The position numbers and the translations under genes are program-made. Below, piece after piece: positions 1-64,000 of a stretch of 64,000 nt of DNA. Position 1 is the first letter of the stretch, and each line of letters starts with the position of its first letter. This DNA is from Clostridiales bacterium. GTDB taxonomy: Bacteria > Bacillota > Clostridia > Christensenellales > Aristaeellaceae. Location: NCBI GenBank assembly GCA_004555535.1, contig SFHU01000001.1, positions 10,678 through 74,677 of the forward strand. The letters are read 5' to 3'. Under the pieces are notes generated by a model. That model made no database searches and was not told where the DNA came from. It was given only the letters and a program-made list of their open reading frames with translations.

Positions 1-1000
1 CGACGGCGTCCTCGCCGTTTAAGATGTAGCGCCGGTAGTCCTCGTCCATCTCCCGGACGTTGGGCAGGGTTCTGAAGCCCCACCAGCAGTCGTAGTCATC
101 CGGCCAGTGCCGGAAGGTGAACCACTTGGCATAGGGCGAGTCGGGGTCGCGGTAGGCGCCGACCTTCTCGCCATGCGTACCGCGGCGGTTGAAGTACACG
201 CTGTCGTCGCCGACGTGGGAGAACACGCCGTCGAGCATCACGCGGATGCCGAGCTTGCCCGCCTCCTCGCACAGCGCGCGCAGCGTCTTTTCGTCGCCAA
301 ACATCGGGTCGACGCGCATGTAGTCGCTGGTGTCGTATTTGTGGTTGGTGCGCCCCTCGAAGATCGGGTTAAAGTAGAGCACGGTCACGCCCAGCTCCTT
401 GAGGTAGGAAAGCTTCTGGCGCACGCCCTCCAGGTTGCCGCCGTAGAAGTCGTTGGCGAAGTTGTCCCCGTTTTCGGAGATGTTGAGGAAGGGCATCTCG
501 TCCCACTTTTCGTGGAGCATGATGTTCTGCCCGGCCTTGGCGTGGAAAAGCGCGTCCGTCCCCTCGCCCCTGAAGAAGCGGTCGACCATGATCTGGTACA
601 TCACGCCCTCGTGCATCCAGCCGGGCGTCGTGTAGTCGGGGTCATAGACGGTGATCTGGAAGCTCTCCTCGCTGCCCATCCTCCCCTCGCCGCAGCCCGT
701 GTGGTCGTCCGGCGCGCCGAGCACGATGCGCTGCCCGTCCACCATCGCTTCAAACCTGTACCAATACAGGCAGGGCGTCGCGCTCACGGCGATCTGCGCC
801 TCGTAATAGCGCTTGCCGTCGCGCAGGCCGAGCGGGCGCATCGGGAAGCGATGCTCCTCGCCGTCCCACACGCGCAGCTCGACGCTCTGCAGCGTCTCCC
901 TGCCCACGGCGGCAAGCCGCAGGCGCACCTGCGCGCCGGCGGGAAGCGCCCCCTGCGGGAAGCGGTCAAAGCGTTTCAGGGTGTTATGCTCAAAAACCAT
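1..1000 (-). CDS. GH13 alpha-amylase-family glycosidase (neopullulanase/cyclomaltodextrinase-like), N-terminal part; continues beyond left edge
   Basis: Not in ORF track because it runs off the edge. My translation of the minus strand from ATG 998-1000 gives MVFEHNTLKRFDRF...YQIMVDRFFRGEG...FYGGNLEGVRQKLSYLKELGVTVLYFNPIFEG...IRVMLDGVFSHVGDDS (GH13 conserved regions). The + ORF 107..1216 is its antisense shadow. Confidence 0.8.
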   Translation of the reverse strand, partial: MVFEHNTLKRFDRFPQGALPAGAQVRLRLAAVGRETLQSVELRVWDGEEHRFPMRPLGLRDGKRYYEAQIAVSATPCLYWYRFEAMVDGQRIVLGAPDDHTGCGEGRMGSEESFQITVYDPDYTTPGWMHEGVMYQIMVDRFFRGEGTDALFHAKAGQNIMLHEKWDEMPFLNISENGDNFANDFYGGNLEGVRQKLSYLKELGVTVLYFNPIFEGRTNHKYDTSDYMRVDPMFGDEKTLRALCEEAGKLGIRVMLDGVFSHVGDDSVYFNRRGTHGEKVGAYRDPDSPYAKWFTFRHWPDDYDCWWGFRTLPNVREMDEDYRRYILNGEDAV

Positions 1001-1212
1001 GGCTCAGCGCTCCATCCTTTGGGTGTGGTTTTCCGGGCAGCGCAGCAGCACTCCGCGCCCGGCACAGTCCCATTTATTGTAATGGATTTTCCCATGAATG
1101 TCAAACCCGCGCAGCGCCCTGCGGAAGAGTTCACATTTTTGTCTCATTCCCATTGCTTCCGCGCAACAACTGCGCTTTATAATGAAGCAAACAAGCAAAA
1201 GGAGGGCCGCTC

Positions 1213-1803
1213 ATGAAACGCATACTTTCCGCGCTCTGCGCGTGCGCTGTGCTCGCCGCGGCGCTCCTGCTCCTTCTGGGCGCGCAGGGCGAGGTGCGCA
1301 CCGCCGCGCAGACCGCCGGCGGCGCAGCCGGTCAGGCGCAGACCGGCGATGCATCGGACAGGGAGCGCGACGGGGCGCACACGGAGCCGCTCTTTTCCTC
1401 GCTCTCCCCGGGCGCCGTCACGGCGCTGTCCGTCACCTCCGGCGACCGGCACTTTGAATTTCTCTGCGACGGGGACGCCGTCAGCGTCAACGGGCAGATG
1501 GCCGACGGCGAGATCTTTCTGACGCTGCTGGACCAGATCCTGACGCTGCCCGTCACGGCCTGCGCCGCCTTCTCCCCGGAGGAGGGCAGCGCGATGCTCA
1601 CGCTCGTTGTGACCGCCGCCGGCCACGACTACACGGTCCGCTTCTACGAGGGCAGCTCGCAGGAGACGGCGCGCGTGCTCGCCGGCACGCCCGAGGAGCC
1701 CGTCTACGGCGCCACCAGGGCCTGGCGCATCGGCACGCTGCTGCTGGTGTGCGACGGCACGCGCATCCAGGACGAGAGCGGCAACGAGACGCCCGCCCAA
1801 TGA
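1213..1803 (+). CDS. secreted or lipoprotein-like hypothetical protein
   Basis: 196-aa ORF with RBS AAAGGAGGG upstream and signal-like N-terminus MKRILSALCACAVLAAALLLLLGAQG. No family recognised. Confidence 0.6.
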   Translation: MKRILSALCACAVLAAALLLLLGAQGEVRTAAQTAGGAAGQAQTGDASDRERDGAHTEPLFSSLSPGAVTALSVTSGDRHFEFLCDGDAVSVNGQMADGEIFLTLLDQILTLPVTACAAFSPEEGSAMLTLVVTAAGHDYTVRFYEGSSQETARVLAGTPEEPVYGATRAWRIGTLLLVCDGTRIQDESGNETPAQ

Positions 1804-1874
1804 TCGGGTCCTTCCTGTGACCGGCCTCTTCCGCCGGCCGGCTTCTTCCGCTGAAATTCTTCCAAAACGCACAG

Positions 1875-1909
1875 CCCCCGCGCCTGCCGGACAACCGGAC
1901 GCGCGGGGG
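1875..1909. terminator. bidirectional hairpin terminator
   Basis: CCCCCGCGC...GCGCGGGGG stem between convergent genes, with T-rich flanks on both strands. Confidence 0.55.
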
Positions 1910-1998
1910 TATTATTCCCGTTTTGGGGCGTTTTCTTCCCCGGCCTGCGATATGGGGAGGGCTAGGGCATGGACGGCCCAGGGAAAGCGGGCCGGCGC

Positions 1999-2643
1999 TC
2001 ACCGCCTGCTGCGGTAGTCCTCGTCGATGCGCTGCTTCCAGTCGCTTCCAAGCGGACAGCTGGCGCGCACGGCGCTGATGGCCTCGCCCATCACCTCGTA
2101 GTTGAGCGCGGTGCCCTGCGCGTCGCTGTTGTAGTCGACCGCGCGGTCCGCGCCGATGCCGAAGCGCCCGGCGGTCTGCACGGCGTCGATGTTTGCGCCC
2201 AGGAAGAGGAACTCCCAGCCGTAGAGGCTCTTCTGCCGCTCGATCATCCTGCGGACCTCCTCGACGGTATAGCGGCGGCTGGCGTTCTCCATGCCGTCCG
2301 TCGTGATGATCACGAGCGTGTGCTCCGGGCGGTCCTCCTCGCGCGCATAGCGGTGGACATTGCCGATATGGTGGATCGCGCCGCCGATGGCGTCCAGCAG
2401 CGCCGTGCAGCCGCCGGGGGTGTACTGCTGCCGGGTCATCGGCTCGACGCGGCGGATGTCCACGCGGTCGTGGATGACCTCGCTGCGGGTGTCAAAGAGC
2501 ACGGTGGAGACGTATGCCTCCCCCTCCCCCCTGCGCTGGCGCTCGATCATGGCGTTGAAGCCGCCGATGGTGTCGGCCTCCAAGCCGCTCATGGAGCCGC
2601 TGCGGTCGAGGATGAAGACCAGCTCTGTCAGATTCTTTCTCAT
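1999..2643 (-). CDS. von Willebrand factor A (vWA) domain protein, cytoplasmic, about 214 aa
   Basis: Track ORF 1999..2847 trimmed to ATG 2643 (RBS AAAGGGAGG). MIDAS-type LVFILDRSGSMSG ... IITTDGMEN; no signal peptide. Confidence 0.8.
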   Translation of the reverse strand: MRKNLTELVFILDRSGSMSGLEADTIGGFNAMIERQRRGEGEAYVSTVLFDTRSEVIHDRVDIRRVEPMTRQQYTPGGCTALLDAIGGAIHHIGNVHRYAREEDRPEHTLVIITTDGMENASRRYTVEEVRRMIERQKSLYGWEFLFLGANIDAVQTAGRFGIGADRAVDYNSDAQGTALNYEVMGEAISAVRASCPLGSDWKQRIDEDYRSRR

Positions 2644-2665
2644 CAAAAACGCCTCCCTTTCTTTG

Positions 2666-2682
2666 GATAGACGCAGTCTATC
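2666..2682. promoter_or_regulatory. perfect 7-3-7 palindrome GATAGACgcaGTCTATC between the macro and vWA genes (possible operator)
   Basis: Seen directly, about 15 nt upstream of the vWA RBS. Confidence 0.3.
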
Positions 2683-2722
2683 ACAGTCAGAGAGGCGTTT
2701 GGTCGCCTGTGAGGCGACAAAT

Positions 2723-3769
2723 TCACCCGCCGATGAGGCTCTGGTCGAACGCGAAGAGCGCCTCGTTGATCTCAAAGACGTTGTAGTTGCCGCGCTCGAT
2801 GAAGTATTCCACGATGATGTCAAACGGGGTCGAGTGCGAGAGCGCAAACCCGGCCTTCATCAGCATCTCCCGCGTCTCCTCAAGCGGCAGCTCCAGCGCG
2901 ATGGCGAAGGCCAGCACGGTCGTCTTTTCGGGCCGGTAGCCGGGATTGCTTTTGATCTTGTGGAAGAGGCGGCGGTCGATGTTGGCCCGGCGGTAGCAGG
3001 CGGCGTCGGTCATGTGCTTCTCGTCGATCTTGCGCAGCAGCATCTGCGAAAAGCCCTCGTCCAGGCGCCCCAGCCGCTCGTCAAGCTCCCGCGACGGCGC
3101 CGCGCTGCAGGGAAAGGGCGCCGCATCGCCGGAAAAGGGCGCCGCGTCGCAGAGAAAGGGCGCCGCAGCCCTTTCCTCCTCCATGTACAGCGCGCCCTGC
3201 CGGCGGCGGCTCAGCTTCCTGCCGCCTGCCTCGCTGTGCGATTGCACGTAGGCGTCGTCGATGCAGACGGCGATGTCGGGAAACAGCCTGCTGCCCAGCT
3301 GCACGGCGTCCCGGCCGAACACGACGAGGACCACCTCCATCTCGTGCCCGAGCAGGTAGCCGGCAATCGTGTCCGTCGCCACCCGCAGCGCCTGCCCCAG
3401 CGGATAGCCGTATGCGCCGGCGGAGATCAGCGGGAAGGCGATGCTCGCGCAGCCGTTTGCCTCGGCCAGCTCCAGCGAACGGCGATAGCAGGAGGCCAGC
3501 AGCGCCGGCTCGCCATGCCGCCCGTCCTGCCAGATGGGGCCGACGGTGTGGATGACGTAGCGGCACGGCAGGCGATAGCCCGGCGTGATCTTCGCCTCGC
3601 CGGTGCGGCAGCCGTGCAGCGCGCGGCAGGCCTCCAGCAGCTGCGGCCCGGCGGCGCTGTGAATCGCGCCGTCCACCCCTCCGCCGCCAAGCAGTGACGC
3701 ATTGGCGGCGTTGACCACGGCGTCCACGCGCATTTTTGTGATGTCGTTTCTGACCATCGTCAGCGGCAT
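2723..3769 (-). CDS. macro domain (ADP-ribose binding/hydrolase, MacroD/YmdB-like) protein with C-terminal helical HTH-like domain
   Basis: [27 protein letters not shown] ... [14 protein letters not shown] are macro-domain motifs. Start moved to the second ATG (3769), which has 6-nt spacing from GGGAGGG. A low-complexity AAPF x3 linker precedes an approx. 110-aa C-terminal domain. Confidence 0.85.
3109..3172. repeat. in-frame 21-22-bp tandem repeat x3 inside the macro-domain gene linker
   Basis: G(A)AAAGGGCGCCGC(A/G)(T/G)CGC x3, encoding AAPF(L/S/P)(C/G)(D/S). Confidence 0.8.
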
Positions 3770-3802
3770 GGTCATCCCTCCCGTCTTTTTCCGTGCCCGT
3801 CC

Positions 3803-4453
3803 TCAGGCCTCCCCATAGAAGCCCTTCACCCGCTCCCGCACGGCGGCAATCGCCGGGCCGAGGCAGAAGCCCGTCACCACGGTCGTCAGGCCGACCGTCG
3901 AGCCCAGCGCGAAGCCGGAGAGCATCATGCCCACGTCCCAGCAGACGCGGATGACGCGGAAGGAGAGGCGCTTCGTGTGCGCCGCGATGATCTGCGGCAC
4001 GGCGTCGTAGGGCGCCACGCCCAGGTCGACGGAGATATACACCGACGCCGAGAGCAGGAATACCAGCATCGTGGGCGCAAAGATGGCCAGGCGCGCAGCC
4101 ATCGTCAGCGTCAGCAGCGCGGGAAAGCGGTCGAGCACCGCCATGACGAAGTCCGCCGTGTAGCCGATAAAGACCATGTTGGCCAGCGTGCCCGCGCCGA
4201 TGCGGCCCACGTCAAACCGCAGCACGATCAGCATCAGCAGCGCGTTGAGCGTGAGCTGCACGGTACCGAAGGACACGCCCATCAGCCGGCTCAGGCCGAG
4301 GGTCAGCGTCGAGCAGGGATCCGTGCCCAGCCCGATGCGGTCAAACACGGCGACGCACACGCCCATCAGCTCCACGCTCAGCAGCAACGAAATGAGCCTT
4401 CTCCCCATGCGCGGACGCGCCATGCCCCGCACAAACTCCCGTAATCCCATCAT
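3803..4453 (-). CDS. YczE/YyaS-like polytopic membrane protein
   Basis: Track ORF trimmed to MMGLREF (RBS AAGAGGA). Multiple hydrophobic helices; GLGTDPCSTLTLGLS..GVSFGT resembles the YczE-type first-helix motif. Family call is tentative. Confidence 0.6.
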   Translation of the reverse strand: MMGLREFVRGMARPRMGRRLISLLLSVELMGVCVAVFDRIGLGTDPCSTLTLGLSRLMGVSFGTVQLTLNALLMLIVLRFDVGRIGAGTLANMVFIGYTADFVMAVLDRFPALLTLTMAARLAIFAPTMLVFLLSASVYISVDLGVAPYDAVPQIIAAHTKRLSFRVIRVCWDVGMMLSGFALGSTVGLTTVVTGFCLGPAIAAVRERVKGFYGEA

Positions 4454-4677
4454 CCATCCTCTTTCCCGGGCCGCGCCCGATTGTCCGCTGCGTTCATACC
4501 GGAGCACATTATATCGGAACCGCAGGAAAACATCAAGCCGCGCGCACCGTTTTCCGCGCGTTTTTGCTTCCGTGTAAAAACTTTGCAATTTCCCTTCCTT
4601 TTTCCATGCCTGCTGTGCTATACTGTACGCGTCCACATGTCACTTTTGTGTCATTACCATTGAGGAGGTTTTTTCCA

Positions 4678-5718
4678 ATGAAGAAGCTGCTTTCCCTCGC
4701 CCTGGCGCTGCTCATGTGCATCGCCTGCGTCAGCGCCCTGGCCGACACCGTCGCCATGGACAAGCTGACCCTCCAGTTCGTCCCCTCCAAGGACGCGGAC
4801 GTCATCATCACCGGCACCAAGAACCTGCCGGAGCTGCTCAAGGCCGAGCTGCTGAAGCAGGGCTACGATGTCAAGGACATCGAGATCTCTGTCGGCACCA
4901 GCTATGAGGCGACCGGCGAGGCCATGGCCGCCGGCACCATCGACATCGGCTGGCTGCCGGGCGGCACCTACGCCCTCTACAGCGACGAGGTCGAGGTCAT
5001 CCTGACCGCTACCCGCGCCGGCCTGTCCAACGACAGCACCGACCCGAAGACCTGGAACGGCGAGGCCAACAAGACCCTCAAGAATGGCCCGGAGGTCACC
5101 TTCTACCGCTCCCTGATCTACGCCACGCCCTCTGCCTACGGCAAGGAGCTGGCCGCCAAAGTCAACGCCGGCGAGGCGCTGACGTGGGAAGACCTTGAGA
5201 AGGCCAACTGGGCCGTGCTCAAGAACTCCTCCTCCGCGGGCTACATCTACCCGACCCTCTGGCTGCAGGACAACTACGGCAAGAAGCTGACCGATCTGCC
5301 CAGCGCTGTGACCCTCTCCGGCTATGGCGAGGCCTTCGCGCAGGCGGCGGCCGAGGCGGTCGACATCATCGTCTGCTACGCGGACGGCCGCAACGACTAT
5401 GAGGCGGCCTGGACGCTGCCCATCGATCAGGCGGACGAGACCGGCAAGCAGGGCATGGGCCGCGAGGATTCCATCTGGAACGAGCTCAATGTCATCGGCG
5501 TCACCCCGGGCATCTACAACGACACCGTCTCCATCACCAAGGCGAACCCGGCCGTCTACAATCCGGAGTTCATCGCGGCGATGCAGAACGCCCTGATCAA
5601 CGTCATCAACACGCCGGAAGGCCAGGAGATCTTCAGCGTGTACAGCCACACCGGCTACGCTGTCGCGACCGATTCCGATTACGACGGCGCGCGCGCTGCG
5701 CTCAAGATCGCGCAGTAA
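4678..5718 (+). CDS. phnD: phosphonate/phosphite ABC transporter substrate-binding lipoprotein (PhnD family)
   Basis: Start at ATG 4678 after GAGGAGG. Signal/lipobox MKKLLSLALALLMCIAC; LTLQFVPSKDAD and GWLPGGTYALY are PhnD-like. Followed by phnC and two phnE. Confidence 0.8.
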   Translation: MKKLLSLALALLMCIACVSALADTVAMDKLTLQFVPSKDADVIITGTKNLPELLKAELLKQGYDVKDIEISVGTSYEATGEAMAAGTIDIGWLPGGTYALYSDEVEVILTATRAGLSNDSTDPKTWNGEANKTLKNGPEVTFYRSLIYATPSAYGKELAAKVNAGEALTWEDLEKANWAVLKNSSSAGYIYPTLWLQDNYGKKLTDLPSAVTLSGYGEAFAQAAAEAVDIIVCYADGRNDYEAAWTLPIDQADETGKQGMGREDSIWNELNVIGVTPGIYNDTVSITKANPAVYNPEFIAAMQNALINVINTPEGQEIFSVYSHTGYAVATDSDYDGARAALKIAQ

Positions 5719-5821
5719 CCGCTCCCCGCGCGGGCGGCTTCCAGGCGGAAGCCGCCCGTTTTTTGGAAAGCCTCCACACTGGCTCATGCTCTGCATGGAC
5801 GCCCTTTTTCAGTCCATCCAA

Positions 5822-5965
5822 GTCTTCAGAAAATCAACCGTCAGGTAACGCTTCGCTCCCTGACTGCTTCTCAGGAATGGCTTCGCCATGAAGGGAAACG
5901 TTGGGCTGCCGCCCAAACCTGCCCGGGGGACACGTCCCCCGGACTCCCTTCTTCGCTTCACGCGC
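5822..5965 (+). repeat. interspersed modular repeat, short form with degenerate core (between phnD and phnC)
   Basis: GTCTTCAG..CGTCAGG..GCTTCGC..CCTGACTGCTTCTCAGG (decayed core), then CGTTGGGCTGCCGCCCAAACC, GGGGGACACGTCCCCC and the tail CTCCCTTCTTCGCTTCACGCG. Confidence 0.7.
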
Positions 5966-6007
5966 TTTAAAGCGGATTCCAAATACCAAGCAAAGGATGT
6001 GTCCCCG

Positions 6008-6769
6008 TTGATCGAATTCAAGCATGTCTCCAAAACATATCCCAACGGCGTCAAGGGCCTCAAGGATGTGAGCCTCAAGTTTGAGCAGGGCGAGTTCGTC
6101 GCCATCATCGGCCTCTCCGGCGCGGGCAAGTCGACGCTCATCCGCACGATCAACCGCATGATCGACATCACCGAGGGCGAGCTGACCGTCGACGGCACCG
6201 ACGTCATGAAGCTCTCCGGCAAGGCTCTGCGCCGCTTCCGCCGCAAGATCGGCATGATCTTCCAGTCCTTCAACCTCGTGACCCGCGCCACCGCGCTCAA
6301 AAACGTGCTCACCTCGATGGTGCCGGATATGGGCTTTGTGCGCGTGCTGCTGGGCCTGTTCACCAAAGAGCAGAAGCTCTCCGCCCTCGCCGCGCTGGAC
6401 AAGGTCGGCATTCTCGACAAGGCGTATATCCGCTGCGACCAGCTCTCCGGTGGCCAGCAGCAGCGCGTCGCGCTCGCGCGTACGCTCAACCAGAACCCCT
6501 CCATCATCCTGGCGGACGAGCCCGTCGCCGCGCTCGACCCCGTGACGGCGCATCAGGTCATGGCCGACTTCAAGCGCATCAACGAGGAGATGGGCATCAC
6601 CATCCTCATCAACATCCACCACGTCGACCTGGCGCTGGGCTACGCGCAGCGCGTCGTCGGCATCCGCGCGGGCGAGATCGTCTACGACGGCCCGGCCAGC
6701 GAGGTCACGCAGGAGGTGCTCGACAGCATCTACAACGGCTCCGCCGTTCCGCAGGCCGGCGGCAACTGA
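6008..6769 (+). CDS. phnC: phosphonate ABC transporter ATP-binding protein
   Basis: IEFKHVSKTYPNGVKGLKDVSL..GLSGAGKSTL (Walker A), LSGGQQQRVALAR (signature), ILADEP (Walker B). TTG 6008 lies 10 nt after AAGGA; GTG 5999 is an alternative. Upstream part of track ORF 5888.. lies in a repeat. Confidence 0.85.
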   Translation: MIEFKHVSKTYPNGVKGLKDVSLKFEQGEFVAIIGLSGAGKSTLIRTINRMIDITEGELTVDGTDVMKLSGKALRRFRRKIGMIFQSFNLVTRATALKNVLTSMVPDMGFVRVLLGLFTKEQKLSALAALDKVGILDKAYIRCDQLSGGQQQRVALARTLNQNPSIILADEPVAALDPVTAHQVMADFKRINEEMGITILINIHHVDLALGYAQRVVGIRAGEIVYDGPASEVTQEVLDSIYNGSAVPQAGGN

Positions 6770-6780
6770 GGAGGCGCAGC

Positions 6781-7632
6781 ATGAAGAAAAACGCTTCCGC
6801 CGCTGCGCGCATGCCGCTGTTTGACCGCATCTTCAAGCCCGAAACGGTCACGCTCCCCAACGGGCACACCGTCCTGCGCCCGCGCTCGCGCACGCCGCTG
6901 ATCGCCGCCATCGTGATCTTCGCGCTGGCGCTCTCCGTCAAGGTCACGGGGTTTGATCTGACGCTCATCGTCAAGCGCGCCAGCCAGCTCACCAAGATCC
7001 TCGGGCAGATCTTTCAACCCGACGCCAGCTTCTTTGACAAGGTACTCCCGCCGCTGTTTGACACCATCAAGATGAGCATCCTCGGCTCGGTCGTCGGCTG
7101 CCTGCTCGCGCTGCCCTACGCCGTCGCCGCCTCCGCCAACATCAACCGCAGCAAGCCGCTGCTGGCCGCGCTGCGCTTTCTGCTCAACATCGTGCGCACG
7201 CTGCCCACGCTGGTCATCGCCAGCATCTGCGCGCTGGTCTTCGGTCTGGGCACGTTCGCCGGTACCGTCGCCATCGTCGTCTTCACCTTCGGCGTCGTCA
7301 CCAAGATGCTCTATGAGTCCATCGAGACGGTCAACATGGGCGCGTTTGAAGCGCTCGAATCCGCCGGGGCGAACAAGTTCCAGGCCTTCTGGAGCGCCGT
7401 GTTCCCGCAGGTGCTGCCGACCTATCTCTCCCATTGCCTGTACAGCTTTGAGATGAACGTGCGCGCCGCGTCGATTCTCGGCTACGTCGGCGCGGGCGGT
7501 TTGGGCATTCTGATCGACGAGCGCATCGGCTGGCGCGATTACAACGGTCTGGGCACGGTGCTGCTGACGCTGTTCGTCGCCGTGTTCGTGATCGAGAATC
7601 TGAGCCAGTTCCTGCGCAGCAAGCTCAGCTAA
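6781..7632 (+). CDS. phnE: phosphonate ABC transporter permease
   Basis: 283-aa polytopic protein after phnC (RBS GAGGAGG). Ends with the PhnE-like motif AASILGYVGAGGLGILI. Confidence 0.8.
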   Translation: MKKNASAAARMPLFDRIFKPETVTLPNGHTVLRPRSRTPLIAAIVIFALALSVKVTGFDLTLIVKRASQLTKILGQIFQPDASFFDKVLPPLFDTIKMSILGSVVGCLLALPYAVAASANINRSKPLLAALRFLLNIVRTLPTLVIASICALVFGLGTFAGTVAIVVFTFGVVTKMLYESIETVNMGAFEALESAGANKFQAFWSAVFPQVLPTYLSHCLYSFEMNVRAASILGYVGAGGLGILIDERIGWRDYNGLGTVLLTLFVAVFVIENLSQFLRSKLS

Positions 7633-7644
7633 GGGAGGGATACC

Positions 7645-8463
7645 ATGCAATACGCCGATCATATTCTCGAGAAATACGAATCCCGCCCGCGCAAGTGGTG
7701 GCAATACCTGCTCGTCGCGCTCATCCTCGCGCTGCTGCTGAGCTGGTCCGCCTCCAGCATCACCTTCAAGGGCCTGGCCGCCAAGGGCGCGGAGGTCGCC
7801 AAGGGCATCTTCTGGGGCCTCGTCAAGCCCGACATGAGCATGCTGCTGACCACGGCGACCGACGGCGTGCCCTATCTGCTGATGGAGACGGTCTGCATCG
7901 CCATCCTCGGCACGGTCGTGGGCGGCATCCTCGCGCTGCCCATCAGCTTCCTGGCCAGCCCGAAGATCATGCCCAGGCCCGTCGCGTTCCTCTTCAACGC
8001 GCTGATCCTGCTGATCCGCACGCTGCCCTCGATCGTCTGGGCGCTGATCTGGATCCGCGTGACCGGCCCGGGCGCGTTCTGCGGCGTCATCACGCAGAGC
8101 ATCTGCTCCATCGGCATGATCTCCAAGATGTACATGACCGCCATCGCCGACTTGGACACGAGCATTCTCGAATCGCTGGACGCCTCGGGCTGCACGGCCT
8201 TCCAGAAGGTGCGCTACGGCATCATCCCCCAGCTCACGCCGAACATCATCTCCACCGTGATCTACCGCTTTGACATCAACATCAAGGACGCGACCACGCT
8301 GGGCATCGTCGGCGCGGGCGGCATCGGCGCGGCGCTGATTCAGTGCATCAACTCCCGCCGCTGGACGATGGTCGGCTCGTTCATCCTCGCGATGATCGTG
8401 CTGATGCTCGTCATCGAGTTCGCCTCCACGCGCATCCGCGCGAAGCTCGCAAGGGGACAATAA
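7645..8463 (+). CDS. phnE: phosphonate ABC transporter permease (second copy)
   Basis: 272-aa polytopic paralog with DATTLGIVGAGGIGAALI motif; RBS AGGGAGGG. Confidence 0.8.
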   Translation: MQYADHILEKYESRPRKWWQYLLVALILALLLSWSASSITFKGLAAKGAEVAKGIFWGLVKPDMSMLLTTATDGVPYLLMETVCIAILGTVVGGILALPISFLASPKIMPRPVAFLFNALILLIRTLPSIVWALIWIRVTGPGAFCGVITQSICSIGMISKMYMTAIADLDTSILESLDASGCTAFQKVRYGIIPQLTPNIISTVIYRFDINIKDATTLGIVGAGGIGAALIQCINSRRWTMVGSFILAMIVLMLVIEFASTRIRAKLARGQ

Positions 8464-8482
8464 CCGCAGAGCATCGTTTTCA

Positions 8483-8575
8483 GCCGCGAAGCGAAGGTGG
8501 GGTCCGGGGATGAAATCCCCGGTCAGGGGCCCGGGGGATGAAATCCCCCGGACGCATCCCGCGCCTTCGCTTTTT
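8483..8575 (-). repeat. repeat fragment: tail plus two GGGGATGAAATCCCC hairpins, no core
   Basis: GCCGCGAAGCGAAGG starts 20 nt after the phnE stop. Two tandem CCGGGGATGAAATCCCCGG hairpins follow, and an inverted CCTTCGC closes the fragment. Confidence 0.65.
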
Positions 8576-8667
8576 CTGCACCCGCCGCCGCTTCGCCGCT
8601 GTCGCCGCAGGCGGCCTGCAGCGGCGAACACGCCAACCCTCATTCAAACTCTGACAAGGACACCATC

Positions 8668-10224
8668 ATGGACAAGACACTCACCATCCGCTATACCTCC
8701 GACACCCACGGCTATCTCTACCCGACGAATTACGCCGACCGCGAGGCGCGGGACATGGGCCTGATGAAGTTGGCCTCGGAATTCCCGCATGACGGCAACA
8801 CGCTCATCCTCGACGGCGGCGACACGATTCAGGGCTCGCCGATGACGAACCTCTACCACCGCCTGACGCCCGGGGAGCGCGCGCAGTGCATGCAGAGCGA
8901 TGCCTGCGGCGCGCACCCCTTCGCCGCGATGATGAACCTGGCGGGCTACCAGTATGTGACGCTGGGCAACCACGACTTCAACAACGGCCTTGACGCCCTG
9001 AACGACTACCTCACGAATCTCGACGCGCTCTGCCTGTGCTGCAACATCCGCGACCGGGAGAGCCGCCTGCCCATCGCGCCCTACGCGATCCACATGCTCG
9101 ACAACGGGCTGCGCGTGGGTCTGGTCGGCGCGTGCACGCCGTTCGTGCGCCGCTGGGAGCACCCGGCGACCGTCGCGCAGCTGGTCATCGAGGACCCGAT
9201 TCCCGCCTGCCGGGAGGCGCTTGAGGCCATCCGCGGCCGCTGCGACGTGACCGTGCTGCTCTACCACGGCGGCTTTGAGTGCGACCTGGAGACGGGGCGC
9301 GTGCTCTCCGCAAGCGGGGAAAACGAGGCCTGCCGCATCTGCCGGGAGCTCGACTTTGACCTCGTGCTCACGGGCCATCAGCATGCGCCGGTCGCCGGTG
9401 TGCGCATCGGCAACAGCTATGCCGTGCAGCCGGGCTACCGCGCGCCGCACGCCTGCGCCGTCACCGTCACCGTGCATGAGGACGGCAGCAAGGCCTTTGA
9501 CAGCGCGCTGCTGCCCGCCAAGGGGGAGCCTTTGCCACAGGCCGCGGCGCTGCTCGCTCCGCTGGAAGCGCGGGTGCAGCGCTGGCTCGACACGCCGGCG
9601 GGGCACCTTGACCGCGCGCTCGAGGCGGGCGACCACCTCGACAAGGCCGCACATGGCAGCAACCTGATGAACTTCTTCAACACCGTGCAGCTCGAGGCGT
9701 CCGGCGCGCAGGTTTCCTCCTGCTCGATGCCCAACGAGCTCAAGGGCCTGCCGCAGACCGTCACCATCCGCGACGTCGTCTCGACCTACATCTACACGAA
9801 CACGCTCGTCGTGCTCGAGCTGAAGGGCGAGACGCTGCGCCGCTACATCGAGCGCTCCGCCGCCTACTTTGACCACGACGCGCAGGGAAAGCTCTGCATC
9901 TCCGACGAATTCCTGCGCCCGAAGGTGCAGCACTACAACTACGACTTCTTCTCCGGCATCGACTATGTGATCGACACGCGCCGCCCGGTCGGCAGCCGCG
10001 TCACCTCGATGAAGCTCAACGGCCGCGAGATTGCCGATGACGAACCCGTCTCCGTCTGCGTGAACAGCTACCGCGCCTGCGGCACGGGCGAATACGGCAT
10101 GCTGCTGGGGCAGAAGGTGCTGCGCGACGTGCAGACCGACGTCGCCGACGCGATCATCGAGTACATCGTCGCCCACCCGCAGATCACCGTGGACACGCAC
10201 CGCTACTGCACGGTAATCGAGTGA
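8668..10224 (+). CDS. metallophosphatase/5'-nucleotidase family protein (UshA/CpdB-like), no signal peptide
   Basis: YTSDTHGYL, LDGGDTIQGSP and GNHDFN are calcineurin-like metallophosphoesterase motifs, followed by a C-terminal 5'-nucleotidase-type domain. Confidence 0.8.
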   Translation: MDKTLTIRYTSDTHGYLYPTNYADREARDMGLMKLASEFPHDGNTLILDGGDTIQGSPMTNLYHRLTPGERAQCMQSDACGAHPFAAMMNLAGYQYVTLGNHDFNNGLDALNDYLTNLDALCLCCNIRDRESRLPIAPYAIHMLDNGLRVGLVGACTPFVRRWEHPATVAQLVIEDPIPACREALEAIRGRCDVTVLLYHGGFECDLETGRVLSASGENEACRICRELDFDLVLTGHQHAPVAGVRIGNSYAVQPGYRAPHACAVTVTVHEDGSKAFDSALLPAKGEPLPQAAALLAPLEARVQRWLDTPAGHLDRALEAGDHLDKAAHGSNLMNFFNTVQLEASGAQVSSCSMPNELKGLPQTVTIRDVVSTYIYTNTLVVLELKGETLRRYIERSAAYFDHDAQGKLCISDEFLRPKVQHYNYDFFSGIDYVIDTRRPVGSRVTSMKLNGREIADDEPVSVCVNSYRACGTGEYGMLLGQKVLRDVQTDVADAIIEYIVAHPQITVDTHRYCTVIE

Positions 10225-10241
10225 GCATCGCCCAAAAACAG

Positions 10242-10269
10242 CCGGCGGACAGAGCGCTCTGTCCGCCGG
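10242..10269. terminator. bidirectional rho-independent terminator
   Basis: Perfect 14-bp palindrome CCGGCGGACAGAGC/GCTCTGTCCGCCGG, flanked by an A-run and a T-run, between convergent genes. Confidence 0.75.
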
Positions 10270-10307
10270 TTCTTTTCTGTCTGTTTTCGTTGAAGCGCTG
10301 CTTTGCC

Positions 10308-11450
10308 TCACGCCTCAAGCGCTCTGACAAACGCCTCCAGCCGGTCCATGCCCTCCTCGAGCTGCGCCATCGCGTAGCAGGTGGAGATGCGCACATGGCC
10401 TGTGGAGCCGAAGCACTCCGCCGGGATCAGCGCGAGCTTCCCTTCGTGCATCAGCCTGTCGCAGAAGGTTTCCGCGCTCATTGAAAAGCGTTCCACGGAG
10501 GGATAGATGTAAAACGCGCCGCCGGGCAGGGTGACGTCAAGCCCCATGCCGCGAAGGCGATGATAGACGTAGTCGCGCCGCCGCTCATACTGCGCGCGCA
10601 TCTCCTCCGCCGGCAGGTCAAAAACGCCCTCGCAGCCGCGCTGCACGCAGCCGGGCACGCTCACCACGAGGAAGCTGTGCGCCTTGCGCATCTGCGCCAT
10701 GACGGGCGCGTCCGCCGCCGCGAAGCCGACGCGCACGCCGGTCATCGCGTAGGTTTTGGAGAGCGCGCTCACGTAGATCAGCCGGTCGCGCAGCGCGGAG
10801 TCGCCCATCAGCGTGGGCAGCTCCCCGTAGACGATGCGGTCGTAGACGCTGTCGGCGATGAGGAAGAGGTCGTGCTCAAGCGCCGCCTCCCTGAGCGCCG
10901 ACAGGGAGTCTTCCCCCAGCACCGCGCCCGTCGGATTGTTGGGCGAGGCGAAGAGAATCGCGCGCGTGCGCGGCGTGATGTGCGCGGAAAGGTTCTCCCT
11001 CGTGATCGCGAAGCCGTCCGGCGTCGTCTCCATCGGGACATACACGCCGCCGCAAAGCTCGATCTGCGGCCTGTACAGGCCAAAGGCCGGCACGGGCACG
11101 ATCACCTCGTCCCCGGGATTGAGGATCGCCATCAGCGCACAGGCGAGCGCCTCCGTCGAGCCGACGGTCACGACGGTCTCCTCCGGCGCGTAGTCCGCGT
11201 GAAAGCGGCCGTTGATGTGCGCGGCCACCTGCTCAAGCAGCTCCGGATAGCCGGCGTTCGGCGGATAGTGCGTCTCCCCGGCGAGGATCGCCTCCGCGAT
11301 GCGCGAGCGCACGGGCAGCGGCGCGTCAAAGTCCGGCTCGCCGATGGTCAGCGCGAGGCAGCCGGGAATGGTCCTGGCCGTCTGGCCGATGCGCCGGATG
11401 CCGCTGGGCGGATTGGCGCACAGGCGGCGGTTCAAAAGCTCCTGCATCAT
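10308..11450 (-). CDS. class I/II PLP-dependent aminotransferase
   Basis: 380 aa with IGEPDFDAP, PNNPTG and SALSKTYAMTGVRVGF (Lys in SKxxxxxG(W/V)R context). 4-nt overlap with the upstream gene. Confidence 0.85.
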   Translation of the reverse strand: MMQELLNRRLCANPPSGIRRIGQTARTIPGCLALTIGEPDFDAPLPVRSRIAEAILAGETHYPPNAGYPELLEQVAAHINGRFHADYAPEETVVTVGSTEALACALMAILNPGDEVIVPVPAFGLYRPQIELCGGVYVPMETTPDGFAITRENLSAHITPRTRAILFASPNNPTGAVLGEDSLSALREAALEHDLFLIADSVYDRIVYGELPTLMGDSALRDRLIYVSALSKTYAMTGVRVGFAAADAPVMAQMRKAHSFLVVSVPGCVQRGCEGVFDLPAEEMRAQYERRRDYVYHRLRGMGLDVTLPGGAFYIYPSVERFSMSAETFCDRLMHEGKLALIPAECFGSTGHVRISTCYAMAQLEEGMDRLEAFVRALEA

Positions 11451-12133
11451 GGGCGTTTTCCTCCCCGCGTTCTTGTTCCCCTGCCGCGTCTTGCGCGCGG
11501 CCCTTCGCCGTCCTTCCCCGCGCAGGGCTTGCCCAGCCGCCGCCGCAGAACCTCCTCGCGCGCGACGGAATAGCCGAAGAAGCCCTCCGGCCTCTCCCGC
11601 AGCGGGAAGTATTCCCCGTGCGCATAGGCGACGAGGTTCGCCCGGGCGAGGTGCAGACTGCCGTCCGCGTCAAAGAGCGCGTCGCGGACGTAGACCTCCT
11701 CAATCGCGCAGAGGAACAGGTCGTGCGAGCCGAGCGGGAGCCGCTGCCTGACGCGGCAGCAGAGGAAGGCCGGCGCCTCCGCTAGCGCGGGCGCGGGAAA
11801 GCCCGGCACCTCGCGCGCGTGCAGGCCCATCGCCTCGAATTTATCGACGTCGCGCCCGCTTTTGACGCCGCAGAAGTCCGCCGCGCGGCAGAGCGGCTGA
11901 TCGATCAGGTTGAGGCAGAAGGCCCCGCTCTGCACGATCTGCGCGTGGGAGTGGCGCTGCGGGCGGATGGAGACGGAGAGCATCGGCGGATCCGTGTTGA
12001 CGATCCCCGTCCAGGCGACGGTGATCAGGTTGTCCCGCTCAAAGCCCGGCTCCGTTCCCCGGCAGGAGAGCAGCACGGCGGGCACGGGGGAGAGGAACGT
12101 CGTCGGCCCGATGGGGCGGAAGTTCTTGCCCAT
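11447..12133 (-). CDS. flavin reductase-like FMN-binding domain protein with basic Arg/Gly-rich C-terminal tail
   Basis: PVPAVLLSCRG...NLITVAWTGIVNTDPPMLSVSIRP is typical of the flavin reductase domain. The last 35 aa or so are low-complexity. Confidence 0.75.
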   Translation of the reverse strand: MGKNFRPIGPTTFLSPVPAVLLSCRGTEPGFERDNLITVAWTGIVNTDPPMLSVSIRPQRHSHAQIVQSGAFCLNLIDQPLCRAADFCGVKSGRDVDKFEAMGLHAREVPGFPAPALAEAPAFLCCRVRQRLPLGSHDLFLCAIEEVYVRDALFDADGSLHLARANLVAYAHGEYFPLRERPEGFFGYSVAREEVLRRRLGKPCAGKDGEGPRARRGRGTRTRGGKRP

Positions 12134-12135
12134 GC

Positions 12136-13305
12136 TCAGCCCTTCGCCGCGATGCGCAGCACGTCCTCAATCTGCGGCGGATACAGCTCGACGAAGTGGC
12201 CGGTCTTGCCGTCCACGACGCTGCGCGCCAGCGTGGGGATGTCCGCCTCGCAGCCGCCGACCTCGGCGAGCGTATGCGGCATGCCGATGGAGGTGAAGAA
12301 GGACTGCAGCGCGTCGATGCCCGCCAGGGCGATCTCCTCGTCGCTGCGGCCCTGCGTCTCAACGCCCCAGACGGCCGTCGCAAAGCGCACAAAGCGCGCG
12401 ACGTCGTGCTTGTAGGTGTACTTCATCCAGGCCGGGAAGAGGACGGACAGACTCGCGCCGTGCGCGCAGTCGTACTTCGCGGAGAGCTCGTGGCCGATCC
12501 TGTGGCTGGCCCAGTCCTGCTCGCGGCCCACGCCCACGGAGTTGTTGTGCGCGAGCGTGCCCGCCCACATCAGCGTCGCGTGGGACTCGTAGTCCGTGCT
12601 GTTGGCGAGCGCGACGGGCGCGGCGTCGATGATCGACAGGAGCAGCGCCTCGGCGAGCCGGTCGGTCAGCGCGACGTCGGGCGTGTTGGTGAAGTAGCGC
12701 TCCATGATGTGCGCCATCATGTCCGTGATGCCGCAGGCGAGCTGGTAGCGCGGGAGCGTGAAGGTCAGCTCCGGGTTCATGATCGCAAAGCGCGGGCGGT
12801 GCAGCTCGACGTTGAGGCCGCGCTTGAGGTTGCCGTCAAGCTGGGTGATGACGGCGGAGTTGCTGCCCTCGCTGCCCGCCGCCGGGATGGTCAGCACGCA
12901 GCCCACGGGCAGCGCCGTCTTCGGCACGGCCTTGCCGCTGTAGAAATCCCAGAAATCGCCGTCGTAGGGCACGCCGTCGCCGATGGCCTTGGCCGTGTCG
13001 ATGACGGAGCCGCCGCCCACGGCGAGCAGGAAGTCAAGCCCGTTCTCCCGGCACAGGCGGATGCCCTCGTAGACCAGGTCGCTGCGCGGGTTGGGCTTCA
13101 CGCCGCCCATTTCGACATGCGCGACGCCCGCGGCGTCGAGCGAGGCGAGCACCTGGTCAAGCAGCCCGCTGCGCACGACGCTGCCGCCGCCATAGACGAC
13201 GAGCGCGCGCGTGCCGCCCGCCTCGCGCACGAGACGGCCAGCCTCCTGCTGCGTGCCGCGGCCAAAGACGAACTTCGTCGGGGAACAGAATTCAAAATTC
13301 AGCAT
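12136..13305 (-). CDS. iron-containing (group III) alcohol dehydrogenase, butanol dehydrogenase/YqhD-like
   Basis: Trimmed to MLNFEFCSPTKFVFGRG (RBS GGGAGGA). GGGSVIDTAKAI and the H..GHELS..YD..HG metal-site motifs are present. Confidence 0.85.
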   Translation of the reverse strand: MLNFEFCSPTKFVFGRGTQQEAGRLVREAGGTRALVVYGGGSVVRSGLLDQVLASLDAAGVAHVEMGGVKPNPRSDLVYEGIRLCRENGLDFLLAVGGGSVIDTAKAIGDGVPYDGDFWDFYSGKAVPKTALPVGCVLTIPAAGSEGSNSAVITQLDGNLKRGLNVELHRPRFAIMNPELTFTLPRYQLACGITDMMAHIMERYFTNTPDVALTDRLAEALLLSIIDAAPVALANSTDYESHATLMWAGTLAHNNSVGVGREQDWASHRIGHELSAKYDCAHGASLSVLFPAWMKYTYKHDVARFVRFATAVWGVETQGRSDEEIALAGIDALQSFFTSIGMPHTLAEVGGCEADIPTLARSVVDGKTGHFVELYPPQIEDVLRIAAKG

Positions 13306-13367
13306 GTTGAGTCCTCCCTGTGGACGGGCGATGTTCTGCAAAAGGGCCCCGCCCCATATTCTCCCTT

Positions 13368-13396
13368 ATGATACATGCGCGGGAAAACAAAATCAA
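13368..13396 (-). promoter_or_regulatory. promoter TTGATT-17-TATCAT for the adh operon
   Basis: Seen on the minus strand, about 60 nt upstream of ATG 13305. Confidence 0.4.
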
Positions 13397-13485
13397 CAGA
13401 AATTTCCAAACCCGTGCAAGAATCAGGGCGCGCGAGACGTCATATTGTCAGAAGCGTTTTCCCGGCCCTGCGGCGGGGCTTTCTG

Positions 13486-13514
13486 TTGCATCGGCGGGGA
13501 AAACGTGATAAGAT
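13486..13514 (+). promoter_or_regulatory. promoter TTGCAT-17-TAAGAT for the large surface protein gene
   Basis: Seen directly, about 50 nt upstream of ATG 13567. Confidence 0.4.
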
Positions 13515-13566
13515 GAGGAAAGAATGAACGGGCCGTTCCCGGCTTTGGATATGGAGGGAAATATTT

Positions 13567-16278
13567 ATGCATGCATTCAAGCTCAAGAGAAGCATCGCGG
13601 CCATGCTCTGCGCGGCCATGCTTGGCTCCGCGGCAGCGCCCGCCGCGCTGGCGGAGACCGCGTCCACGCCGGACGAGCCGAAGAAGGAGAGGAGCGCCGA
13701 GGTCGAAAGCCCGAAGGCCTCCGTCTCCGTGAAGGAGGACAGCGTCACCGTCACCATCACCGGGGGCGACGCCACGCGCAAGATGGTGATCCTGCTGGGC
13801 GATGATTTGTTCTTCGAGGGCGTGACCGTCGGCGACACGCGGACGTTTACGTCGCTTGCCGCGGGCAGCTATGACCTGGAGGTCGACTATGTCGACCCCG
13901 TGCCCGGCATCACCCCGGTCCGCACGACCGTGACGGTTCCGGGCAAGAGCAGCGTGACCACGCCGCCCACCGCTGGCGAGACCACTCCGCCTACCAGTGG
14001 CGAGACCACCCCGCCTACCGCTGGCGAGACCACCCCGCCTACCAGTGGCGAGACCACCCCGCCTACCAGTGGCGAGACCACTCCGCCCACCGCTGGCGAG
14101 ACCACTCCTCCCACCAGTGGCGAGACCACTCCGCCCACCGCTGGCGAAACCACCCCGCCTACCAGTGGCGAGACCACTCCGCCCACCGCTGGCGAGACCA
14201 CCCCGCCCGCCGGTGGCGAGACCACCCCGCCCGCTGGCGGCGAAACCACCCCGCCTGCCGCTGGCGAGACCACCCCGCCCGCGCAGGAGCAGCCGGTCGT
14301 CATGGCCATGACCCGCAGCAGCAGAGCTGGTGAGAAGACGGGCGCCATCGAGGGCACGGTTTCCTTCGGCGGCGAAACCGACATGGTCGCCAAGCTCTAT
14401 GACGGAACCGGCGCGCAGATCGCCGAGCAGACGATCCCCGCGGGCGGCGACGGCAGCTTCGCCTTTACCAATCTGGGCGCGGATACCTACACCGTCGCCT
14501 TCCACTACTGGGGCAACAGCAGCCCCGTGCTCTCGCTGAAATACACCGTGAACGTCGCCGCGGCGGAGCAGCTTAGCGCGACCGCGACCGTCAGCACCGC
14601 GCGCATCGACGTGCAGGTCAGCAAGGCGAGCGCGCTGCCCGTGACCGTGACGCTCACGCTCGGCGGCAAGGAGGTCGCCGTGAAGCGCATCGAGGGCGGC
14701 GTCGGCGCCGTCAGCTTTGACAAGCTCGCCTCCGGCGACTACACCGTGTCGGTCGACTACGAGACCGCGCAGAGCGGCTGCGACCCGGTCGTCTTCACGT
14801 CGCTGAGCGTCCTTGCCGAGGTCGCCGATATCGCCATCTCCAAGGTGACCGCCGGGGAGAACCAGCTGACCGTCACCGGCACGGCCCAGCCGGGCGCGGA
14901 TGTCACGCTGACCACCGAGCCCGCGACAAATTCCACGATCGTGCGCGCGGACGCCAAGGGCCAGTTCACCGCGACGATCACCTGCGCCGCCGGTACCTAC
15001 ACCGCCGTTCACGCGCAGTATGGCGCGGACAGCGCGACAAAGGTCAGCAAGACCGGCAGCTTCACCGTCACCGCGCCGGCCACCAAGCCCACGCTCGCGA
15101 CCGACCCGATCACCACGAGCAGCCTGACCGTCATCGCCAGAACGGCGGCGGGCACGGTCGTGAACCTCAAGACGGGCGACTACGGCCAGACCGTCACCGC
15201 CGGCTCGGACGGCATGCTGCGCTTCACCCTGCCGCACACCTACGCCGCCGGCACGGTCGTCACCTTCACCGTCTACTACGGCAAGGACAACGCGCAGTCC
15301 TTCACGCAGACCGTCAAGGTCACGCATCCCGTCTCCTACTCGCTGCTCAAGCGCGGCACCGTGAGCGACGAGGTCTACGCGCTGACCGCGCGCCTTGCCG
15401 AGCTGGGCTATCCCATCAGCGCGACCCGCAGCTACACCGACAGCGTCGCCGCCGCCGTCCGCCTCTTCCAGAGCGCCAACGGTCTGGCCGTCGACGGCCT
15501 CGCCGGTCAGCTCACACAGACGGCCCTCTACTCGCTCAGCGCCGTGCGCTACGGCGGCGAGGGCGAATACCCGACCTTCGTGCGCGGCGACCGCGGCTAC
15601 GCGCTGATCTACACGCTCCAGCAGCGGCTCAAGGATCTGGGTTACTACACCATCCGCGTCGACGGCATCTTCGGCAGCGGCACGCAGCGCGCCGTGCGCG
15701 ACTTCCAATATGTCAACGGCCTGACGCCCACCGGCGTCGCCGACAGCACGACGCAGAAGCTGCTCTACTCCTCCGCCGCCAAGCCGGTCAGCGGCACGGT
15801 CAGCGGCAGCTATACGACGCTCTCCCGCTCGCCCTACTACAACGCGGCGGTCGTCACGCTGCAGCGCAGGCTCAAGGCGCTGGGCTATCTGACCAGCTCC
15901 GTGGACGGCTACTTCGGCACGAAGACCTACCGCGCCGTGTGCAACTTCCAGAGCCGCAACGGCCTGAGTGTCACGGGCATTGCCGACCCCACCACGCAGC
16001 AGGTGCTCTATTCCGCCGGCGCGAAGGCGGCCTCCGGCAGCTCCTCGTCCTCTACGACGGGCTACCGCCTGCTCTACTGGGGCTGCAAGGGCGACGCGGT
16101 CAAGCGCCTGCAGAGCGCGCTGCTCGCCGCCGGGTATTCGCAGGTGAAGGTCGCCGACGGCATCTACGGCCAGTGGACGTATGACGGCGTGCGCGCCTTC
16201 CAGAAGGACCACGGCCTGGCTGTGGACGGCATCGCCGGCAAGAACACGCAGAACGCCCTCTACGGCACCAGCTACTGA
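13567..16278 (+). CDS. large secreted cell-wall-associated protein: signal peptide, TTPPT(A/S)GE x13 linker, Ig/CarboxypepD_reg-like beta domains, four C-terminal PG_binding_1 domains
   Basis: 903 aa, RBS GGAGGG, signal MHAFKLKRSIAAMLCAAMLGSAAAPAALA. Four repeats of the type LQ..L..LGY....DG.FG..T..AV..FQ..NGL.V.G.A peptidoglycan-binding motif. Confidence 0.85.
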   Translation: MHAFKLKRSIAAMLCAAMLGSAAAPAALAETASTPDEPKKERSAEVESPKASVSVKEDSVTVTITGGDATRKMVILLGDDLFFEGVTVGDTRTFTSLAAGSYDLEVDYVDPVPGITPVRTTVTVPGKSSVTTPPTAGETTPPTSGETTPPTAGETTPPTSGETTPPTSGETTPPTAGETTPPTSGETTPPTAGETTPPTSGETTPPTAGETTPPAGGETTPPAGGETTPPAAGETTPPAQEQPVVMAMTRSSRAGEKTGAIEGTVSFGGETDMVAKLYDGTGAQIAEQTIPAGGDGSFAFTNLGADTYTVAFHYWGNSSPVLSLKYTVNVAAAEQLSATATVSTARIDVQVSKASALPVTVTLTLGGKEVAVKRIEGGVGAVSFDKLASGDYTVSVDYETAQSGCDPVVFTSLSVLAEVADIAISKVTAGENQLTVTGTAQPGADVTLTTEPATNSTIVRADAKGQFTATITCAAGTYTAVHAQYGADSATKVSKTGSFTVTAPATKPTLATDPITTSSLTVIARTAAGTVVNLKTGDYGQTVTAGSDGMLRFTLPHTYAAGTVVTFTVYYGKDNAQSFTQTVKVTHPVSYSLLKRGTVSDEVYALTARLAELGYPISATRSYTDSVAAAVRLFQSANGLAVDGLAGQLTQTALYSLSAVRYGGEGEYPTFVRGDRGYALIYTLQQRLKDLGYYTIRVDGIFGSGTQRAVRDFQYVNGLTPTGVADSTTQKLLYSSAAKPVSGTVSGSYTTLSRSPYYNAAVVTLQRRLKALGYLTSSVDGYFGTKTYRAVCNFQSRNGLSVTGIADPTTQQVLYSAGAKAASGSSSSSTTGYRLLYWGCKGDAVKRLQSALLAAGYSQVKVADGIYGQWTYDGVRAFQKDHGLAVDGIAGKNTQNALYGTSY
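13957..14280 (+). repeat. in-frame 24-bp tandem repeat, about 13.5 units (ETTPPT[A/S]G)
   Basis: Near-identical units ACCAC(T/C)CCGCC(T/C)ACC(A/G)(G/C)TGGCGAG alternate Ala and Ser variants. Confidence 0.95.
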
Positions 16279-16307
16279 TCCCTGACGACAGAAAAACGAG
16301 GAAAACC

Positions 16308-17144
16308 ATGCGAAGAACGGTTCCGCTGCTTCTGATGGCTTTGCTTTTCATGACGACGATCCCCTGCGCCCTTTCCCGGGCACAGGGGCTTCGTGTCGAT
16401 TTTTACGACGTGGGCAAGGCCGACGCCATGCTCATCACCGCGCCCTCGGGCTTTCGGATGCTCATCGACGCGGGCACCAACAAGGCGGGCAAAACGCTCG
16501 CCGCGCGCCTTGTGAGCGAGGGCATCGAGCGCATTGACGTCATGCTCATCACGCACTTTGACAAGGACCACGTCGGCGGCGCCGACCGGATCCTCGGCGC
16601 GCTTTCGGTTGACCGCGTGATTCTGCCCGTCTATGACAAGGAGAGCAAGCAGCTTGAGCAGCTCGAGGAGGCGCTCGCCGCCAGCCCGCAGACGGAGGTC
16701 ACGCGCATGGAGACCGGCTCTACGCTGACGATTGAAACCGGCGAGGCGGACATGACCCTCTCCGTCACCGCCGCGCACAAGACCTTTTACGGCGCGGACG
16801 AGGAGAACGACTTCTCCCTCTGCACGCGGCTTTCCTACGGGCAGACGCGCTTTCTCTTCCCCGGCGACGCGGAGGACGCGCGCCAGCGCGAGCTGCTTGA
16901 GGAGGGCGACGTGCGCTGCGACGTGCTCAAGGTGCCCTATCACGGGCGGCTCGTCGCCGCCAGCCGCGACTTCCTGAGCGCGGCGGCCCCGGCGATCGCG
17001 TTCATCCCCGACAGCGACGAGGAGCCCGCCCATGAGGCGGTCATCGCGCAGCTTAAGCTGCTTGGCTGCGAGGTCTACAGCGCGCGCGGGGGCGATTTGA
17101 CAGTCGTCTCCGACGGGACGCAGGTTTCCGTGCTCGCGCCCTGA
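16308..17144 (+). CDS. secreted MBL-fold metallo-hydrolase (ComEC C-terminal-domain-like)
   Basis: Signal peptide, then DVGKADAMLI..LIDAG...MLITHFDKDHVGG and VLKVPYHG, as in ComEC/Rec2-related beta-lactamase-fold proteins. Confidence 0.75.
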   Translation: MRRTVPLLLMALLFMTTIPCALSRAQGLRVDFYDVGKADAMLITAPSGFRMLIDAGTNKAGKTLAARLVSEGIERIDVMLITHFDKDHVGGADRILGALSVDRVILPVYDKESKQLEQLEEALAASPQTEVTRMETGSTLTIETGEADMTLSVTAAHKTFYGADEENDFSLCTRLSYGQTRFLFPGDAEDARQRELLEEGDVRCDVLKVPYHGRLVAASRDFLSAAAPAIAFIPDSDEEPAHEAVIAQLKLLGCEVYSARGGDLTVVSDGTQVSVLAP

Positions 17145-17184
17145 GCCCGGCAGGTTTTTTTCGCAGAATGGAGAATGAGTCCAT

Positions 17185-17315
17185 GCGCGAAGCGAAGATG
17201 GGGTTTGGGGATGAAATCCCCAAGCAGGTTTGGGCGGCAGCCCTAACGTACTCCAATAGAATAAAAAATGCAGTTTCAGAGCAGGCTGCGCAGCAGCCTA
17301 CGATTGAAACGGGTT
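17185..17315 (-). repeat. interspersed modular repeat, short form (core 17270..17315)
   Basis: GCGCGAAGCGAAGATGGGG, TTTGGGGATGAAATCCCCAA, GGTTTGGGCGGCAGCCCTAACG, an AT-rich spacer, then GCAGTTTCAGAGCAGGCTGCGCAGCAGCCTACGATTGAAACGGGTT. Confidence 0.85.
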
Positions 17316-17394
17316 GGATCCTCCAAAAAGGAATTGAATAGAAGACGAATCACAGGAGAAACAGGCGGGCTTCCCGCCGGAAGGAGACATCAGG

Positions 17395-19362
17395 ATGAAC
17401 GGCAGACTTTGGCATGGCGCGGACTACAACCCCGATCAATGGCTCGACCGGCCGGATATCCTCGAGCGCGACGTCGAGATGATGCGCAAGGCGCATGTAA
17501 ACGTCGTCTCGCTGGGCATCTTCGCCTGGAGCACGCTGGAGCCGCGCGAGGGCGATTATCAGCTCGACTGGATGGCTTCGGTCATCGACAGGCTCTACGC
17601 GGCGGGCATCAGCGTCGACCTGGCGACGCCCAGCGGCGCGCGCCCGGCCTGGATGGCGCAGAAATACCCCGAGGTGCGCCGCGTCAACGCGGATCGCGTC
17701 CGCCAGCTCTTCGGCGACAGGCAGAACCACTGCTACACCTCGCCCGTCTACCGAGAGAAGGTGCGGCTGATGGATCAGACGCTCGCGCGCCGCTTTGGCC
17801 GCCACCCGGGCGTGATCATGTGGCACATCTCCAACGAGTTCGGCGGCGAATGCCACTGTGCGCTCTGCCAGCAGGCCTTCCGCGACTGGCTCAAGGACCG
17901 CTACGGCTCCCTGGAGGGCGTCAACCGCGCGTGGAACACCAAGTTCTGGGGCCACGACTACACCGACTTCTCCCAGATCGAGAGCCCCTCGCCGCAGGGC
18001 GAGCACGCGATGAACGGCCTGATCCTCGACTGGAAGCGCTTCGTCTCCCACCAGACGACGGACTTCATGAAGTGGGAGCGCGACTGCATCCGCGAGGTCG
18101 TGCCGGAGGCGAGGGTCTGCGTCAACATGATGTACCGCTTTGACGGCGTCGACTACTTCGACATGGCCCGCGAGATCGATCTGGCGAGCTGGGACAGCTA
18201 TCCCACCTGGCACAAGCCGTCGCAGACGCTCGAGGAGACGGCGATTGACACCGCGATGATGCACGATCTCTTCTATTCCGTCAAGGGCCAGCCGTTCTGG
18301 CAGATGGAATGCACGCCGAGCATGACGAACTGGCAGAGCGTCAGCAAGAACAAGAAGCCGGGCATGAACATCTTCTCCGGCCTGCAGGCCGTCGCCCACG
18401 GCGCGGACGGCGTGCTCTACTTCCAGTGGCGGCAGAGCCGCGGCGCGTTTGAAAAGTTCCACGGCGCTGTCGTCGGCCACGACGGGCGGGAAGACAACCG
18501 CGTCTTCGTCGAAACCGCGAAGCTCGGCGAGCTGCTCGAGCGCCTTGCGCCCGTCGCCGGGGAGCGCAAGGAGAAGCAGGCCGCCATCGTCCACGACTGG
18601 AGCAACAAGTGGGCCGTGGAGGGCGCGCAGGGGCCGCGCAACGCGGGCCTGGGGTACTGGGAGGAGATCACGCGGCACTACGCCGCCCTCGCCAAAAACG
18701 GCATCGGCGTCGACTTTGTGAATCAGGACAGCGACCTGAGCGGCTACAGGCTCGTCGTCGCGCCGATGCTCTACCTGCTGCGCGAGGACTTCGCCGCAAA
18801 GCTCTCCGCGTTCGCCGAAGGCGGCGGCACGCTGGTGGTGACCTACTGGAGCGGCGTCGTGGATGAGAGCGACCTTTGCTATCTCGGCGACACGCCGCAC
18901 GGGCTCCTTGACACGCTCGGCCTTCGCCGCCTGGAGATCGACGGCATGTTCGACGGGGAGACGCGCCGCTGCGTCGCCGTGGAGCCGTCCATGCCGCGCA
19001 GCGCGCAGGGCGGCACGCTCTGCGAGGTCGCCGCGCTCGAGGGCGCGACGCCGCTGATGGTCTACGACGAGGACTACTTCAAGGGCGCGCCCGCCGTCGC
19101 CGTGGATGAGGCGGGAGAGGGCAGAGCCTACTACCTCGCCACGCGCTTTGAGCCGGAGTTCTATAGGGCGTTCTACGCGCGCGTCTGCGAGGGCCTGCTG
19201 ACGCCAGCGTGGCCGAAGCCGCTGCCGGACGGCGTGCTCGCCGTGCGCCGGGGCCGCTTCACGTTCCTGGAGAACGCGTCGGACGCGCCCGCGCAGGTGG
19301 AGGGCATGACGCTCGCGCCGTACGAGACGGCAGTGTTTGAGGCGGGAGAGCGGATTCTCTGA
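17395..19362 (+). CDS. GH42 beta-galactosidase
   Basis: 655 aa with GADYNPDQW, VNVVSLGIFAWSTLEPREG and WHISNEFGG (catalytic acid/base context); GH42 architecture. Confidence 0.9.
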   Translation: MNGRLWHGADYNPDQWLDRPDILERDVEMMRKAHVNVVSLGIFAWSTLEPREGDYQLDWMASVIDRLYAAGISVDLATPSGARPAWMAQKYPEVRRVNADRVRQLFGDRQNHCYTSPVYREKVRLMDQTLARRFGRHPGVIMWHISNEFGGECHCALCQQAFRDWLKDRYGSLEGVNRAWNTKFWGHDYTDFSQIESPSPQGEHAMNGLILDWKRFVSHQTTDFMKWERDCIREVVPEARVCVNMMYRFDGVDYFDMAREIDLASWDSYPTWHKPSQTLEETAIDTAMMHDLFYSVKGQPFWQMECTPSMTNWQSVSKNKKPGMNIFSGLQAVAHGADGVLYFQWRQSRGAFEKFHGAVVGHDGREDNRVFVETAKLGELLERLAPVAGERKEKQAAIVHDWSNKWAVEGAQGPRNAGLGYWEEITRHYAALAKNGIGVDFVNQDSDLSGYRLVVAPMLYLLREDFAAKLSAFAEGGGTLVVTYWSGVVDESDLCYLGDTPHGLLDTLGLRRLEIDGMFDGETRRCVAVEPSMPRSAQGGTLCEVAALEGATPLMVYDEDYFKGAPAVAVDEAGEGRAYYLATRFEPEFYRAFYARVCEGLLTPAWPKPLPDGVLAVRRGRFTFLENASDAPAQVEGMTLAPYETAVFEAGERIL

Positions 19363-19404
19363 GGATAAACCTCGGGGTGGCTTTCCTCCCTGCAAAATGC
19401 AAAA

Positions 19405-19444
19405 GGGAGTCCGGGGGATACACCTCCGGACTCCCTTCTTTTCT

Positions 19445-19446
<2 letters not shown>
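19405..19446 (+). terminator. rho-independent terminator after the GH42 gene
   Basis: GGGAGTCCGG..CCGGACTCCC followed by TTCTTTTCTTT. The stem resembles a hairpin module of the repeat family. Confidence 0.6.
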
Positions 19447-20226
<780 letters not shown>

Positions 20227-20230
<4 letters not shown>

Positions 20231-21285
20231 GCGTCCTCCTCCCTTCTCCTGCGCCCGAAGTAGACGAGCAGAAAGAATGGCGCGCCAAACAGCGCCGTGA
20301 CCGCGCCGACCGGCAGCTCGCGCGGGCTGAGCACCGTGCGCGCGGCCAGATCCGCCAGCATCATGCAGATGCCGCCCAGCAGCGCGCAGGCCGGCAGCAG
20401 CGCCCTGTGCCGCGGGCCGACGAGCCGGCGCGCCAGATGCGGCATGACCAGGTCGACAAACCCGATCGCGCCGCAGGCGGAGACAGCCGTACCCGTCAGC
20501 AGTGTCGCAAGCAGGATCAACGCCGTGCGCGTCCGTTTGGGCGAAAAGCCGCTCGTCCCGGCGAGCTCGTCGCCGAAGGTCAGGATATCCATCTCGCCGC
20601 AGAGGCGCAGCAGGCAGGGCAGCGCCAGCGCCAGCAGCACGAGAAGCAGCGCGCATTCCTCCATCGTCGCGCCAGAGAAGCTGCCCAGCTGCCAGAAGTA
20701 GAGCCGTTCGAGGGATTCGCGGTTAAGCGAGCAGAGCAGCGAGAGAATCGCCGAGGTCAGCAGGCTGATAACCATGCCGGTCAGCACGATGGTGTCGCTG
20801 CGCAGGCCGGGATCAAAGCGCGCGCTCAGCGCCATCGCCAAAAGCACGGTCGCCAGCCCGAAGGCAAAGCCCGCCGCGGGCAGCGTCGCCGCGCCGATCA
20901 GCGGCAGGCGAAGCCCCAGCAGCAGCACGAGCGCCGCGCCCAGCGACGCCCCGGAGGAGACGCCCAGCGTATAGCCCGAGGCGAGCGGATTGCGCAGCAC
21001 GCTCTGCATCACCGCGCCGGACACCGACAGCGCTGCGCCGCACAGGAGCGAGAGCAGCACGCGCGGCAGGCGCAGCTTCGTGAGGATGGAGACGTGGAGC
21101 GCGGGGATGGTTTCAGGCACCGGCGCGCCGGTCAGCCTCGCGCGCGCGATGGCCAGCGTCTCCCGCGCGGGGATGGCGACCGAGCCGACGCCCACGGCGA
21201 GCAGGAAGACCGCCGCGCAAAAGCACGCGAGGAGCAGCAGGACACCCGCCCTGCCGCTCCTCCTTTGTGAAATGGCATTACTCAT
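20227..21285 (-). CDS. FecCD/BtuC-family ABC permease
   Basis: Trimmed to MSNAISQRRSGRAG. Polytopic, with FecCD-like LRLPRVLLSLLCGAALSVSGAVMQ. Overlaps both neighbours. Confidence 0.85.
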
Positions 21286-22183
21286 ACAGCGCCGCATAGA
21301 CCTCGGGATAGACCGCCGCGAGCATCTCCCGCAGTGCGACCACGATATTCTGGCTCGGCTGGTTGCTGGCGTTCGCGTCGATCGCGTAGACGTCGCCATT
21401 TTGTACCGCCGTGACGCTCTCCCAGCCCGCACGAGCGAGGATTTCGCCGACCGGATCGTCGATGTAATTGACGCTGGTGAGGATCACGTCGGGGTTCGCG
21501 GCGAGGGCGTCCTCCTCCGTGACGGGCAGCCAGCCCGCCTGATCGCCGAAGACGTTCTTTGCGCCGATGAGCGTGATCATCTCGTCAAGGAACGTGCCAC
21601 TGCCGAAGGAATAGAGATACGGCAGCGCGCTGATCTCAAAGAGCACGGTCTTCTTCGGCTCGATGCCGGCGGTCGCCGCGCTGACGCGGTCCAGCTCGGC
21701 GTTCAGATTGTCCACCAGCGCCTCAGCCTCCTGCGCGCGATCCACGACGTCGCCGATGAAGGCGATGTCCTCCTCGATGGCGGCGATGGAGCTCGAGGAC
21801 GGGATGTCGACGACGGCGATGCCCAGGTCGATCAGCGCCTGATAGGGATCGCCGCTGATATAGGCCATGCCGGAGGTGAAGACGACGTCCGGCGCGAGCG
21901 CCGCGATGGCCTCGCAGTCCGGCGCCATCATGTCAAACGCGGGCAGCGCCTGCGCGCTCTCCATCTGCGCGGCGGTATTCGTGTCCACCGCGACGAGGCA
22001 GTCCGCCATGCCCAGTCCCTCGAGGATTTCCGCCGTGCTCGGGGCCAGGCAGACGATGCGCTCGACGGTATCCGGCAGGGCGATGGGGTTGCCCGCGCGG
22101 TCGGTATCGGGTTTTTCAGCCAGCGCGCACGCGGCGAGCATCAGCGCGGCCAGCACAAGCAGAGCGAGGATTTTTCTTTTCAT
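21278..22183 (-). CDS. periplasmic-binding-protein type (BtuF/FepB class) ABC substrate-binding lipoprotein
   Basis: Trimmed to MKRKILALLVLAALMLAAC (lipobox) with RBS AAGGAGA. Sits directly downstream of a cobalamin riboswitch. Confidence 0.8.
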   Translation of the reverse strand: MKRKILALLVLAALMLAACALAEKPDTDRAGNPIALPDTVERIVCLAPSTAEILEGLGMADCLVAVDTNTAAQMESAQALPAFDMMAPDCEAIAALAPDVVFTSGMAYISGDPYQALIDLGIAVVDIPSSSSIAAIEEDIAFIGDVVDRAQEAEALVDNLNAELDRVSAATAGIEPKKTVLFEISALPYLYSFGSGTFLDEMITLIGAKNVFGDQAGWLPVTEEDALAANPDVILTSVNYIDDPVGEILARAGWESVTAVQNGDVYAIDANASNQPSQNIVVALREMLAAVYPEVYAALYE

Positions 22184-22204
22184 GCTGCATTTCTCCTTGC
22201 ATGT

Positions 22205-22455
22205 GTTTTTTTGCGGCGCTCCTGCCGCCTTCCTCACAGCCGGAGGGGTCGGCGCGCGCGGATCGGTCTTCTGGCTTGGGTTTGCGTCCTCCCGCCTTCC
22301 CGGCCCGTCCGCCCGCTCGCAGGGCGGATTTCGCCAGTGACTGCCTGTTCGGCCTGGGAGGCCGCGCGTTTCCCTTACAGCAGCGGCTACTGCCGGAGAC
22401 TTTCACTCCGTTCCCGGGGCTTGCGCCCATCCGCGCGCCTTTCGGCGCTCACAAA
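22205..22455 (-). promoter_or_regulatory. cobalamin (B12) riboswitch
   Basis: The minus strand reads ..GGGAACGGAGTGAAAGTCTCCGG..GCCGCTGCTGTAAGG..GCAGTCACTGGCGAAA..GGGAAGGCGGGAGG..AAGCCAGAAGACCGATC (B12 box). It is preceded by an extended -10 (TGCTATAAT, 22460-22468) and followed by the BtuF-like gene. Confidence 0.8.
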
Positions 22456-22470
22456 TCTGATTATAGCATG

Positions 22471-22504
22471 AAAAGCAAAAAAAGCAAGCGGCGGGGCCGC
22501 TTGC
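22471..22504 (-). terminator. rho-independent terminator after the GT-C gene pair
   Basis: The minus strand reads GCAAGCGGCcccGCCGCTTGC followed by TTTTTTTGCTTTT. Confidence 0.7.
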
Positions 22505-22520
22505 CTCAATGACTGCTTTG

Positions 22521-22590
22521 GACTACGTTGGGCTGCCGCCCAAACCCGCTTGAGGATTTCATCCCCAAACCCCATCATCGCTTCGCGCGC
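22521..22590 (+). repeat. repeat fragment: core 3' remnant, H2 hairpin and tail; the tail overlaps a CDS 3' end
   Basis: GACTACGTTGGGCTGCCGCCCAAACCC...GAGGATTTCATCCCC...CATCGCTTCGCGCGC. Confidence 0.7.
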
Positions 22591-24116
22591 AGGAAAGAAG
22601 GCCAGCGCGCTTTGAAGGTGATATGCGGCTCGAGCAGCGCCGCCGCGCACAGCAGCAGCATTTCAAACTGGAAGAAGTAGCGCGCGCGCGTCTCCCACAT
22701 GCTCAGAAACAGGAACGCGCCCAGCAGCGCGATCATGACCGCCGCCGCGCGGGTGTCCTTCCTGCGCACGGCCTGGGCGCACGCCGCGCAGGCGAGCAGC
22801 AGCTGCGCGCAGAAGAGCGCCGTCGTCAGGTGGTAATACGCGCCATAGAGCGCGCCGCCCTCGAAGATGACCTGCTTGACCGGGTTGTCCGGCTCGTGCG
22901 CGTCCGCCTCGATGATCTCGTTGAGGCCGAAGGCGCCGTTGCCGAAGGTCGAGAGATTCTTGCGCGAGAGCAGACTCAGCAGCCGCGAGGGATAGCGCAC
23001 ATAGTAGATTCGGTCGATGACCTGCTCAAGCAGCGCCGCGTCGCGCGCCTGGGGATCCTCAAAGGAGGTCGAGAAGATCAGCCAGCCGCCGTCGCCGTAC
23101 TGCCCGTAGCCCTCGTCCTCATGGATGGGCAGACCCATCGCGATGTAGTGCAGCTTGGGCAACTCGTTTTGCTCGAGCTGCTGCGCGCTCAGGTGGCGCG
23201 CCGTTTCGGCGTCCATCCACGCGCCGCCCGCGGCGAACACCCCGGCGAGCGCGAGCGCGCAGGCAGCCGTCAGCCTTGGCCGCTTTTGCAGCAGCAGCGC
23301 GATCAGGCAGGCGATGGCCGCGATGATGGAGGTGAAGCGCAGCTGCGCGCCCACAAACGACGACGCCGCGAACGCGAGCGCCCAGAGCGCGCGGCCTCTG
23401 CGCGAAGCCGCCTCCCGCGCGCGCACGGCGCACAGCACGATCACAGGCGGGAACGCGAGCGAAAACGCGTCGGTATACAGCTCCGAGGACGCATACAGGA
23501 ACGGCAGGCAGGAGGCAAAGAGCAGCAGCACGCGCAATTCCGCGCGCACCCCGCCCAGACACCGGCACAGCCGCGCGCTGGAAAGCAGCCCCAGCGAAAA
23601 GAGCAGCGAGGCGACGAGCACCAACGGCAAAAAGCTGTCCGTCACGCCGAAGAGGCGGCAAACGCGCAGGATCGCCGCAAACGCGTAGACGAGACCGAGG
23701 TTATGCGGATAGCGCGAAAAATAGACGACGGAGCGCTCGTTTTGGCCAAACGTGCCCTGCTCGACGATCAGCCGCGCCGCCGTCACGCATTGCTCCAGGT
23801 CGGTCTTGGGCGTGTAGCGCAGCGCGCAGGCAAGCCCCAGCTGCACGGCCAGATAAAAAAGCGCGGCCAGCGCGAGGCATGCGCGCTCCCGGCGGGCAAA
23901 CGCCGCCTCCAGACGCCCCGCCGCCCGCAGCGCCAGCAGCAGCGCGAGCAGGCCAAGCGCCGTCAGCAGCGCCAGCAGGGGCCGGTTTCTGCCATAGAGC
24001 GGCCAGGGAGAGAGCAGCGTGTTGAGCGCCGTGAACAGAAAACAGGGAATCATCAGCGCCATGCCCACAAGCAGCAGCGCGCGCATCCATCCGCCGCGCG
24101 GGCGGGAAAGCCTCAT
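22575..24116 (-). CDS. GT-C fold membrane glycosyltransferase (ArnT/PMT_2, GT39/83-like)
   Basis: 513 aa with more than 10 TM helices and YFSRYPHNLG in the early loop. ATGA overlap with the upstream paralog. The last 4 codons (RAKR) are encoded by the repeat tail. Confidence 0.65.
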   Translation of the reverse strand: MRLSRPRGGWMRALLLVGMALMIPCFLFTALNTLLSPWPLYGRNRPLLALLTALGLLALLLALRAAGRLEAAFARRERACLALAALFYLAVQLGLACALRYTPKTDLEQCVTAARLIVEQGTFGQNERSVVYFSRYPHNLGLVYAFAAILRVCRLFGVTDSFLPLVLVASLLFSLGLLSSARLCRCLGGVRAELRVLLLFASCLPFLYASSELYTDAFSLAFPPVIVLCAVRAREAASRRGRALWALAFAASSFVGAQLRFTSIIAAIACLIALLLQKRPRLTAACALALAGVFAAGGAWMDAETARHLSAQQLEQNELPKLHYIAMGLPIHEDEGYGQYGDGGWLIFSTSFEDPQARDAALLEQVIDRIYYVRYPSRLLSLLSRKNLSTFGNGAFGLNEIIEADAHEPDNPVKQVIFEGGALYGAYYHLTTALFCAQLLLACAACAQAVRRKDTRAAAVMIALLGAFLFLSMWETRARYFFQFEMLLLCAAALLEPHITFKARWPSFLRAKR

Positions 24117-25591
24117 GTCCCCGCCTCCTTCAGCCGCAGGAGCTGATATTGCCCCCGCGCGTCCACAAATTCATAGTCGCTTTCAAAGATCGCCGCGACG
24201 CGCGCGTCGTAGGGCGGGCCAAACTCGCGGTTGTAGTAGATAACCAGCCAGCGCGGCGGGTCGCTCTCAAATTCCTCCACGATCTCCTCCATCACGGCAG
24301 GGTCGGCCTGCGCGAGGATCTCCTGCAGGAAGTAAAAGCGCATGCAGGGCAGCGCCTTCGCCGCGACATACCAGCGCGGCTCGACGCGGTAGGCCATGAA
24401 GCTCTCCCGCTCCTGCTCGGGCACCTGCGCGTAGAGCGCCTGCGCGTCGGCGGTGAAGGCGTCAAAATCCTCCCCGCGCCAGGCCAGGCGGCTTTCGTTT
24501 GCCTGCGCGCCGCTCACGGCGAGGATGGCGGCGCACAGCGCGACGCACAGCGCGCATCCCGCGCCGCAGAGGCGCTTCCCCCGCCGCTTCGCCGCCGCCA
24601 GCAGCAGCGCGACGCCCGTTACGGCGCACGGCGCGCCCAGCACCAGATAATGCACATAGTATTTGTGGGAGATCAGCGCCGCCAGCCCCGCGCCCGCCGC
24701 GCCCGCGATCAGCGAGAGCGTCATCGCCGGGGCGCGACGCCAAAGCGTCAGCGCGCCCAGACAGGAAAGCGCCGCCAGCAGCAGCGCGATATGCCCGTAG
24801 CGGTCAAAGAGCAGCATGTGCAGCCGGCCCGCGCCGTCCGTCTCCGCATACATCATGTTGTGCAGGATCGAGCCGTAGATGGCCTCGCCCAGCGCGCCCT
24901 GCGCGGCTAGCCAGAGCACGACCGGCAGCCCCGCAAGCAGCAGCCCGGCGGCAAACCCGCCCGCGCAGCGCCTAAGCGGCGCAAGCTCCCGCCGCGCGAG
25001 CAGACAAAGCGCCAGCACGGCTGTCATCGCACACAGCGGCAGCGCGTTGTTCGCGCGCATCAGGAAGGCGAGCATCGCCATCGCGCCCATGCCCAGCGCG
25101 CGGGCAAAGAGCCGCTCCCCCTGCGCCCGCTCCCCCGCAAACGCGCGCAGCGCGAAGAGAATGCCAAGGAGCGTAAAGAGATTGCTGTATTCCTCCGTGA
25201 GGTTGCCCCCGTCGGTCAGCGCGCAGATCAGCGCCAGATAGGCGATCTGCGCGGGCAGGCGCGGCGCGCCCACCTCCCCGGCGATCGCGCAGACCGCGCG
25301 CAGGCAGGCAAGGAGGAACAGCGCCTCCATCACAAAAACGGCCAGCGTCGAATAGCCGCCCGCGACGGCCTGCGGCAGCGCCTGAAGCAGGAAGAGCAGC
25401 GGGCCCTTGTGGTCGAAAACTTCGGTATAGGGCGCATAGCCCTGCGCGATGGCCGTGCCCATCGTCAGATAGATCGCGTTGTCGCTGCCGATGGCGGGGC
25501 CAAGCGGCGTGTTGCTATACGCGAAGATCAAACAAAACCCCAGCGCTAGCAGCAGCGACAGAGACAGGCTTACACACCGCGAACGCTTCAT
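24113..25591 (-). CDS. GT-C fold membrane glycosyltransferase (ArnT/PMT_2, GT39-like)
   Basis: Trimmed to MKRSRCVSL (RBS AAGGAG). The first loop SDNAIYLTMGTAIAQGYAPYTEVFDHKGPLLF matches the D-x-x-x-Y ... FDHKPPL pattern of PMT_2/ArnT proteins. Confidence 0.75.
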   Translation of the reverse strand: MKRSRCVSLSLSLLLALGFCLIFAYSNTPLGPAIGSDNAIYLTMGTAIAQGYAPYTEVFDHKGPLLFLLQALPQAVAGGYSTLAVFVMEALFLLACLRAVCAIAGEVGAPRLPAQIAYLALICALTDGGNLTEEYSNLFTLLGILFALRAFAGERAQGERLFARALGMGAMAMLAFLMRANNALPLCAMTAVLALCLLARRELAPLRRCAGGFAAGLLLAGLPVVLWLAAQGALGEAIYGSILHNMMYAETDGAGRLHMLLFDRYGHIALLLAALSCLGALTLWRRAPAMTLSLIAGAAGAGLAALISHKYYVHYLVLGAPCAVTGVALLLAAAKRRGKRLCGAGCALCVALCAAILAVSGAQANESRLAWRGEDFDAFTADAQALYAQVPEQERESFMAYRVEPRWYVAAKALPCMRFYFLQEILAQADPAVMEEIVEEFESDPPRWLVIYYNREFGPPYDARVAAIFESDYEFVDARGQYQLLRLKEAGT

Positions 25592-25656
25592 GGTTGGCTC
25601 CTTTCCTCTGCACAGGGCGGAAACTGCGAACATTCCGGTAAACATGCTTTTACGCA

Positions 25657-25792
25657 CGCGAAGCGAAGAGGGGAGTCTGAGGGACGATGTCCCACAGACA
25701 GGGTGCGGGGCGGCAGCCCCGCCGTATCCCATCAAATCTCCAAATCGCAGTCTCAGAGCAGGCTGCGCAGCAGCTTACGATTGAGACGGGTT
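25657..25792 (-). repeat. interspersed modular repeat, short form (core 25747..25792)
   Basis: CGCGAAGCGAAGAGGGGAGTC..GGGACGATGTCCC..GCGGGGCGGCAGCCCCGC..GCAGTCTCAGAGCAGGCTGCGCAGCAGCTTACGATTGAGACGGGTT. Confidence 0.85.
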
Positions 25793-25827
25793 GAATGCGC
25801 CCGGCGTGCTTCAGGCGCAAACCCTGC

Positions 25828-26799
25828 TCACGGCTGCGGAATGACCACATCCGGGAAGAATTCGCGCACAAACGGCACATCCCTCACCTGGAACGTCCGC
25901 CCTCCGAGGCCCTCGAGCACGCCGCCGCGATCGTCAAAGGCGAAGTGCAGCCGGTAGGCGCAAAGCGCCTGTCCATTCATGCCGAAGGGCGCGTTGCGCT
26001 TGGCGCTGCCATACTGGTTGTCCCCCAGCAGCGGATGGCCGATGGCGGCGAACTGCGCGCGGATCTGATGCGTGCGCCCCGTGCCCAGCAGGCATTCGCA
26101 CAGCGTCAGCCCCCCGCGCTCGTCGACGGCGCGGTAATAGGTGACGGCCTCCTTCGCGCCGGGCTCGCCGCTGCGCGCGACAGCAACCTTCTTTTCCCCC
26201 GGGCGATGGATGAGCAGGTGGGCAAGCGTCCCCTCCGGGTGCTTCATGCGCCCGTGCACGATGCACAGGTAGTATTTCTCGACCTCGCGCGTGCGGATTT
26301 TCGCGTCCATCGCGCGCAGCGCCTCCGGCGTTTTGGCGAGGATCACGATGCCGCAGGTCATCCGGTCGATGCGGTTGCACAGCGCCGGGGCAAAGCCCGC
26401 GCCCGGCCTCCACTCGCCCTTCTGGTAGAGATACGCCTGCGCATAGGTCAGCAGCGTATGCACCTTCTCGCCCTCGTCCGGATGGCAGACGAGGCCCGCG
26501 CGCTTGTCAAGCAGCATGACCTGCGCGTCCTCGTAGAGGATGGAGAGCTTCGGATGTATCTTCGAGTAGAACGGGTCCTCGCGCTCGGGCGCTTCAAAGA
26601 AGCTGTCCTCGACGTAGAGCTCCACGCGCTGCCCGGCGGTGAGGACGAAATCCTCCCCCGGGCGCTTTCCGTCGACCTTCACGCGCCCCAGGCGCAGGAA
26701 TTTGCGAATCTGCCCCATGCCTGCGGCGGGCAGCGTCTTTTGCAGAAAGCGGGTCAGCCGGCGGCCGTCCCAGCCTTGATCCACGACGATGCTCTTCAT
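25828..26799 (-). CDS. RluA-family 23S rRNA/tRNA pseudouridine synthase with S4 domain
   Basis: LCNRIDRMTCGIVILAKT (catalytic Asp motif) and TGRTHQIRAQFAAIGHPLLGDNQYG. Confidence 0.9.
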   Translation of the reverse strand: MKSIVVDQGWDGRRLTRFLQKTLPAAGMGQIRKFLRLGRVKVDGKRPGEDFVLTAGQRVELYVEDSFFEAPEREDPFYSKIHPKLSILYEDAQVMLLDKRAGLVCHPDEGEKVHTLLTYAQAYLYQKGEWRPGAGFAPALCNRIDRMTCGIVILAKTPEALRAMDAKIRTREVEKYYLCIVHGRMKHPEGTLAHLLIHRPGEKKVAVARSGEPGAKEAVTYYRAVDERGGLTLCECLLGTGRTHQIRAQFAAIGHPLLGDNQYGSAKRNAPFGMNGQALCAYRLHFAFDDRGGVLEGLGGRTFQVRDVPFVREFFPDVVIPQP

Positions 26800-27596
26800 G
26801 TCAGGTCAAACCGCTCCCTCAGCACGCGCATGACGCCGTCCTCGTCGTTGCTGGGCGCGATGTATTTGGCGATGCGCTTGAGCGCCGGATGCGCGTTTTC
26901 CATCGCGTAGCTCTCGCCGACGGCGTCAAGCAGCTCGCAATCGTTGAGGTAATCGCCAAAGGCCATGCATTCCTCGGGCCGGATGCCCAGCATCCGCTGG
27001 ACGCCGCGCAGCGCCTCGCCCTTGTTGACGCCGGGCTTCATGACGTCGACCCAGTGCTCGCCGGAGAGGATGACGGAAAGCCTGTCCCCCAGTCGGCGCT
27101 CCAGCACGGGCAGCTCATGGGTCTGCGCGTCGCCCTCGTCGTAAAAGGCGACCTTGCAGACATCCGGGCTGCCTGTGTGGGCCATGAGGTCGGGCACGAC
27201 GCGCTGGGCCGGATAATAGCGCAGCGTCTCCGCGCGAAAATCCGGCGCGGCGGCCTGCTCGATGAGGCCCATCTGCGCGCGGCAGAGCACGGGATAGACG
27301 CCCTCCAGCGTCCGCGCGGCGCGCACGATATCCGCCAGATGCGCGGGATCGATAGGGTCGATGAGCAGCTGCTCGTCCTGCCGCATGACGAGCGCGCCGT
27401 TTTCGCAGATGAAGAGAATATCCTGCGCGAGCGGCTCAAGGTCGCGGCGCAGCGCGGCATACTGGCGGCCGCTGGCGACGGCAAAGAGGACGCCCTGCCT
27501 CCGCAGCTTTTGAATCGCGGGCAAAAGCCCGTCGGGCAGGCGCTTCTGGCTGTCCAGGAGCGTGCCGTCCATATCGCAGGCGATGAGTTTGATCAT
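26796..27596 (-). CDS. Cof-type HAD-IIB phosphatase
   Basis: Trimmed to MIKLIACDMDGTLL (RBS AAGGAG). GDYLNDCELL near the C-terminus. Confidence 0.85.
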   Translation of the reverse strand: MIKLIACDMDGTLLDSQKRLPDGLLPAIQKLRRQGVLFAVASGRQYAALRRDLEPLAQDILFICENGALVMRQDEQLLIDPIDPAHLADIVRAARTLEGVYPVLCRAQMGLIEQAAAPDFRAETLRYYPAQRVVPDLMAHTGSPDVCKVAFYDEGDAQTHELPVLERRLGDRLSVILSGEHWVDVMKPGVNKGEALRGVQRMLGIRPEECMAFGDYLNDCELLDAVGESYAMENAHPALKRIAKYIAPSNDEDGVMRVLRERFDLT

Positions 27597-27709
27597 GGGA
27601 CTCCTTTGCATGGATGCAATGGTTGTTTTAAAGATTTCAGGCTTGCTTTTTTCCTGAATAAAGAGGTTTCAAAGAAAGCTTTGAAATTCTCAGTGCTTTC
27701 ACGCGCTGG

Positions 27710-27729
27710 GAGACGCGCTCCGCTGGGCG
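27710..27729 (-). repeat. fragment of the long-form module GAGACGCGCTCCGCTGGGC
   Basis: Same 20-mer class as in 31530-31560 (reverse complement), 37680-37710, 45603 and 51855. Confidence 0.5.
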
Positions 27730-27742
27730 TTTGACGATGGAC

Positions 27743-28327
27743 TCAGTATTTCCCCTTCATCGGACGGGGATCGCCGCGCAGGATCGCGTACAGCGCCACA
27801 TCGACGAACTTGCCCTTGTTGTAGAGCCGCTGGCGCAGCACGCCCTCGCGCTGCATGCCGCATTTCTCCATCACGCGGCCGGAGGCGGGATTGTCGAGCT
27901 CATGCTGCGCCTCGATGCGGTTGACGTCCATCGCGTCGAACGTGTAATCGATCACGCGGGCGAGCGCCTCGGTCATGTAGCCGCCGTTCCAGAGCCAGCG
28001 CGCCAGCGAATAGCCGACCTCGACGCTGCCGTTGTCCTCGCTGTAGGCCATGTAGCCGATCGTGCCGACGAGCCTGCCCGTGCGCTTCTCCTCGATGCCC
28101 CAGCTCGAGGGCTCGTCCGCGCGGTAGCGGCGCAGCATGTAGCGCAGATAGTCCTTCGCCTCGGAGATGTCCTTCTGCGCCGGCCAGAGCACATGGCGCG
28201 CGACCTCCTCGTCGCGGCTGTATTCAAAGACGTCCCGGGCGTCGCGCATCGTCATGCGGCGCAGGCGCAGGCGCGGCGTCTCGATCGTCGGCATCGAGAA
28301 CAGGCCGTAGGGATTGGGCGTGAACAT
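27743..28327 (-). CDS. GNAT N-acetyltransferase (RimJ/RimL-like)
   Basis: IETPRLRLRRMTMRDA...VEVGYSLARWLWNGGYMTEA...NRIEAQHELDNPASGRVMEKCGM. Confidence 0.85.
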   Translation of the reverse strand: MFTPNPYGLFSMPTIETPRLRLRRMTMRDARDVFEYSRDEEVARHVLWPAQKDISEAKDYLRYMLRRYRADEPSSWGIEEKRTGRLVGTIGYMAYSEDNGSVEVGYSLARWLWNGGYMTEALARVIDYTFDAMDVNRIEAQHELDNPASGRVMEKCGMQREGVLRQRLYNKGKFVDVALYAILRGDPRPMKGKY

Positions 28328-28390
28328 GGGAAAGCACTTCCTTCCGATGACCCATTATACACGATATGCGCGGAAAACGGAACCCCTCGT

Positions 28391-29815
28391 CTACCGGCGG
28401 CGCAGCCCCTTGGGATAGTGGTTCTTCATCAGGCCGCCCGCCTGCTTGCCAAAGCCCAGCGGCACGCCGCAGCAGGTCATCAGCGTATAGCCGTTCTCCC
28501 GCTCGCCCAGCGCAAGCGCCTCGCCCGCCTGGTAGAGGAGCGCCTGCTCGATCGTCAGCGCTGCCGTGCGCACGGCCTGCCCGGGCGAGAGCGCCATCGC
28601 CAGCGCATGGTCGGGCTCCATGCGACGGCCCTCGGCATGGGCGAGCAGCAGCCCCGTGCGCAGCACGCGCAGGCCGTCAAGCCGCGCGGGCTCAAGCCCC
28701 TCCGGCAGCGACCAGAGCGCGCCGCCCGCCAGATGCAGCCGCGGGAAGACGACCCCCGGACGCAGGACGCCCTGCGGGAGCGCGGCCTCGCCGGGCGCGT
28801 CCTTCCCCGGTTTGCGCGCGGGCAGGGCCTTTTTGCCGCGCGGCGCCGGGGCCCTTTCCGGCATGAACGTCTTTGGCACGAGTGCCTCCGGCACGAGTGT
28901 CTCCGGCACAAGTGTCTCCGGCGCGCCGGGCGCGTCCGCCCGCTTGCGCAGGAGCGAGACGAAATGCCCCTCGCCGCGGATCTCGTGCGGATAGAGATGG
29001 ACATAGCCGCTCTTCGCCTCGGGCAGGCCCGGGAGCGCAAAGGGGACTGGCGACAGCTCGGGGTGCGTGTCAAGCAGCCGGGCAAGCACGCCCTCGTTCT
29101 CCGTGTCGTTGAAGGTGCAGGTCGAATAGACCATCGTGCCGCCGGGCGCGAGCATCCGGCAGGCGCTTTCAAGGATCTTAAGCTGCCTGTCGGCGCAGCC
29201 GCGCGGCGCGTTTTCGCTCCACTCGTCCCGCGCCTCCATCTGGCGGCGGAACATGCCCTCTCCGGAGCAGGGCGCGTCGACGAGAATCCTGTCAAAGAAC
29301 GCCGGGAAGCGCTCGGCGAGCGCATCCGGCAGCGCGCTGGTGACGACGGCGTTTGCAACGCCCATCCGCTCGATGTTGCGGGAGAGCACCTGCGCGCGCG
29401 AGGGCACGGGCTCGTTGCACACGAGCAGCCCCTGACCGCCCATCAGCGCGGCGATCTGCGTGCTCTTGCCGCCGGGCGCGGCGCAGAGGTCGAGGATGCG
29501 CTCGCCGGGGCGCGGGTCAAGCGCCGTGACGGCGGAGAGGGCGCTGGGCTCCTGGAGATAATACAGCCCGCCCTCGTGCAGCGGCGAGAGGCCAGGGCGC
29601 GCGTCGCCCTCCACGAAATACGCGCCCTTCGCCCAGGGCACGGGCGCGCCCAGCCCCTCGATTTCGCAGGGCGGCACGCCATCCGGGCAGCGCAGCAGGT
29701 TGACGCGCAGCGCGCGCGTCACGGGCGAACAGAGCGCCCTTTCATACGCAAAAAAGCCTGCTTCACCGAGCAGGCGTTTCATCTGATCCACATAAGCGGG
29801 GGGCAGGGTGTTCAT
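28391..29815 (-). CDS. rsmF: RsmF/RsmB-family SAM-dependent rRNA m5C methyltransferase
   Basis: Trimmed to MNTLPPAYV (RBS AAAGAGG). DLCAAPGGKSTQ, ILVDAPCSGEGMFRR, YSTCTF. Contains an in-frame (E/K)(T/A)LVP pentapeptide repeat. Confidence 0.85.
   Translation of the reverse strand: MNTLPPAYVDQMKRLLGEAGFFAYERALCSPVTRALRVNLLRCPDGVPPCEIEGLGAPVPWAKGAYFVEGDARPGLSPLHEGGLYYLQEPSALSAVTALDPRPGERILDLCAAPGGKSTQIAALMGGQGLLVCNEPVPSRAQVLSRNIERMGVANAVVTSALPDALAERFPAFFDRILVDAPCSGEGMFRRQMEARDEWSENAPRGCADRQLKILESACRMLAPGGTMVYSTCTFNDTENEGVLARLLDTHPELSPVPFALPGLPEAKSGYVHLYPHEIRGEGHFVSLLRKRADAPGAPETLVPETLVPEALVPKTFMPERAPAPRGKKALPARKPGKDAPGEAALPQGVLRPGVVFPRLHLAGGALWSLPEGLEPARLDGLRVLRTGLLLAHAEGRRMEPDHALAMALSPGQAVRTAALTIEQALLYQAGEALALGERENGYTLMTCCGVPLGFGKQAGGLMKNHYPKGLRRR
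28875..28920. repeat. in-frame 15-bp tandem repeat x3 inside rsmF
   Basis: GGCAC(G/A)AGTG(C/T)CTCC x3, encoding ETLVP/ETLVP/EALVP. Confidence 0.85.
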
Positions 29816-29825
29816 AGGGCCTCTT

Positions 29826-30236
29826 TCATTCCGCCGCGCAGGCTTCCCGCTCATCCCCTTCGCGAAGGAGGATGGCGCAGAGCTTGCGCCGCTCGTCAAT
29901 GCCGGATTCGACGACATACACGCGCCCGATCCTGCAGGCGGAGTTGAAGACGCTTTCGGTCGTCGTCAGATAGCAGAACATGTTTTGTGACGCGCGGGAG
30001 AGCATCGCGCGGAACTGCACATTGGGCGGCTCCAGCCCGGCGCGCCGGATCTTCTGGGCGAAGCGCCTGTAGGCCGTGTTGGCCTTGGCCGCGTTGTGGA
30101 ATACCTCCGGCGAGAGCACAAGCCGGCAGACGCCCTTCTCGATCTGGCTGGACGTCTGGTAGCGGCCCTCCCAGGGCCTGTCTTCCGGCCAGGCGACGAT
30201 GTCGACCACGGCCCGGCCCGTTTCAATCGTGCGCAA
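29826..30236 (-). CDS. hypothetical protein, first gene of the operon with rsmF
   Basis: Track ORF 29826..30278. I prefer TTG 30236 (RBS GGGAGGGGGAG, 6-nt spacing) because ATG 30278 would sit at the predicted transcription start. No family recognised. Confidence 0.55.
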   Translation of the reverse strand: MRTIETGRAVVDIVAWPEDRPWEGRYQTSSQIEKGVCRLVLSPEVFHNAAKANTAYRRFAQKIRRAGLEPPNVQFRAMLSRASQNMFCYLTTTESVFNSACRIGRVYVVESGIDERRKLCAILLREGDEREACAAE

Positions 30237-30288
30237 CGAACACTCCCCCTCCCTTCGCGAGACGGCAACTGGCAACAATTCTATATTG

Positions 30289-30318
30289 ATTATATCACAC
30301 GTCTCATCCGACAGGCAA
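30289..30318 (-). promoter_or_regulatory. promoter TTGCCT-18-TATAAT (TG-extended) for the hypothetical-rsmF operon
   Basis: Sits in an AT-rich island; the minus strand reads TTGCCTgtcggatgagacgtgtgaTATAAT. Confidence 0.45.
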
Positions 30319-30439
30319 GAAAAAGGTTATTTTTTCCCACCATTTTTGGTATTTCACCCATGCCTGAATTGTGCGCAGGGGGATTCCATGCAGAGATTTC
30401 TCCGAACGCGGCGTCGCGCCCGGGCCAGGGACGGCCTTC

Positions 30440-31267
30440 TCAGAGCCGCTGCGCGGCGGAGAGACCCGCGACGCAGCCCTCGCCGACGGCCTTGGCGACC
30501 TGGAGCGGCAGACCGGTGCAGTCTCCCGCGGCATAGACGCGCGGCACGCTCGTGCGCATCATGCGGTCGACGCGGATGAACGCGCCCTCGGTCTCAAGGC
30601 CGGGCAGCAGCGAGGAGAGGGCCATCGCCTCGCGGAAGATGAAGACGCCGTCAAAGGGCAGCTCCAGCCCACCGCAGAGCAGGCCGGTGGCGTGCGTGTC
30701 GCCAAGGATGGCCTCGGGGCGCTCCTGCCGCACGTCGACGCGCGGATCGAGCGCCGGGTCGGGCGCGCCGAAATAGGCCACCTGCTCGCAGATCGACGCC
30801 AGGAAGTTCGCCTCGTGCAGCGCCTCCGGGCCCTGAGCGATGACGGCGACGCGCTTGCCGCGGTAGAGCATGCCGTCGCAGGTGCCGCAATAGCTGACGC
30901 CGCGGCCGAGCAGCTCGCCTTCGCCGGGGAGCAGCCGGGGCTGCTTTGCGCCGGTGCAGAGCACGACCGTCGCGGCCTCGACGAAGTCCGCGCCCAGCGA
31001 CAGGCCGAAGGAATCGCCCATCGGGACGACCTGATGGACGACGCCGGGGCGCGTCTGCGCGCCGAGGGCTCTGGCCTGATCGCGCATGGCCGCAAGCAGC
31101 GCCGGGCCGGAGATATCCGGCAGGCCGGGATAATTGGCGATTTCCTGCGCGCGGGCGAGCCAGCCCGCGTGCTGGCCGATGACGAGGACGGACTTGTCGC
31201 GCTTTCTCGCGCTGATGGCGGCGGAATAGCCCGCGGGGCCCGCGCCGATGATAGCGATGTCCAGCAT
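30440..31267 (-). CDS. thioredoxin-disulfide reductase family flavoprotein
   Basis: Trimmed to MLDIAIIGAGPAGYSAA (RBS AGGAGG). Redox motif YCGTCDG; AAGDC near the C-terminus. Confidence 0.75.
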   Translation of the reverse strand: MLDIAIIGAGPAGYSAAISARKRDKSVLVIGQHAGWLARAQEIANYPGLPDISGPALLAAMRDQARALGAQTRPGVVHQVVPMGDSFGLSLGADFVEAATVVLCTGAKQPRLLPGEGELLGRGVSYCGTCDGMLYRGKRVAVIAQGPEALHEANFLASICEQVAYFGAPDPALDPRVDVRQERPEAILGDTHATGLLCGGLELPFDGVFIFREAMALSSLLPGLETEGAFIRVDRMMRTSVPRVYAAGDCTGLPLQVAKAVGEGCVAGLSAAQRL

Positions 31268-31420
31268 GATTGCCTCCTGAAAGAATGATAAGGCCGGCTT
31301 CTGAAACAGAAGCAAACCGAGAAGTGCATTGAAGGCTGCACAGCAAAGCCTTGGCTTTCTTCGCCTTAACCGAAGCATACCCTGTTCCGGTTTCAAGGCA
31401 AAATGCATTTGTTTGCAAAT

Positions 31421-31761
31421 CAGGGATACAGCCCCGGGTCCAGGGCCACAGCCCTGGTCGTTTCAAGGGGGTTATAGGGAGTCAAGAGGGATCTAAGGGG
31501 GGAAATCGAAATCCCCCCTGATCCCTCTTGCCCAGCGGAGCGCGTCTCCCCAGACGCAGAAAAGTGGATTTTTAAAAAATCCATAAGCTTTTGCGGAGCA
31601 GCTTCTTGCAACCGTTACGCATAAAACCCGTCTCAATCGTAGGCTGCTTCGCAGCCTGCTCTGAGACTACGTTTTTCTGGATTTGAGGGAGAACGATTGG
31701 GGCGCCGCCCCAAACCCCGCAAGGGACTTCGCCCCTTGACCCCATGTTCGCTTCGCGGCGG
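31421..31761 (+). repeat. interspersed modular repeat, long form (core 31626..31673)
   Basis: Left arm AGCCCCGGGTCCAGGGCCACAGCCCTGGTCGTTTCAAGGGGG, AGAGGGATC..GATCCCTCT, TGCCCAGCGGAGCGCGTCTCC, an AT-rich stretch, the core, TTGGGGCGCCGCCCCAA, CAAGGGACTTCGCCCCTTG and the tail TTCGCTTCGCGGCGG. Confidence 0.85.
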
Positions 31762-31767
31762 TTTCAA

Positions 31768-34023
31768 TCAGCTTCTCAATTCAACCTGCTTCCCCTTGAG
31801 CGCAACCGTCAGCGGCTCGCCGGAGAGCAGCCTGAGGCCCGTGCTCTCGCGCGTGACGCTGACCTCGATCAGCCGTCCGCGATAGACGATCTTGAAGGCG
31901 TAGCCGTCCCAGCCGTCGGGCAGCTGCGGGTCAAAGCTCAGCTCGCCCGTGATCGTGCGCATGCCGGCAAAGCCCTGCACGATGGAGAGCCAGCTGCCCG
32001 CCATCGAGGTGATGTGCAGGCCGTCGCCGGTGTCGTTGTTGATGTTGTCCAGATCCAGCCGCGCCGTGCGCTGGTAGAGCTCCTGCGCCTTGTCGAGCCT
32101 GCCGATGGAGGCGGCGAGGATGCTGTGCACACAGGGCGAGAGGCTCGACTCATGCACCGTCATCGGCTCGTAGAACTCGAAGTTCCGGCGGATCGTCTCC
32201 TTGTCGTAGAGGTGCTCCAGGAAATACAGGCCCTGGAGCGTGTCGGCCTGCTTGATGAAGCAGGAGCGCAGGATCTTGTCCCAGCTCCAGTGCTGGTTGA
32301 TCGGCCGCTCCTCGCTTGAGAGGCTCGAGGCCGGGCGCAGCTCCTTGTCAAGGAACGTGTCGTGCTGCACGAAGATGCCCAGCTCCTCGTCACAGGGCAG
32401 ATACATCTTCTCGCTGATCTCCCTAAAGCGGCGCAGCTCCTCCGCGCCGACGCCCAGCGTCTGCGCCTTCTCGCGCGGCACGAGCATCAGCTGCTCCGCC
32501 GTATAGGAAAGCACCCAGGCGGCCATGCGGTTGGTGTACCAGTTATTATTGACGTTATTTTCGTATTCATTCGGGCCGGTCACGCCGTGGATCATGTAGC
32601 AGTCCTTTTTCGCGCAGTAATGGACGCGGCCCGCCCAGAAGCGCGCGATGCCCAGCAGCACGTCGATGCCATAGGTATCCAGATAGCCGCGGTCGCCGGT
32701 GTACTGCGTATAGGCGTAGATCGCGTAGGCGATGGCGCTGTTGCGGTGGATCTCCTCGAAGGTGATCTCCCACTCGTTGTGGCACTCGACGCCGGTGAAG
32801 GTGACCATCGGATAGAGCGCGCCGGGCAGCCCCTGCTCGCGGGCGTTGTGGTAGGCGCCGTCGAGCTGGAGCCAGCGGTATTTGAGCAGATTCTGCGCGA
32901 CCTCCTCGCCCGCAATCGCGGTATACAGCGGCAGGCAGTAGGCCTCGGTATCCCAGTACGTCGCGCCGCCGTATTTTTCGCCCGTGAAGCCCTTGGGGCC
33001 GATGTTCAGCCGCGCGTCCTCGCCGTAATAGGTCGAGAAGAGCTGGAAGATGTTGAAGCGGATGCCCTGCTGCGCGGCGACGTCGCCCGCGATGAGGACG
33101 TCGGCCTTCTCCCAGCGGCGAGCCCAGGCGCGCTCCTGCTCGCGGCGCAGCGCGTCATAGCCGGCCTGCTGCGCGGCCATGGCGCCGTCATGCGCGGAAA
33201 GGGCGAACGCCTCCTCGCTGTGGTCGCGGCTGGTCGTCACGCAGACGAACTTGTCGCAGCCGACGGTCTGCCCCGGCTCGCAGTCAAAGACAAGCTTGCG
33301 GCAGACATAGCCCTCCTGGGTCGAGGTCTTGTTCTTGCGCGGCTTTTCGGTGGGCGTGACGGCCATCGCGCCGACGACCGCGAAGCGCGGCGTGCCGAAG
33401 GGATTCTCCTTCGTGCGCACGGCGACGCTCAGCACGCCGCTCTCGGACTCCTCCTCGCCCTCAAAGAGCCAGAACGTCTCGTCATAGTTGGCATCCTCGT
33501 TGTGCACGTCGGCGTCAATGGCCGGCAGCAGCGCGACCTTGCAGGCGTAGTCCGCCGTGACGCGGCAGCGCAGCGCGAGAATCTCCGGTCTGTCGATGGA
33601 CACGAAGCGCTCAAAGCTCACGCGCACCGTGCCGCCCTCGCGGCGGATGACGAAGTCGCGCGAGAGGACGCCCTCGCGCATGTCGAGCATCCGCGTGAAG
33701 GAGACGACCTCGTCCGTCGCCAGGTCGATATCCTCCCTGTCGATGCGCACGCGCAGGGAGATGATGTTCATCGCGTTGATGACCTTGCCGAAGTAGAGCG
33801 GATAGCCGTTCTTCCACCAGCCCACGCGCGTCTTGTCCGGGAACCAGACGCCCGCCAGATAGGTGCCCCGGTGGCAGTCTCCGCTGTAACGCTCCTCGAA
33901 ATTGCCGCGCATGCCCATGTGCCCGTTGCCGATGGAGGTCATCGACTCGGACAGGCGCATGTCTTCGCGGTGCAGCTCGCGCTCCACGAGCCGCCAGGGA
34001 TCATAGGCAAACAGTGTCTTCAT
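31768..34023 (-). CDS. GH65 glycoside phosphorylase (maltose/kojibiose phosphorylase family)
   Basis: About 751 aa. ESMTSIGNGHMGMRGNFEE at the N-terminus and GTGDGLHITSMAGSW in the C-terminal catalytic region are typical of GH65. Confidence 0.9.
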   Translation of the reverse strand: MKTLFAYDPWRLVERELHREDMRLSESMTSIGNGHMGMRGNFEERYSGDCHRGTYLAGVWFPDKTRVGWWKNGYPLYFGKVINAMNIISLRVRIDREDIDLATDEVVSFTRMLDMREGVLSRDFVIRREGGTVRVSFERFVSIDRPEILALRCRVTADYACKVALLPAIDADVHNEDANYDETFWLFEGEEESESGVLSVAVRTKENPFGTPRFAVVGAMAVTPTEKPRKNKTSTQEGYVCRKLVFDCEPGQTVGCDKFVCVTTSRDHSEEAFALSAHDGAMAAQQAGYDALRREQERAWARRWEKADVLIAGDVAAQQGIRFNIFQLFSTYYGEDARLNIGPKGFTGEKYGGATYWDTEAYCLPLYTAIAGEEVAQNLLKYRWLQLDGAYHNAREQGLPGALYPMVTFTGVECHNEWEITFEEIHRNSAIAYAIYAYTQYTGDRGYLDTYGIDVLLGIARFWAGRVHYCAKKDCYMIHGVTGPNEYENNVNNNWYTNRMAAWVLSYTAEQLMLVPREKAQTLGVGAEELRRFREISEKMYLPCDEELGIFVQHDTFLDKELRPASSLSSEERPINQHWSWDKILRSCFIKQADTLQGLYFLEHLYDKETIRRNFEFYEPMTVHESSLSPCVHSILAASIGRLDKAQELYQRTARLDLDNINNDTGDGLHITSMAGSWLSIVQGFAGMRTITGELSFDPQLPDGWDGYAFKIVYRGRLIEVSVTRESTGLRLLSGEPLTVALKGKQVELRS

Positions 34024-34105
34024 GGAAGAATTCAACCTTTCTTGCCGGCGGGGCCGGCCCTCGCTCCGGAGGCGGATTCCTGTCAGTCAAAAAACGCTTG
34101 TCAAA

Positions 34106-34136
34106 AAGGGAAAAAAGCCGCACGAAACGGCGGCTT
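34106..34136 (-). terminator. rho-independent terminator after the YhcH-family gene
   Basis: The minus strand reads AAGCCGCcgtttcgtGCGGCTT followed by TTTTCC. Confidence 0.6.
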
Positions 34137-34144
34137 GTGCGCAA

Positions 34145-34585
34145 TCACAGCACGGGGATCTTGACGACCACCTTGCGGTAGTGCTTCTGGAACTGCTCGT
34201 GGCAGGCGGCCTTGTGTCCGTCGCTGGGGAACATGAGGAAGAACATGCCCGGGCGCACGGAGATGGACGTCGACTTGCCCGTGTAGAAGTAGTTGTCGTG
34301 CTCCGGGTCCTCGCTGCGCAGGTTGAGCTCCTGGATGTGCGCCCAGCTCATGCGCTCGCCGCCGGAGATGCAGTACTGCAGATCGATGTATTTCTTATGG
34401 GACTCCAGCTCGACGGTGTCCAGCTGGCGGGTATCTCCCTCCGACACCGTGGCAAACAGGCCGTTCTCCAGCTCATAGCGGCCCGGCTCGAGGTCCGGCG
34501 CCTCGGAGAGAAAAGCAAAGGCCTGCTCCATTTCAGGGTGAAGCGGATAATAGCGCTCCTGTTCTTCAATTCGATCGATGATCAC
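34145..34585 (-). CDS. YhcH/YjgK/YiaL family (DUF386) protein
   Basis: I start at GTG 34585 (AGGAGG 9 nt upstream), giving VIIDRIEEQERYYPLHPEMEQAF.. ; ESHKKYIDLQY...FPSDGHK are family hallmarks. Confidence 0.75.
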   Translation of the reverse strand: MIIDRIEEQERYYPLHPEMEQAFAFLSEAPDLEPGRYELENGLFATVSEGDTRQLDTVELESHKKYIDLQYCISGGERMSWAHIQELNLRSEDPEHDNYFYTGKSTSISVRPGMFFLMFPSDGHKAACHEQFQKHYRKVVVKIPVL

Positions 34586-34641
34586 AGGGATCAGCCTCCT
34601 TCTTGTCATCCATCTCATTATAAGGCAAGCGAAAAAAACAG

Positions 34642-35697
34642 TCAATCCCCCGCTTGCCTGTCCGCCTCATAGGAAGCAGCAAACGCGCTGACGAGCTGGC
34701 GGATGCGCTCGCTGCCCTCCTCCATATTCTCAACCGAGGTCACGCGGTTTTCCCCCGCCGCCATCGCGCGCATGACCGCGTCGCTGATGTCGCCCGAATG
34801 ATGGGAGTAGTCAAAGTAGTTGTCAAGGTCCGTGATCCACTCCCCGCGGGAGGAAAAGTCGAAGATCTTCACATTCGGATACTCAAGCAGCAGCTCGCAG
34901 ACCCGCGCGCGCGAGCGGAACTGCTGCTCCGAGAGGCCGCCGCAGGTCATCAGATACCAGTAGGCGACGGAATACGGCGGCATGTAGATGACAAACTCCG
35001 TCTCCGGATGCGCGGCGATATACGGCTCCAGGTGGCGCGTGATGTTCTCCGTCGAGCGCTCCAGCCGGGTGTCGGCGGGCAGCATTTCGCTGTGGGCGAT
35101 GACGTCGGGCAGCGCGTCATAGACGCTCTGCGCGCCGAAGGTCACGTCCGTCCACTGGTACATGTCATCGCGCTTCGTGTCAAGCGGCTTGCCCAGGTTT
35201 TGAAGCATCTTCGGGATGCGCACCAGCAGCACGTCGAGGCTGAGCAGATAGTTCACGTCGTCGGGCAGGCTGTCGTTCCACAGATAGGGATAGATCTCCT
35301 CCATGTCCTCCGGCGGGCCCATGAGGCTGTACGCGTCCACGGCGAGGATCGCGAGCTTCAGCTCATGCGTCTCAAGCACATGCGCAAGCTGCCAGCCCAT
35401 CTGCGCCGTATGCGAGCCGCGCATGGGCAGCTTGACGCTCGAGACGCCGAAGGCCTCGTCGATCACCGAGGGATGGCTCATCTCGACCATCGACGTGCCG
35501 AGGATCACGGCGTCGTAATCGTAGTTTTTCGCGATGCCGGGGTTGTTGTAGCTCTCCTGGTCGTACAGCGGCAGGATGGCGGATTCGCGGTAATGCTCAA
35601 AGGGATCGACGAGATAGACCGCCAGCGCGCAGAGCGCCAGCAGCACAAGGAGAAGGGCGAGGACGGCGACTGTCCAGCGTTTGGCTTTTAAAAGCAT
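34642..35697 (-). CDS. membrane-anchored hypothetical protein (single N-terminal TM)
   Basis: 351 aa, RBS GAAAGGAG, TM WTVAVLALLLVLLALCALAVYL, large extracytoplasmic domain. No family recognised with confidence. Confidence 0.6.
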   Translation of the reverse strand: MLLKAKRWTVAVLALLLVLLALCALAVYLVDPFEHYRESAILPLYDQESYNNPGIAKNYDYDAVILGTSMVEMSHPSVIDEAFGVSSVKLPMRGSHTAQMGWQLAHVLETHELKLAILAVDAYSLMGPPEDMEEIYPYLWNDSLPDDVNYLLSLDVLLVRIPKMLQNLGKPLDTKRDDMYQWTDVTFGAQSVYDALPDVIAHSEMLPADTRLERSTENITRHLEPYIAAHPETEFVIYMPPYSVAYWYLMTCGGLSEQQFRSRARVCELLLEYPNVKIFDFSSRGEWITDLDNYFDYSHHSGDISDAVMRAMAAGENRVTSVENMEEGSERIRQLVSAFAASYEADRQAGD

Positions 35698-35726
35698 GGG
35701 GCGCTCCTTTCCGTGCGGATGCCATG

Positions 35727-35756
35727 ATTATAGCATGACGCGCGCGCGGCGCGCAA
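35727..35756 (-). promoter_or_regulatory. extended -10 promoter (TGCTATAAT) for the 351-aa membrane-anchored protein gene
   Basis: The minus strand has TTGCGC-18-TGCTATAAT about 30 nt upstream of ATG 35697. Confidence 0.4.
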
Positions 35757-35796
35757 GGGCGCGCGCGGCGGGCTTGCGCGCCGCCGTTTTGGCGAT

Positions 35797-35828
35797 TGAA
35801 AACGGCCGGCGCTTGACACGCCGGCCGT
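35797..35828 (-). terminator. rho-independent terminator (distal terminator of the peptide transcript)
   Basis: The minus strand reads ACGGCCGGCGtgtcaagCGCCGGCCGT followed by TTTC. Confidence 0.55.
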
Positions 35829-35841
35829 CCCGTAGTACAAT
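35813..35841 (+). promoter_or_regulatory. sigma-A-type promoter TTGACA-17-TACAAT (drives the antisense RNA)
   Basis: Exact -35 consensus, 17-nt spacer, 5/6 match at -10. No protein gene follows on this strand for about 400 nt. Confidence 0.55.
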
Positions 35842-35847
35842 ACAGTC

Positions 35848-35950
35848 AGGAGATGGTCGTCTCGCACGCCAGTCCCCACTTCGGGAATGACGAAGAAAAC
35901 AAGCCATGCCGCCGTTGTAGCCCTAACTACACGGCGGCTTGCTTGTTATT
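35848..35950 (+). ncRNA. candidate antisense RNA (type I antitoxin) convergent to the 29-aa peptide gene
   Basis: Starts about 7 nt after a consensus promoter (35813..35841). It overlaps the 3' UTR and stop codon of the peptide mRNA and ends at the shared hairpin 35900..35946. It may read through to the terminator at 36137..36161. Confidence 0.35.
35893..35946. terminator. long hairpin shared by the convergent peptide mRNA and antisense RNA
   Basis: CAAGCCATGCCGCCGTTGTAG-ccctaa-CTACACGGCGGCTTGCTTG. T-rich on the minus side (TTGTTTTCTT) and TTATTT on the plus side. Confidence 0.55.
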
Positions 35951-36035
35951 TGCTACCCAGCATGTATACTGAGATCAGCAAAGAAGCGACGGAAGCGATA
36001 AAGCCCAAAAGGCTCAGCAAATCCCCGTTGCTCAT
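35946..36035 (-). CDS. 29-aa hydrophobic peptide, candidate type I toxin (holin-like small toxin class)
   Basis: Not in ORF track (too short). The minus strand reads GAGGAGGTGAGCTT-ATG and encodes MSNGDLLSLLGFIASVASLLISVYMLGSK. It has its own promoter, an SD-sequestering hairpin, terminators and a convergent promoter (see findings). Confidence 0.55.
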   Translation of the reverse strand: MSNGDLLSLLGFIASVASLLISVYMLGSK

Positions 36036-36043
36036 AAGCTCAC

Positions 36044-36070
36044 CTCCTCTTCTGTATGACAGAAGCGGAG
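36044..36070 (-). promoter_or_regulatory. 5' UTR hairpin sequestering the peptide Shine-Dalgarno
   Basis: CTCCGCTTCTGT-cat-ACAGAAGAGGAG gives 11 of 12 pairs. The 3' arm contains the AGGAG of the RBS. Confidence 0.5.
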
Positions 36071-36109
36071 AAACCACCGTGCAAGGCTCCTGACCTGCAC
36101 CACAAAGCC

Positions 36110-36138
36110 ATCATATCACAGGCAGCATCCGTTTTCAA
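36110..36138 (-). promoter_or_regulatory. promoter TTGAAA-17-TATGAT with TG extension (drives the 29-aa peptide mRNA)
   Basis: The minus strand reads TTGAAAacggatgctgcctgtgaTATGAT, about 70 nt upstream of the peptide ATG. Confidence 0.5.
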
Positions 36139-36161
36139 GCCCGAAGGGGCTTTCCTTTTTT
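36137..36161 (+). terminator. short hairpin plus T-run
   Basis: AAGCCCgaagGGGCTT followed by TCCTTTTTT. It would stop any plus-strand read-through before the deoD promoter. Confidence 0.45.
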
Positions 36162-36164
36162 CTG

Positions 36165-36193
36165 TTGGCAATTTCTGCACGAAAGGGTATAAT
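36165..36193 (+). promoter_or_regulatory. promoter TTGGCA-17-TATAAT for deoD
   Basis: Located 64 nt upstream of the deoD ATG. Confidence 0.5.
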
Positions 36194-36256
36194 AGGAGCA
36201 TACGGTCCGCGGGGTTTGCTCCCGACCGAACGACGACAGAGAAAGGGGCTGCTTGC

Positions 36257-36970
36257 ATGGCCAATCCCAATATCCCGACTCCCCATATCACCGCGAAGGA
36301 GGGCGACTTCGCCCGCACCGTGCTGATGCCCGGCGACCCGCTGCGCTCCAAGTTCATCGCGGAAACGTACCTTGAAAACCCCGTGCTGGTCAACAACACG
36401 CGCGGCGTGCAGGGCTATACCGGCGCCTACAAGGGCAAGCGCGTCTCCGTGATGGCCTCCGGCATGGGCATGCCGTCCATCGGCATCTACTCCTATGAGC
36501 TGTTCAACTTCTACGGCGTGGAGAACATCATCCGCGTCGGCACGGCGGGCGGCATCGGCGACAACGTGCACGTGCGCGACATCGTCATCGGCATGAGCGC
36601 GTACACGAATTCGAACTTCGGCAGGCAGTACGGCTTTGACGGCAACGTCGCGCCCTGCTGCTCCTTCAGGCTCCTCGAGGCGGCGGTCAAGGCCGCGCGC
36701 GGCATGGGCATCGAGCCGAACGTCGGCGCGCTGTATTCCTCCGACATCTTCTACGACGAGGCCGGCGGCGCGGGCAAGCTCAAGAAGCTGGGCGTGCTGG
36801 CAACGGAGATGGAAACCGCCGCGCTCTACCTCAACGCCGCGCGCGCGGGCAAGAACGCGCTGGCCATCTGCACGATCTCCGACCACATCTTCACCGGCGA
36901 ATCCCTGCCGGCGCAGGAGCGGCAGGTCAGCTTCACGCAGATGATGGAAATCGCGCTGGAAATTGCGTAA
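36257..36970 (+). CDS. deoD: purine nucleoside phosphorylase DeoD type
   Basis: Trimmed to MANPNIPTPHITAKEGDFARTVLMPGDPLR. SVMASGMGMPSIGIYSYEL, VGTAGG, EMETAALY. Confidence 0.9.
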   Translation: MANPNIPTPHITAKEGDFARTVLMPGDPLRSKFIAETYLENPVLVNNTRGVQGYTGAYKGKRVSVMASGMGMPSIGIYSYELFNFYGVENIIRVGTAGGIGDNVHVRDIVIGMSAYTNSNFGRQYGFDGNVAPCCSFRLLEAAVKAARGMGIEPNVGALYSSDIFYDEAGGAGKLKKLGVLATEMETAALYLNAARAGKNALAICTISDHIFTGESLPAQERQVSFTQMMEIALEIA

Positions 36971-36984
36971 ACAGAGAGAGCGCC

Positions 36985-37452
36985 ATGAGCATCGAAAGAG
37001 CGCGGGCCCACCTGCAAAAGCACGGGCTCGCGGACAGAATCATCGAATTGGACGTCTCCAGCGCGACGGTCGCCCTGGCGGCGCAGGCGCTGAACTGCGA
37101 GAGCAACCGCATTGCCAAGACGCTCTCCTTCTCGCGCGGCGAGGGCGCGATCCTCATCCTCGCGGCGGGCGACGCGCGCATCAACAACGCGAAATTCAAG
37201 GCCCGCTTCGGCATGAAGGCGCACATGCTGCCCCACGACGCCGTCGAGCCGCTGATCGGCCACGCGGTCGGCGGGGTCTGCCCGTTCGGCATCAATCCCG
37301 GCGTGCCGGTGTATCTGGATGAATCGCTGCGCGCGTTTGACATCGTCTATCCCGCGGCGGGCACGGCCGCCAGCGCCGTGCGCCTGAGCCTCGAGGAGCT
37401 CGAGCGCGCCAGCGAGGCCGAAGGCTGGGTCGATGTCTGCAAGGCGCTTTGA
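36985..37452 (+). CDS. YbaK/EbsC-family aminoacyl-tRNA deacylase
   Basis: 155 aa; IAKTL..., GHAVGGVCPFG motif. Confidence 0.8.
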   Translation: MSIERARAHLQKHGLADRIIELDVSSATVALAAQALNCESNRIAKTLSFSRGEGAILILAAGDARINNAKFKARFGMKAHMLPHDAVEPLIGHAVGGVCPFGINPGVPVYLDESLRAFDIVYPAAGTAASAVRLSLEELERASEAEGWVDVCKAL

Positions 37453-37800
37453 CCGCCGCGAAGCGAAGAAGGGTCAAGGGGCTTAGCCCCTTGCGGGGTC
37501 TGGGGCAGCGCCCCAGGCAGGCTTGGGCGGCAGCCCAACGTTCCCTAATCAATCATTCAAGAAAACGTAGTCTCAGAGCAGGCTGCAAAGCAGCCTACGA
37601 TTGAGACGGGTTATCCATGCCAGGGCGGCTGGAAGCTTCTCAGCTGAAACGATCCGGGATTTCAGTAAAACCTCATTTGCGTCTGGGAAGACGCGCTCCG
37701 CGGGCCAGAGGGCGGAGGAGGGATCTCGACCTCCCCCCTCCACCCTCTGGACTCCCCCACCCCCTCGAAACGACCAGGGCTGCGGCCCTGGACCCGGGGC
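37453..37800 (-). repeat. interspersed modular repeat, long form (core 37564..37612)
   Basis: Begins 1 nt after the ybaK stop with CCGCCGCGAAGCGAAGAAGGGTCAAGGGGCTTAGCCCCTTG and ends with CCAGGGCTGCGGCCCTGGACCCGGGGC. Module order is colinear with 31421..31761 in reverse complement. Confidence 0.85.
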
Positions 37801-37897
37801 TTTTCTCGTGCTTTGTAAAAGAACGGCTCTTACCATAAAGCGTCCGTTTCTGCACATGATTTTACTACCGTCCCCCACGGGACAGGAAGGACACCAC

Positions 37898-38710
37898 ATG
37901 CTCAATAGAATCTTCATCTCCGCCGACATCGAGGGCACCTGCGGCATCGCCCACTGGGACGAGACCGAGCTGGGCAAGGGCGAATACGAATACTTCCGCC
38001 GTCAGATGACCGCCGAGGTCGCCGCCGCGTGCGAGGGCGCGCAGGCCGGCGGCAGCGACGGCATCACCATCAAGGACGCGCACGACAGCGCGCGCAACCT
38101 GATTCCCGCGAGCCTGCCGGAGGGCATCGAGATCTTCCGCGGCTGGGGCAGCGACATCCACTCCATGATGTCCGGCATCGACTCGAGCTTCTGCGGCGCG
38201 ATCTTCACCGGCTATCATTCCTCCTCCAACACCGACACCAGCCCGCTCTCCCACACGATGAACCTGAACAACACCTCCGTCACGATCAACGGCATTCAGG
38301 CCAGCGAGATGCTGATCAACGCCTTCACGGCGGCGTATTACGACGTGCCGCTGCTGCTGGTGACGGGCGACCTGGGCGTCTGCGAGCAGGCGAAGCGCCT
38401 CAACCCGAACATCGTGACCGTCCCCGTGCAGAAGGGCCGCGGCAACGGCACGATCTCCATCCATCCCGCCGAGGCCGTGCGCCGCATCCGCGAGGCGGCG
38501 GAGACCGCCGTGCGCGAGGGAATCAAAAACCCGGACAGCTTCCGCATCGACCTGCCCAACAAGTTCGACGTGGAGGTCGAGTTCCGCCAGCATCAGCACG
38601 CCCGCCGCGCCAGCTTCTATCCGGGCGTGCGGCAGACCGCGCCGCGAAAGGTGCTCTTCAGCTCCGACGCGTACTATGACGTGCTGCGGTTCTTCATGTT
38701 CTGCCTGTAA
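37898..38710 (+). CDS. dppA: D-aminopeptidase DppA (peptidase M55)
   Basis: Trimmed to MLNRIFISADIEGTCGI (RBS GGAAGG). KDAHDSARN, TGYHS; M55 pattern. Confidence 0.85.
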   Translation: MLNRIFISADIEGTCGIAHWDETELGKGEYEYFRRQMTAEVAAACEGAQAGGSDGITIKDAHDSARNLIPASLPEGIEIFRGWGSDIHSMMSGIDSSFCGAIFTGYHSSSNTDTSPLSHTMNLNNTSVTINGIQASEMLINAFTAAYYDVPLLLVTGDLGVCEQAKRLNPNIVTVPVQKGRGNGTISIHPAEAVRRIREAAETAVREGIKNPDSFRIDLPNKFDVEVEFRQHQHARRASFYPGVRQTAPRKVLFSSDAYYDVLRFFMFCL

Positions 38711-38817
38711 GCGGGCATAAAACGAGGGTCTTCTCCTTGGGACGGGAGAAGACCCTTTTTTGTTCAGGAAGACGCTCCGAAGCCTGGCGCGGCCGAAGGC
38801 CGTGACGGATGCAGTCT

Positions 38818-39696
38818 TCACCGCTCCATGAAGTCCCAGAGCCTTTGCAGCTCCTCCTGGCTGGCGTATTCCAGGATGATTTTGCCCTTCTGCTCGCTGC
38901 CCGTGAGGCTGACCTTGAGGCCCGTCGCGCTGCGCAGCCGCTCGGTCAGCTCCTCATACTCGACGGGGAGCGGATCTGGCTTTTTCTTTTCCTTCTTCTC
39001 GGGCGCGTTCTTCGCCGCGGCCTCGAGCTGGCGCACCGACCAGCCGAATTGCAGCGTCTTGGCGAAGAGATTCGCCTGCTGCTCGCGGTTCTCGATGCCC
39101 GCGAGCACGCGCGCATGCCCGGCGGAGAGCGTCCCGTCGATCACGGCCTGCTGAATCCGCGCGGGCAGGTTCAAAAGCCGCAGCAGGTTGGCGATGGCCG
39201 GGCGGCTGCGCCCGAGCCGCTCGGCGACGGCCTCCTGCGTCAGCGCGCATTCGTTCATCAGCGCGTAAATGCCCTGCGCCTCCTCGATGGGGTTGAGGTC
39301 CTCGCGCTGGATGTTCTCCACCAGCGCGGCCTCCTGCCGCTTGATGTCGTCCCATTCGCGCACAATGGCGGGAATCGTGGAGAGCCCCGCAATGCGCGCC
39401 GCGCGCCAGCGGCGCTCGCCCGCGATGATCGTGTAGCGGCTGCCGCTGCGGGCGACGAGGATCGGCGAGATCACGCCGCTGTGGCGGATGGATTCGGCCA
39501 GCGCGAGCAGCGCGTCGTCGTCAAAGCGCTTGCGCGGCTGGTTGCGGTTGGGATCGATCTCGCCCAGCGGCAGCTCCACGACCGCGCCCTCGGGCGCCGG
39601 CGTGCCCGCCTGCGCGGACTCGACCGATTCGACAACCTCTTCCACGTCCGGCAGGATCGCGCTCAGGCCCCTGCCCAGCCCCATTTTCTTCGCCAT
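38818..39696 (-). CDS. spo0J: chromosome partitioning protein ParB/Spo0J
   Basis: Trimmed to MAKKMGLGRGLSAIL (RBS GAGGGAG). PNRNQPRKRFD, GERRWRAA, LVENIQREDLNPIEEA. Confidence 0.9.
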   Translation of the reverse strand: MAKKMGLGRGLSAILPDVEEVVESVESAQAGTPAPEGAVVELPLGEIDPNRNQPRKRFDDDALLALAESIRHSGVISPILVARSGSRYTIIAGERRWRAARIAGLSTIPAIVREWDDIKRQEAALVENIQREDLNPIEEAQGIYALMNECALTQEAVAERLGRSRPAIANLLRLLNLPARIQQAVIDGTLSAGHARVLAGIENREQQANLFAKTLQFGWSVRQLEAAAKNAPEKKEKKKPDPLPVEYEELTERLRSATGLKVSLTGSEQKGKIILEYASQEELQRLWDFMER

Positions 39697-39793
39697 GCTC
39701 AGATGCTCCCTCATTCCCGGGGGAAGGTTCTTCCCCTGATCTTGCGGCGTGACGCCGGTAAATTGGGTCTGTATGCCCGCTTGGCAGGCTCAA

Positions 39794-40028
39794 ACCCGTC
39801 TCAATCGTAGGCCGCTTCGCGGCCTGCTCTGAGACTACGTTCTCTTTTTCTATTTTTGGGGGATACGATAGGGCTGCCGCCCTATGACCTGCCTGAGGGA
39901 TTTCAGGCCGGGGAACTCGCATGGTCGCGCTGCGGCGCTTCCTGCGATTCCCGACGCTTCGTCTGCCTCTTTCCGCCATTGGCGGCGGCAGACTTCGGTC
40001 CCCTCAGACTCCCTTCTTCGCTTCGCGC
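39794..40028 (+). repeat. interspersed modular repeat, short form with an approx. 100-bp insertion in the H3 hairpin (core 39794..39842)
   Basis: Core with GGCCGC/GCGGCC stem, then GATAGGGCTGCCGCCCTATGACC, then CTGAGGGATTTCA[insert]CCCCTCAGACTCCCTTCTTCGCTTCGCG. Compare 59631..59767, which lacks the insert. Confidence 0.85.
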
Positions 40029-40048
40029 TGTTTGAAGCGGGCGCTGCG

Positions 40049-40807
40049 TTACACTCTGCTCAAAAATTCCTTCGCCAGCGCCTGATAGCTCTGCGCGCCC
40101 AGCGAGCGCGGGTCGTAGAGGCTGATGGGCAGGCCGTGGCTCGGGGCCTCGCCCAGACGCACGTTGCGCGGAATGACCGTGCCAAAGACCTTGCCCTTGA
40201 AGACCTTGCGCACCTCCTGGGCGACCTGCACGCCCAGATTCGTGCGCGCGTCGAGCATCGTCAGCACGACGCCGTCGATCGTCAGCCGCCGGTTGATGCG
40301 CTGCACCTTCTGAATCGTGCCCATCAGCGCGCTGACGCCCTCCAGCGCGTAATACTCGCACTGGATCGGGATGAGCACGCCGTCGGCGGCGCACAGCGCG
40401 TTGAGCGTGATCAGCCCCAGCGAGGGCGGGCAGTCGATGAAGATATAGTCGTAATCATCCCCCGCGCCGGCAAGCGCCTCGGCGAGCACATGCTCGCGCC
40501 GCTCCATGCCGGCCAGCTCGATCTCCGCGCCGGCCAGACGGATATCCGCCGGGAGGACGAAGAGCGTGTCGATGCCGGTCTTGACGGCGGCGTCGGAAAG
40601 CGCCGCCTCCCCCGCCATGACCTCATAGACCGTCTTCGTCTTCTCCCGCACGCGCACGCCGAAGCCGCTCGACGTATTGCCCTGCGGATCGGCGTCCACG
40701 ACGAGCACGCGGCGGCCCTCCTGCGCGATGCAGGCGGAGAGGTTGACGCTGGTGGTCGTCTTGCCCACGCCGCCCTTCTGGTTCGTAATTGCAATGATTC
40801 TGGCCAT
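40049..40807 (-). CDS. soj: ParA/Soj partitioning ATPase
   Basis: Trimmed to MARIIAITNQKGGVGKTTTSVNL (deviant Walker A). DADPQGN, IDCPPSLG. Confidence 0.9.
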   Translation of the reverse strand: MARIIAITNQKGGVGKTTTSVNLSACIAQEGRRVLVVDADPQGNTSSGFGVRVREKTKTVYEVMAGEAALSDAAVKTGIDTLFVLPADIRLAGAEIELAGMERREHVLAEALAGAGDDYDYIFIDCPPSLGLITLNALCAADGVLIPIQCEYYALEGVSALMGTIQKVQRINRRLTIDGVVLTMLDARTNLGVQVAQEVRKVFKGKVFGTVIPRNVRLGEAPSHGLPISLYDPRSLGAQSYQALAKEFLSRV

Positions 40808-40826
40808 AGTATTCCTCAAGCTTCCA

Positions 40827-41285
40827 TCACCGGCGCTGGCCGTTCTCCTCCAGCACCTGCGTAATCCATTCCCGGTCAAAGCCGTCGAGCGGGAAGCGCG
40901 CGAGCAGCTCGCGCATCGCGGCAAAGGAGCCCTCGCGGGCGAGGTCAAAGAGCGCGCTTTGCAGCGCCTCGCTCACATCCATGCGCGCGTAGGCGAGGGC
41001 GAGCAGCCTGTCCGCCAGGTCGCGCAGGCGGTCGCTGGTCACGCGCTCGCGCCGCCCGCCGTCAAGCTGCACGACCATCGAGCGCTCCGTGCCCAGATAC
41101 ACGGCGTTGAAGAGCACGGAATCCAGCCGGCGCCAGATTTCGGCGGGCGAATCCTGTGTGCGCATGAAGCGCACGAGCTGCGCGTTGATCGTATAGACGA
41201 GCTCCGGGCTCTTGCGCACCAGCGCGCTCCCCAGCGCGCCCATGAGCATGCCCTCAATCTGATCCAGCCTGCCCGGCATCGTCAT
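40827..41285 (-). CDS. hypothetical protein immediately upstream of soj
   Basis: 152-aa ORF ending 19 nt before the soj start; helical, no family recognised. Confidence 0.5.
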   Translation of the reverse strand: MTMPGRLDQIEGMLMGALGSALVRKSPELVYTINAQLVRFMRTQDSPAEIWRRLDSVLFNAVYLGTERSMVVQLDGGRRERVTSDRLRDLADRLLALAYARMDVSEALQSALFDLAREGSFAAMRELLARFPLDGFDREWITQVLEENGQRR

Positions 41286-41426
41286 CCCTCCTGCTCCATC
41301 GGCCTGTAAAGCCGCATCCGTATCCAGTCTTTATTCTACACTCTCTGCTTCCCCTCCTGCAAGGGGTTTTGGCGAAATTGGGAAATTCCGGCCGGCCGGC
41401 GCGAAAGCGCGCCGCCGCGCGGTCAG

Positions 41427-41455
41427 TTTACATTTGCCGTCTTCTGGCGTATAAT
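41427..41455 (+). promoter_or_regulatory. promoter TTTACA-17-TATAAT for tldD-pmbA
   Basis: Seen directly; 30 nt upstream of the tldD ATG. Confidence 0.5.
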
Positions 41456-41485
41456 AAAGTGAAAAAATATGCGAGGAGGACAACC

Positions 41486-42871
41486 ATGCTTTCAACAGCC
41501 ATCTGCCAGCGGGTGCTCAGCCGGGCGCTCTCCCGCGGCGGCACGTTCGCGGAGATCTTCGCCGAGGACGACCGGAATTTCTCGATGCTGCTGCGCTCCC
41601 GCAAGATCGAGAACGCCGGCTTTTCGCGCCCGCGCGGCGCGGGCATCCGCGTCTATGACGGCCTGCGCTCCATCTATGTCTACACCTGCGACATGACCGA
41701 AGGCGGTCTGCTGCGCGCGGCGGAGCAGGCGGCCGCCGCCGTCACCGACACGCGCGGCGCCGGAAAGGACGTCGTGCTCCGCGCCTCTGCCGTGCAAAAC
41801 ATCCATCCCGTGCGCGAGAGCGTGCTCTCCGTGCCTGCGCAAAGGCGCGCGGATATCCTGCGCACGGCGGACGCGGCGGCGCGCGCCGTCTCCCCGTCAA
41901 TCTCCCAGGTGACGGCGGGGCTGATCTCCCGCGAGCAGCATGTGCTCATCGCCAACAGCGAGGGCCTCTACGCGCAGGATACGCGCGTCTATACCCGTCT
42001 GACCTGCTCTGCGGTCGCCAGCAACGGCTCGGAAAACCAGACCGGCACGGAGAACCCCGGCGCGCTGATGGGCTTTGAGCTCTTCAGCGAGCGCGTCGAC
42101 CCCGAGCAGGCCGGCAAGGCGGCGGCGACCTCCGCCGTGACGATGCTGACCGCGCCCTATTGCGCGGCGGGCGAGATGCCCGTGGTCATCGCGGGCGGCT
42201 TCGGCGGCGTCATCTTCCACGAGGCCTGCGGCCATTCCCTGGAGGCGACGAGCGTGCAGCCGGGCATGAGCGAGTTTTCCGGCAAGCTCGGGCAGACCAT
42301 CGCCGCGCCCTGCGTCACGGCCATCGACGACGGCACGATGCAAAACGAATGGGGCAGCGAAAATATCGACGACGAGGGCACGCCGACCACGCGCCTGGTG
42401 CTCATCGAGCGCGGCGTGCTCAAAAACTACATGGTCGACCGGCTCAACGGCCTCAAGATGGGCATGGCGCCGACCGGCAACGGCCGCCGCGAGAGCTATG
42501 CCTACGCGCCGACCAGCCGCATGCGCAACACCTACATCGCCCCCGGCGAGGACGACGAGGAGGAGATGCTGCGCACGATGGGCGACGGGCTGTACGCCGC
42601 GAAGATGGGCGGCGGCAGCGTCAACCCCGCGACCGGCGAATTCAACTTCGCCGTGCAGGAGGGCTATCTCGTGCGCGACGGCAAAATCGCCTCGCCCGTT
42701 CGCGGCGCGTCGCTGATCGGCCGCGGCGGCGAGATCCTCATGCGCATCGACCGCGTGGGCAAAGAGATGACGATGGGCCAGGGCATGTGCGGCTCCCTGA
42801 GCGGCAGCGTGCCGACGAACGTCGGCCAGCCGACCATCCGCGTGAGCCGGCTGACCGTCGGCGGAAAGTGA
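41486..42871 (+). CDS. tldD: TldD-family metalloprotease
   Basis: Trimmed to MLSTAICQRVL (RBS GAGGAGGA). HEACGHSLE zinc motif; C-terminal GMCG..G pattern. Confidence 0.9.
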   Translation: MLSTAICQRVLSRALSRGGTFAEIFAEDDRNFSMLLRSRKIENAGFSRPRGAGIRVYDGLRSIYVYTCDMTEGGLLRAAEQAAAAVTDTRGAGKDVVLRASAVQNIHPVRESVLSVPAQRRADILRTADAAARAVSPSISQVTAGLISREQHVLIANSEGLYAQDTRVYTRLTCSAVASNGSENQTGTENPGALMGFELFSERVDPEQAGKAAATSAVTMLTAPYCAAGEMPVVIAGGFGGVIFHEACGHSLEATSVQPGMSEFSGKLGQTIAAPCVTAIDDGTMQNEWGSENIDDEGTPTTRLVLIERGVLKNYMVDRLNGLKMGMAPTGNGRRESYAYAPTSRMRNTYIAPGEDDEEEMLRTMGDGLYAAKMGGGSVNPATGEFNFAVQEGYLVRDGKIASPVRGASLIGRGGEILMRIDRVGKEMTMGQGMCGSLSGSVPTNVGQPTIRVSRLTVGGK

Positions 42872-42879
42872 GGATCAGC

Positions 42880-44217
42880 ATGGAGATGAATATTTCGCAG
42901 TTCGCCGCGCGCGTGTTTGACGCCGCCCGTGAGGCGGGCATCGCCCCGGCGGAGATCTGCTACAGCAGCAGCGAGAGCTTCACGGCGCGCGCCCGCGACG
43001 GCAAGCTCGAGGACTACCAGGTCAGCGACCGCGTGAGCCTGACGCTGCGCGGCTGCGCCGGCGGGCGCATCGGCACGAGCACGACGCAGGCGCTGGACGA
43101 GGAGAGCGTCGCGCTGCTCGTGCAGGGCGTCAAGGAGAGCGCCTCGCTGATCGAAAACGACGAGCAGGACGAGATTCTCCCGCCGGACGAGCGCTACGAA
43201 TCCGTCTGCAATTACAGCGGCGAGCTGGACAGGCTCCCGCCGCAGGAGAAGATCGCCCTGGCGATGGACATCGACGCGCGCATGCACGACGGCGACGCGC
43301 GCATCAAGCCGGACGTCTCCGTCGTCTCCACGGGCAAGGAGACCTTCTGCCTCAAGAACACGCTGGGGCTCGACCTGACGCACACCAGCAACATGATCTA
43401 TGGCTACACCTCCGCGCTGGCCAAGGAGGGCGAGCGCGCCGCCTCGGGCTTCAAGCTCCTGTGGGGCTACAAAAAGGAGGACGTGAACGCGCAAAAGCTC
43501 GCGCAGGACTGCCAGGAAGAGGCGCTTTGCAACCTCGGCGCGGGGCGCATGAGAAGCGGCGCGACGCCCGTGGTCATCAAGAACAGCGCGATGGGCGACC
43601 TGCTCTCGACCTTCTCGGGCATCTTCTCCGCGGACAACGCGCAAAAGGGCATCTCGCTGCTCGCCGGGCGCGAGGGCGAGACGATCGCCAGCGCCTGCGT
43701 GACCATCACGGACGACCCGCTGCTGCCCTGGGGACTGGGGAGCAGCCCGTTTGACCGCGAGGGCGCGGCGACGCGCACGAAGAACGTCGTCGAGGGCGGC
43801 GTGCTCAAGACGCTGCTGCACAACCGGCAGACCGCGAAGAAGGCCGGCGTCAAGACGACCGGCAACGCGGCGGGCGGCGGGCGCGTCGCGCCGAGCAATC
43901 TGTTCATCGCGCCGGGCACGCTTGCGGCGGGCGACCTGCTGCGCAACATGGGCGACGGGCTGTATCTGACGGAGGTCAGCGGCCTGCACGCCGGCGCGAA
44001 CCCGATCAGCGGCGACTTTTCGCTGCTCGCGCGGGGCTTTGAGATCAAAGGCGGCGAATGCGTGCGCGCCGTGGAGCAATTCACGGTCGCGGGCAACTTC
44101 TACCAGCTGCTCAGGGATATCCTGAGCGTCGGCAGCGACCTGCACTTCGAGGGCTCGCCCATCGGCAGCCCGACGGTCGCCGTGCGCAGCCTGAGCATAG
44201 CCGGTGCGGACGAATAA
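42880..44217 (+). CDS. pmbA: PmbA/TldE-family protein (TldD partner)
   Basis: Starts MEMNISQFAARVFD 9 nt after the tldD stop. TldD/PmbA fold without the HExxxH motif. Confidence 0.85.
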   Translation: MEMNISQFAARVFDAAREAGIAPAEICYSSSESFTARARDGKLEDYQVSDRVSLTLRGCAGGRIGTSTTQALDEESVALLVQGVKESASLIENDEQDEILPPDERYESVCNYSGELDRLPPQEKIALAMDIDARMHDGDARIKPDVSVVSTGKETFCLKNTLGLDLTHTSNMIYGYTSALAKEGERAASGFKLLWGYKKEDVNAQKLAQDCQEEALCNLGAGRMRSGATPVVIKNSAMGDLLSTFSGIFSADNAQKGISLLAGREGETIASACVTITDDPLLPWGLGSSPFDREGAATRTKNVVEGGVLKTLLHNRQTAKKAGVKTTGNAAGGGRVAPSNLFIAPGTLAAGDLLRNMGDGLYLTEVSGLHAGANPISGDFSLLARGFEIKGGECVRAVEQFTVAGNFYQLLRDILSVGSDLHFEGSPIGSPTVAVRSLSIAGADE

Positions 44218-44233
44218 AAAGGCGGCAAACCGC

Positions 44234-44288
44234 CGCGAAGCGAAGAAGGGTCAAGGGGCTAAGCCCCTTGACCCTATTTCGCTTCGCG
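44234..44288. repeat. tail-to-tail palindromic repeat fragment
   Basis: CGCGAAGCGAAGAAGGGTCAAGGGGCT-A-AGCCCCTTGACCCTATTTCGCTTCGCG, a near-perfect 55-nt palindrome between convergent pmbA and thrE-type genes. Confidence 0.8.
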
Positions 44289-44756
44289 CGGGTTAAAGCG
44301 GCTTCGCGGGGTAATGCTCCCCCGTCGCATGCCCAGGGCGCGGAAGACCACCGATGTGACCGCCGCGCCGACGGCAATCGCGCCGACGATCTGCACCGCC
44401 TGAAGTCCATAGGCCGCAGCGGCCGCGCCCTGATCCTCCACCAGCGCGAGCATCGCGCGATAGAAACTGTAGCCGGGCACGAGCGGCACGAGCGCGCTGA
44501 GCAGGAAGATCGTCGTGGGCGTGCGCATCACGCGCGCCGCAATCTCGCAGATGACAGCGATGACGACCGTCGAGAGGAAATAGCTGAAAATCAGGCTCTG
44601 GCCCATGCCGCGGCTCAGCAGCAGATAGAGCACGTACCCCAGCACACCGATGAGCGACGAGGGCAGCAGCGTCCGCCTCGGCGCGTTGAGCAGGCAGGCC
44701 AGGCCGATCGTGCCGCCAAACGCGCCGGCAGCCCCGACGAGCAGCTCACGAATCAC
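44274..44756 (-). CDS. threonine/serine exporter family protein, C-terminal-type half (DUF3815-like)
   Basis: GTG 44756 overlaps the upstream stop (GTGA). 160 aa, 4-5 TM. The last codons NPREAK are encoded by the repeat tail. Confidence 0.7.
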   Translation of the reverse strand: MIRELLVGAAGAFGGTIGLACLLNAPRRTLLPSSLIGVLGYVLYLLLSRGMGQSLIFSYFLSTVVIAVICEIAARVMRTPTTIFLLSALVPLVPGYSFYRAMLALVEDQGAAAAAYGLQAVQIVGAIAVGAAVTSVVFRALGMRRGSITPRSRFNPREAK

Positions 44757-45517
44757 AGCAGCACCCCTCCCATCATCGACACGACCGTCAGCCCCACATA
44801 GACGCCCAGCGCGACGGCGCCCGCCAGCAGCAGCGCCTCCACCGCGCGCGTCACGCCGGAGATCAAATCGCCATACATCGTGTCGCGCATGGCGGTCGTC
44901 ATCAGCAGGCCCGAGAGCAGCGGCATGATGCCGCCAACGATCGCCGCGTTGACGTCGCCATAGGCAAACAGCGCCGCCAGCAGCTGCGCGAGCACCGCCG
45001 TGATGAAGCCGCCGGCAAAGTTGCCAAACAGCACGCCCATCTCGATGCGCGCAAAGAGCGGCTGCACGGCCTGCACGGCCAGGCCGATCAAAAACGCGAC
45101 GGCGAACGTCCCCGGCCCGCCGCCAAAGAGCAGGCTGAAGGACGCGGAGGTCACGGCGGAGGCGAGCAGCAGCGTCCGCTGCGGCGCGCCCGGCGCCCGG
45201 GCGACCTGCTCCAGCGCGCGTCCGGCCTCCTGCGCGGTCATCCCGCCATGCTCCACGCGCCGGGAGATGTCGTTCGTCCGCTCGATGCGCGTCATGTTCG
45301 TGCCGCGGCGGCTGATGCGCAGGATGCGCGTCTTGCCCTCCGCCTCCACGAAGATCAGCGTCGGCAGCGCCGCGACGCTCACGCCCGTCAGGCGAAAGCC
45401 CGTCGCCATGCGCCGCGCCGTCTCCTCGACGCGATAGGTCTCCGCGCCGTTTTCCAGCATGAGCTGCGCCGCGCTGCACAGCGCGTCAAGCGCGCAGCTC
45501 TGTTCCGCTTCTGTCAT
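44753..45517 (-). CDS. threonine/serine exporter family protein, ThrE N-terminal-type half (DUF1212-like)
   Basis: Trimmed to MTEAEQSCALD. LENGAETYRVEETARRM is the family hallmark. Confidence 0.75.
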   Translation of the reverse strand: MTEAEQSCALDALCSAAQLMLENGAETYRVEETARRMATGFRLTGVSVAALPTLIFVEAEGKTRILRISRRGTNMTRIERTNDISRRVEHGGMTAQEAGRALEQVARAPGAPQRTLLLASAVTSASFSLLFGGGPGTFAVAFLIGLAVQAVQPLFARIEMGVLFGNFAGGFITAVLAQLLAALFAYGDVNAAIVGGIMPLLSGLLMTTAMRDTMYGDLISGVTRAVEALLLAGAVALGVYVGLTVVSMMGGVLL

Positions 45518-45602
45518 AGAAAAACCTCGTTGTTTTTGTCGTATCAGGAAGGGGATCAAACGATGCCATTATAGCAGAAGAGGGAAAAGGGTTCAAGACG
45601 AG

Positions 45603-45634
45603 GAGACGCGCTCCGCTGGGCAAGAGGGATCAGG
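45603..45634 (-). repeat. fragment of the long-form modules (GAGACGCGCTCCGCTGGGCAAGAGGGATCAGG)
   Basis: Matches the reverse complement of 31516..31550. Confidence 0.55.
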
Positions 45635-45640
45635 AAAGAT

Positions 45641-45678
45641 CACAAAACGGCAGGCCCCTCCGCGTGGAGAGGCCTGCC
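45641..45678 (-). terminator. rho-independent terminator after the SDR gene
   Basis: The minus strand reads GGCAGGCCTCTCCacgcGGAGGGGCCTGCC followed by GTTTTGTG. Confidence 0.6.
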
Positions 45679-45699
45679 GCCTGTCTTGCAAAAAGAGGA

Positions 45700-46503
45700 T
45701 TACGGCTGCTTGCCGATGTAGGCGAGGATGCCGCCGTCGACGTAGAGGATATGGCCGTTGACGAAGTTCGACGCGTCGGAGGCGAGGAACACCGCCGGGC
45801 CCTGCAGATCCTCGGGATCGCCCCAGCGCTCGGCCGGCGTCTTGGCGAGGATGAAGGAATCGAACGGATGGCGGCTGCCGTCCGCCTGGCGCTCGCGCAG
45901 CGGCGCGGTCTGCGGGGTCGCGATGTAGCCCGGGCCGATGCCGTTGCACTGGATGTTCGCGCTGCCATACTCGGAGCAGATGTTGCGGGTCAGCATCTTG
46001 AGGCCGCCCTTGGCCGCCGCGTAGGCGGAGACGGTCTCGCGGCCCAGCTCGGACATCATGGAGCAGATGTTGATGATCTTGCCATGGCCCTTCTCGATCA
46101 TGCCCGGGATGCAGGCCTTGGAGACGATGAACGGCGCGTTCAGGTCGACGTCGATGACCTTGCGGAAGTCCTCCGCCTTCATTTCGAGCATCGGAATGCG
46201 CTTGATGATGCCGGCGTTGTTGACCAGGATGTCGATGATGCCGACCTCCTCGCGGATCTTGGCGACGGTCGCCTGCACGGCCTCCTCATTGGTCACGTCG
46301 CAGACGTAGCCATGCGCCTTGATGCCCTTCTCGGCATAGGCGGCCAGGCCCTTGTTGACCAGGTCCTGGTTGATGTCGTTGAAGACGATGGTCGCGCCCG
46401 CCTCGGCAAACGCGGTGGCGATGGCGAAGCCGATGCCGTAGGAAGCGCCGGTGACCAGGGCGATCTTGCCCTCGAGGCTGAACTTGTTGATGAAGCTGTT
46501 CAT
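45700..46503 (-). CDS. SDR oxidoreductase, gluconate 5-dehydrogenase/KduD-like
   Basis: Trimmed to MNSFINKFSLEGKIALVTGASYGIGFAIA (RBS AAGGAGG). NNAG, YAAAKGG. Downstream partner of kduI. Confidence 0.85.
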   Translation of the reverse strand: MNSFINKFSLEGKIALVTGASYGIGFAIATAFAEAGATIVFNDINQDLVNKGLAAYAEKGIKAHGYVCDVTNEEAVQATVAKIREEVGIIDILVNNAGIIKRIPMLEMKAEDFRKVIDVDLNAPFIVSKACIPGMIEKGHGKIINICSMMSELGRETVSAYAAAKGGLKMLTRNICSEYGSANIQCNGIGPGYIATPQTAPLRERQADGSRHPFDSFILAKTPAERWGDPEDLQGPAVFLASDASNFVNGHILYVDGGILAYIGKQP

Positions 46504-46552
46504 GGGAAGCATCCTCCTTGATTGATGTCTGTAATCACATATCGTGTTTTGC

Positions 46553-46790
46553 GGCGAGCAAGCCGCTTGCAGCGAGCACAGAGCCGCTCGTACTATAAAA
46601 CCCGTTCGGAAGCGGGTCAGGCACAGCCCGCCCCAGCCGCTTGCGGCGGGCACAGAGCCTCAAGCACCTGCAACGCCCTTCGGAAGTGGGTGCGGGCACT
46701 GTCCGCCCCAGCCGCTTGCGGCGAGCACAGAGCCTCAAGCACCTGCAACAACCTTCGGAAGTGGGTGCGGGCACTGCCCGCCAGCCCGCC
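46553..46790. repeat. 75-bp tandem repeat, 3 units plus a partial fourth, between kduI and the kduD-like gene
   Basis: Units start at 46553 (diverged), 46628 and 46703: CCGCCCCAGCCGCTTGCGGCG(G/A)GCACAGAGCCTCAAGCACCTGCAAC..CCTTCGGAAGTGGGTGCGGGCACTG. The array ends flush with the kduI stop codon. Confidence 0.9.
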
Positions 46791-47627
46791 TTAGCGCAGG
46801 TCGATGGGGTCGATGTTGTCCATGTCGTCGAATTCCTGGTTCTCGCCGCACATGCCCCAGATGAACGTGTAGTTGCTCGTGCCCACGCCGGTGTGGATCG
46901 ACCAGGACGGGGAGATCACGGCCTGCTCGTTGTGCATGACCAGATGGCGCGTCTCGGTCGGCTCGCCCATCATGTGGAAGACGATGTTGTTGTCCTTGAG
47001 GTCAAAGTAGAAGTAGACCTCCATGCGGCGCTCATGCGTGTGGCAGGGCATGGAATTCCAGTTGCTGCCCGGGGCGAGCTGCGTCATGCCCATGCACAGC
47101 TGGCAGCTCTGCATGACCGCCGGATGGATGTACTGGTTGATGACGCGCTTGTTGCAGGTCTCCACGGAGCCGAGCGGGCGCTTGTTGGCCTTGTCGATGT
47201 CGATCTTGACGGTCGGGTAGGTCTTGTGCGCCGGGCAGGTGTTGATGTAGAACTTCGCCGGATTCTGAGGGTCTTCGCTTGAAAAGCTCAGGGTCTTCGC
47301 GCCCATGCCGACGTAGAGGCCGTCGTACTGCTTGAGATCGTAGACCTCGCCGTCGACGGTGATGCTGCCCTTGCCGCCGATGTTGATGACGCCCATCTCG
47401 CGGCGCTGCAGGAACGTGTCGGAGGCCAGCTCCTTGCAGCCGGTCAGCTCGACGCTCGTCTTCACGGGCATGACGCCGCCCGCGATGATGCGGTCAAAGT
47501 GCGAATAGGTGAGCAGCGCCTCGTCCGGGGCGAACACCGTCTCGATGAGGTATTCGCTGCGAAGGCGGTCTGTGGTATAGTGCTTGGCGTCCGCGGACGC
47601 GGAAGGCTGGCGAACAGTCAATTGCAT
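46791..47627 (-). CDS. kduI: 5-dehydro-4-deoxy-D-glucuronate isomerase
   Basis: 278 aa; [16 protein letters not shown] and [10 protein letters not shown] are KduI cupin motifs. Confidence 0.9.
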
Positions 47628-47842
47628 GGGAAAAAACCTCCTCTTTTCGTGTACATGTCAAAGGGTGGTAAACACAGTATAACACATCTTCTGCGGAAAA
47701 ACCATAGATGCGCGCAAAAATGGTCGACGCAGGCGCGGAAAAGTCAGTCAGGTTTGACAAGTGGTCTGACGACGCATGCAGGCCCTGAAAACGGGAAAGC
47801 CTATCCCGGAGCAAAGCAGAAACGCGAAGGGAGGAATCGACT

Positions 47843-49315
47843 TTGTGCGACGACGCGATTGTGCTCTGCGGGCGGCTTTCGCGCGACCTTGACGTGCTGC
47901 GCGCGCGCCTGGGCGCGCCGGGGAACGCCGATGTGCTGATCCGCCGGTTCCGCTCAGGCGCGTTTGAATCCGCCGTCGTGGCCATCGACGGCATGGTCAA
48001 TGTGACGACGGTCGACGAGAATATCCTCAAGCCCTGCATGGACCTGCCCGCGTCCGCCGGGGAGGACGTCGCTGAAGAGGAGCGCGTCGCCTTTCTGATG
48101 GCGCACGCCGTGTCCGTGTTGCCGGTGAAGATGGAGACGCGCGTCGACGCGCTGCTCACGGATGTGCTCAGCGGGCAGACAGCGCTGCTGTGCGAGGGCT
48201 GCGCCGAGGCTGCCATCATGGACACGCGCGGGTTTGACAAGCGCAGCGTCGGCAGGCCGGAGGCGGAAAAGGTCGTCCTCGGGCCGCACGAGAGCTTCAC
48301 GGAGTCCATCCGCACGAACATCACGCTGCTGCGGCGCATCGTGCAGCGCGAGGAGCTGACGACGGAGTTCGTGCAGGCGGGCGGCAGGATGAAGACGCGC
48401 TGCGCGCTGCTGTATCTGCGCGGCACGGCGGACGAGGCGATGATCTCGCGCATCCGGGGGCGGCTGGAGCGCTGCGACTACGACTTCGCGCTGACCAGCG
48501 GCGAGGTCGAGCAGCTCATCGAGGAGCACCCGATGGCGCTCATTCCCCAGTGCGTGCGCACGGAGCGGCCGGACAGGGCCGCCTCGTTCCTGGCGGAGGG
48601 GCAGGTCGTCGTGCTGACGGAGGGCTCCCCCGCCGCGCTGGGCGCGCCCTCGACGATCTTCCACCAGCTGCACACGCCGGACGACAGCTCCATGCGCTGG
48701 CAGTACGGCACGTTTCTGCGGCTCGTGCGGCTGCTGGGCGTGATGATCCATCTGTTCCTGCCGGGGATGTATCTGGCTGTCCTGCGGTTTCATCAGGAGC
48801 TGCTCTCGCCCATGCTGCTGACCAGCGTGTATGAGACGAGCTCGCGCGTGCCGACGCCGGCATACCTGGAGGCGCTGCTGATGACGCTCGCGTTCGACCT
48901 GATCAGCGAGGCGGGGCTGCGCGCGCCGGGCGAGATGGGCAACGCGCTGGGCATCGTCTCGGGCCTGATCCTCGGGCAGAGCGCCGTCAGCGCCGATATC
49001 GTCAGCCCGCTGCTGCTCATCGTCGTGGCGGCCAGCGGCCTGGGCGGCTTCTGCGTGCCCAATTACGCGCTCTCCGTCGGGCTCAAGCTCGTGCAGCTGA
49101 TCCTGCTGACCGCCGGGGCCGCGGGCGGGCTCTACCTCATGGCCATCGTCACGCTTTCGCTGCTGTGCGCCGCCTGCGCGATGAATTCCATCGGCTCGCC
49201 GCTGACCGCGCCGCTCACGCCGCACAGGCGGCATTCGCCGGATCTCCTGCTGCGCCTGCCGCTCAGGTTCCAGAAAGCGAGGGCTTTTTTTGCCGGACAC
49301 AACGAAGACGGATGA
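47843..49315 (+). CDS. spore germination protein, GerA (A-subunit) family
   Basis: TTG start after GGGAGGA. DVLIRRF....AVVAIDGMV, and the GerA-type C-terminal membrane region PTPAYLEALLMTLAFDLISEAGLRAP. Confidence 0.85.
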   Translation: MCDDAIVLCGRLSRDLDVLRARLGAPGNADVLIRRFRSGAFESAVVAIDGMVNVTTVDENILKPCMDLPASAGEDVAEEERVAFLMAHAVSVLPVKMETRVDALLTDVLSGQTALLCEGCAEAAIMDTRGFDKRSVGRPEAEKVVLGPHESFTESIRTNITLLRRIVQREELTTEFVQAGGRMKTRCALLYLRGTADEAMISRIRGRLERCDYDFALTSGEVEQLIEEHPMALIPQCVRTERPDRAASFLAEGQVVVLTEGSPAALGAPSTIFHQLHTPDDSSMRWQYGTFLRLVRLLGVMIHLFLPGMYLAVLRFHQELLSPMLLTSVYETSSRVPTPAYLEALLMTLAFDLISEAGLRAPGEMGNALGIVSGLILGQSAVSADIVSPLLLIVVAASGLGGFCVPNYALSVGLKLVQLILLTAGAAGGLYLMAIVTLSLLCAACAMNSIGSPLTAPLTPHRRHSPDLLLRLPLRFQKARAFFAGHNEDG

Positions 49316-50372
49316 CGTCACGGCGCGCCGGGTGCGCGCCTCCCTGCGCGCGCGCGCCTGCGCCGCCGCCACCGCGACCGGCGCGATGGTCTTCGCCATG
49401 GGCACGGGGCTGCTCCTGCCGCTCGCGCTCAACGCCGCATGGCTGGCGGCGCTGCCCGGCGCGGCGCTCTCGATGCTCCTCGCGGCGCGCGCCCCGCAGG
49501 CGCTGCGCACCCATGCGCAGCAGGCAGAGGAAAAACGCCCCGCGGGAAGGATCCCCGCCGCGCTGCTCGCGCTGACCATGCTTTTTGGCTGCGTGCTGCT
49601 GCTCGCGGCGCTCGCCTCGCTGGCCCAGCAGTCGCTGCTGCCCCAGGCGCAGACGTCCTTTGCGATGGTCTGCTCGCTGCTGGGCGCGGGCCTGTGCGCG
49701 CTCAGCGGCGGCGCGGGGGTCTGCCGCCTCGCCTTCGCGCTGCGCTGGGCGCTGCCGCTGCTGCTGCTCGCGCTGGCGGCGGGGCCGGTCAGCACGCAGC
49801 CGGTCAGCGGGCTCTTCCCGCTGCTGGGCATGGGCACGGGGCCGCTGCTGCTGGGCGCGCTGTGCGGCCTGAGCGCTGCCGCGCCCGCGCTGATGCTGCT
49901 GCTGCCCCCGCCGGAGCTGACGCAGGAGCAGCTGGCGGCCTGCCCGCCGCCGAAAGCGGGCTTCTTCGCGCGGCGCGTCGCCTGCGGCGCGCTGCTGGGC
50001 ACGGCTATGCTGCTGGCGCTGTCGCTGTGCGCCCCCTATGAGACGCTTCGGGGGCTGAGCGTCTGGGGCGCGCGGATGCGCCTCATCTGCGCCGGCGCGC
50101 CGGGCGGCGGGCTGTCGCGCACGGCGCTCGTGCTCACGCAGACGGCGGCGCTGCTCGTGGGCGCGGGCGCGCTTTTAAGCGCCAGCGCACAGGCGCTGGA
50201 ATGCGCCCTGCCCGCGCTGCGGGAAAGGCATGCCGCATTGGGCGCAGGCTTTGCCCTCTGCGCGCTGGCGCTCTGGGGGCTGGCATGCTTTGGCCTGCGG
50301 CCGCTGTTCGCCGCCGCGCCGTTTCTGATCGTTCCGGCGACTATCGCCGCAATGGGAATAGGAAAACATTGA
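49290..50372 (+). CDS. polytopic membrane protein in the GerAB (germinant permease) position
   Basis: 360-aa Ala/Leu-rich ORF with about 10 TM, overlapping the gerAA end and preceding gerAC. Call rests mainly on operon position; start (TTG 49290) is uncertain. Confidence 0.55.
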   Translation: MPDTTKTDDVTARRVRASLRARACAAATATGAMVFAMGTGLLLPLALNAAWLAALPGAALSMLLAARAPQALRTHAQQAEEKRPAGRIPAALLALTMLFGCVLLLAALASLAQQSLLPQAQTSFAMVCSLLGAGLCALSGGAGVCRLAFALRWALPLLLLALAAGPVSTQPVSGLFPLLGMGTGPLLLGALCGLSAAAPALMLLLPPPELTQEQLAACPPPKAGFFARRVACGALLGTAMLLALSLCAPYETLRGLSVWGARMRLICAGAPGGGLSRTALVLTQTAALLVGAGALLSASAQALECALPALRERHAALGAGFALCALALWGLACFGLRPLFAAAPFLIVPATIAAMGIGKH

Positions 50373-50376
50373 ATCA

Positions 50377-50525
50377 CCGCGCGAAGCGAAAAAGGGTCAA
50401 GGGGCTAAGCCCCTTGCGGGGTCTGGGGCGGCGCCCCAGGCGGGTTTCAGGGCAGCAGCCCTGATCATTCCAAGAAAACGCAGTCTCAGAGCAGGCCGCC
50501 GTGCGGCCTACGATTGAGACGGGTT
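50377..50525 (-). repeat. interspersed modular repeat, short form (core 50477..50525), between gerAB and gerAC
   Basis: CGCGCGAAGCGAAAAAGGGTCAAGGGGCTAAGCCCCTTG, GGGGCGGCGCCCC, CAGGGCAGCAGCCCTG, spacer, then AACGCAGTCTCAGAGCAGGCCGCCGTGCGGCCTACGATTGAGACGGGTT. Confidence 0.85.
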
Positions 50526-50628
50526 CGAGTCCGCAAAGCATAAATTCAAGCAAAACAAAAACCCGGTTGTCCATGAGCCTGACAGTGGATTCCAACCAGA
50601 TTGTAAAGACAAGAGGTCAAACCAGCCC

Positions 50629-51822
50629 ATGAAAAGACCATCCCTTTTTCTCATCCTGCTGTTCCTGCCGCTGCTGCTTGGCGGCTGCTCCGGCGGGCAG
50701 GAGATCGAGAGCTGTCTGTTCGTGATCGCGATGGCGGTCGACCCGGCGCAGGACGGCAACCTGACCGTGACGGTCAAGGCGCTCTCCGGCTCGCAGGACG
50801 CCGCGACCGGCGGCGCGCAGAGCGAGGAGGACGCGGGCGGCGAGGAAAAGACGCCATCCTCCGGACAGAGCGAGGACGCCGAGCAGACCGAGCCGGGCTA
50901 TGTCGTGCTCAGCGCGACCGCGCCCAGCTGCCTGCGCGCGCTCAACCTGCTCAGCGCGACGACCCCGCGCACCGTCAACCTCTCCCAGCTCCAGGAGATA
51001 GTCCTGAGCGAGACGCTGGCCAGAACGGAGGCGACGCTCTCCATCCTCCGGGAGATCCACGCGATGTACCGGGCCAACGGCGAGGCCATCGTCGTCGTCA
51101 CGCCGGACGACGCGGGCGACTTCATCCGCCGCCAGCACGCGCTGCTGGGCGTGCGCCTGTCCAAATATTTGAAGGTGCTCTTTGAGAACTTCTCCCGGAT
51201 CGACACCATCCCGCCAAACGCGCAGCTCTCCGCCGTCATCGCCGCGATGGAATCCGGCGTCTGCGACGCGGCGGCCGTCTACGCCGCCGGGAACGACTTC
51301 TCCGCCACGCTCGTCCTCCCCGGCGCGGAGGAGACGGACCGCCTGCCCGGCCACCTGCCGCGCACCTCGCCCGCGCAGAACGAATACCTCGGCAGCGCGC
51401 TGTTCTCCGGCCCCAGGATGACCGGCACGCTCACCGGCAGCGAGACGTCGCTGCTCTGCCTGCTGATGGGCCGCGCGCACTCGCGCACCATCGTCGTGGG
51501 CGGCGCGCAGTACCGCGTGAACGTCAACGCCAGCGCGCGGCGGACGATCGCGCAGGACGGCACGCTTTGCGCGCGCGTGCGCATCAGCCTGTCGCTTCTG
51601 GCAGGCGGGGAGGCGCAGACGCAGGGCGAGCTGGCCGCGGACATCGAGCAGCGCGCCGTCAACCTCATGCAGAAGCTGCAGACGCTTGCCTGCGACGCGC
51701 TGGGCTTCGGGTGCATCGCCGTGCGCGGGAGCCTTTCCATTCCCGCCTGGGAAAGGCGGAACTGGCCTGCGGAGTACGCGGGCGCGGCGGTGCGCGCGAG
51801 CGTGTTTTTGAGAATTGTCTAA
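50629..51822 (+). CDS. Ger(x)C family germination lipoprotein
   Basis: Lipobox LLLGGCSGGQEIE followed by FVIAMAVD, the typical GerAC N-terminus. Confidence 0.8.
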   Translation: MKRPSLFLILLFLPLLLGGCSGGQEIESCLFVIAMAVDPAQDGNLTVTVKALSGSQDAATGGAQSEEDAGGEEKTPSSGQSEDAEQTEPGYVVLSATAPSCLRALNLLSATTPRTVNLSQLQEIVLSETLARTEATLSILREIHAMYRANGEAIVVVTPDDAGDFIRRQHALLGVRLSKYLKVLFENFSRIDTIPPNAQLSAVIAAMESGVCDAAAVYAAGNDFSATLVLPGAEETDRLPGHLPRTSPAQNEYLGSALFSGPRMTGTLTGSETSLLCLLMGRAHSRTIVVGGAQYRVNVNASARRTIAQDGTLCARVRISLSLLAGGEAQTQGELAADIEQRAVNLMQKLQTLACDALGFGCIAVRGSLSIPAWERRNWPAEYAGAAVRASVFLRIV

Positions 51823-51854
51823 AGCATTCTGAACGCAACTCTCATTTAGGGGGG

Positions 51855-51874
51855 ACGCGCTCCGCTGGGCAAGG
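51855..51874 (-). repeat. fragment of the long-form module GACGCGCTCCGCTGGGCAAGG
   Basis: Same motif as 45603 and 27710. Confidence 0.45.
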
Positions 51875-51973
51875 CCAGCCGCCGCAGCGGGTCATCCAAA
51901 CCTGCTTTTCATTTGCTCCAAAAGATGCTATACTGAAAAGCGCCCGGGATGACCCGCGCAGGAGGTTGCTTCG

Positions 51974-52546
51974 ATGCTCATCGACGTATACGACTTTGAC
52001 GGAACGATTTACGACGGCGATTCGACGGTCGATTTCACGCTCTACTGTCTGCGCCGCCACCCCGGCGCGATTGCGGCGCTGCCGCGCGTGCTGGCAGCGG
52101 CTGTTCGCGTCGCGATGAAGAAGGGCACGCTGACGCAGTTCAAGACCGTGCTCTTTGGCGAGATGGCCAGGCGCTTTTCGCTGACGCAGGAGGCAGAGCG
52201 CTTCTGGCAGGAGGAGGCGACGCGCAAAAAGCTCGGCGCGTGGTTTGAAAGCACGCCGCGCGACATCCCCATCGTCATCGCCTCCGCGTCGCCGGAATTC
52301 GAGCTGCGCCACGCGGCGAAGCTGCTGGGCGGCTATACGCTCATCGGTACGCGCTGCGACGAGGCCACCGGCGCGCTGACCGGCAAAAACTGCAAGGGCG
52401 AGGAAAAGCTGCGGCGCATCCGCGAGGCCATCGGCGAATTCACCGTCCGCGCGATGTACACGGACGACGCGAAGGCCGACGCCCCGCTGCTTGAGGCCGC
52501 GCAGGAGCAATACATCGTCACGCACGGCAGCGTCCGCCGGGTATAG
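51974..52546 (+). CDS. HAD-IB family hydrolase
   Basis: VYDFDGTIYDGDS (DxDGT motif), ASASP, CKGEEK, YTDDAKAD. RBS AGGAGG. Confidence 0.8.
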   Translation: MLIDVYDFDGTIYDGDSTVDFTLYCLRRHPGAIAALPRVLAAAVRVAMKKGTLTQFKTVLFGEMARRFSLTQEAERFWQEEATRKKLGAWFESTPRDIPIVIASASPEFELRHAAKLLGGYTLIGTRCDEATGALTGKNCKGEEKLRRIREAIGEFTVRAMYTDDAKADAPLLEAAQEQYIVTHGSVRRV

Positions 52547-52597
52547 AGCGGCGCTGCAGCAGGATATTCAACCAACGAGAGAAAGGAAGAACCCAGG

Positions 52598-53488
52598 ATG
52601 AAGAAGATGCAGGGAATGGGCGGCTTTTTCGTCGCCGCGGTCACGCCGTTTGACAGCGAGGGTCGCTTCAATCCCGACGCGCTGCACAGGATCATGGACA
52701 GGACCATCGCGCAGGGCGCGGCGGGCTTCCTGATCGGCGGCAGCAGCGCCGAATGTCCGATGCTCAGCCATGAGGAGCGCGTGCAGGGCCTCGAGGCCGC
52801 GGCGGCCTACGCCGGGCGGCAGGGCACGAAGCTCATCGCCTCCGTCGCCTCCATCTCCACGCAGGAGGCGCTTGAGTACGCGAAGGCCGCGAAGGCGCTC
52901 GGTTATGACGCGATGATCTCGACCGTGCCGTACTACTACAAGTTCGGCATGAAGAACATCGTGCGCTATTTTGCCGCGCTGCGGGAGGCGGTCGATCTGC
53001 CGCTGTTTCTGTACAACTTCCCGGGCAACACGGGCGTGGAGATCGACATCTATGACCCGGACATCCGCGCGATGCTGACCGACGGCACGATTGCCGGCGT
53101 CAAGCAGACGAGCCTCAACCTGCACCAGATGGAGCGCATCCACAGTCTCAATCCGGAGCTGGTGATCTACGGCGGCTTTGACGAGGTCTACATCGGCGCG
53201 CGGATGCTGGGCGCGGACGGCGCCATCGGCTCGACCTTCAACTTCACGCTGCCGCTGTTCACGAAGATCGAGGCGGCCTATGCCGCGCACGACATCCCGC
53301 TGGCGCAGGCGCTGCAGCGCCGGGCCAACGACATCATGGAGGCGCTGGTGTCCTGCTCGCTGTTCCCGTCGATCAAGCACATCATGAAGGTGCAGGGCAT
53401 CGACTGCGGCATCTGCCGCGCGCCGTTCCCGACGCTGACGGATGAGCAGAAGGCCTATATCGAGCGCGTCGTGGCCGAGAATCTGTGA
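52598..53488 (+). CDS. DapA/NanA-family class I aldolase (N-acetylneuraminate lyase-like)
   Basis: VAAVTPF, GGSSAE, VPYYYKF, IAGVKQTS (Schiff-base Lys context). Confidence 0.75.
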   Translation: MKKMQGMGGFFVAAVTPFDSEGRFNPDALHRIMDRTIAQGAAGFLIGGSSAECPMLSHEERVQGLEAAAAYAGRQGTKLIASVASISTQEALEYAKAAKALGYDAMISTVPYYYKFGMKNIVRYFAALREAVDLPLFLYNFPGNTGVEIDIYDPDIRAMLTDGTIAGVKQTSLNLHQMERIHSLNPELVIYGGFDEVYIGARMLGADGAIGSTFNFTLPLFTKIEAAYAAHDIPLAQALQRRANDIMEALVSCSLFPSIKHIMKVQGIDCGICRAPFPTLTDEQKAYIERVVAENL

Positions 53489-53515
53489 GCCGTGGCCTTA
53501 GGCTGCTAAAAAACA

Positions 53516-53556
53516 AGAGGGATCAAAGGACGATGTCCCCTGATCCCTCTTTTTCT
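53516..53556. terminator. bidirectional terminator between the convergent nanA-like and metQ genes
   Basis: AGAGGGATCA...TGATCCCTCT with an A-run before and a T-run after. Confidence 0.7.
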
Positions 53557-53585
53557 TTTGCTGTTCTTTTGCTGTTCTTTTGCTG
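53555..53585. repeat. 11-bp tandem repeat (CTTTTGCTGTT) about 2.8 units
   Basis: Seen directly next to the bidirectional terminator. Confidence 0.7.
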
Positions 53586-53592
53586 AAAGCAC

Positions 53593-54399
53593 TTACTCCC
53601 ACGCCGGGATATACACGCCCTTATAGACCGTATCGAACAGCGCGCGGACCTCATCGGAGTGATAGACCTCCGCGATGCGGGCAAAGGTCGGATCGTCGGC
53701 GCGGTCGGCGCGCGCGGCGATGACGTTGATGATGCCGTGCATGTCGGGGTTATTCGGGTCATACTGCTCCATGTAGAGCGCCTGATCGTTGGTCAGGCCC
53801 GCGTCCTTGGCGTGCGTGCCGTTGAGGAACGCGATGGCGATGGACGGGTCGCTCATGGCGGAGGCGGTCAGCGCGGCCTCCATCTCGTTGAAGACGAGGT
53901 GCTTCGGGTTCTCCGCGATGTCCGCGACGGTCGCCAGGTCGGTGATGTCGTCCTTGAGCTTGATCAGGCCGGTCGCCTCGAGCATGCGCAGCGCGCGCGC
54001 CTCGTTGACGACGTCGTTCATGATCGCGATGCCGTCGCCGTCCTTGACCTCATCCAGCGAGGTGTACTTCTGGGAGTAGATGCACAGCGGCGCGATCAGC
54101 GTGTCGCAGACGGCGACCAGCTCGACGCCGTGCTCCTTGCTCCAGTTGTTCATGAAGTTGTAGTGCTGGAAGGCGTTCAGGTCGACGTCGCCGTTGGCCA
54201 GCGCCTCGTTGGGAATGATGTAGTCGGAGAACTTGACCAGCTCGATGTCGATGCCCTCCTTGGCGAGGGTCGGGATGATGACCTGCTCCCACTGCTCGTT
54301 GTTCTCGCCGACGACGCCGACCTTCACGGTCTCGGCCAGCGCCAGCGCACAGGAAAGGCACAGCACAGCGGCCAGCGCCAGGGAAAGAAGCTTCTTCAT
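53593..54399 (-). CDS. metQ: methionine ABC transporter substrate-binding lipoprotein (MetQ/NlpA)
   Basis: Trimmed to MKKLLSLALAAVLCLSC (RBS AAAGGAGG). DVDLNAFQH. Confidence 0.85.
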   Translation of the reverse strand: MKKLLSLALAAVLCLSCALALAETVKVGVVGENNEQWEQVIIPTLAKEGIDIELVKFSDYIIPNEALANGDVDLNAFQHYNFMNNWSKEHGVELVAVCDTLIAPLCIYSQKYTSLDEVKDGDGIAIMNDVVNEARALRMLEATGLIKLKDDITDLATVADIAENPKHLVFNEMEAALTASAMSDPSIAIAFLNGTHAKDAGLTNDQALYMEQYDPNNPDMHGIINVIAARADRADDPTFARIAEVYHSDEVRALFDTVYKGVYIPAWE

Positions 54400-54479
54400 A
54401 TTTGTTTTCCTCCTTTTGTTCGGGGCGATTGCCCATTCAGGAACGCGCACAGGCGCGATACACTGCAGGAAATGCTTTG

Positions 54480-55160
54480 TCACTGCGGCAGCCTTCGGGT
54501 CAGCAGGTTGCCCACGGACTGGATGATCGTCACCAGGATCAGCAGGATGATGACCGTCACAATCGTCACATCCGTCTGGAAGCGCTGGAAGCCGTAGCGG
54601 ATCGCGTAATCGCCCAGACCGCCGCCGCCGACGCAGCCGGCCATCGCGGAGAGCGCGATGAGGTTGATGATCGTGATCGTCGCGCCGCGGATCATGCCGC
54701 CCAGGCCCTCGCGCAGATACACGCGCAGGACGATCTCCCACGGGCCGGAGCCCATCGCCTGCGCCGCCTCGACGACGCCCCTGTCCACCTCGCACAGCGC
54801 GCTGTGGATCTGGCGGGAGAAGAACGGGATCGTGCCGATCACCAGCGGGAAGATCGCGCCCTTCGTGCCGATGGACGTGCCCATGACGATGCGCGTCAGC
54901 GGCAGCAGCAGCGCGATCAAAATGACGAACGGGATCGAGCGGAAGACGTTGATGACCTTATCGAGCACGGAATAGACGGCCCTGTTCTCCATGATGCCGC
55001 CCGGCGCGCTCACCACGAGCACGACGCCGAAGAACACGCCGAACAACGCGCTCCACAGCGCGCTGATGCCGACCATTTGCAGCGTCTGGAAGAACGCCTT
55101 GGTCATCTCCGGAAACGTCTTGACGACGTTGGGCATGATGCCGCTCAGAAGCTCAGCCAC
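54480..55160 (-). CDS. metI: methionine ABC transporter permease
   Basis: GTG start after GGAGGTGA. SIPFVILIALLLPLTR and EAAQAMG motifs. Confidence 0.85.
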   Translation of the reverse strand: MAELLSGIMPNVVKTFPEMTKAFFQTLQMVGISALWSALFGVFFGVVLVVSAPGGIMENRAVYSVLDKVINVFRSIPFVILIALLLPLTRIVMGTSIGTKGAIFPLVIGTIPFFSRQIHSALCEVDRGVVEAAQAMGSGPWEIVLRVYLREGLGGMIRGATITIINLIALSAMAGCVGGGGLGDYAIRYGFQRFQTDVTIVTVIILLILVTIIQSVGNLLTRRLPQ

Positions 55161-56193
55161 GGCAGATCACCTCCACTCGGTTCGCGCACGCGCGGAACGC
55201 CTCAAGCGCGGCGGCGACCTTCTCCTCCCCGCCGCGGAAGACGACGATCATCGTCCCGAACGGCGTGCCCAACAGCATTTCGACGTTGCCAAAGATGATG
55301 GAGATGTCCACGCCGTATTCGCGCGAGAGACGCGAGACGACCGCCTGCGACGCGCTGTCGCCCGCGCAGTCATAGCGCACGACGATGTCTCCCTTCTTCA
55401 CGCCCAGCGACGCGGGATTCGTGCGCAGGATCTCCTCGACGCTGTCGATATGCGTCGTCGTGCGGATGAAGCGGCCCGTGATGGGCTGCTGCGGATTGGA
55501 GAACACGTCGTAGATGCTCCCCTCCTCGACGACCCGGCCATCCTCCATGACGGCCACGCGCGTACAGATCTGCTTGACGACGGCCATCTCATGCGTGATG
55601 AGCACGATGGTCAGGTGCAGCGATTCATTGAGCTCGCGCAGCAGCTTCAGGATATCCCCGGTCGTCTGCGGGTCGAGCGCGCTGGTCGCCTCATCGCACA
55701 GCAGCACCTTGGGATCGTTCGCCAGCGCTCTGGCGATGGCCACGCGCTGCTTCTGTCCGCCGGAGAGCTGGCTGGGATAGGCCTTCTCCTTCTCCTCCAG
55801 CCCGACGATGCGCAAAAGGCCCATGACCTTCTCGCGCTTTTCCTCCCGGCTGAGCTTCGAGCCCAGCAGCGGATAGGCGACGTTTTCATAGACCGTGCGC
55901 GACTTCATGAGGTTGAAGTGCTGGAAGATCATGCCCATGCGCTTTCTCGCCCCGCGCAGCTCGCGCTCGCTGAGCTTCGTCAGATCCTGCCCATCCAGGA
56001 TCACCTGGCCGCTCGTCGGGCGCTCCAGCAGGTTGATGCAGCGCACGAGCGTCGACTTGCCTGCGCCGGAAAAGCCGATGATGCCGAAGATTTCGCCGTC
56101 CCCGATGGTCAGCGACACGTCCCGGACGGCATGGACGTTCGCCTCCTTCGCCCCGGTCTCAAATGTCTTGCAGACCTGACGCAATTCAATCAT
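55153..56193 (-). CDS. metN: methionine ABC transporter ATP-binding protein with C-terminal NIL domain
   Basis: GFSGAGKSTLVRC, LSGGQKQRVAIARAL, LCDEATSALDP; NIL-type tail. Confidence 0.9.
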   Translation of the reverse strand: MIELRQVCKTFETGAKEANVHAVRDVSLTIGDGEIFGIIGFSGAGKSTLVRCINLLERPTSGQVILDGQDLTKLSERELRGARKRMGMIFQHFNLMKSRTVYENVAYPLLGSKLSREEKREKVMGLLRIVGLEEKEKAYPSQLSGGQKQRVAIARALANDPKVLLCDEATSALDPQTTGDILKLLRELNESLHLTIVLITHEMAVVKQICTRVAVMEDGRVVEEGSIYDVFSNPQQPITGRFIRTTTHIDSVEEILRTNPASLGVKKGDIVVRYDCAGDSASQAVVSRLSREYGVDISIIFGNVEMLLGTPFGTMIVVFRGGEEKVAAALEAFRACANRVEVICRG

Positions 56194-56255
56194 GTAGTTG
56201 TTCCTTCCGTATTTTTTTCCCTGCCGCCGGGCCAGGGCCCAAGGCGGCGAGCTTC

Positions 56256-56284
56256 ATTATACCCGCTTCGGGAAATATAGGCAA
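56256..56284 (-). promoter_or_regulatory. promoter TTGCCT-17-TATAAT for metNIQ
   Basis: Seen on the minus strand. The leader is only about 55-60 nt, too short for a SAM riboswitch. Confidence 0.5.
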
Positions 56285-56422
56285 GAATAAAAATAATATG
56301 ATCGGTCATAGTCTGAAGCTATTACCATCCCGACTATTTTGATAGGTTTTTGCGCGCATGAAAAAGAGGATTTTTTTTCGGTGTGGCGAATCCTATACCC
56401 CACAACAACACAGGAAAGCTGG

Positions 56423-57598
56423 ATGATCATGGATTTTCTTTCTGAAGCCCGCGCCGCTGAGGCCGGCATGCGCACCTTTTTTGAGGACCTGCACCAGTAT
56501 CCCGAGCCCTCCCACGGCGAGGTGCGCACCAACGCGCAGGTGCGCCGCGCGCTGTCCGTGCCGGGCATCGAGCTGCTCTGCCCGAAGGACAACATCACGG
56601 TCGCCGTCATCCGCGGGGAAAAGCCCGGCAAAACGATCGGCCTGCGCTTTGACACCGACGCCCTGCAGATGCAGGAGCTGACCGACCTGCCCTACAAATC
56701 GAAAATCGACGGTATGATGCACGGCTGCGGCCATGACGCGCACACGACCGTCGGCGTCTACACGGCGCTGCTGCTCGCCGCGCACCGCAGCGAGCTGCCC
56801 GGCGTCTACAAAATCATCTTCCAGCCCGCCGAGGAGGGCGAGCGCGGCGCCAAGGAGGTCATCGCGACGGGCGTCGCCGACGGCATCGACGCGTTCTACG
56901 CGCTGCACGTCTGGAGTCCGTATGCGACGGGCACGCTGCATGCCTCCGCGGGCGGCGTCTGCGCCGCGCCGGACATGTTCAAGGTCACCATCCACGGTCG
57001 GGGCGGCCACGGCGCCGTGCCGGACGCCTGCATCGACCCCATCGCGGCGGGCGCGGCCATCGTGCAGAGCCTGCAGCACATCCCCTCCCGCTTCATTTCG
57101 CCGATGCAGAGCGTCGTCGTGACGGTCGGCTCGTTCCACGCGGGCACGCGCTGCAACATCATCGCGCAGGACGCCGTGCTCGAGGGCACGCTGCGCTGCT
57201 TTGACGACGCCGTGCACGAGACGCTGCTGAGCTGCTTTGAGCGGATCATCAGCGACGTCGCCCATGCCCACGGCTGCACGGCGGAGATCGAGATGAACCA
57301 CGTCTGCGGCGTGACGGTCAACGATGCGCGCCTGGCGCAGCTGGCCCGCGAGGCCGCGAAGGCGCTCGTCCCGCCGGAGAAGATCCAGATGCAGGAGCCG
57401 AGCATGCTGGGCGACGACTTTGCCGACTACCGCGCGATTGGCCCATGCTGCTATGTGCAGGTGGGCATGAACGCGCCGGAGAAGGGCTGTACGGCGGCGC
57501 ACCACCATGGGATGTTCAAGGTGGACGAGGATATCCTTCCGCTGGCGACGGCCTGGATGGCGGATTGCGCCGTGCGCGCGGCCGGCGATGGACAATGA
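56423..57598 (+). CDS. M20D-family amidohydrolase (N-acyl-amino acid amidohydrolase/hippurate hydrolase-like)
   Basis: DALQMQE, MHGCGHDAHT, FQPAEEG, HGRGGHGA. Divergent from metNIQ. Confidence 0.85.
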   Translation: MIMDFLSEARAAEAGMRTFFEDLHQYPEPSHGEVRTNAQVRRALSVPGIELLCPKDNITVAVIRGEKPGKTIGLRFDTDALQMQELTDLPYKSKIDGMMHGCGHDAHTTVGVYTALLLAAHRSELPGVYKIIFQPAEEGERGAKEVIATGVADGIDAFYALHVWSPYATGTLHASAGGVCAAPDMFKVTIHGRGGHGAVPDACIDPIAAGAAIVQSLQHIPSRFISPMQSVVVTVGSFHAGTRCNIIAQDAVLEGTLRCFDDAVHETLLSCFERIISDVAHAHGCTAEIEMNHVCGVTVNDARLAQLAREAAKALVPPEKIQMQEPSMLGDDFADYRAIGPCCYVQVGMNAPEKGCTAAHHHGMFKVDEDILPLATAWMADCAVRAAGDGQ

Positions 57599-57612
57599 CA
57601 GGATGACACAGA

Positions 57613-57652
57613 GATATCCACAGCTTGACGTAAAGTTGTGGATATCTTTGTA
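57613..57652 (+). terminator. terminator after the M20 amidohydrolase gene
   Basis: GATATCCACA..TGTGGATATC 10-bp stem followed by TTTGT. Confidence 0.55.
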
Positions 57653-57673
57653 TCATGTACAGAAAAACGTCCT

Positions 57674-57808
57674 CCGCCGCGAAGCGAACCGGGGGCAAGA
57701 GGCTCAGCCCCTTGGCCCGTCACAGGACGGCAGCCCTATCGTATCCCCATCATTCCAAAAACGTAGACTCAGAGCAGGCCGCTTTGCGGCCTACGATTGA
57801 GACGGGTT
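57674..57808 (-). repeat. interspersed modular repeat, short form (core 57760..57808)
   Basis: CCGCCGCGAAGCGAACCGGGGGCAAGAGGCTCAGCCCCTTGGCC..GGACGGCAGCCCTATCG..AACGTAGACTCAGAGCAGGCCGCTTTGCGGCCTACGATTGAGACGGGTT. Confidence 0.85.
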
Positions 57809-57957
57809 ATCTCCGCAACCCCCCACAGAAAACTGACTCCTCTTTTTTCACGCGTTCTTAACAGGAATTTGACGCCGTCTCCCGAAATATAATGAGACTG
57901 ATTTCACATCCCATGCGCCGCTTCGCGCAGAATGCTCAGACTCAGGGGGATTCATCC

Positions 57958-58263
57958 ATGAAGCATGCCGGCATACGCCATTTCACCTCGCCCGTCAACC
58001 GGGAAAAGCTGCGCGAATTCGTCCAGCGCCGCAAGATCAACGCATTCGGGCTGCTCGCGCTGACCATGCTCAGCGTCATCATCACGCTGCTGGGCGTGCT
58101 CACGGGCTTTCCGCGCACGAACATTCTCGTGTTCGTGACCATCATGCTGCTGCTGCTGTGCGCCGTTCAGCTCTACAAGCTGCGCCACTCCTTCCGCACC
58201 ATCCGCTCCTTCAAGGGCATGCGCAAGCGCCGCCCCGACAGCGACGCCGCGCAGACGGAGTGA
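57958..58263 (+). CDS. small membrane protein, hypothetical
   Basis: Trimmed to MKHAGIRHF; two TM helices then a basic tail; followed by terminators. Confidence 0.5.
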   Translation: MKHAGIRHFTSPVNREKLREFVQRRKINAFGLLALTMLSVIITLLGVLTGFPRTNILVFVTIMLLLLCAVQLYKLRHSFRTIRSFKGMRKRRPDSDAAQTE

Positions 58264-58298
58264 GCGGAAACCGCCGGTGAATCGGTTTTTTTATGAAG

Positions 58299-58360
58299 AA
58301 AAGGGCTGACAGCCCAGGCTCCGGAGCGTATCCGGAAGGGGCTGTCAGCCCTTTTATTTA
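58299..58360. terminator. long perfect hairpin, bidirectional terminator
   Basis: AAGGGCTGACAGCCC..(CCGGA/TCCGG)..GGGCTGTCAGCCCTT followed by TTATTTATT. Preceded by a weaker hairpin plus T7 at 58268..58292. Confidence 0.7.
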
Positions 58361-58662
58361 TTCAATGCTTATGAGACTGTCAGGCTAGGAATCCAGACAT
58401 TTCAAGCAAAACCTTAGAATTTGCGCCCGAAGGGTTCCAAAGGGCGATCAAAAAGCCCTTTGGCCGGGCGTTGGGGCAGAGCCCCAAGCTCAGAACGGCC
58501 AATGATTCTTAGATCATTTGCTTTTTGAAATGTTCAGGATTACTCTGTAAGTCCTTCTGCAAAGCTCCGGTCTCGGGCACAAAGCAACTGGACAACCGTC
58601 ACTTCGTCGGAAATGCCACCGGCATCATGCCGGTTTAGCCTGACATCCCCTTTGCGGAGTCA

Positions 58663-58822
58663 ACCCGTCTCAATCGTAGACCGCTGCGCGGTCTGCTCTG
58701 AGACTACGTTCTTTCTGATCGCTTCGCGATAGGGAACGTTGGGCTGCTGCCCAAACCCGCCCGGGGCTCTGCCCCGGACCCTGCAAGGGGCTAAGCCCCT
58801 TGACCCTAATTCGCTTCGCGCG
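58663..58822 (+). repeat. interspersed modular repeat, short form (core 58663..58710)
   Basis: Core with GACCGC/GCGGTC stem, then GATCGCTTCGCGAT, CGTTGGGCTGCTGCCCAAACC, CCCGGGGCTCTGCCCCGG, CAAGGGGCTAAGCCCCTTG and the tail AATTCGCTTCGCGCG. Confidence 0.85.
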
Positions 58823-58850
58823 CAGAAAAGCCGCCTTCAGAATTTCCCTC

Positions 58851-59495
58851 TCATATCGCCTTGGGCAGATTCCAGCGGAACACGGTCGCCAGCAGGCGCA
58901 GCGCCGTCGTCAGCAGGCACCCCGCGGCATAGGCGAGGTTGGAGGCGACGCCCACGCGGCACAGCAGCGCGAAGAACAGCGCGCCCGCGATGGCCGCCAC
59001 GGCATACACGCGCTTCTTGAGCACAAAGGGGATCTCCTGAATGAGCACGTCGCGCAGCATGCCTCCGCCCACGGCGGTCGTCATGCCCAGGAACGTGACG
59101 AGGAAGAGGTTGCTCTCAAAGCCCGCCTCCATGCCGATGCGCGCGCCGGAGACGGCGAACACGCCCAGGCCGATCGCGTCGAACACGTTGTTGATCTGCT
59201 CGATGAGCGGCTCCCGGCGCACGAACTTCTCCTTGAAGATGCGCGCGAGCACGAACACCGTCACGGCGCAGAGCGTCGCGAGCAGCACATAGTGGAAGCT
59301 GGAGAACATCCGCGGCGGAATATGGCCGATGAGCACGTCGCGCAGCGTGCCGCCGCCCAGCGCCGTGATCACGGCCAGCAGGATCACGCCGAAGATATCC
59401 GTCCGCTTGTCGATGGCGACCATCGCGCCGGAGACGGCGAACGCCGCCGTGCCGATCCATTCGCCCATCTGAAAGAAGATATACAGATCCGTCAT
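58851..59495 (-). CDS. TRIC/UPF0126-family cation channel protein (YadS-like)
   Basis: Trimmed to MTDLYIFFQ. Duplicated motif A(I/V)..GGG.LRDVLI. Confidence 0.8.
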   Translation of the reverse strand: MTDLYIFFQMGEWIGTAAFAVSGAMVAIDKRTDIFGVILLAVITALGGGTLRDVLIGHIPPRMFSSFHYVLLATLCAVTVFVLARIFKEKFVRREPLIEQINNVFDAIGLGVFAVSGARIGMEAGFESNLFLVTFLGMTTAVGGGMLRDVLIQEIPFVLKKRVYAVAAIAGALFFALLCRVGVASNLAYAAGCLLTTALRLLATVFRWNLPKAI

Positions 59496-59630
59496 TGAAC
59501 CGATGCCTCCGCGCATTATTTTTTTCTGCCGTGTGAAAGGAATGCCAGGGTCTAAGCGAGGTTGACCGGCAGGCGCATTTCCTCCGGGAGCGTGGTGAGT
59601 TGGGGATGGATGCCTGCTTTGCAGCGCAGA

Positions 59631-59767
59631 ACCCGTCTCAATCGTAGACCGCTTCGTGTTCTGCTCTGAGACTACGTTTTTTATTGATTATGAAGGACAC
59701 GATAGGGCTGCCGCCCTATGACCTGCCTGAGGGATTTCATCCCTCAGACTCCCTTCTTCGCTTCGCG
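59631..59767 (+). repeat. interspersed modular repeat, short form (core 59631..59678, 3' stem arm decayed)
   Basis: ACCCGTCTCAATCGTAGACCGCTTCGTGTTCTGCTCTGAGACTACGTT, then GATAGGGCTGCCGCCCTATGACC and CTGAGGGATTTCATCCCTCAGACTCCCTTCTTCGCTTCGCG. Confidence 0.85.
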
Positions 59768-59788
59768 CCTGATGATGCAGCTGTGCAT

Positions 59789-60019
59789 TTATTCCAGTTC
59801 GCCGGTATCGCCCCGCGCGTAAGCCGCCGTCAGCACGTCGCCAAGCGCGATATGCGCCTCCCGCTTACGGCCAGGCAGGCGCGCCGTAAAGCCTTCGCCG
59901 CTTTCGTCGATGGCCGTGACGAGCAGGTTGCGCCGCTCCATGCGCCCCGCTTCGCCCATCGTGACGACGCAGATCTTCCGCCCGCGCTCCAGCGAATACC
60001 TCAAAAACCGCATGACCAC
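59789..60019 (-). CDS. small hypothetical protein (76 aa) downstream of the C39-like peptidase
   Basis: ORF begins 19 nt after the peptidase stop. No family recognised. Confidence 0.4.
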   Translation of the reverse strand: MVMRFLRYSLERGRKICVVTMGEAGRMERRNLLVTAIDESGEGFTARLPGRKREAHIALGDVLTAAYARGDTGELE

Positions 60020-60038
60020 GGTCTTCCCCGCCTTCCGC

Positions 60039-60908
60039 TCATTCCTCCGGCCGCTTCATCGTGTAGAACGAGGAGAGGCCCAGCCGCAGCACGTCCTTCG
60101 TCCTCCCGCGCACCAGCCCCGGCTCGACGACCTCGAGCAGGTGGCTCGTGTCCCGCTCATAGCTTTCCCGCATGAAGGGATCGAGGATGTAGATATAGTC
60201 CTCGTCCGCGGCGGCGATGACCATGAAGTGCGACGTGCTGGTGAAGATGCCTTTGGTCACGCAGGTGACGACCATGCCGCCGCTGTGCAGCACGGCAAGC
60301 GCGTTCTCCCAGCCGCTGTAGCCCCGATAGGTCAGGCCATACGCGTTGGCCAGCGTCTCGAAGATCAGCGTCGAGGTGCCAAAGCCGTCGCGCTTGCGCA
60401 GCACCAGCCCCTGCGCGTTGTTGCCCGTGGCGTAGGACGCGAGGATCACCGGCAGCGCCGCGAGGAAATCCTCCGGCGTTCGGGGGTCGGTGATTCCATG
60501 CTCGGTGCCGTGATGGTCAAACGCGTTGACCGCGCAGGGGCAGTACGGAAAGCCCGTCTCCGGATCGGCGGCCTGCTCAAGCAGCGCCGGCAGCTCCTGC
60601 GGCGTGAGCAGGTTCGCAATCGCGATGGCCGCGGCCGTCGGCGCGCAGCCGCCGCCGTGCATCACGCGGTAATTCTTGCTGAAGCGCGGCTCATAGAGCG
60701 ACCGGTCCCAGTCCGGGTCGTTCTGCGCGTAATAGACGAAGTCTCCGAAGCCGTCGATGGTGATCGTCCGGCTGTACGCCTGCTCAGGCTGGACGCCCTC
60801 CGACGGGGTCGTTTCGCCCTGCGCCTCCTCCGCCGGGCAGGCTGCAGCGCACAGGGACAGGCAAAGCGCCAGACACAGCGCGGTCAAAAAGCGATGCTTC
60901 TGTTTCAT
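60039..60908 (-). CDS. secreted C39-like (papain-fold) cysteine peptidase domain lipoprotein
   Basis: Trimmed to MKQKHRFLTALCLALCLSLCAAAC (RBS AAGGAA). HGGGCAPTAAAIAIANL carries the putative catalytic Cys; SHFMVI supplies a His. Confidence 0.6.
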   Translation of the reverse strand: MKQKHRFLTALCLALCLSLCAAACPAEEAQGETTPSEGVQPEQAYSRTITIDGFGDFVYYAQNDPDWDRSLYEPRFSKNYRVMHGGGCAPTAAAIAIANLLTPQELPALLEQAADPETGFPYCPCAVNAFDHHGTEHGITDPRTPEDFLAALPVILASYATGNNAQGLVLRKRDGFGTSTLIFETLANAYGLTYRGYSGWENALAVLHSGGMVVTCVTKGIFTSTSHFMVIAAADEDYIYILDPFMRESYERDTSHLLEVVEPGLVRGRTKDVLRLGLSSFYTMKRPEE

Positions 60909-60952
60909 ACGATGTTCCTTTGGTTGTCGGGTTTGGATGTTTTCATGAAGTA

Positions 60953-61096
60953 AGCCCGTCTCAATCGTAGGCTGCTGCGCAGCCTGCTCTGAGACTGTTT
61001 TTTTGATCGCTTCGCGATGGGGAACGCTGGGGGATTTCATCCCCCATACCCCTAGCCTGGGGACATTGTCCCCAGACCCCTTCTTTGCTTCGCGCG
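60953..61096 (+). repeat. interspersed modular repeat, short form (core 60953..60997)
   Basis: AGCCCGTCTCAATCGTAGGCTGCTGCGCAGCCTGCTCTGAGACTG, then GATCGCTTCGCGAT, TGGGGGATTTCATCCCCCA, TGGGGACATTGTCCCCA and the tail CCCCTTCTTTGCTTCGCGCGCG. Confidence 0.85.
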
Positions 61097-61107
61097 CGAA
61101 AAAGCGG

Positions 61108-63021
61108 CTATTGCGTCACCGCATAAATCGTCACATCCGCGTTCTCATACACGACCGGATACGCCGCCTCAAGCGCGGCCATATCGACGTCAAAATCCGC
61201 GCGCTCATAGTCGCTGACGTAGATGTAATCGACGCCGTAGGTCCTGAGCACATCGGCGTTGTTTCCAGGGTCCTCGAGGAAGCGCCGGCAATCCTCCGCC
61301 TGCTGCGCATAGCTCAGCCCGTGGAAGAACACGTACAGGTCGCTGCCGCAGATGATCTGCCGCCCCGCCAGCGAGGCGACGGGATTGATGTGCTGCTGCC
61401 CGGTGAGGAAGACGGCGTCCCTGTCGGTGTTCTCCTCGACCCACTTGCCCGCGTCGACCGCCGTTCTGGAGAAGAGCTGATACCCGGAGACCGCCTCGCG
61501 CGCGATCGAGAGCGCGCCGGAGAGCACGCTCACGCCGATGAACAGCGCGCACAGGAGCCTTCTCCCGCCCAGCCCGGCCAGCCGCTGCATGAGCACGGAG
61601 CCGTAGTCCGCCGCGAGGATCGCGCCGAACATGTACCAGATATAGAAGAGCTTGTTGTTGTCGTACTCATTGCGCTGGAAGAGGATCGTCTCCGCGACGG
61701 CGAAGATCGCCGTCATGCCCAGCACGAGGTCGAGCTGGCCGCGCCGCCTCGCGTTCAGGCAGGCGCAGACGATCAGGATGAACGGCAGGCCGACGTTCTT
61801 CACCCAGAAGAAGAACCAGCCGTCGATCAGCCCCCTGCCGCCGCTGTTGTTGACCCAGTTGAACTGAAAGCGCAGCACGCCGCCCTCCACGGTCTGGCGG
61901 ATGGCGCCGGAGAGCACCTGCGGCAGCGCCAGCGCGAGCACAATCGCGAGGTACACGCCCGCGCGCTTGAGCACGCCGCGCCGGTCGTTTTTGTCGACGA
62001 TCAGTCGCCCGAGCAGATAGCCGCCTGAGAACAGCCCCAGCGCGAGGAACGTATGCGTATGCACGAGCGGCAGCGCGCCCGCCCAGACGGCGAGGATCAC
62101 CGTCTGGCGCATGGAGCGCTCCCGCTGCGAGCTGATGAGCAGCATCAGCGCCGGGAGCACCATCGCCCAGCCGCCCAGCAGCGAGCGCTGGGGGATCAGC
62201 AGATCGGCGATGACGTTGGAAAAGCGCAGGTTGAGCTCCGGCTGGTTGGCCGGCGTCCTGTAATAGCCGGTGAAGATCTCGCGGACCCTGGCAAAGCCGT
62301 CCTTGAACGCCATGTCAAAGTCATAGAGGAACCCGAGGCCGCCGTTGAAGAAGAACAGCAGCGCCGCGACGGCGACGGCCTTGTGCCGCCCGCCGAGAAT
62401 CTGCTGCGCCAGGAGCATGTAGCCCGCGTAGGTCAGCGCCATGAGCAGCGTGCCCGGGACGATCAGCGCCCAGTTGAGCGGCAGGCCGAGCAGCAGAAAG
62501 CTCGTGCTCAGCGAATCCGCCAGGTAGGGATAGGCCATCGGCGTCCCGGCGAGCAGGCTGTAGGACGGCGGGAACGCGGCGTCCTTCATCGAGGTCACGA
62601 ACGCCAGATGCATGCACAGGTCGCCATAGGTCGACTGGCCGCACCAGAGCGAGCCGTCCGGCGCGGGCATCAGGATATGCGTGTACTGCAAATAGGCCGA
62701 GAGCACGGTCAGCGGGATGCCGACCGCGGCCATGACGGCGAGCTGCCGCCTGTCCTGCGGCTGCATCCTTGCGGCCGCGCGCCGCTCGCGCAGCGGATAG
62801 CAGAGCGCCGTCAGCGCGAGCAGCGCCACAATGGCGAGCATGTGCGCCTCAATGGTGAAGTCCAGCAGCCGGGCGCACAGCGCCGGCAGCTGCATCATCA
62901 GCAGCACGCCCAGCGCCAGGCCCATGTAGATGCGCACGAGCGGGCGCTTGAGCGGCAGCAGCAGACGGACGATGAGCAAGCCGCCCATCAGGAACAGAAG
63001 GGTATACAGGATTGCCGCCAT
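61108..63021 (-). CDS. large polytopic membrane protein, possible GT-C-type glycosyltransferase
   Basis: About 637 aa and more than 12 TM. ATG 63021 (RBS GGTGAGG) preferred over GTG 63033. GT-C assignment is by architecture only. Confidence 0.5.
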   Translation of the reverse strand: MAAILYTLLFLMGGLLIVRLLLPLKRPLVRIYMGLALGVLLMMQLPALCARLLDFTIEAHMLAIVALLALTALCYPLRERRAAARMQPQDRRQLAVMAAVGIPLTVLSAYLQYTHILMPAPDGSLWCGQSTYGDLCMHLAFVTSMKDAAFPPSYSLLAGTPMAYPYLADSLSTSFLLLGLPLNWALIVPGTLLMALTYAGYMLLAQQILGGRHKAVAVAALLFFFNGGLGFLYDFDMAFKDGFARVREIFTGYYRTPANQPELNLRFSNVIADLLIPQRSLLGGWAMVLPALMLLISSQRERSMRQTVILAVWAGALPLVHTHTFLALGLFSGGYLLGRLIVDKNDRRGVLKRAGVYLAIVLALALPQVLSGAIRQTVEGGVLRFQFNWVNNSGGRGLIDGWFFFWVKNVGLPFILIVCACLNARRRGQLDLVLGMTAIFAVAETILFQRNEYDNNKLFYIWYMFGAILAADYGSVLMQRLAGLGGRRLLCALFIGVSVLSGALSIAREAVSGYQLFSRTAVDAGKWVEENTDRDAVFLTGQQHINPVASLAGRQIICGSDLYVFFHGLSYAQQAEDCRRFLEDPGNNADVLRTYGVDYIYVSDYERADFDVDMAALEAAYPVVYENADVTIYAVTQ

Positions 63022-63029
63022 GCCTTGCC

Positions 63030-63617
63030 TCACCTTGCCCGTTCGCTCTCGATGACCTGAAACGCCGCCTGGCGTCTGCGCCTGTGCGCACCCGGCGCCT
63101 CCTGCGGCGCGGCGGAGGCCTTCTCGGCGGGGCGGACGCGGCGCGTGTCGCCCTGCGCGTTCTCCTGCGTCTCGCGCACGATGCGCGGCTTCTTCTGCGG
63201 CCTTTCGGGCAGCAGATCGGGATCGGGCTCCTCCTGCGCGGGCGCTTCCTGCGCCGTCTCCTGCGCCACATCGGCCTTGATGGCCGCCAGGTCGAGCGCC
63301 GCCTGCCTGCGCCGGCTGCGCTCATCCGTCTCGCCGCGGATCTGGCGCGCGGCCGCCTCCGTACAGATGGCCTGACCGGAGAGCGCGGAATAGCGGCTCT
63401 GCCCGGCGGTCAGGATGGCCGCGTCCAGCAGCACGATGACCAGCACCGTCACCGGCACGGCATAGAGCGTCCGCAGCCCGAGCAGCACCGCCGCGACGCA
63501 TAGCGCCAGCGTCACGACGACGGCCACGGCCACATAGACTCTGCGCATCCGCGCCGCACTGCGGCGAAGCTCGCGCGCCGTCTTGTTGGTCAGGCGGATG
63601 ACGTCCCTGCTTTGCAT
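63030..63617 (-). CDS. hypothetical membrane protein (2 TM, charged C-terminal tail)
   Basis: Trimmed to MQSRDVIRL (RBS AGAGAGG). Operonic with the downstream membrane protein. Confidence 0.5.
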   Translation of the reverse strand: MQSRDVIRLTNKTARELRRSAARMRRVYVAVAVVVTLALCVAAVLLGLRTLYAVPVTVLVIVLLDAAILTAGQSRYSALSGQAICTEAAARQIRGETDERSRRRQAALDLAAIKADVAQETAQEAPAQEEPDPDLLPERPQKKPRIVRETQENAQGDTRRVRPAEKASAAPQEAPGAHRRRRQAAFQVIESERAR

Positions 63618-63735
63618 GGTGATCGACCTCTCTTCATGGTGGTTGGAATGGGATGATTGAACCTTATTTTTGCAACAGAATTCTCTGCACAACTGCGCTT
63701 ATCGGAGACTTCTCCTGTTTTCAAAGCCCAGAGAC

Positions 63736-64000
63736 AGCCCCGGGTCCAGGGCCACAGCCCTGGTCGTTTCGAGGGGGTAATGGGAGGTGCAGGAGGGTCT
63801 TAAGGGGGAGAATCGAAACGCCCCCTGACCCTCCTGCCCTGGGGTTTGGGGAATGGAATTCCCCAACGTTTCCCCGGCAGCTTTCAAAGCAGCATTCCTT
63901 ATAGAAATTCGCGTTTAAATTCTTGCTTTGCAGATCAAACCCGTCTCAATCGTAGGCTGCTTCACATCCTGCTGTGAGACTACATTTTCTTTGATCTTAT
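63736..64000 (+). repeat. interspersed modular repeat, long form truncated by the window end (core 63939..63985)
   Basis: The left arm AGCCCCGGGTCCAGGGCCACAGCCCTGGTCGTTTCGAGGGGG is nearly identical to 31430..31470. Next come GGAGGGTC..GACCCTCC, GGGGAATGGAATTCCCC, an AT-rich stretch, and a core with a decayed 3' arm. Confidence 0.8.

Follow-up and report, generated by a model that had tools for sequence, protein, structure and literature searches.

A structured, miniature-transposon-like repeat that mostly begins at or just behind stop codons in an uncultured gut Clostridia genome

Here, we describe a structured, non-coding repeat of ~140-220 nt in the genome of an uncultured gut Clostridia bacterium (65% G+C), which, judged by its sequence, is inserted DNA and looks like a miniature transposon (MITE/REP-like). 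One of its ends, the tail, lies at or just behind the stop codon of a gene that is read in the same direction. This polarity is real and the rule is valid in about 75-90% of copies; a preliminary description, which had called the polarity 'strict', thus overstated it. With slightly better than even confidence, we explain the repeat as a non-autonomous mobile element that inserts in oriented fashion at gene ends and then forms, as part of the transcript, a structured module in the 3' UTR or between cistrons. The window, i.e. the whole 64-kb stretch of DNA that was analysed, holds 16 copies or part-copies according to searches with nhmmer and a covariance model, and the tail motif GCGCGAAGCGAAGAAGGG occurs in it 14 times (≤3 mismatches), while 0.37 occurrences are expected by chance. 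Approximately 200 further copies come from outside the window, from ~15 related metagenome-assembled genomes (MAGs); in 714 kb, the covariance model gave 190 matches. We regard the element as specific to one clade of uncultured gut Clostridia, with MAGs of Candidatus Ventricola and Christensenellales-like type. Viral contigs scanned with the core pattern yielded no match.

The element is larger than first described, as it extends ~30 nt further upstream of the tail and ~40 nt further past the core. From tail to core it measures 135-240 nt, and with both arms ~200-220 nt. A complete copy opens with a T-N-A triplet, the left inverted repeat (TACTGTTTTGC...GCTTT...) and the tail, which consists of a CGC-GAA-GCG mini-hairpin and a purine run. 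These are followed by two to three G+C-rich hairpins, an A-rich linker, a GTAG-tagged core hairpin, the right inverted repeat (...GCAAAGC...GCAAAACAGTA) and a second T-N-A. The internal motifs are far better conserved than the terminal repeats, and a GCGAAGC motif is repeated in tail, linker and variant core. Reading frames that open inside the element continue into neighbouring housekeeping genes, and the element itself has no coding capacity. In the focal copy, located behind the ybaK gene, the following parts were distinguished:

37441-37455, plus strand: remnant of the inner left arm (GCGCTTTGACCGC), holding the ybaK stop codon TGA at 37450-37452; recognised by GCTTTnAACC, which stands directly upstream of the tail in most copies
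37456-37473, plus strand: tail CCGCGAAGCGAAGAAGGG, with the CGC-GAA-GCG mini-hairpin at 37457-37465 and the purine-rich AAGAAGGG behind it
37475-37493, plus strand: hairpin 1 (CAAGGGGC-TTA-GCCCCTTG), with compensatory changes at 8 of 8 pairs across 150 copies
37500-37538, plus strand: hairpin 2 (37500-37516) and the optional hairpin 3 (37523-37538), both G+C-rich
37539-37563, plus strand: A-rich, unpaired linker
37564-37612, plus strand: core AAC-GTAG-TCTCAGAGCAGGCTGC-AAA-GCAGCCTACGATTGAGAC-GGGTT, folded as a two-part stem
37613-37650, plus strand: degenerate right arm, poorly kept in this copy when compared with the right-arm consensus GGGnTGATTCnGCAAAGC...CAAAACAGTA

In the tail, helix 1 is paired in 99% of 150 copies. 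Within the stem of the core, an internal loop (GA opposite GA) is conserved and one G·U pair is fixed; reading this loop as a tandem GA/GA motif is only a suggestion. The fold of the focal copy also paired the inner left arm with hairpin 1, which was discarded as it is inconsistent across sub-families. The ybaK stop codon ends at 37452 and the tail starts at 37456, i.e. 3 nt apart (1 nt when measured to the start given in the preliminary description). In locus L101, the ybaK orthologue ends two codons earlier and lacks the element. Since the element extends beyond its tail, several of the apparent gaps between stop codon and tail are element sequence, and the stop codon is often located inside the element. 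The remaining copies in the window were placed on a gene map derived from codon usage, which agrees with the database gene calls for the same DNA:

5833-5965, minus strand: reversed copy with a variant core, after a terminator and before the next gene start
8482-8573, plus strand: part-copy (tail and two hairpins, without core) behind an ABC permease gene; stop 8463 to tail 8484, 20 nt
17183-17317, plus strand: full copy; stop 17144 to tail 17185, 40 nt
22477-22590, minus strand: part-copy with the stop at 22575 inside the tail, the core replaced by a genuine hairpin and T-run terminator
25654-25794, plus strand: reversed full copy, its right arm abutting the stop (TCA, complement of TGA) of the minus-strand gene 25828-26799
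31623-31760, minus strand: full copy behind a GH65 (glycoside hydrolase family 65) gene, stop inside the left arm; stop-tail distance 7-9 nt (31768 / 31758-60)
39791-40028, minus strand: long variant with ~85 nt inserted in hairpin 1, behind the parA/soj gene; 40049 / 40028, 20 nt
44233-44289, no single strand: two tails sharing one hairpin, together a palindrome, located where the tldD/pmbA and thrE genes converge; stop 44217 to tail 44233, 15 nt, with the thrE stop (44274) inside one tail
50377-50527, plus strand: full copy; stop 50372 to tail 50379, 6 nt
57675-57810, plus strand: full copy behind an M20 peptidase gene; stop 57598 to tail 57677, 78 nt, past a terminator-like hairpin
58660-58850, minus strand: full copy behind a TRIC-family (trimeric cation channel) gene, an intact 29-nt left arm lying directly against TGA; stop-tail distance 29 nt (58851 / 58821)
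59628-59770, minus strand: full copy behind a 76-aa ORF; 59789 / 59768, 20 nt
60951-61097, minus strand: full copy behind the gene of a 637-aa membrane protein; 61108 / 61096, 11 nt
63936-64000, minus strand: copy truncated at the window end, with only its core half inside

For approximately one quarter of the window's genes, the element is located in the 3' UTR or between the gene and its downstream neighbour, and the genes flanking it are unrelated housekeeping genes on both strands (parA/parB, GH65, tldD, ybaK, M20 peptidase). A cobalamin riboswitch follows the part-copy at 22477-22590; it is the sole match in the whole window when Rfam is searched at gathering score, which gave none at the element. 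For the copy cut by the window end, a minus-strand gene ending just beyond the border had been predicted. The remainder of this copy and the preceding gene end are seen in L119, a contig of the same organism that reaches past the window: a minus-strand, Cys-rich ORF of 57 aa has its TGA at the equivalent of window position 64055. Its final codons contain a degenerate tail, and shortly upstream of the ORF lies a CvpA (colicin V production protein) gene. The prediction is borne out, provided that the 57-aa ORF is real.

In the window, the tail lies at or just after a stop codon in 13 of 15 copies (two-sided binomial test, p = 0.007), as originally proposed, and both the two reversed copies (5833-5965 and 25654-25794) and the individual stop-to-tail distances, the latter to within 1-3 nt, were obtained again. 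The bias holds beyond the window, where the gene on the tail side is co-oriented for 96 of 126 copies, or at 88 of 118 independent sites when orthologous flanks are collapsed (p = 9e-8). Overall, a co-oriented gene precedes 108 of 140 tails (p = 8e-11; 100 of 132 with orthologous flanks collapsed). A stop codon abuts the tail (left) end in 80 of 140 assessable cases and the core (right) end in 8 of 130, and it stands immediately before a full-length left arm of 28-30 nt in ~20 copies. On the core side, starts and stops are faced about equally (49 vs 70, outside the window). The gene-end association belongs to the tail side only.

What sets this polarity? Orientation relates to local gene direction and not to position along the window, as had been noticed before: 7 forward and 9 reverse copies are interleaved, while the cumulative GC skew is monotonic across the window. 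Orientation thus does not follow the direction of replication, and an explanation on this basis was rejected. As the T-N-A triplet is symmetric and neither flank shows a purine/pyrimidine strand preference, the target triplet cannot set orientation either. The identity of the stop codon is no guide to T-N-A targeting, because TAG accounts for only 4.6% of stops in these genomes. Alternatively, selection alone might be responsible: insertion would be unoriented, and reversed copies would be purged since the reverse complement of the core terminates transcription and is thus polar on downstream genes. On the reverse strand, the core indeed reads as a long hairpin and then a T-run (UACGUUUUU), co-directional gene pairs hold 31 forward and 11 reversed copies, and the reversed copy at 5833-5965 sits after a genuine terminator. 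Nevertheless, we regard selection as the sole cause as rather unlikely. Between convergent genes a terminator would be harmless or useful, yet in 19 of 20 such pairs the tail is found ≤31 nt from its own stop codon, the stop of the other gene being 76-594 nt from the core, and the right end abuts a stop in 0 of 20. Reversed copies which exactly fill the spacers of operon genes persist in two species (L051 and L057), and the orientation bias is seen in all divergence classes, the least diverged copies included. In addition, a simple terminator scan makes no call on the reversed core, in which the T-run starts 3 nt past the stem and the stem holds an internal loop.

That the element is inserted DNA, and that it prefers gene ends as had been proposed, is supported by its ends, by empty sites, by a nested copy and by the stop codons against its left end. 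The best-preserved copies carry terminal inverted repeats of 25-30 nt with T-N-A on both sides, and TGA or TAA stop codons often constitute this triplet. Clear inverted repeats of 20-30 nt were found in L073, L030, L040, L111, L035 and L081, and of 19 nt in the window copy at 31623-31760; recognisable at full length in only ~6 of 92 full copies, they are lost or unrecognisable in most. One MAG contains copies with near-identical right ends, followed by all four T-N-A variants and then by unrelated flanks. The middle base of T-N-A matches on both sides in only 1 of 4 complete copies. In L029, one copy is inserted into the core of another, and this nested copy rules out a TA target duplication. 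Orthologous sites without the element exist in L101, L115, L051 and L125, albeit with flanks that are not base-precise: in L101, ybaK and an M55 peptidase gene are separated by 22 nt, in L115 the spacing of two genes is 1 nt, and in L125 a terminator directly follows the stop of the TRIC gene. Among the TRIC-family homologues, the element-less relatives are only 76% identical and their flanks cannot be aligned base for base, while a relative with 89% identity carries the element. Assemblies are interrupted at copies of the element. These genomes also contain a second MITE family, with TTA on both sides.

Measured against what defines a MITE, the element is non-coding and below the usual limit of ~300-500 bp, and dispersed copies as well as empty sites were found; an autonomous relative with the same ends was not encountered in 790 kb. 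Within these 790 kb, neither beside any copy nor elsewhere was there a transposase or RAYT (REP-associated tyrosine transposase) gene. A search for an autonomous parent with tail and core 260-4000 nt apart retrieved only one chance core-like match inside a gene, and TNATACTGT...ACAGTATNA pairs ≤4 kb apart were limited to a single one of MITE size. Long ORFs opening after the tail were only read-through into housekeeping genes, and a Pfam scan for RAYT-like genes between copies returned housekeeping functions (HIT, GNAT, purE and RNase HII among them) for the 24 proteins sampled.

A vertically inherited family of cis-regulatory RNAs or small-RNA genes, which is not mobile, would share the strong covariation and conserved loop nucleotides, the preference for the sense strand and the missing coding capacity. 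We consider such a family very unlikely in light of the empty orthologous sites, the nested copy, the near-identical copies in one MAG, the contig breaks and the unrelated housekeeping genes at the flanks. Moreover, no Rfam family matches the element; even a permissive scan of 37400-37900 gave only chance microRNA-type matches on a neighbouring hairpin, and a tRNA/tmRNA scan gave none. No promoter-like site was called at the copies in 30000-45000 and 50000-64000.

Another alternative retains mobility and assumes a single-strand (HUH/RAYT-type, REP-like) element: the hairpins of one DNA strand, namely the GTAG core and the GCGAAGC mini-hairpins, would be recognised, and integration into the non-template strand, exposed past the stop codon after the ribosomes have left the transcript, would yield a polarity defined by transcription. 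Several features are in line with this. The core opens with GTAG, immediately followed by an imperfect palindrome, an arrangement known from GTAG-type REPs (repetitive extragenic palindromes); compensatory change implies that the formation of hairpins is important, which binding to double-stranded DNA would not require; the asymmetry of wobble pairs is strand-specific; GCGAAGC, recurring in tail, linker and variant core, is an exceptionally stable mini-hairpin as d(GCGAAGC); and the independent middle bases of T-N-A on the two flanks fit an insertion without duplication. We still deem a single-strand element improbable, since HUH elements are not known for long terminal inverted repeats, each element has one core and no inverted REP pair, no Y1 transposase occurs at the loci examined, the replication-direction bias known as the IS200/IS605 rule is absent, and targeting of a transcription bubble or R-loop is speculation. 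Irrespective of the enzyme, the polarity may be fixed at integration by the direction of gene expression, through capture by single-stranded or R-looped DNA just past the stop codon or through another cue linked to transcription or translation; we put this forward as a tentative proposal of low probability. In a related version, the GA/GA loop of the core and the GCGAAGC mini-hairpins may serve as putative sites for a dedicated host protein, turning the copies into a genome-wide post-transcriptional regulon.

The hairpins are kept by compensatory change, with the mRNA-sense strand preferred. Compensatory changes were detected in 28 of 36 pairs, and 95% of cells are paired, compared to 84% in shuffles and 35-45% in slid controls. 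On the mRNA-sense strand, G·U outnumbers A·C by 33:4 in hairpin 1 and by 12:3 in the tail hairpin, and one G·U pair of the core is fixed in 132 of 137 copies. According to folding energy, the sense strand forms the more stable fold of the two strands in 97 of 112 copies; with composition controlled, the z-scores are only modestly apart (-4.99 for the sense strand vs -4.60, p = 0.025), so that the sense-strand preference is partly one of base composition. Discrete types of hairpin 1 recur and orthologous copies may carry different types, hence part of the covariation stems from inheritance or gene conversion and is not independent. Group II intron domain V, a K-turn, tracrRNA and an omega-RNA-like core were dismissed, as the sequence pattern does not fit and Rfam gives no match.

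Would these hairpins end the transcript? The position directly behind stop codons and the presence of several G+C-rich hairpins could be read as an intrinsic terminator or attenuator of the upstream gene in sense orientation, one of the roles initially considered. We rate this as extremely unlikely. None of the sense-strand hairpins is followed by a U-tract; in the regions 30000-45000 and 50000-64000, no sense-strand terminator of hairpin and U-tract was called at any copy, in agreement with direct reading, and the scan made only weak antisense calls in hairpin 1 of one copy. The 31 forward copies between co-directional genes include some which lie only 43-66 nt before the next start, and genuine terminators follow the element at 58303-58355 and 22490-22520. 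The former is the native terminator of the TRIC gene (~58303-58355), at whose locus the element sits between stop codon and terminator. The suggestion of a 3' UTR cassette holds in a limited sense: placement at the TRIC locus, covarying hairpins and the wobble and folding bias of the sense strand speak for it, while the terminator role is not supported. Cassette and insertion preference are probably two sides of one thing.

Following the favoured reading of a mobile repeat with oriented insertion, integration would take place at T-N-A triplets, which in a genome with 65% G+C would be supplied largely by TGA and TAA stop codons, and integration itself would be oriented relative to the gene. The inserted copy would then be transcribed together with the gene, forming the beginning of the 3' UTR or of the intercistronic spacer, and transcription in the sense direction would not be terminated by it. 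Instead, its folded structure would act as a stable module. Most plausibly, it would block exonucleases that degrade in the 3'-to-5' direction or be processed at the A-rich linker, and the cistron upstream would thereby be insulated. With time, the outer arms of the copies would decay, and upstream reading frames would often extend to a stop codon inside the left arm.

Extrapolating the density in the window, several hundred copies may exist in the lineage, a number sufficient to influence the expression of operons and to break up metagenome assemblies in this clade. The element offers a clean case for telling insertion bias from selection in bacterial repeats, because the triplet is symmetric and one end is nevertheless found at stop codons about ten times more often, even in convergent pairs, in which filtering by polar effects is not an option. 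A mechanistic bias would point to sensing of gene direction during integration; a functional one would make the element a structured 3' UTR RNA that is new, strongly supported by covariation and absent from Rfam. Should the polarity indeed be set by expression, this would be a transposon homing to the first bases of 3' UTRs, in sense orientation, at hundreds of unrelated genes.

Compared with known systems, the element shares the post-gene position and G+C-rich hairpins with intrinsic (Rho-independent) terminators, but the T-run of its core exists only in antisense and there is no U-tract on the sense strand, the one presented to the upstream gene in ~77% of cases. Integron attC sites, which belong to arrays of co-oriented promoterless cassettes beside an integrase, were rejected, as core housekeeping genes on both strands flank the copies. 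Palindrome-associated elements derived from IS200/IS605 have no inverted repeats and an orientation tied to replication direction; here, inverted repeats are present and orientation by replication direction is absent. The IS5/PIF-Harbinger superfamily targets T-N-A or T-W-A, and 'Spy' elements insert without duplication. With this group (IS1031 group, eukaryotic Tourist MITEs, 'Spy') the element has T-N-A at both ends in common, although only 1 of 4 copies has the same middle base on both sides. Its terminal TACTGT... could not be assigned to an IS family, and a placement in this superfamily would be by target preference and not by a transposase.

REPs are defined as a family by features including a GTAG (or CGTC) tag beside a palindrome of 20-40 nt, and those of the GTAG type are found no more than ~20 nt from the point at which the upstream ORF ends, in spacers of unidirectional or convergent genes, and in some cases provide the stop codon (PMC3733652). 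Our element resembles GTAG-type REPs, BIMEs and REPINs, which RAYT transposases mobilise, in having GTAG directly 5' of an imperfect palindrome, here the ~40-nt core GTAG-TCTCAGAGCAGGCTGC...GCAGCCTACGATTGAGAC, and it shares with REPs the location at ORF 3' ends and a presumed action through RNA structure. It differs in a unit which is 5-8 times longer, with several distinct modules and terminal inverted repeats, in its Clostridia host, in having one core per element without inverted pairs (neighbouring cores are hundreds of bases apart) and in that no RAYT was present in the DNA examined. UTR MITEs such as bcr1-bcr3 of the Bacillus cereus group, ERIC, RUP and Correia elements are alike in size (~150-220 nt), in being non-coding, intergenic and of high copy number, and in terminal inverted repeats of intact copies, presence or absence among relatives and stable hairpins; bcr1-3 are often part of UTRs or operon spacers and co-transcribed with their neighbours (PMC3446304). 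The sequence of the element is unrelated to these repeats, it has no Rfam match and no partner transposase was found in 790 kb, and here the internal motifs are better conserved than the terminal repeats. To our knowledge, the ~10:1 preference of one end for stop codons, convergent pairs included, is stronger than in bcr1-3, ERIC, RUP or Correia. The element is a new sequence family of a known bacterial repeat type with an unusually strong orientation rule.

The segment at 37453-37612 (+), behind the ybaK stop codon, is a single copy of a dispersed repeat. Its parts, listed 5' to 3' on the + strand, run from a tail on the stop-codon side to a GTAG-tagged hairpin, the core, near the right end.

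Parts of the copy at 37453-37612.
37456-37473, +, tail CCGCGAAGCGAAGAAGGG, a CGC-GAA-GCG mini-hairpin and then a purine run
37475-37493, +, hairpin 1
37500-37516, +, hairpin 2
37523-37538, +, hairpin 3
between hairpin 3 and core, +, A-rich linker, unpaired
37564-37612, +, core AAC-GTAG-TCTCAGAGCAGGCTGC-AAA-GCAGCCTACGATTGAGAC-GGGTT

Flanks were aligned with the tail and the core as anchors. Conservation covers a left arm of some 30 nt preceding the tail (TACTGTYTTGCA...GCTTTnAACC) and a right arm of some 40 nt behind the core (GnTGATTCnGCAAAGC...GCAAAACAGTA). The two arms are mutual inverted repeats (TGATACTGTCTTGCACTTAAAAGCT versus AGATTTTAGCCGCAAAATAGTATCA in the related locus L073), and the element extends past the bounds given in the preliminary description. 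The window contains 14 instances of the tail motif where chance would give 0.37, and a profile HMM together with a covariance model yielded 16 copies or part-copies. Rfam 15 contains no family for the repeat; a permissive scan of 37400-37900 returned chance matches only, on the adjoining hairpin, and the sole gathering-score match in the window was a cobalamin riboswitch (RF00174, 50 bits) at 22244-22461 (-), upstream of the gene at 21278-22183. A genuine terminator before this riboswitch replaces the core of a part-copy.

Scanning a degenerate core pattern against a collection of species-representative genomes gave at least 112 stretches; every match listed comes from a MAG of the uncultured gut Clostridia, under the label Clostridiales, Christensenellales or Candidatus Ventricola, and a scan of viral contigs for the core pattern gave zero matches. 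The genes adjoining copies have ordinary housekeeping functions. Many contigs, from MAGs and metagenomes alike, terminate within the element (L001, L004-L006 and many of L007-L118), as expected of a high-copy repeat, and from these contig ends we conclude that the repeat is a main cause of assembly fragmentation in the clade.

Several variants and neighbouring repeats were observed. A variant core, CAGTCAGGGAGCGAAGCGTTACCTGACGG, replaces the usual one at window 5835-5870 (-) and in L009, L038, L080, L093, L110 and L115, and its loop carries a GCGAAGC motif that recurs in the tail and in the linker of some copies (e.g. 58710-58722, 61010-61020). A long sub-family, with about 85-90 nt inserted in the hairpin 1 loop, is present at window 39791-40028 (-) and in about 10 loci with model matches of 225-238 nt. 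At 44233-44289, where the tldD/pmbA and thrE genes converge, two opposed tails have a hairpin in common and make up a palindrome of 57 nt, with the thrE stop codon inside one tail. In L051 (2365-2566) and L057 (2278-2477) the complement of the left arm of a reversed copy, which exactly occupies the gap between genes 1 nt apart in L115, provides a GGAG ribosome-binding site placed 8 nt ahead of the start codon of the downstream gene. Three copies are adjoined just past their core side by a second repeat family (37678-37819, +; 31412-31558, -; 63718-63778, -), whose orientation relative to the copy is constant; it comprises a long, nearly perfect hairpin (37705-37750) as well as a hairpin with a T-run (37784-37801). 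Both the 3' half of the core and the whole second-repeat segment are missing from the closely related strain in L067. Downstream of the TRIC-family (trimeric cation channel) gene, the native terminator contains a different MITE (miniature transposon) in its loop (window ~58330-58560; L126, 2175-2330; L122), with TTA on both sides in L126 and related sequence in 8 other loci. Tandem repeats are a 24-nt unit (13 overlapping registers) at 13881-14336, inside a 903-aa ORF (13567-16278), and three intergenic copies of a 75-nt unit at 46546-46769.

In SUG673, a single MAG, more than 25 right ends are near-identical up to ...AATAGTA. Next comes T-N-A, in which each of the four bases occurs at the middle position, and beyond it the sequences are unrelated; T-N-A likewise precedes left ends. 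One element in L029 is inserted at the TCA of another's core. The ybaK and M55 peptidase genes are separated by 22 nt in L101 versus 445 nt in the window, L051 and L057 carry a copy between two genes that are separated by 1 nt in L115, and the stop codon of the TRIC-family gene is directly followed by a terminator in L125 while the window has a copy between the two. Judged from these comparisons, the element looks mobile and MITE-like. Against a MITE counts that both T-N-A flanks of complete copies share the middle base in 1/4 only, and a weak point is that full-length arms are kept in only ~6/92 full copies. A transposase was looked for in 790 kb of sequence and not found. The insertion preference for gene ends proposed in the preliminary description is supported by the terminal inverted repeats and T-N-A flanks of the best-preserved copies, by the nested copy, by orthologous sites free of the element and by left ends at stops, but a base-precise empty site was not found in the orthologous-locus comparisons.

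As the window has 65% G+C, raw ORF lists were useless; a codon-usage gene caller was built, the output of which matches stored gene calls for contigs of the same organism. On this map all previously noted stop-to-tail distances were reproduced to within 1-3 nt, the copies at 5833-5965 and 25654-25794 were again reversed, and the 13/15 orientation has a two-sided binomial p of 0.007. A minus-strand gene had been predicted to end just beyond the window at the truncated copy; L119, which runs past the window, has a minus-strand 57-aa Cys-rich ORF stopping at the equivalent of window position 64055, with a degenerate tail (GGCGAGGGCGAGGAAGC) within its last codons and a CvpA gene immediately upstream. 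The 7 forward and 9 reverse copies are interleaved along a window in which cumulative GC skew declines monotonically, so orientation tracks the direction of the local genes rather than that of replication. Beyond the window, among the matches listed, the tail-side gene is co-oriented with the element in 96/126 cases (88/118 with orthologous flanks collapsed, p = 9e-8), and the core-side gene follows no rule (49 co-oriented, 70 opposed). The polarity first described as strict is therefore real and general but true of only about 75-77% of copies: the original observation holds, for a wider element and with a softer rule.

In about 20 copies TGA or TAA immediately precedes the full 28-30 nt left arm, so that the stop codon fills the T-N-A position. 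About 60 others have the stop within the left arm or tail, the upstream reading frame continuing into the element; by comparison with L101, the last two codons and stop of ybaK appear to be element-derived. A stop lies within 34 nt of 80/140 assessable left ends and within 45 nt of 8/130 assessable right ends, a tenfold asymmetry beyond explanation by any symmetric target. The flanking triplet has no purine/pyrimidine strand preference and thus cannot set orientation.

Copies by arrangement of the flanking genes.
Co-directional pairs, forward copies (n = 31): tail behind the upstream stop
Co-directional pairs, reversed copies (n = 11): right arm next to or across the upstream stop in 6
Convergent pairs (n = 20): tail at most 31 nt from its stop in 19
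Convergent pairs, other gene (n = 20): stop 76-594 nt from the core in 20/20
Divergent pairs (n = 3): no pattern given

Selection alone might account for the bias if reversed copies were polar terminators and hence purged. The antisense core is a long hairpin followed by UACGUUUUU, and the 31:11 ratio of forward to reversed copies in co-directional pairs fits purging, which nevertheless leaves unexplained the 19:0 in convergent pairs, where a terminator would be harmless. Moreover, a reversed copy exactly filling the space between two operon genes persists in two species, the bias is seen in all divergence classes, independent of copy age, and a simple terminator scan gives no call at the reversed core. 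We therefore favour an orientation bias arising at integration.

A covariance model from nine window copies gave 190 matches, the 150 best of which were used for statistics. Compensatory changes occur in 28/36 pairs, and 95% of cells are paired versus 84% in column shuffles and 35-45% with partners slid by 1-3 columns, in an alignment fitted to the model. Wobble pairing is biased to the tail-to-core strand, where G·U and A·C stand at 33:4 in hairpin 1 and at 12:3 in the hairpin of the tail, and one core G·U pair is fixed in 132/137 copies. In 97/112 copies the fold of the sense strand is more stable than that of the complement (mean difference 4.3 kcal/mol), with composition-controlled z-scores closer together (-4.99 versus -4.60, p = 0.025). 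Covariation, strand-biased wobble and folding together indicate hairpin formation on one strand under constraint, and this strand is present in the upstream gene's mRNA in ~77% of copies. Discrete hairpin-1 types recur among copies, and copies at orthologous gene ends (L024/L026, L031/L084, L016/L087, L051/L057) have the same left arm and tail with different hairpin-1 types, a pattern suggestive of gene conversion between copies or of recurrent replacement at one site. Covariation is thus partly inherited or spread by gene conversion, and the strand signature would be produced equally by a single-stranded DNA intermediate or by RNA.

No U-tract follows any sense-strand hairpin of the element, copies lie within co-directional gene pairs, in some cases with the next start 43-66 nt away, and genuine terminators stand downstream of some copies (22490-22520, 58303-58355). 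Hence the element does not act as a sense-strand terminator, and the interpretation first offered has partial support. Three G+C-rich hairpins, an A-rich single strand and a long hairpin follow one another in the element; going by general knowledge of bacterial mRNA decay, this is probably a candidate module blocking 3'-to-5' exonucleases and offering an endonuclease site.

Two kinds of known element come closest. MITEs located in UTRs, for example bcr1-3 from the Bacillus cereus group (PMC3446304), differ in that our element has no partner transposase in the 790 kb examined and a matching T-N-A middle base in just 1/4 of complete copies. GTAG-type REPs likewise have GTAG before a palindrome, but the element lacks inverted REP pairs, and no RAYT (REP-associated tyrosine transposase) was found in the sequence examined. 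Given these departures from both, we file the element under the general kind 'small non-autonomous intergenic repeat acting in transcripts', as a new family outside every named one. The family is new and the kind of element already known; the end asymmetry at stop codons and the quality of the covariation signal add to its interest.
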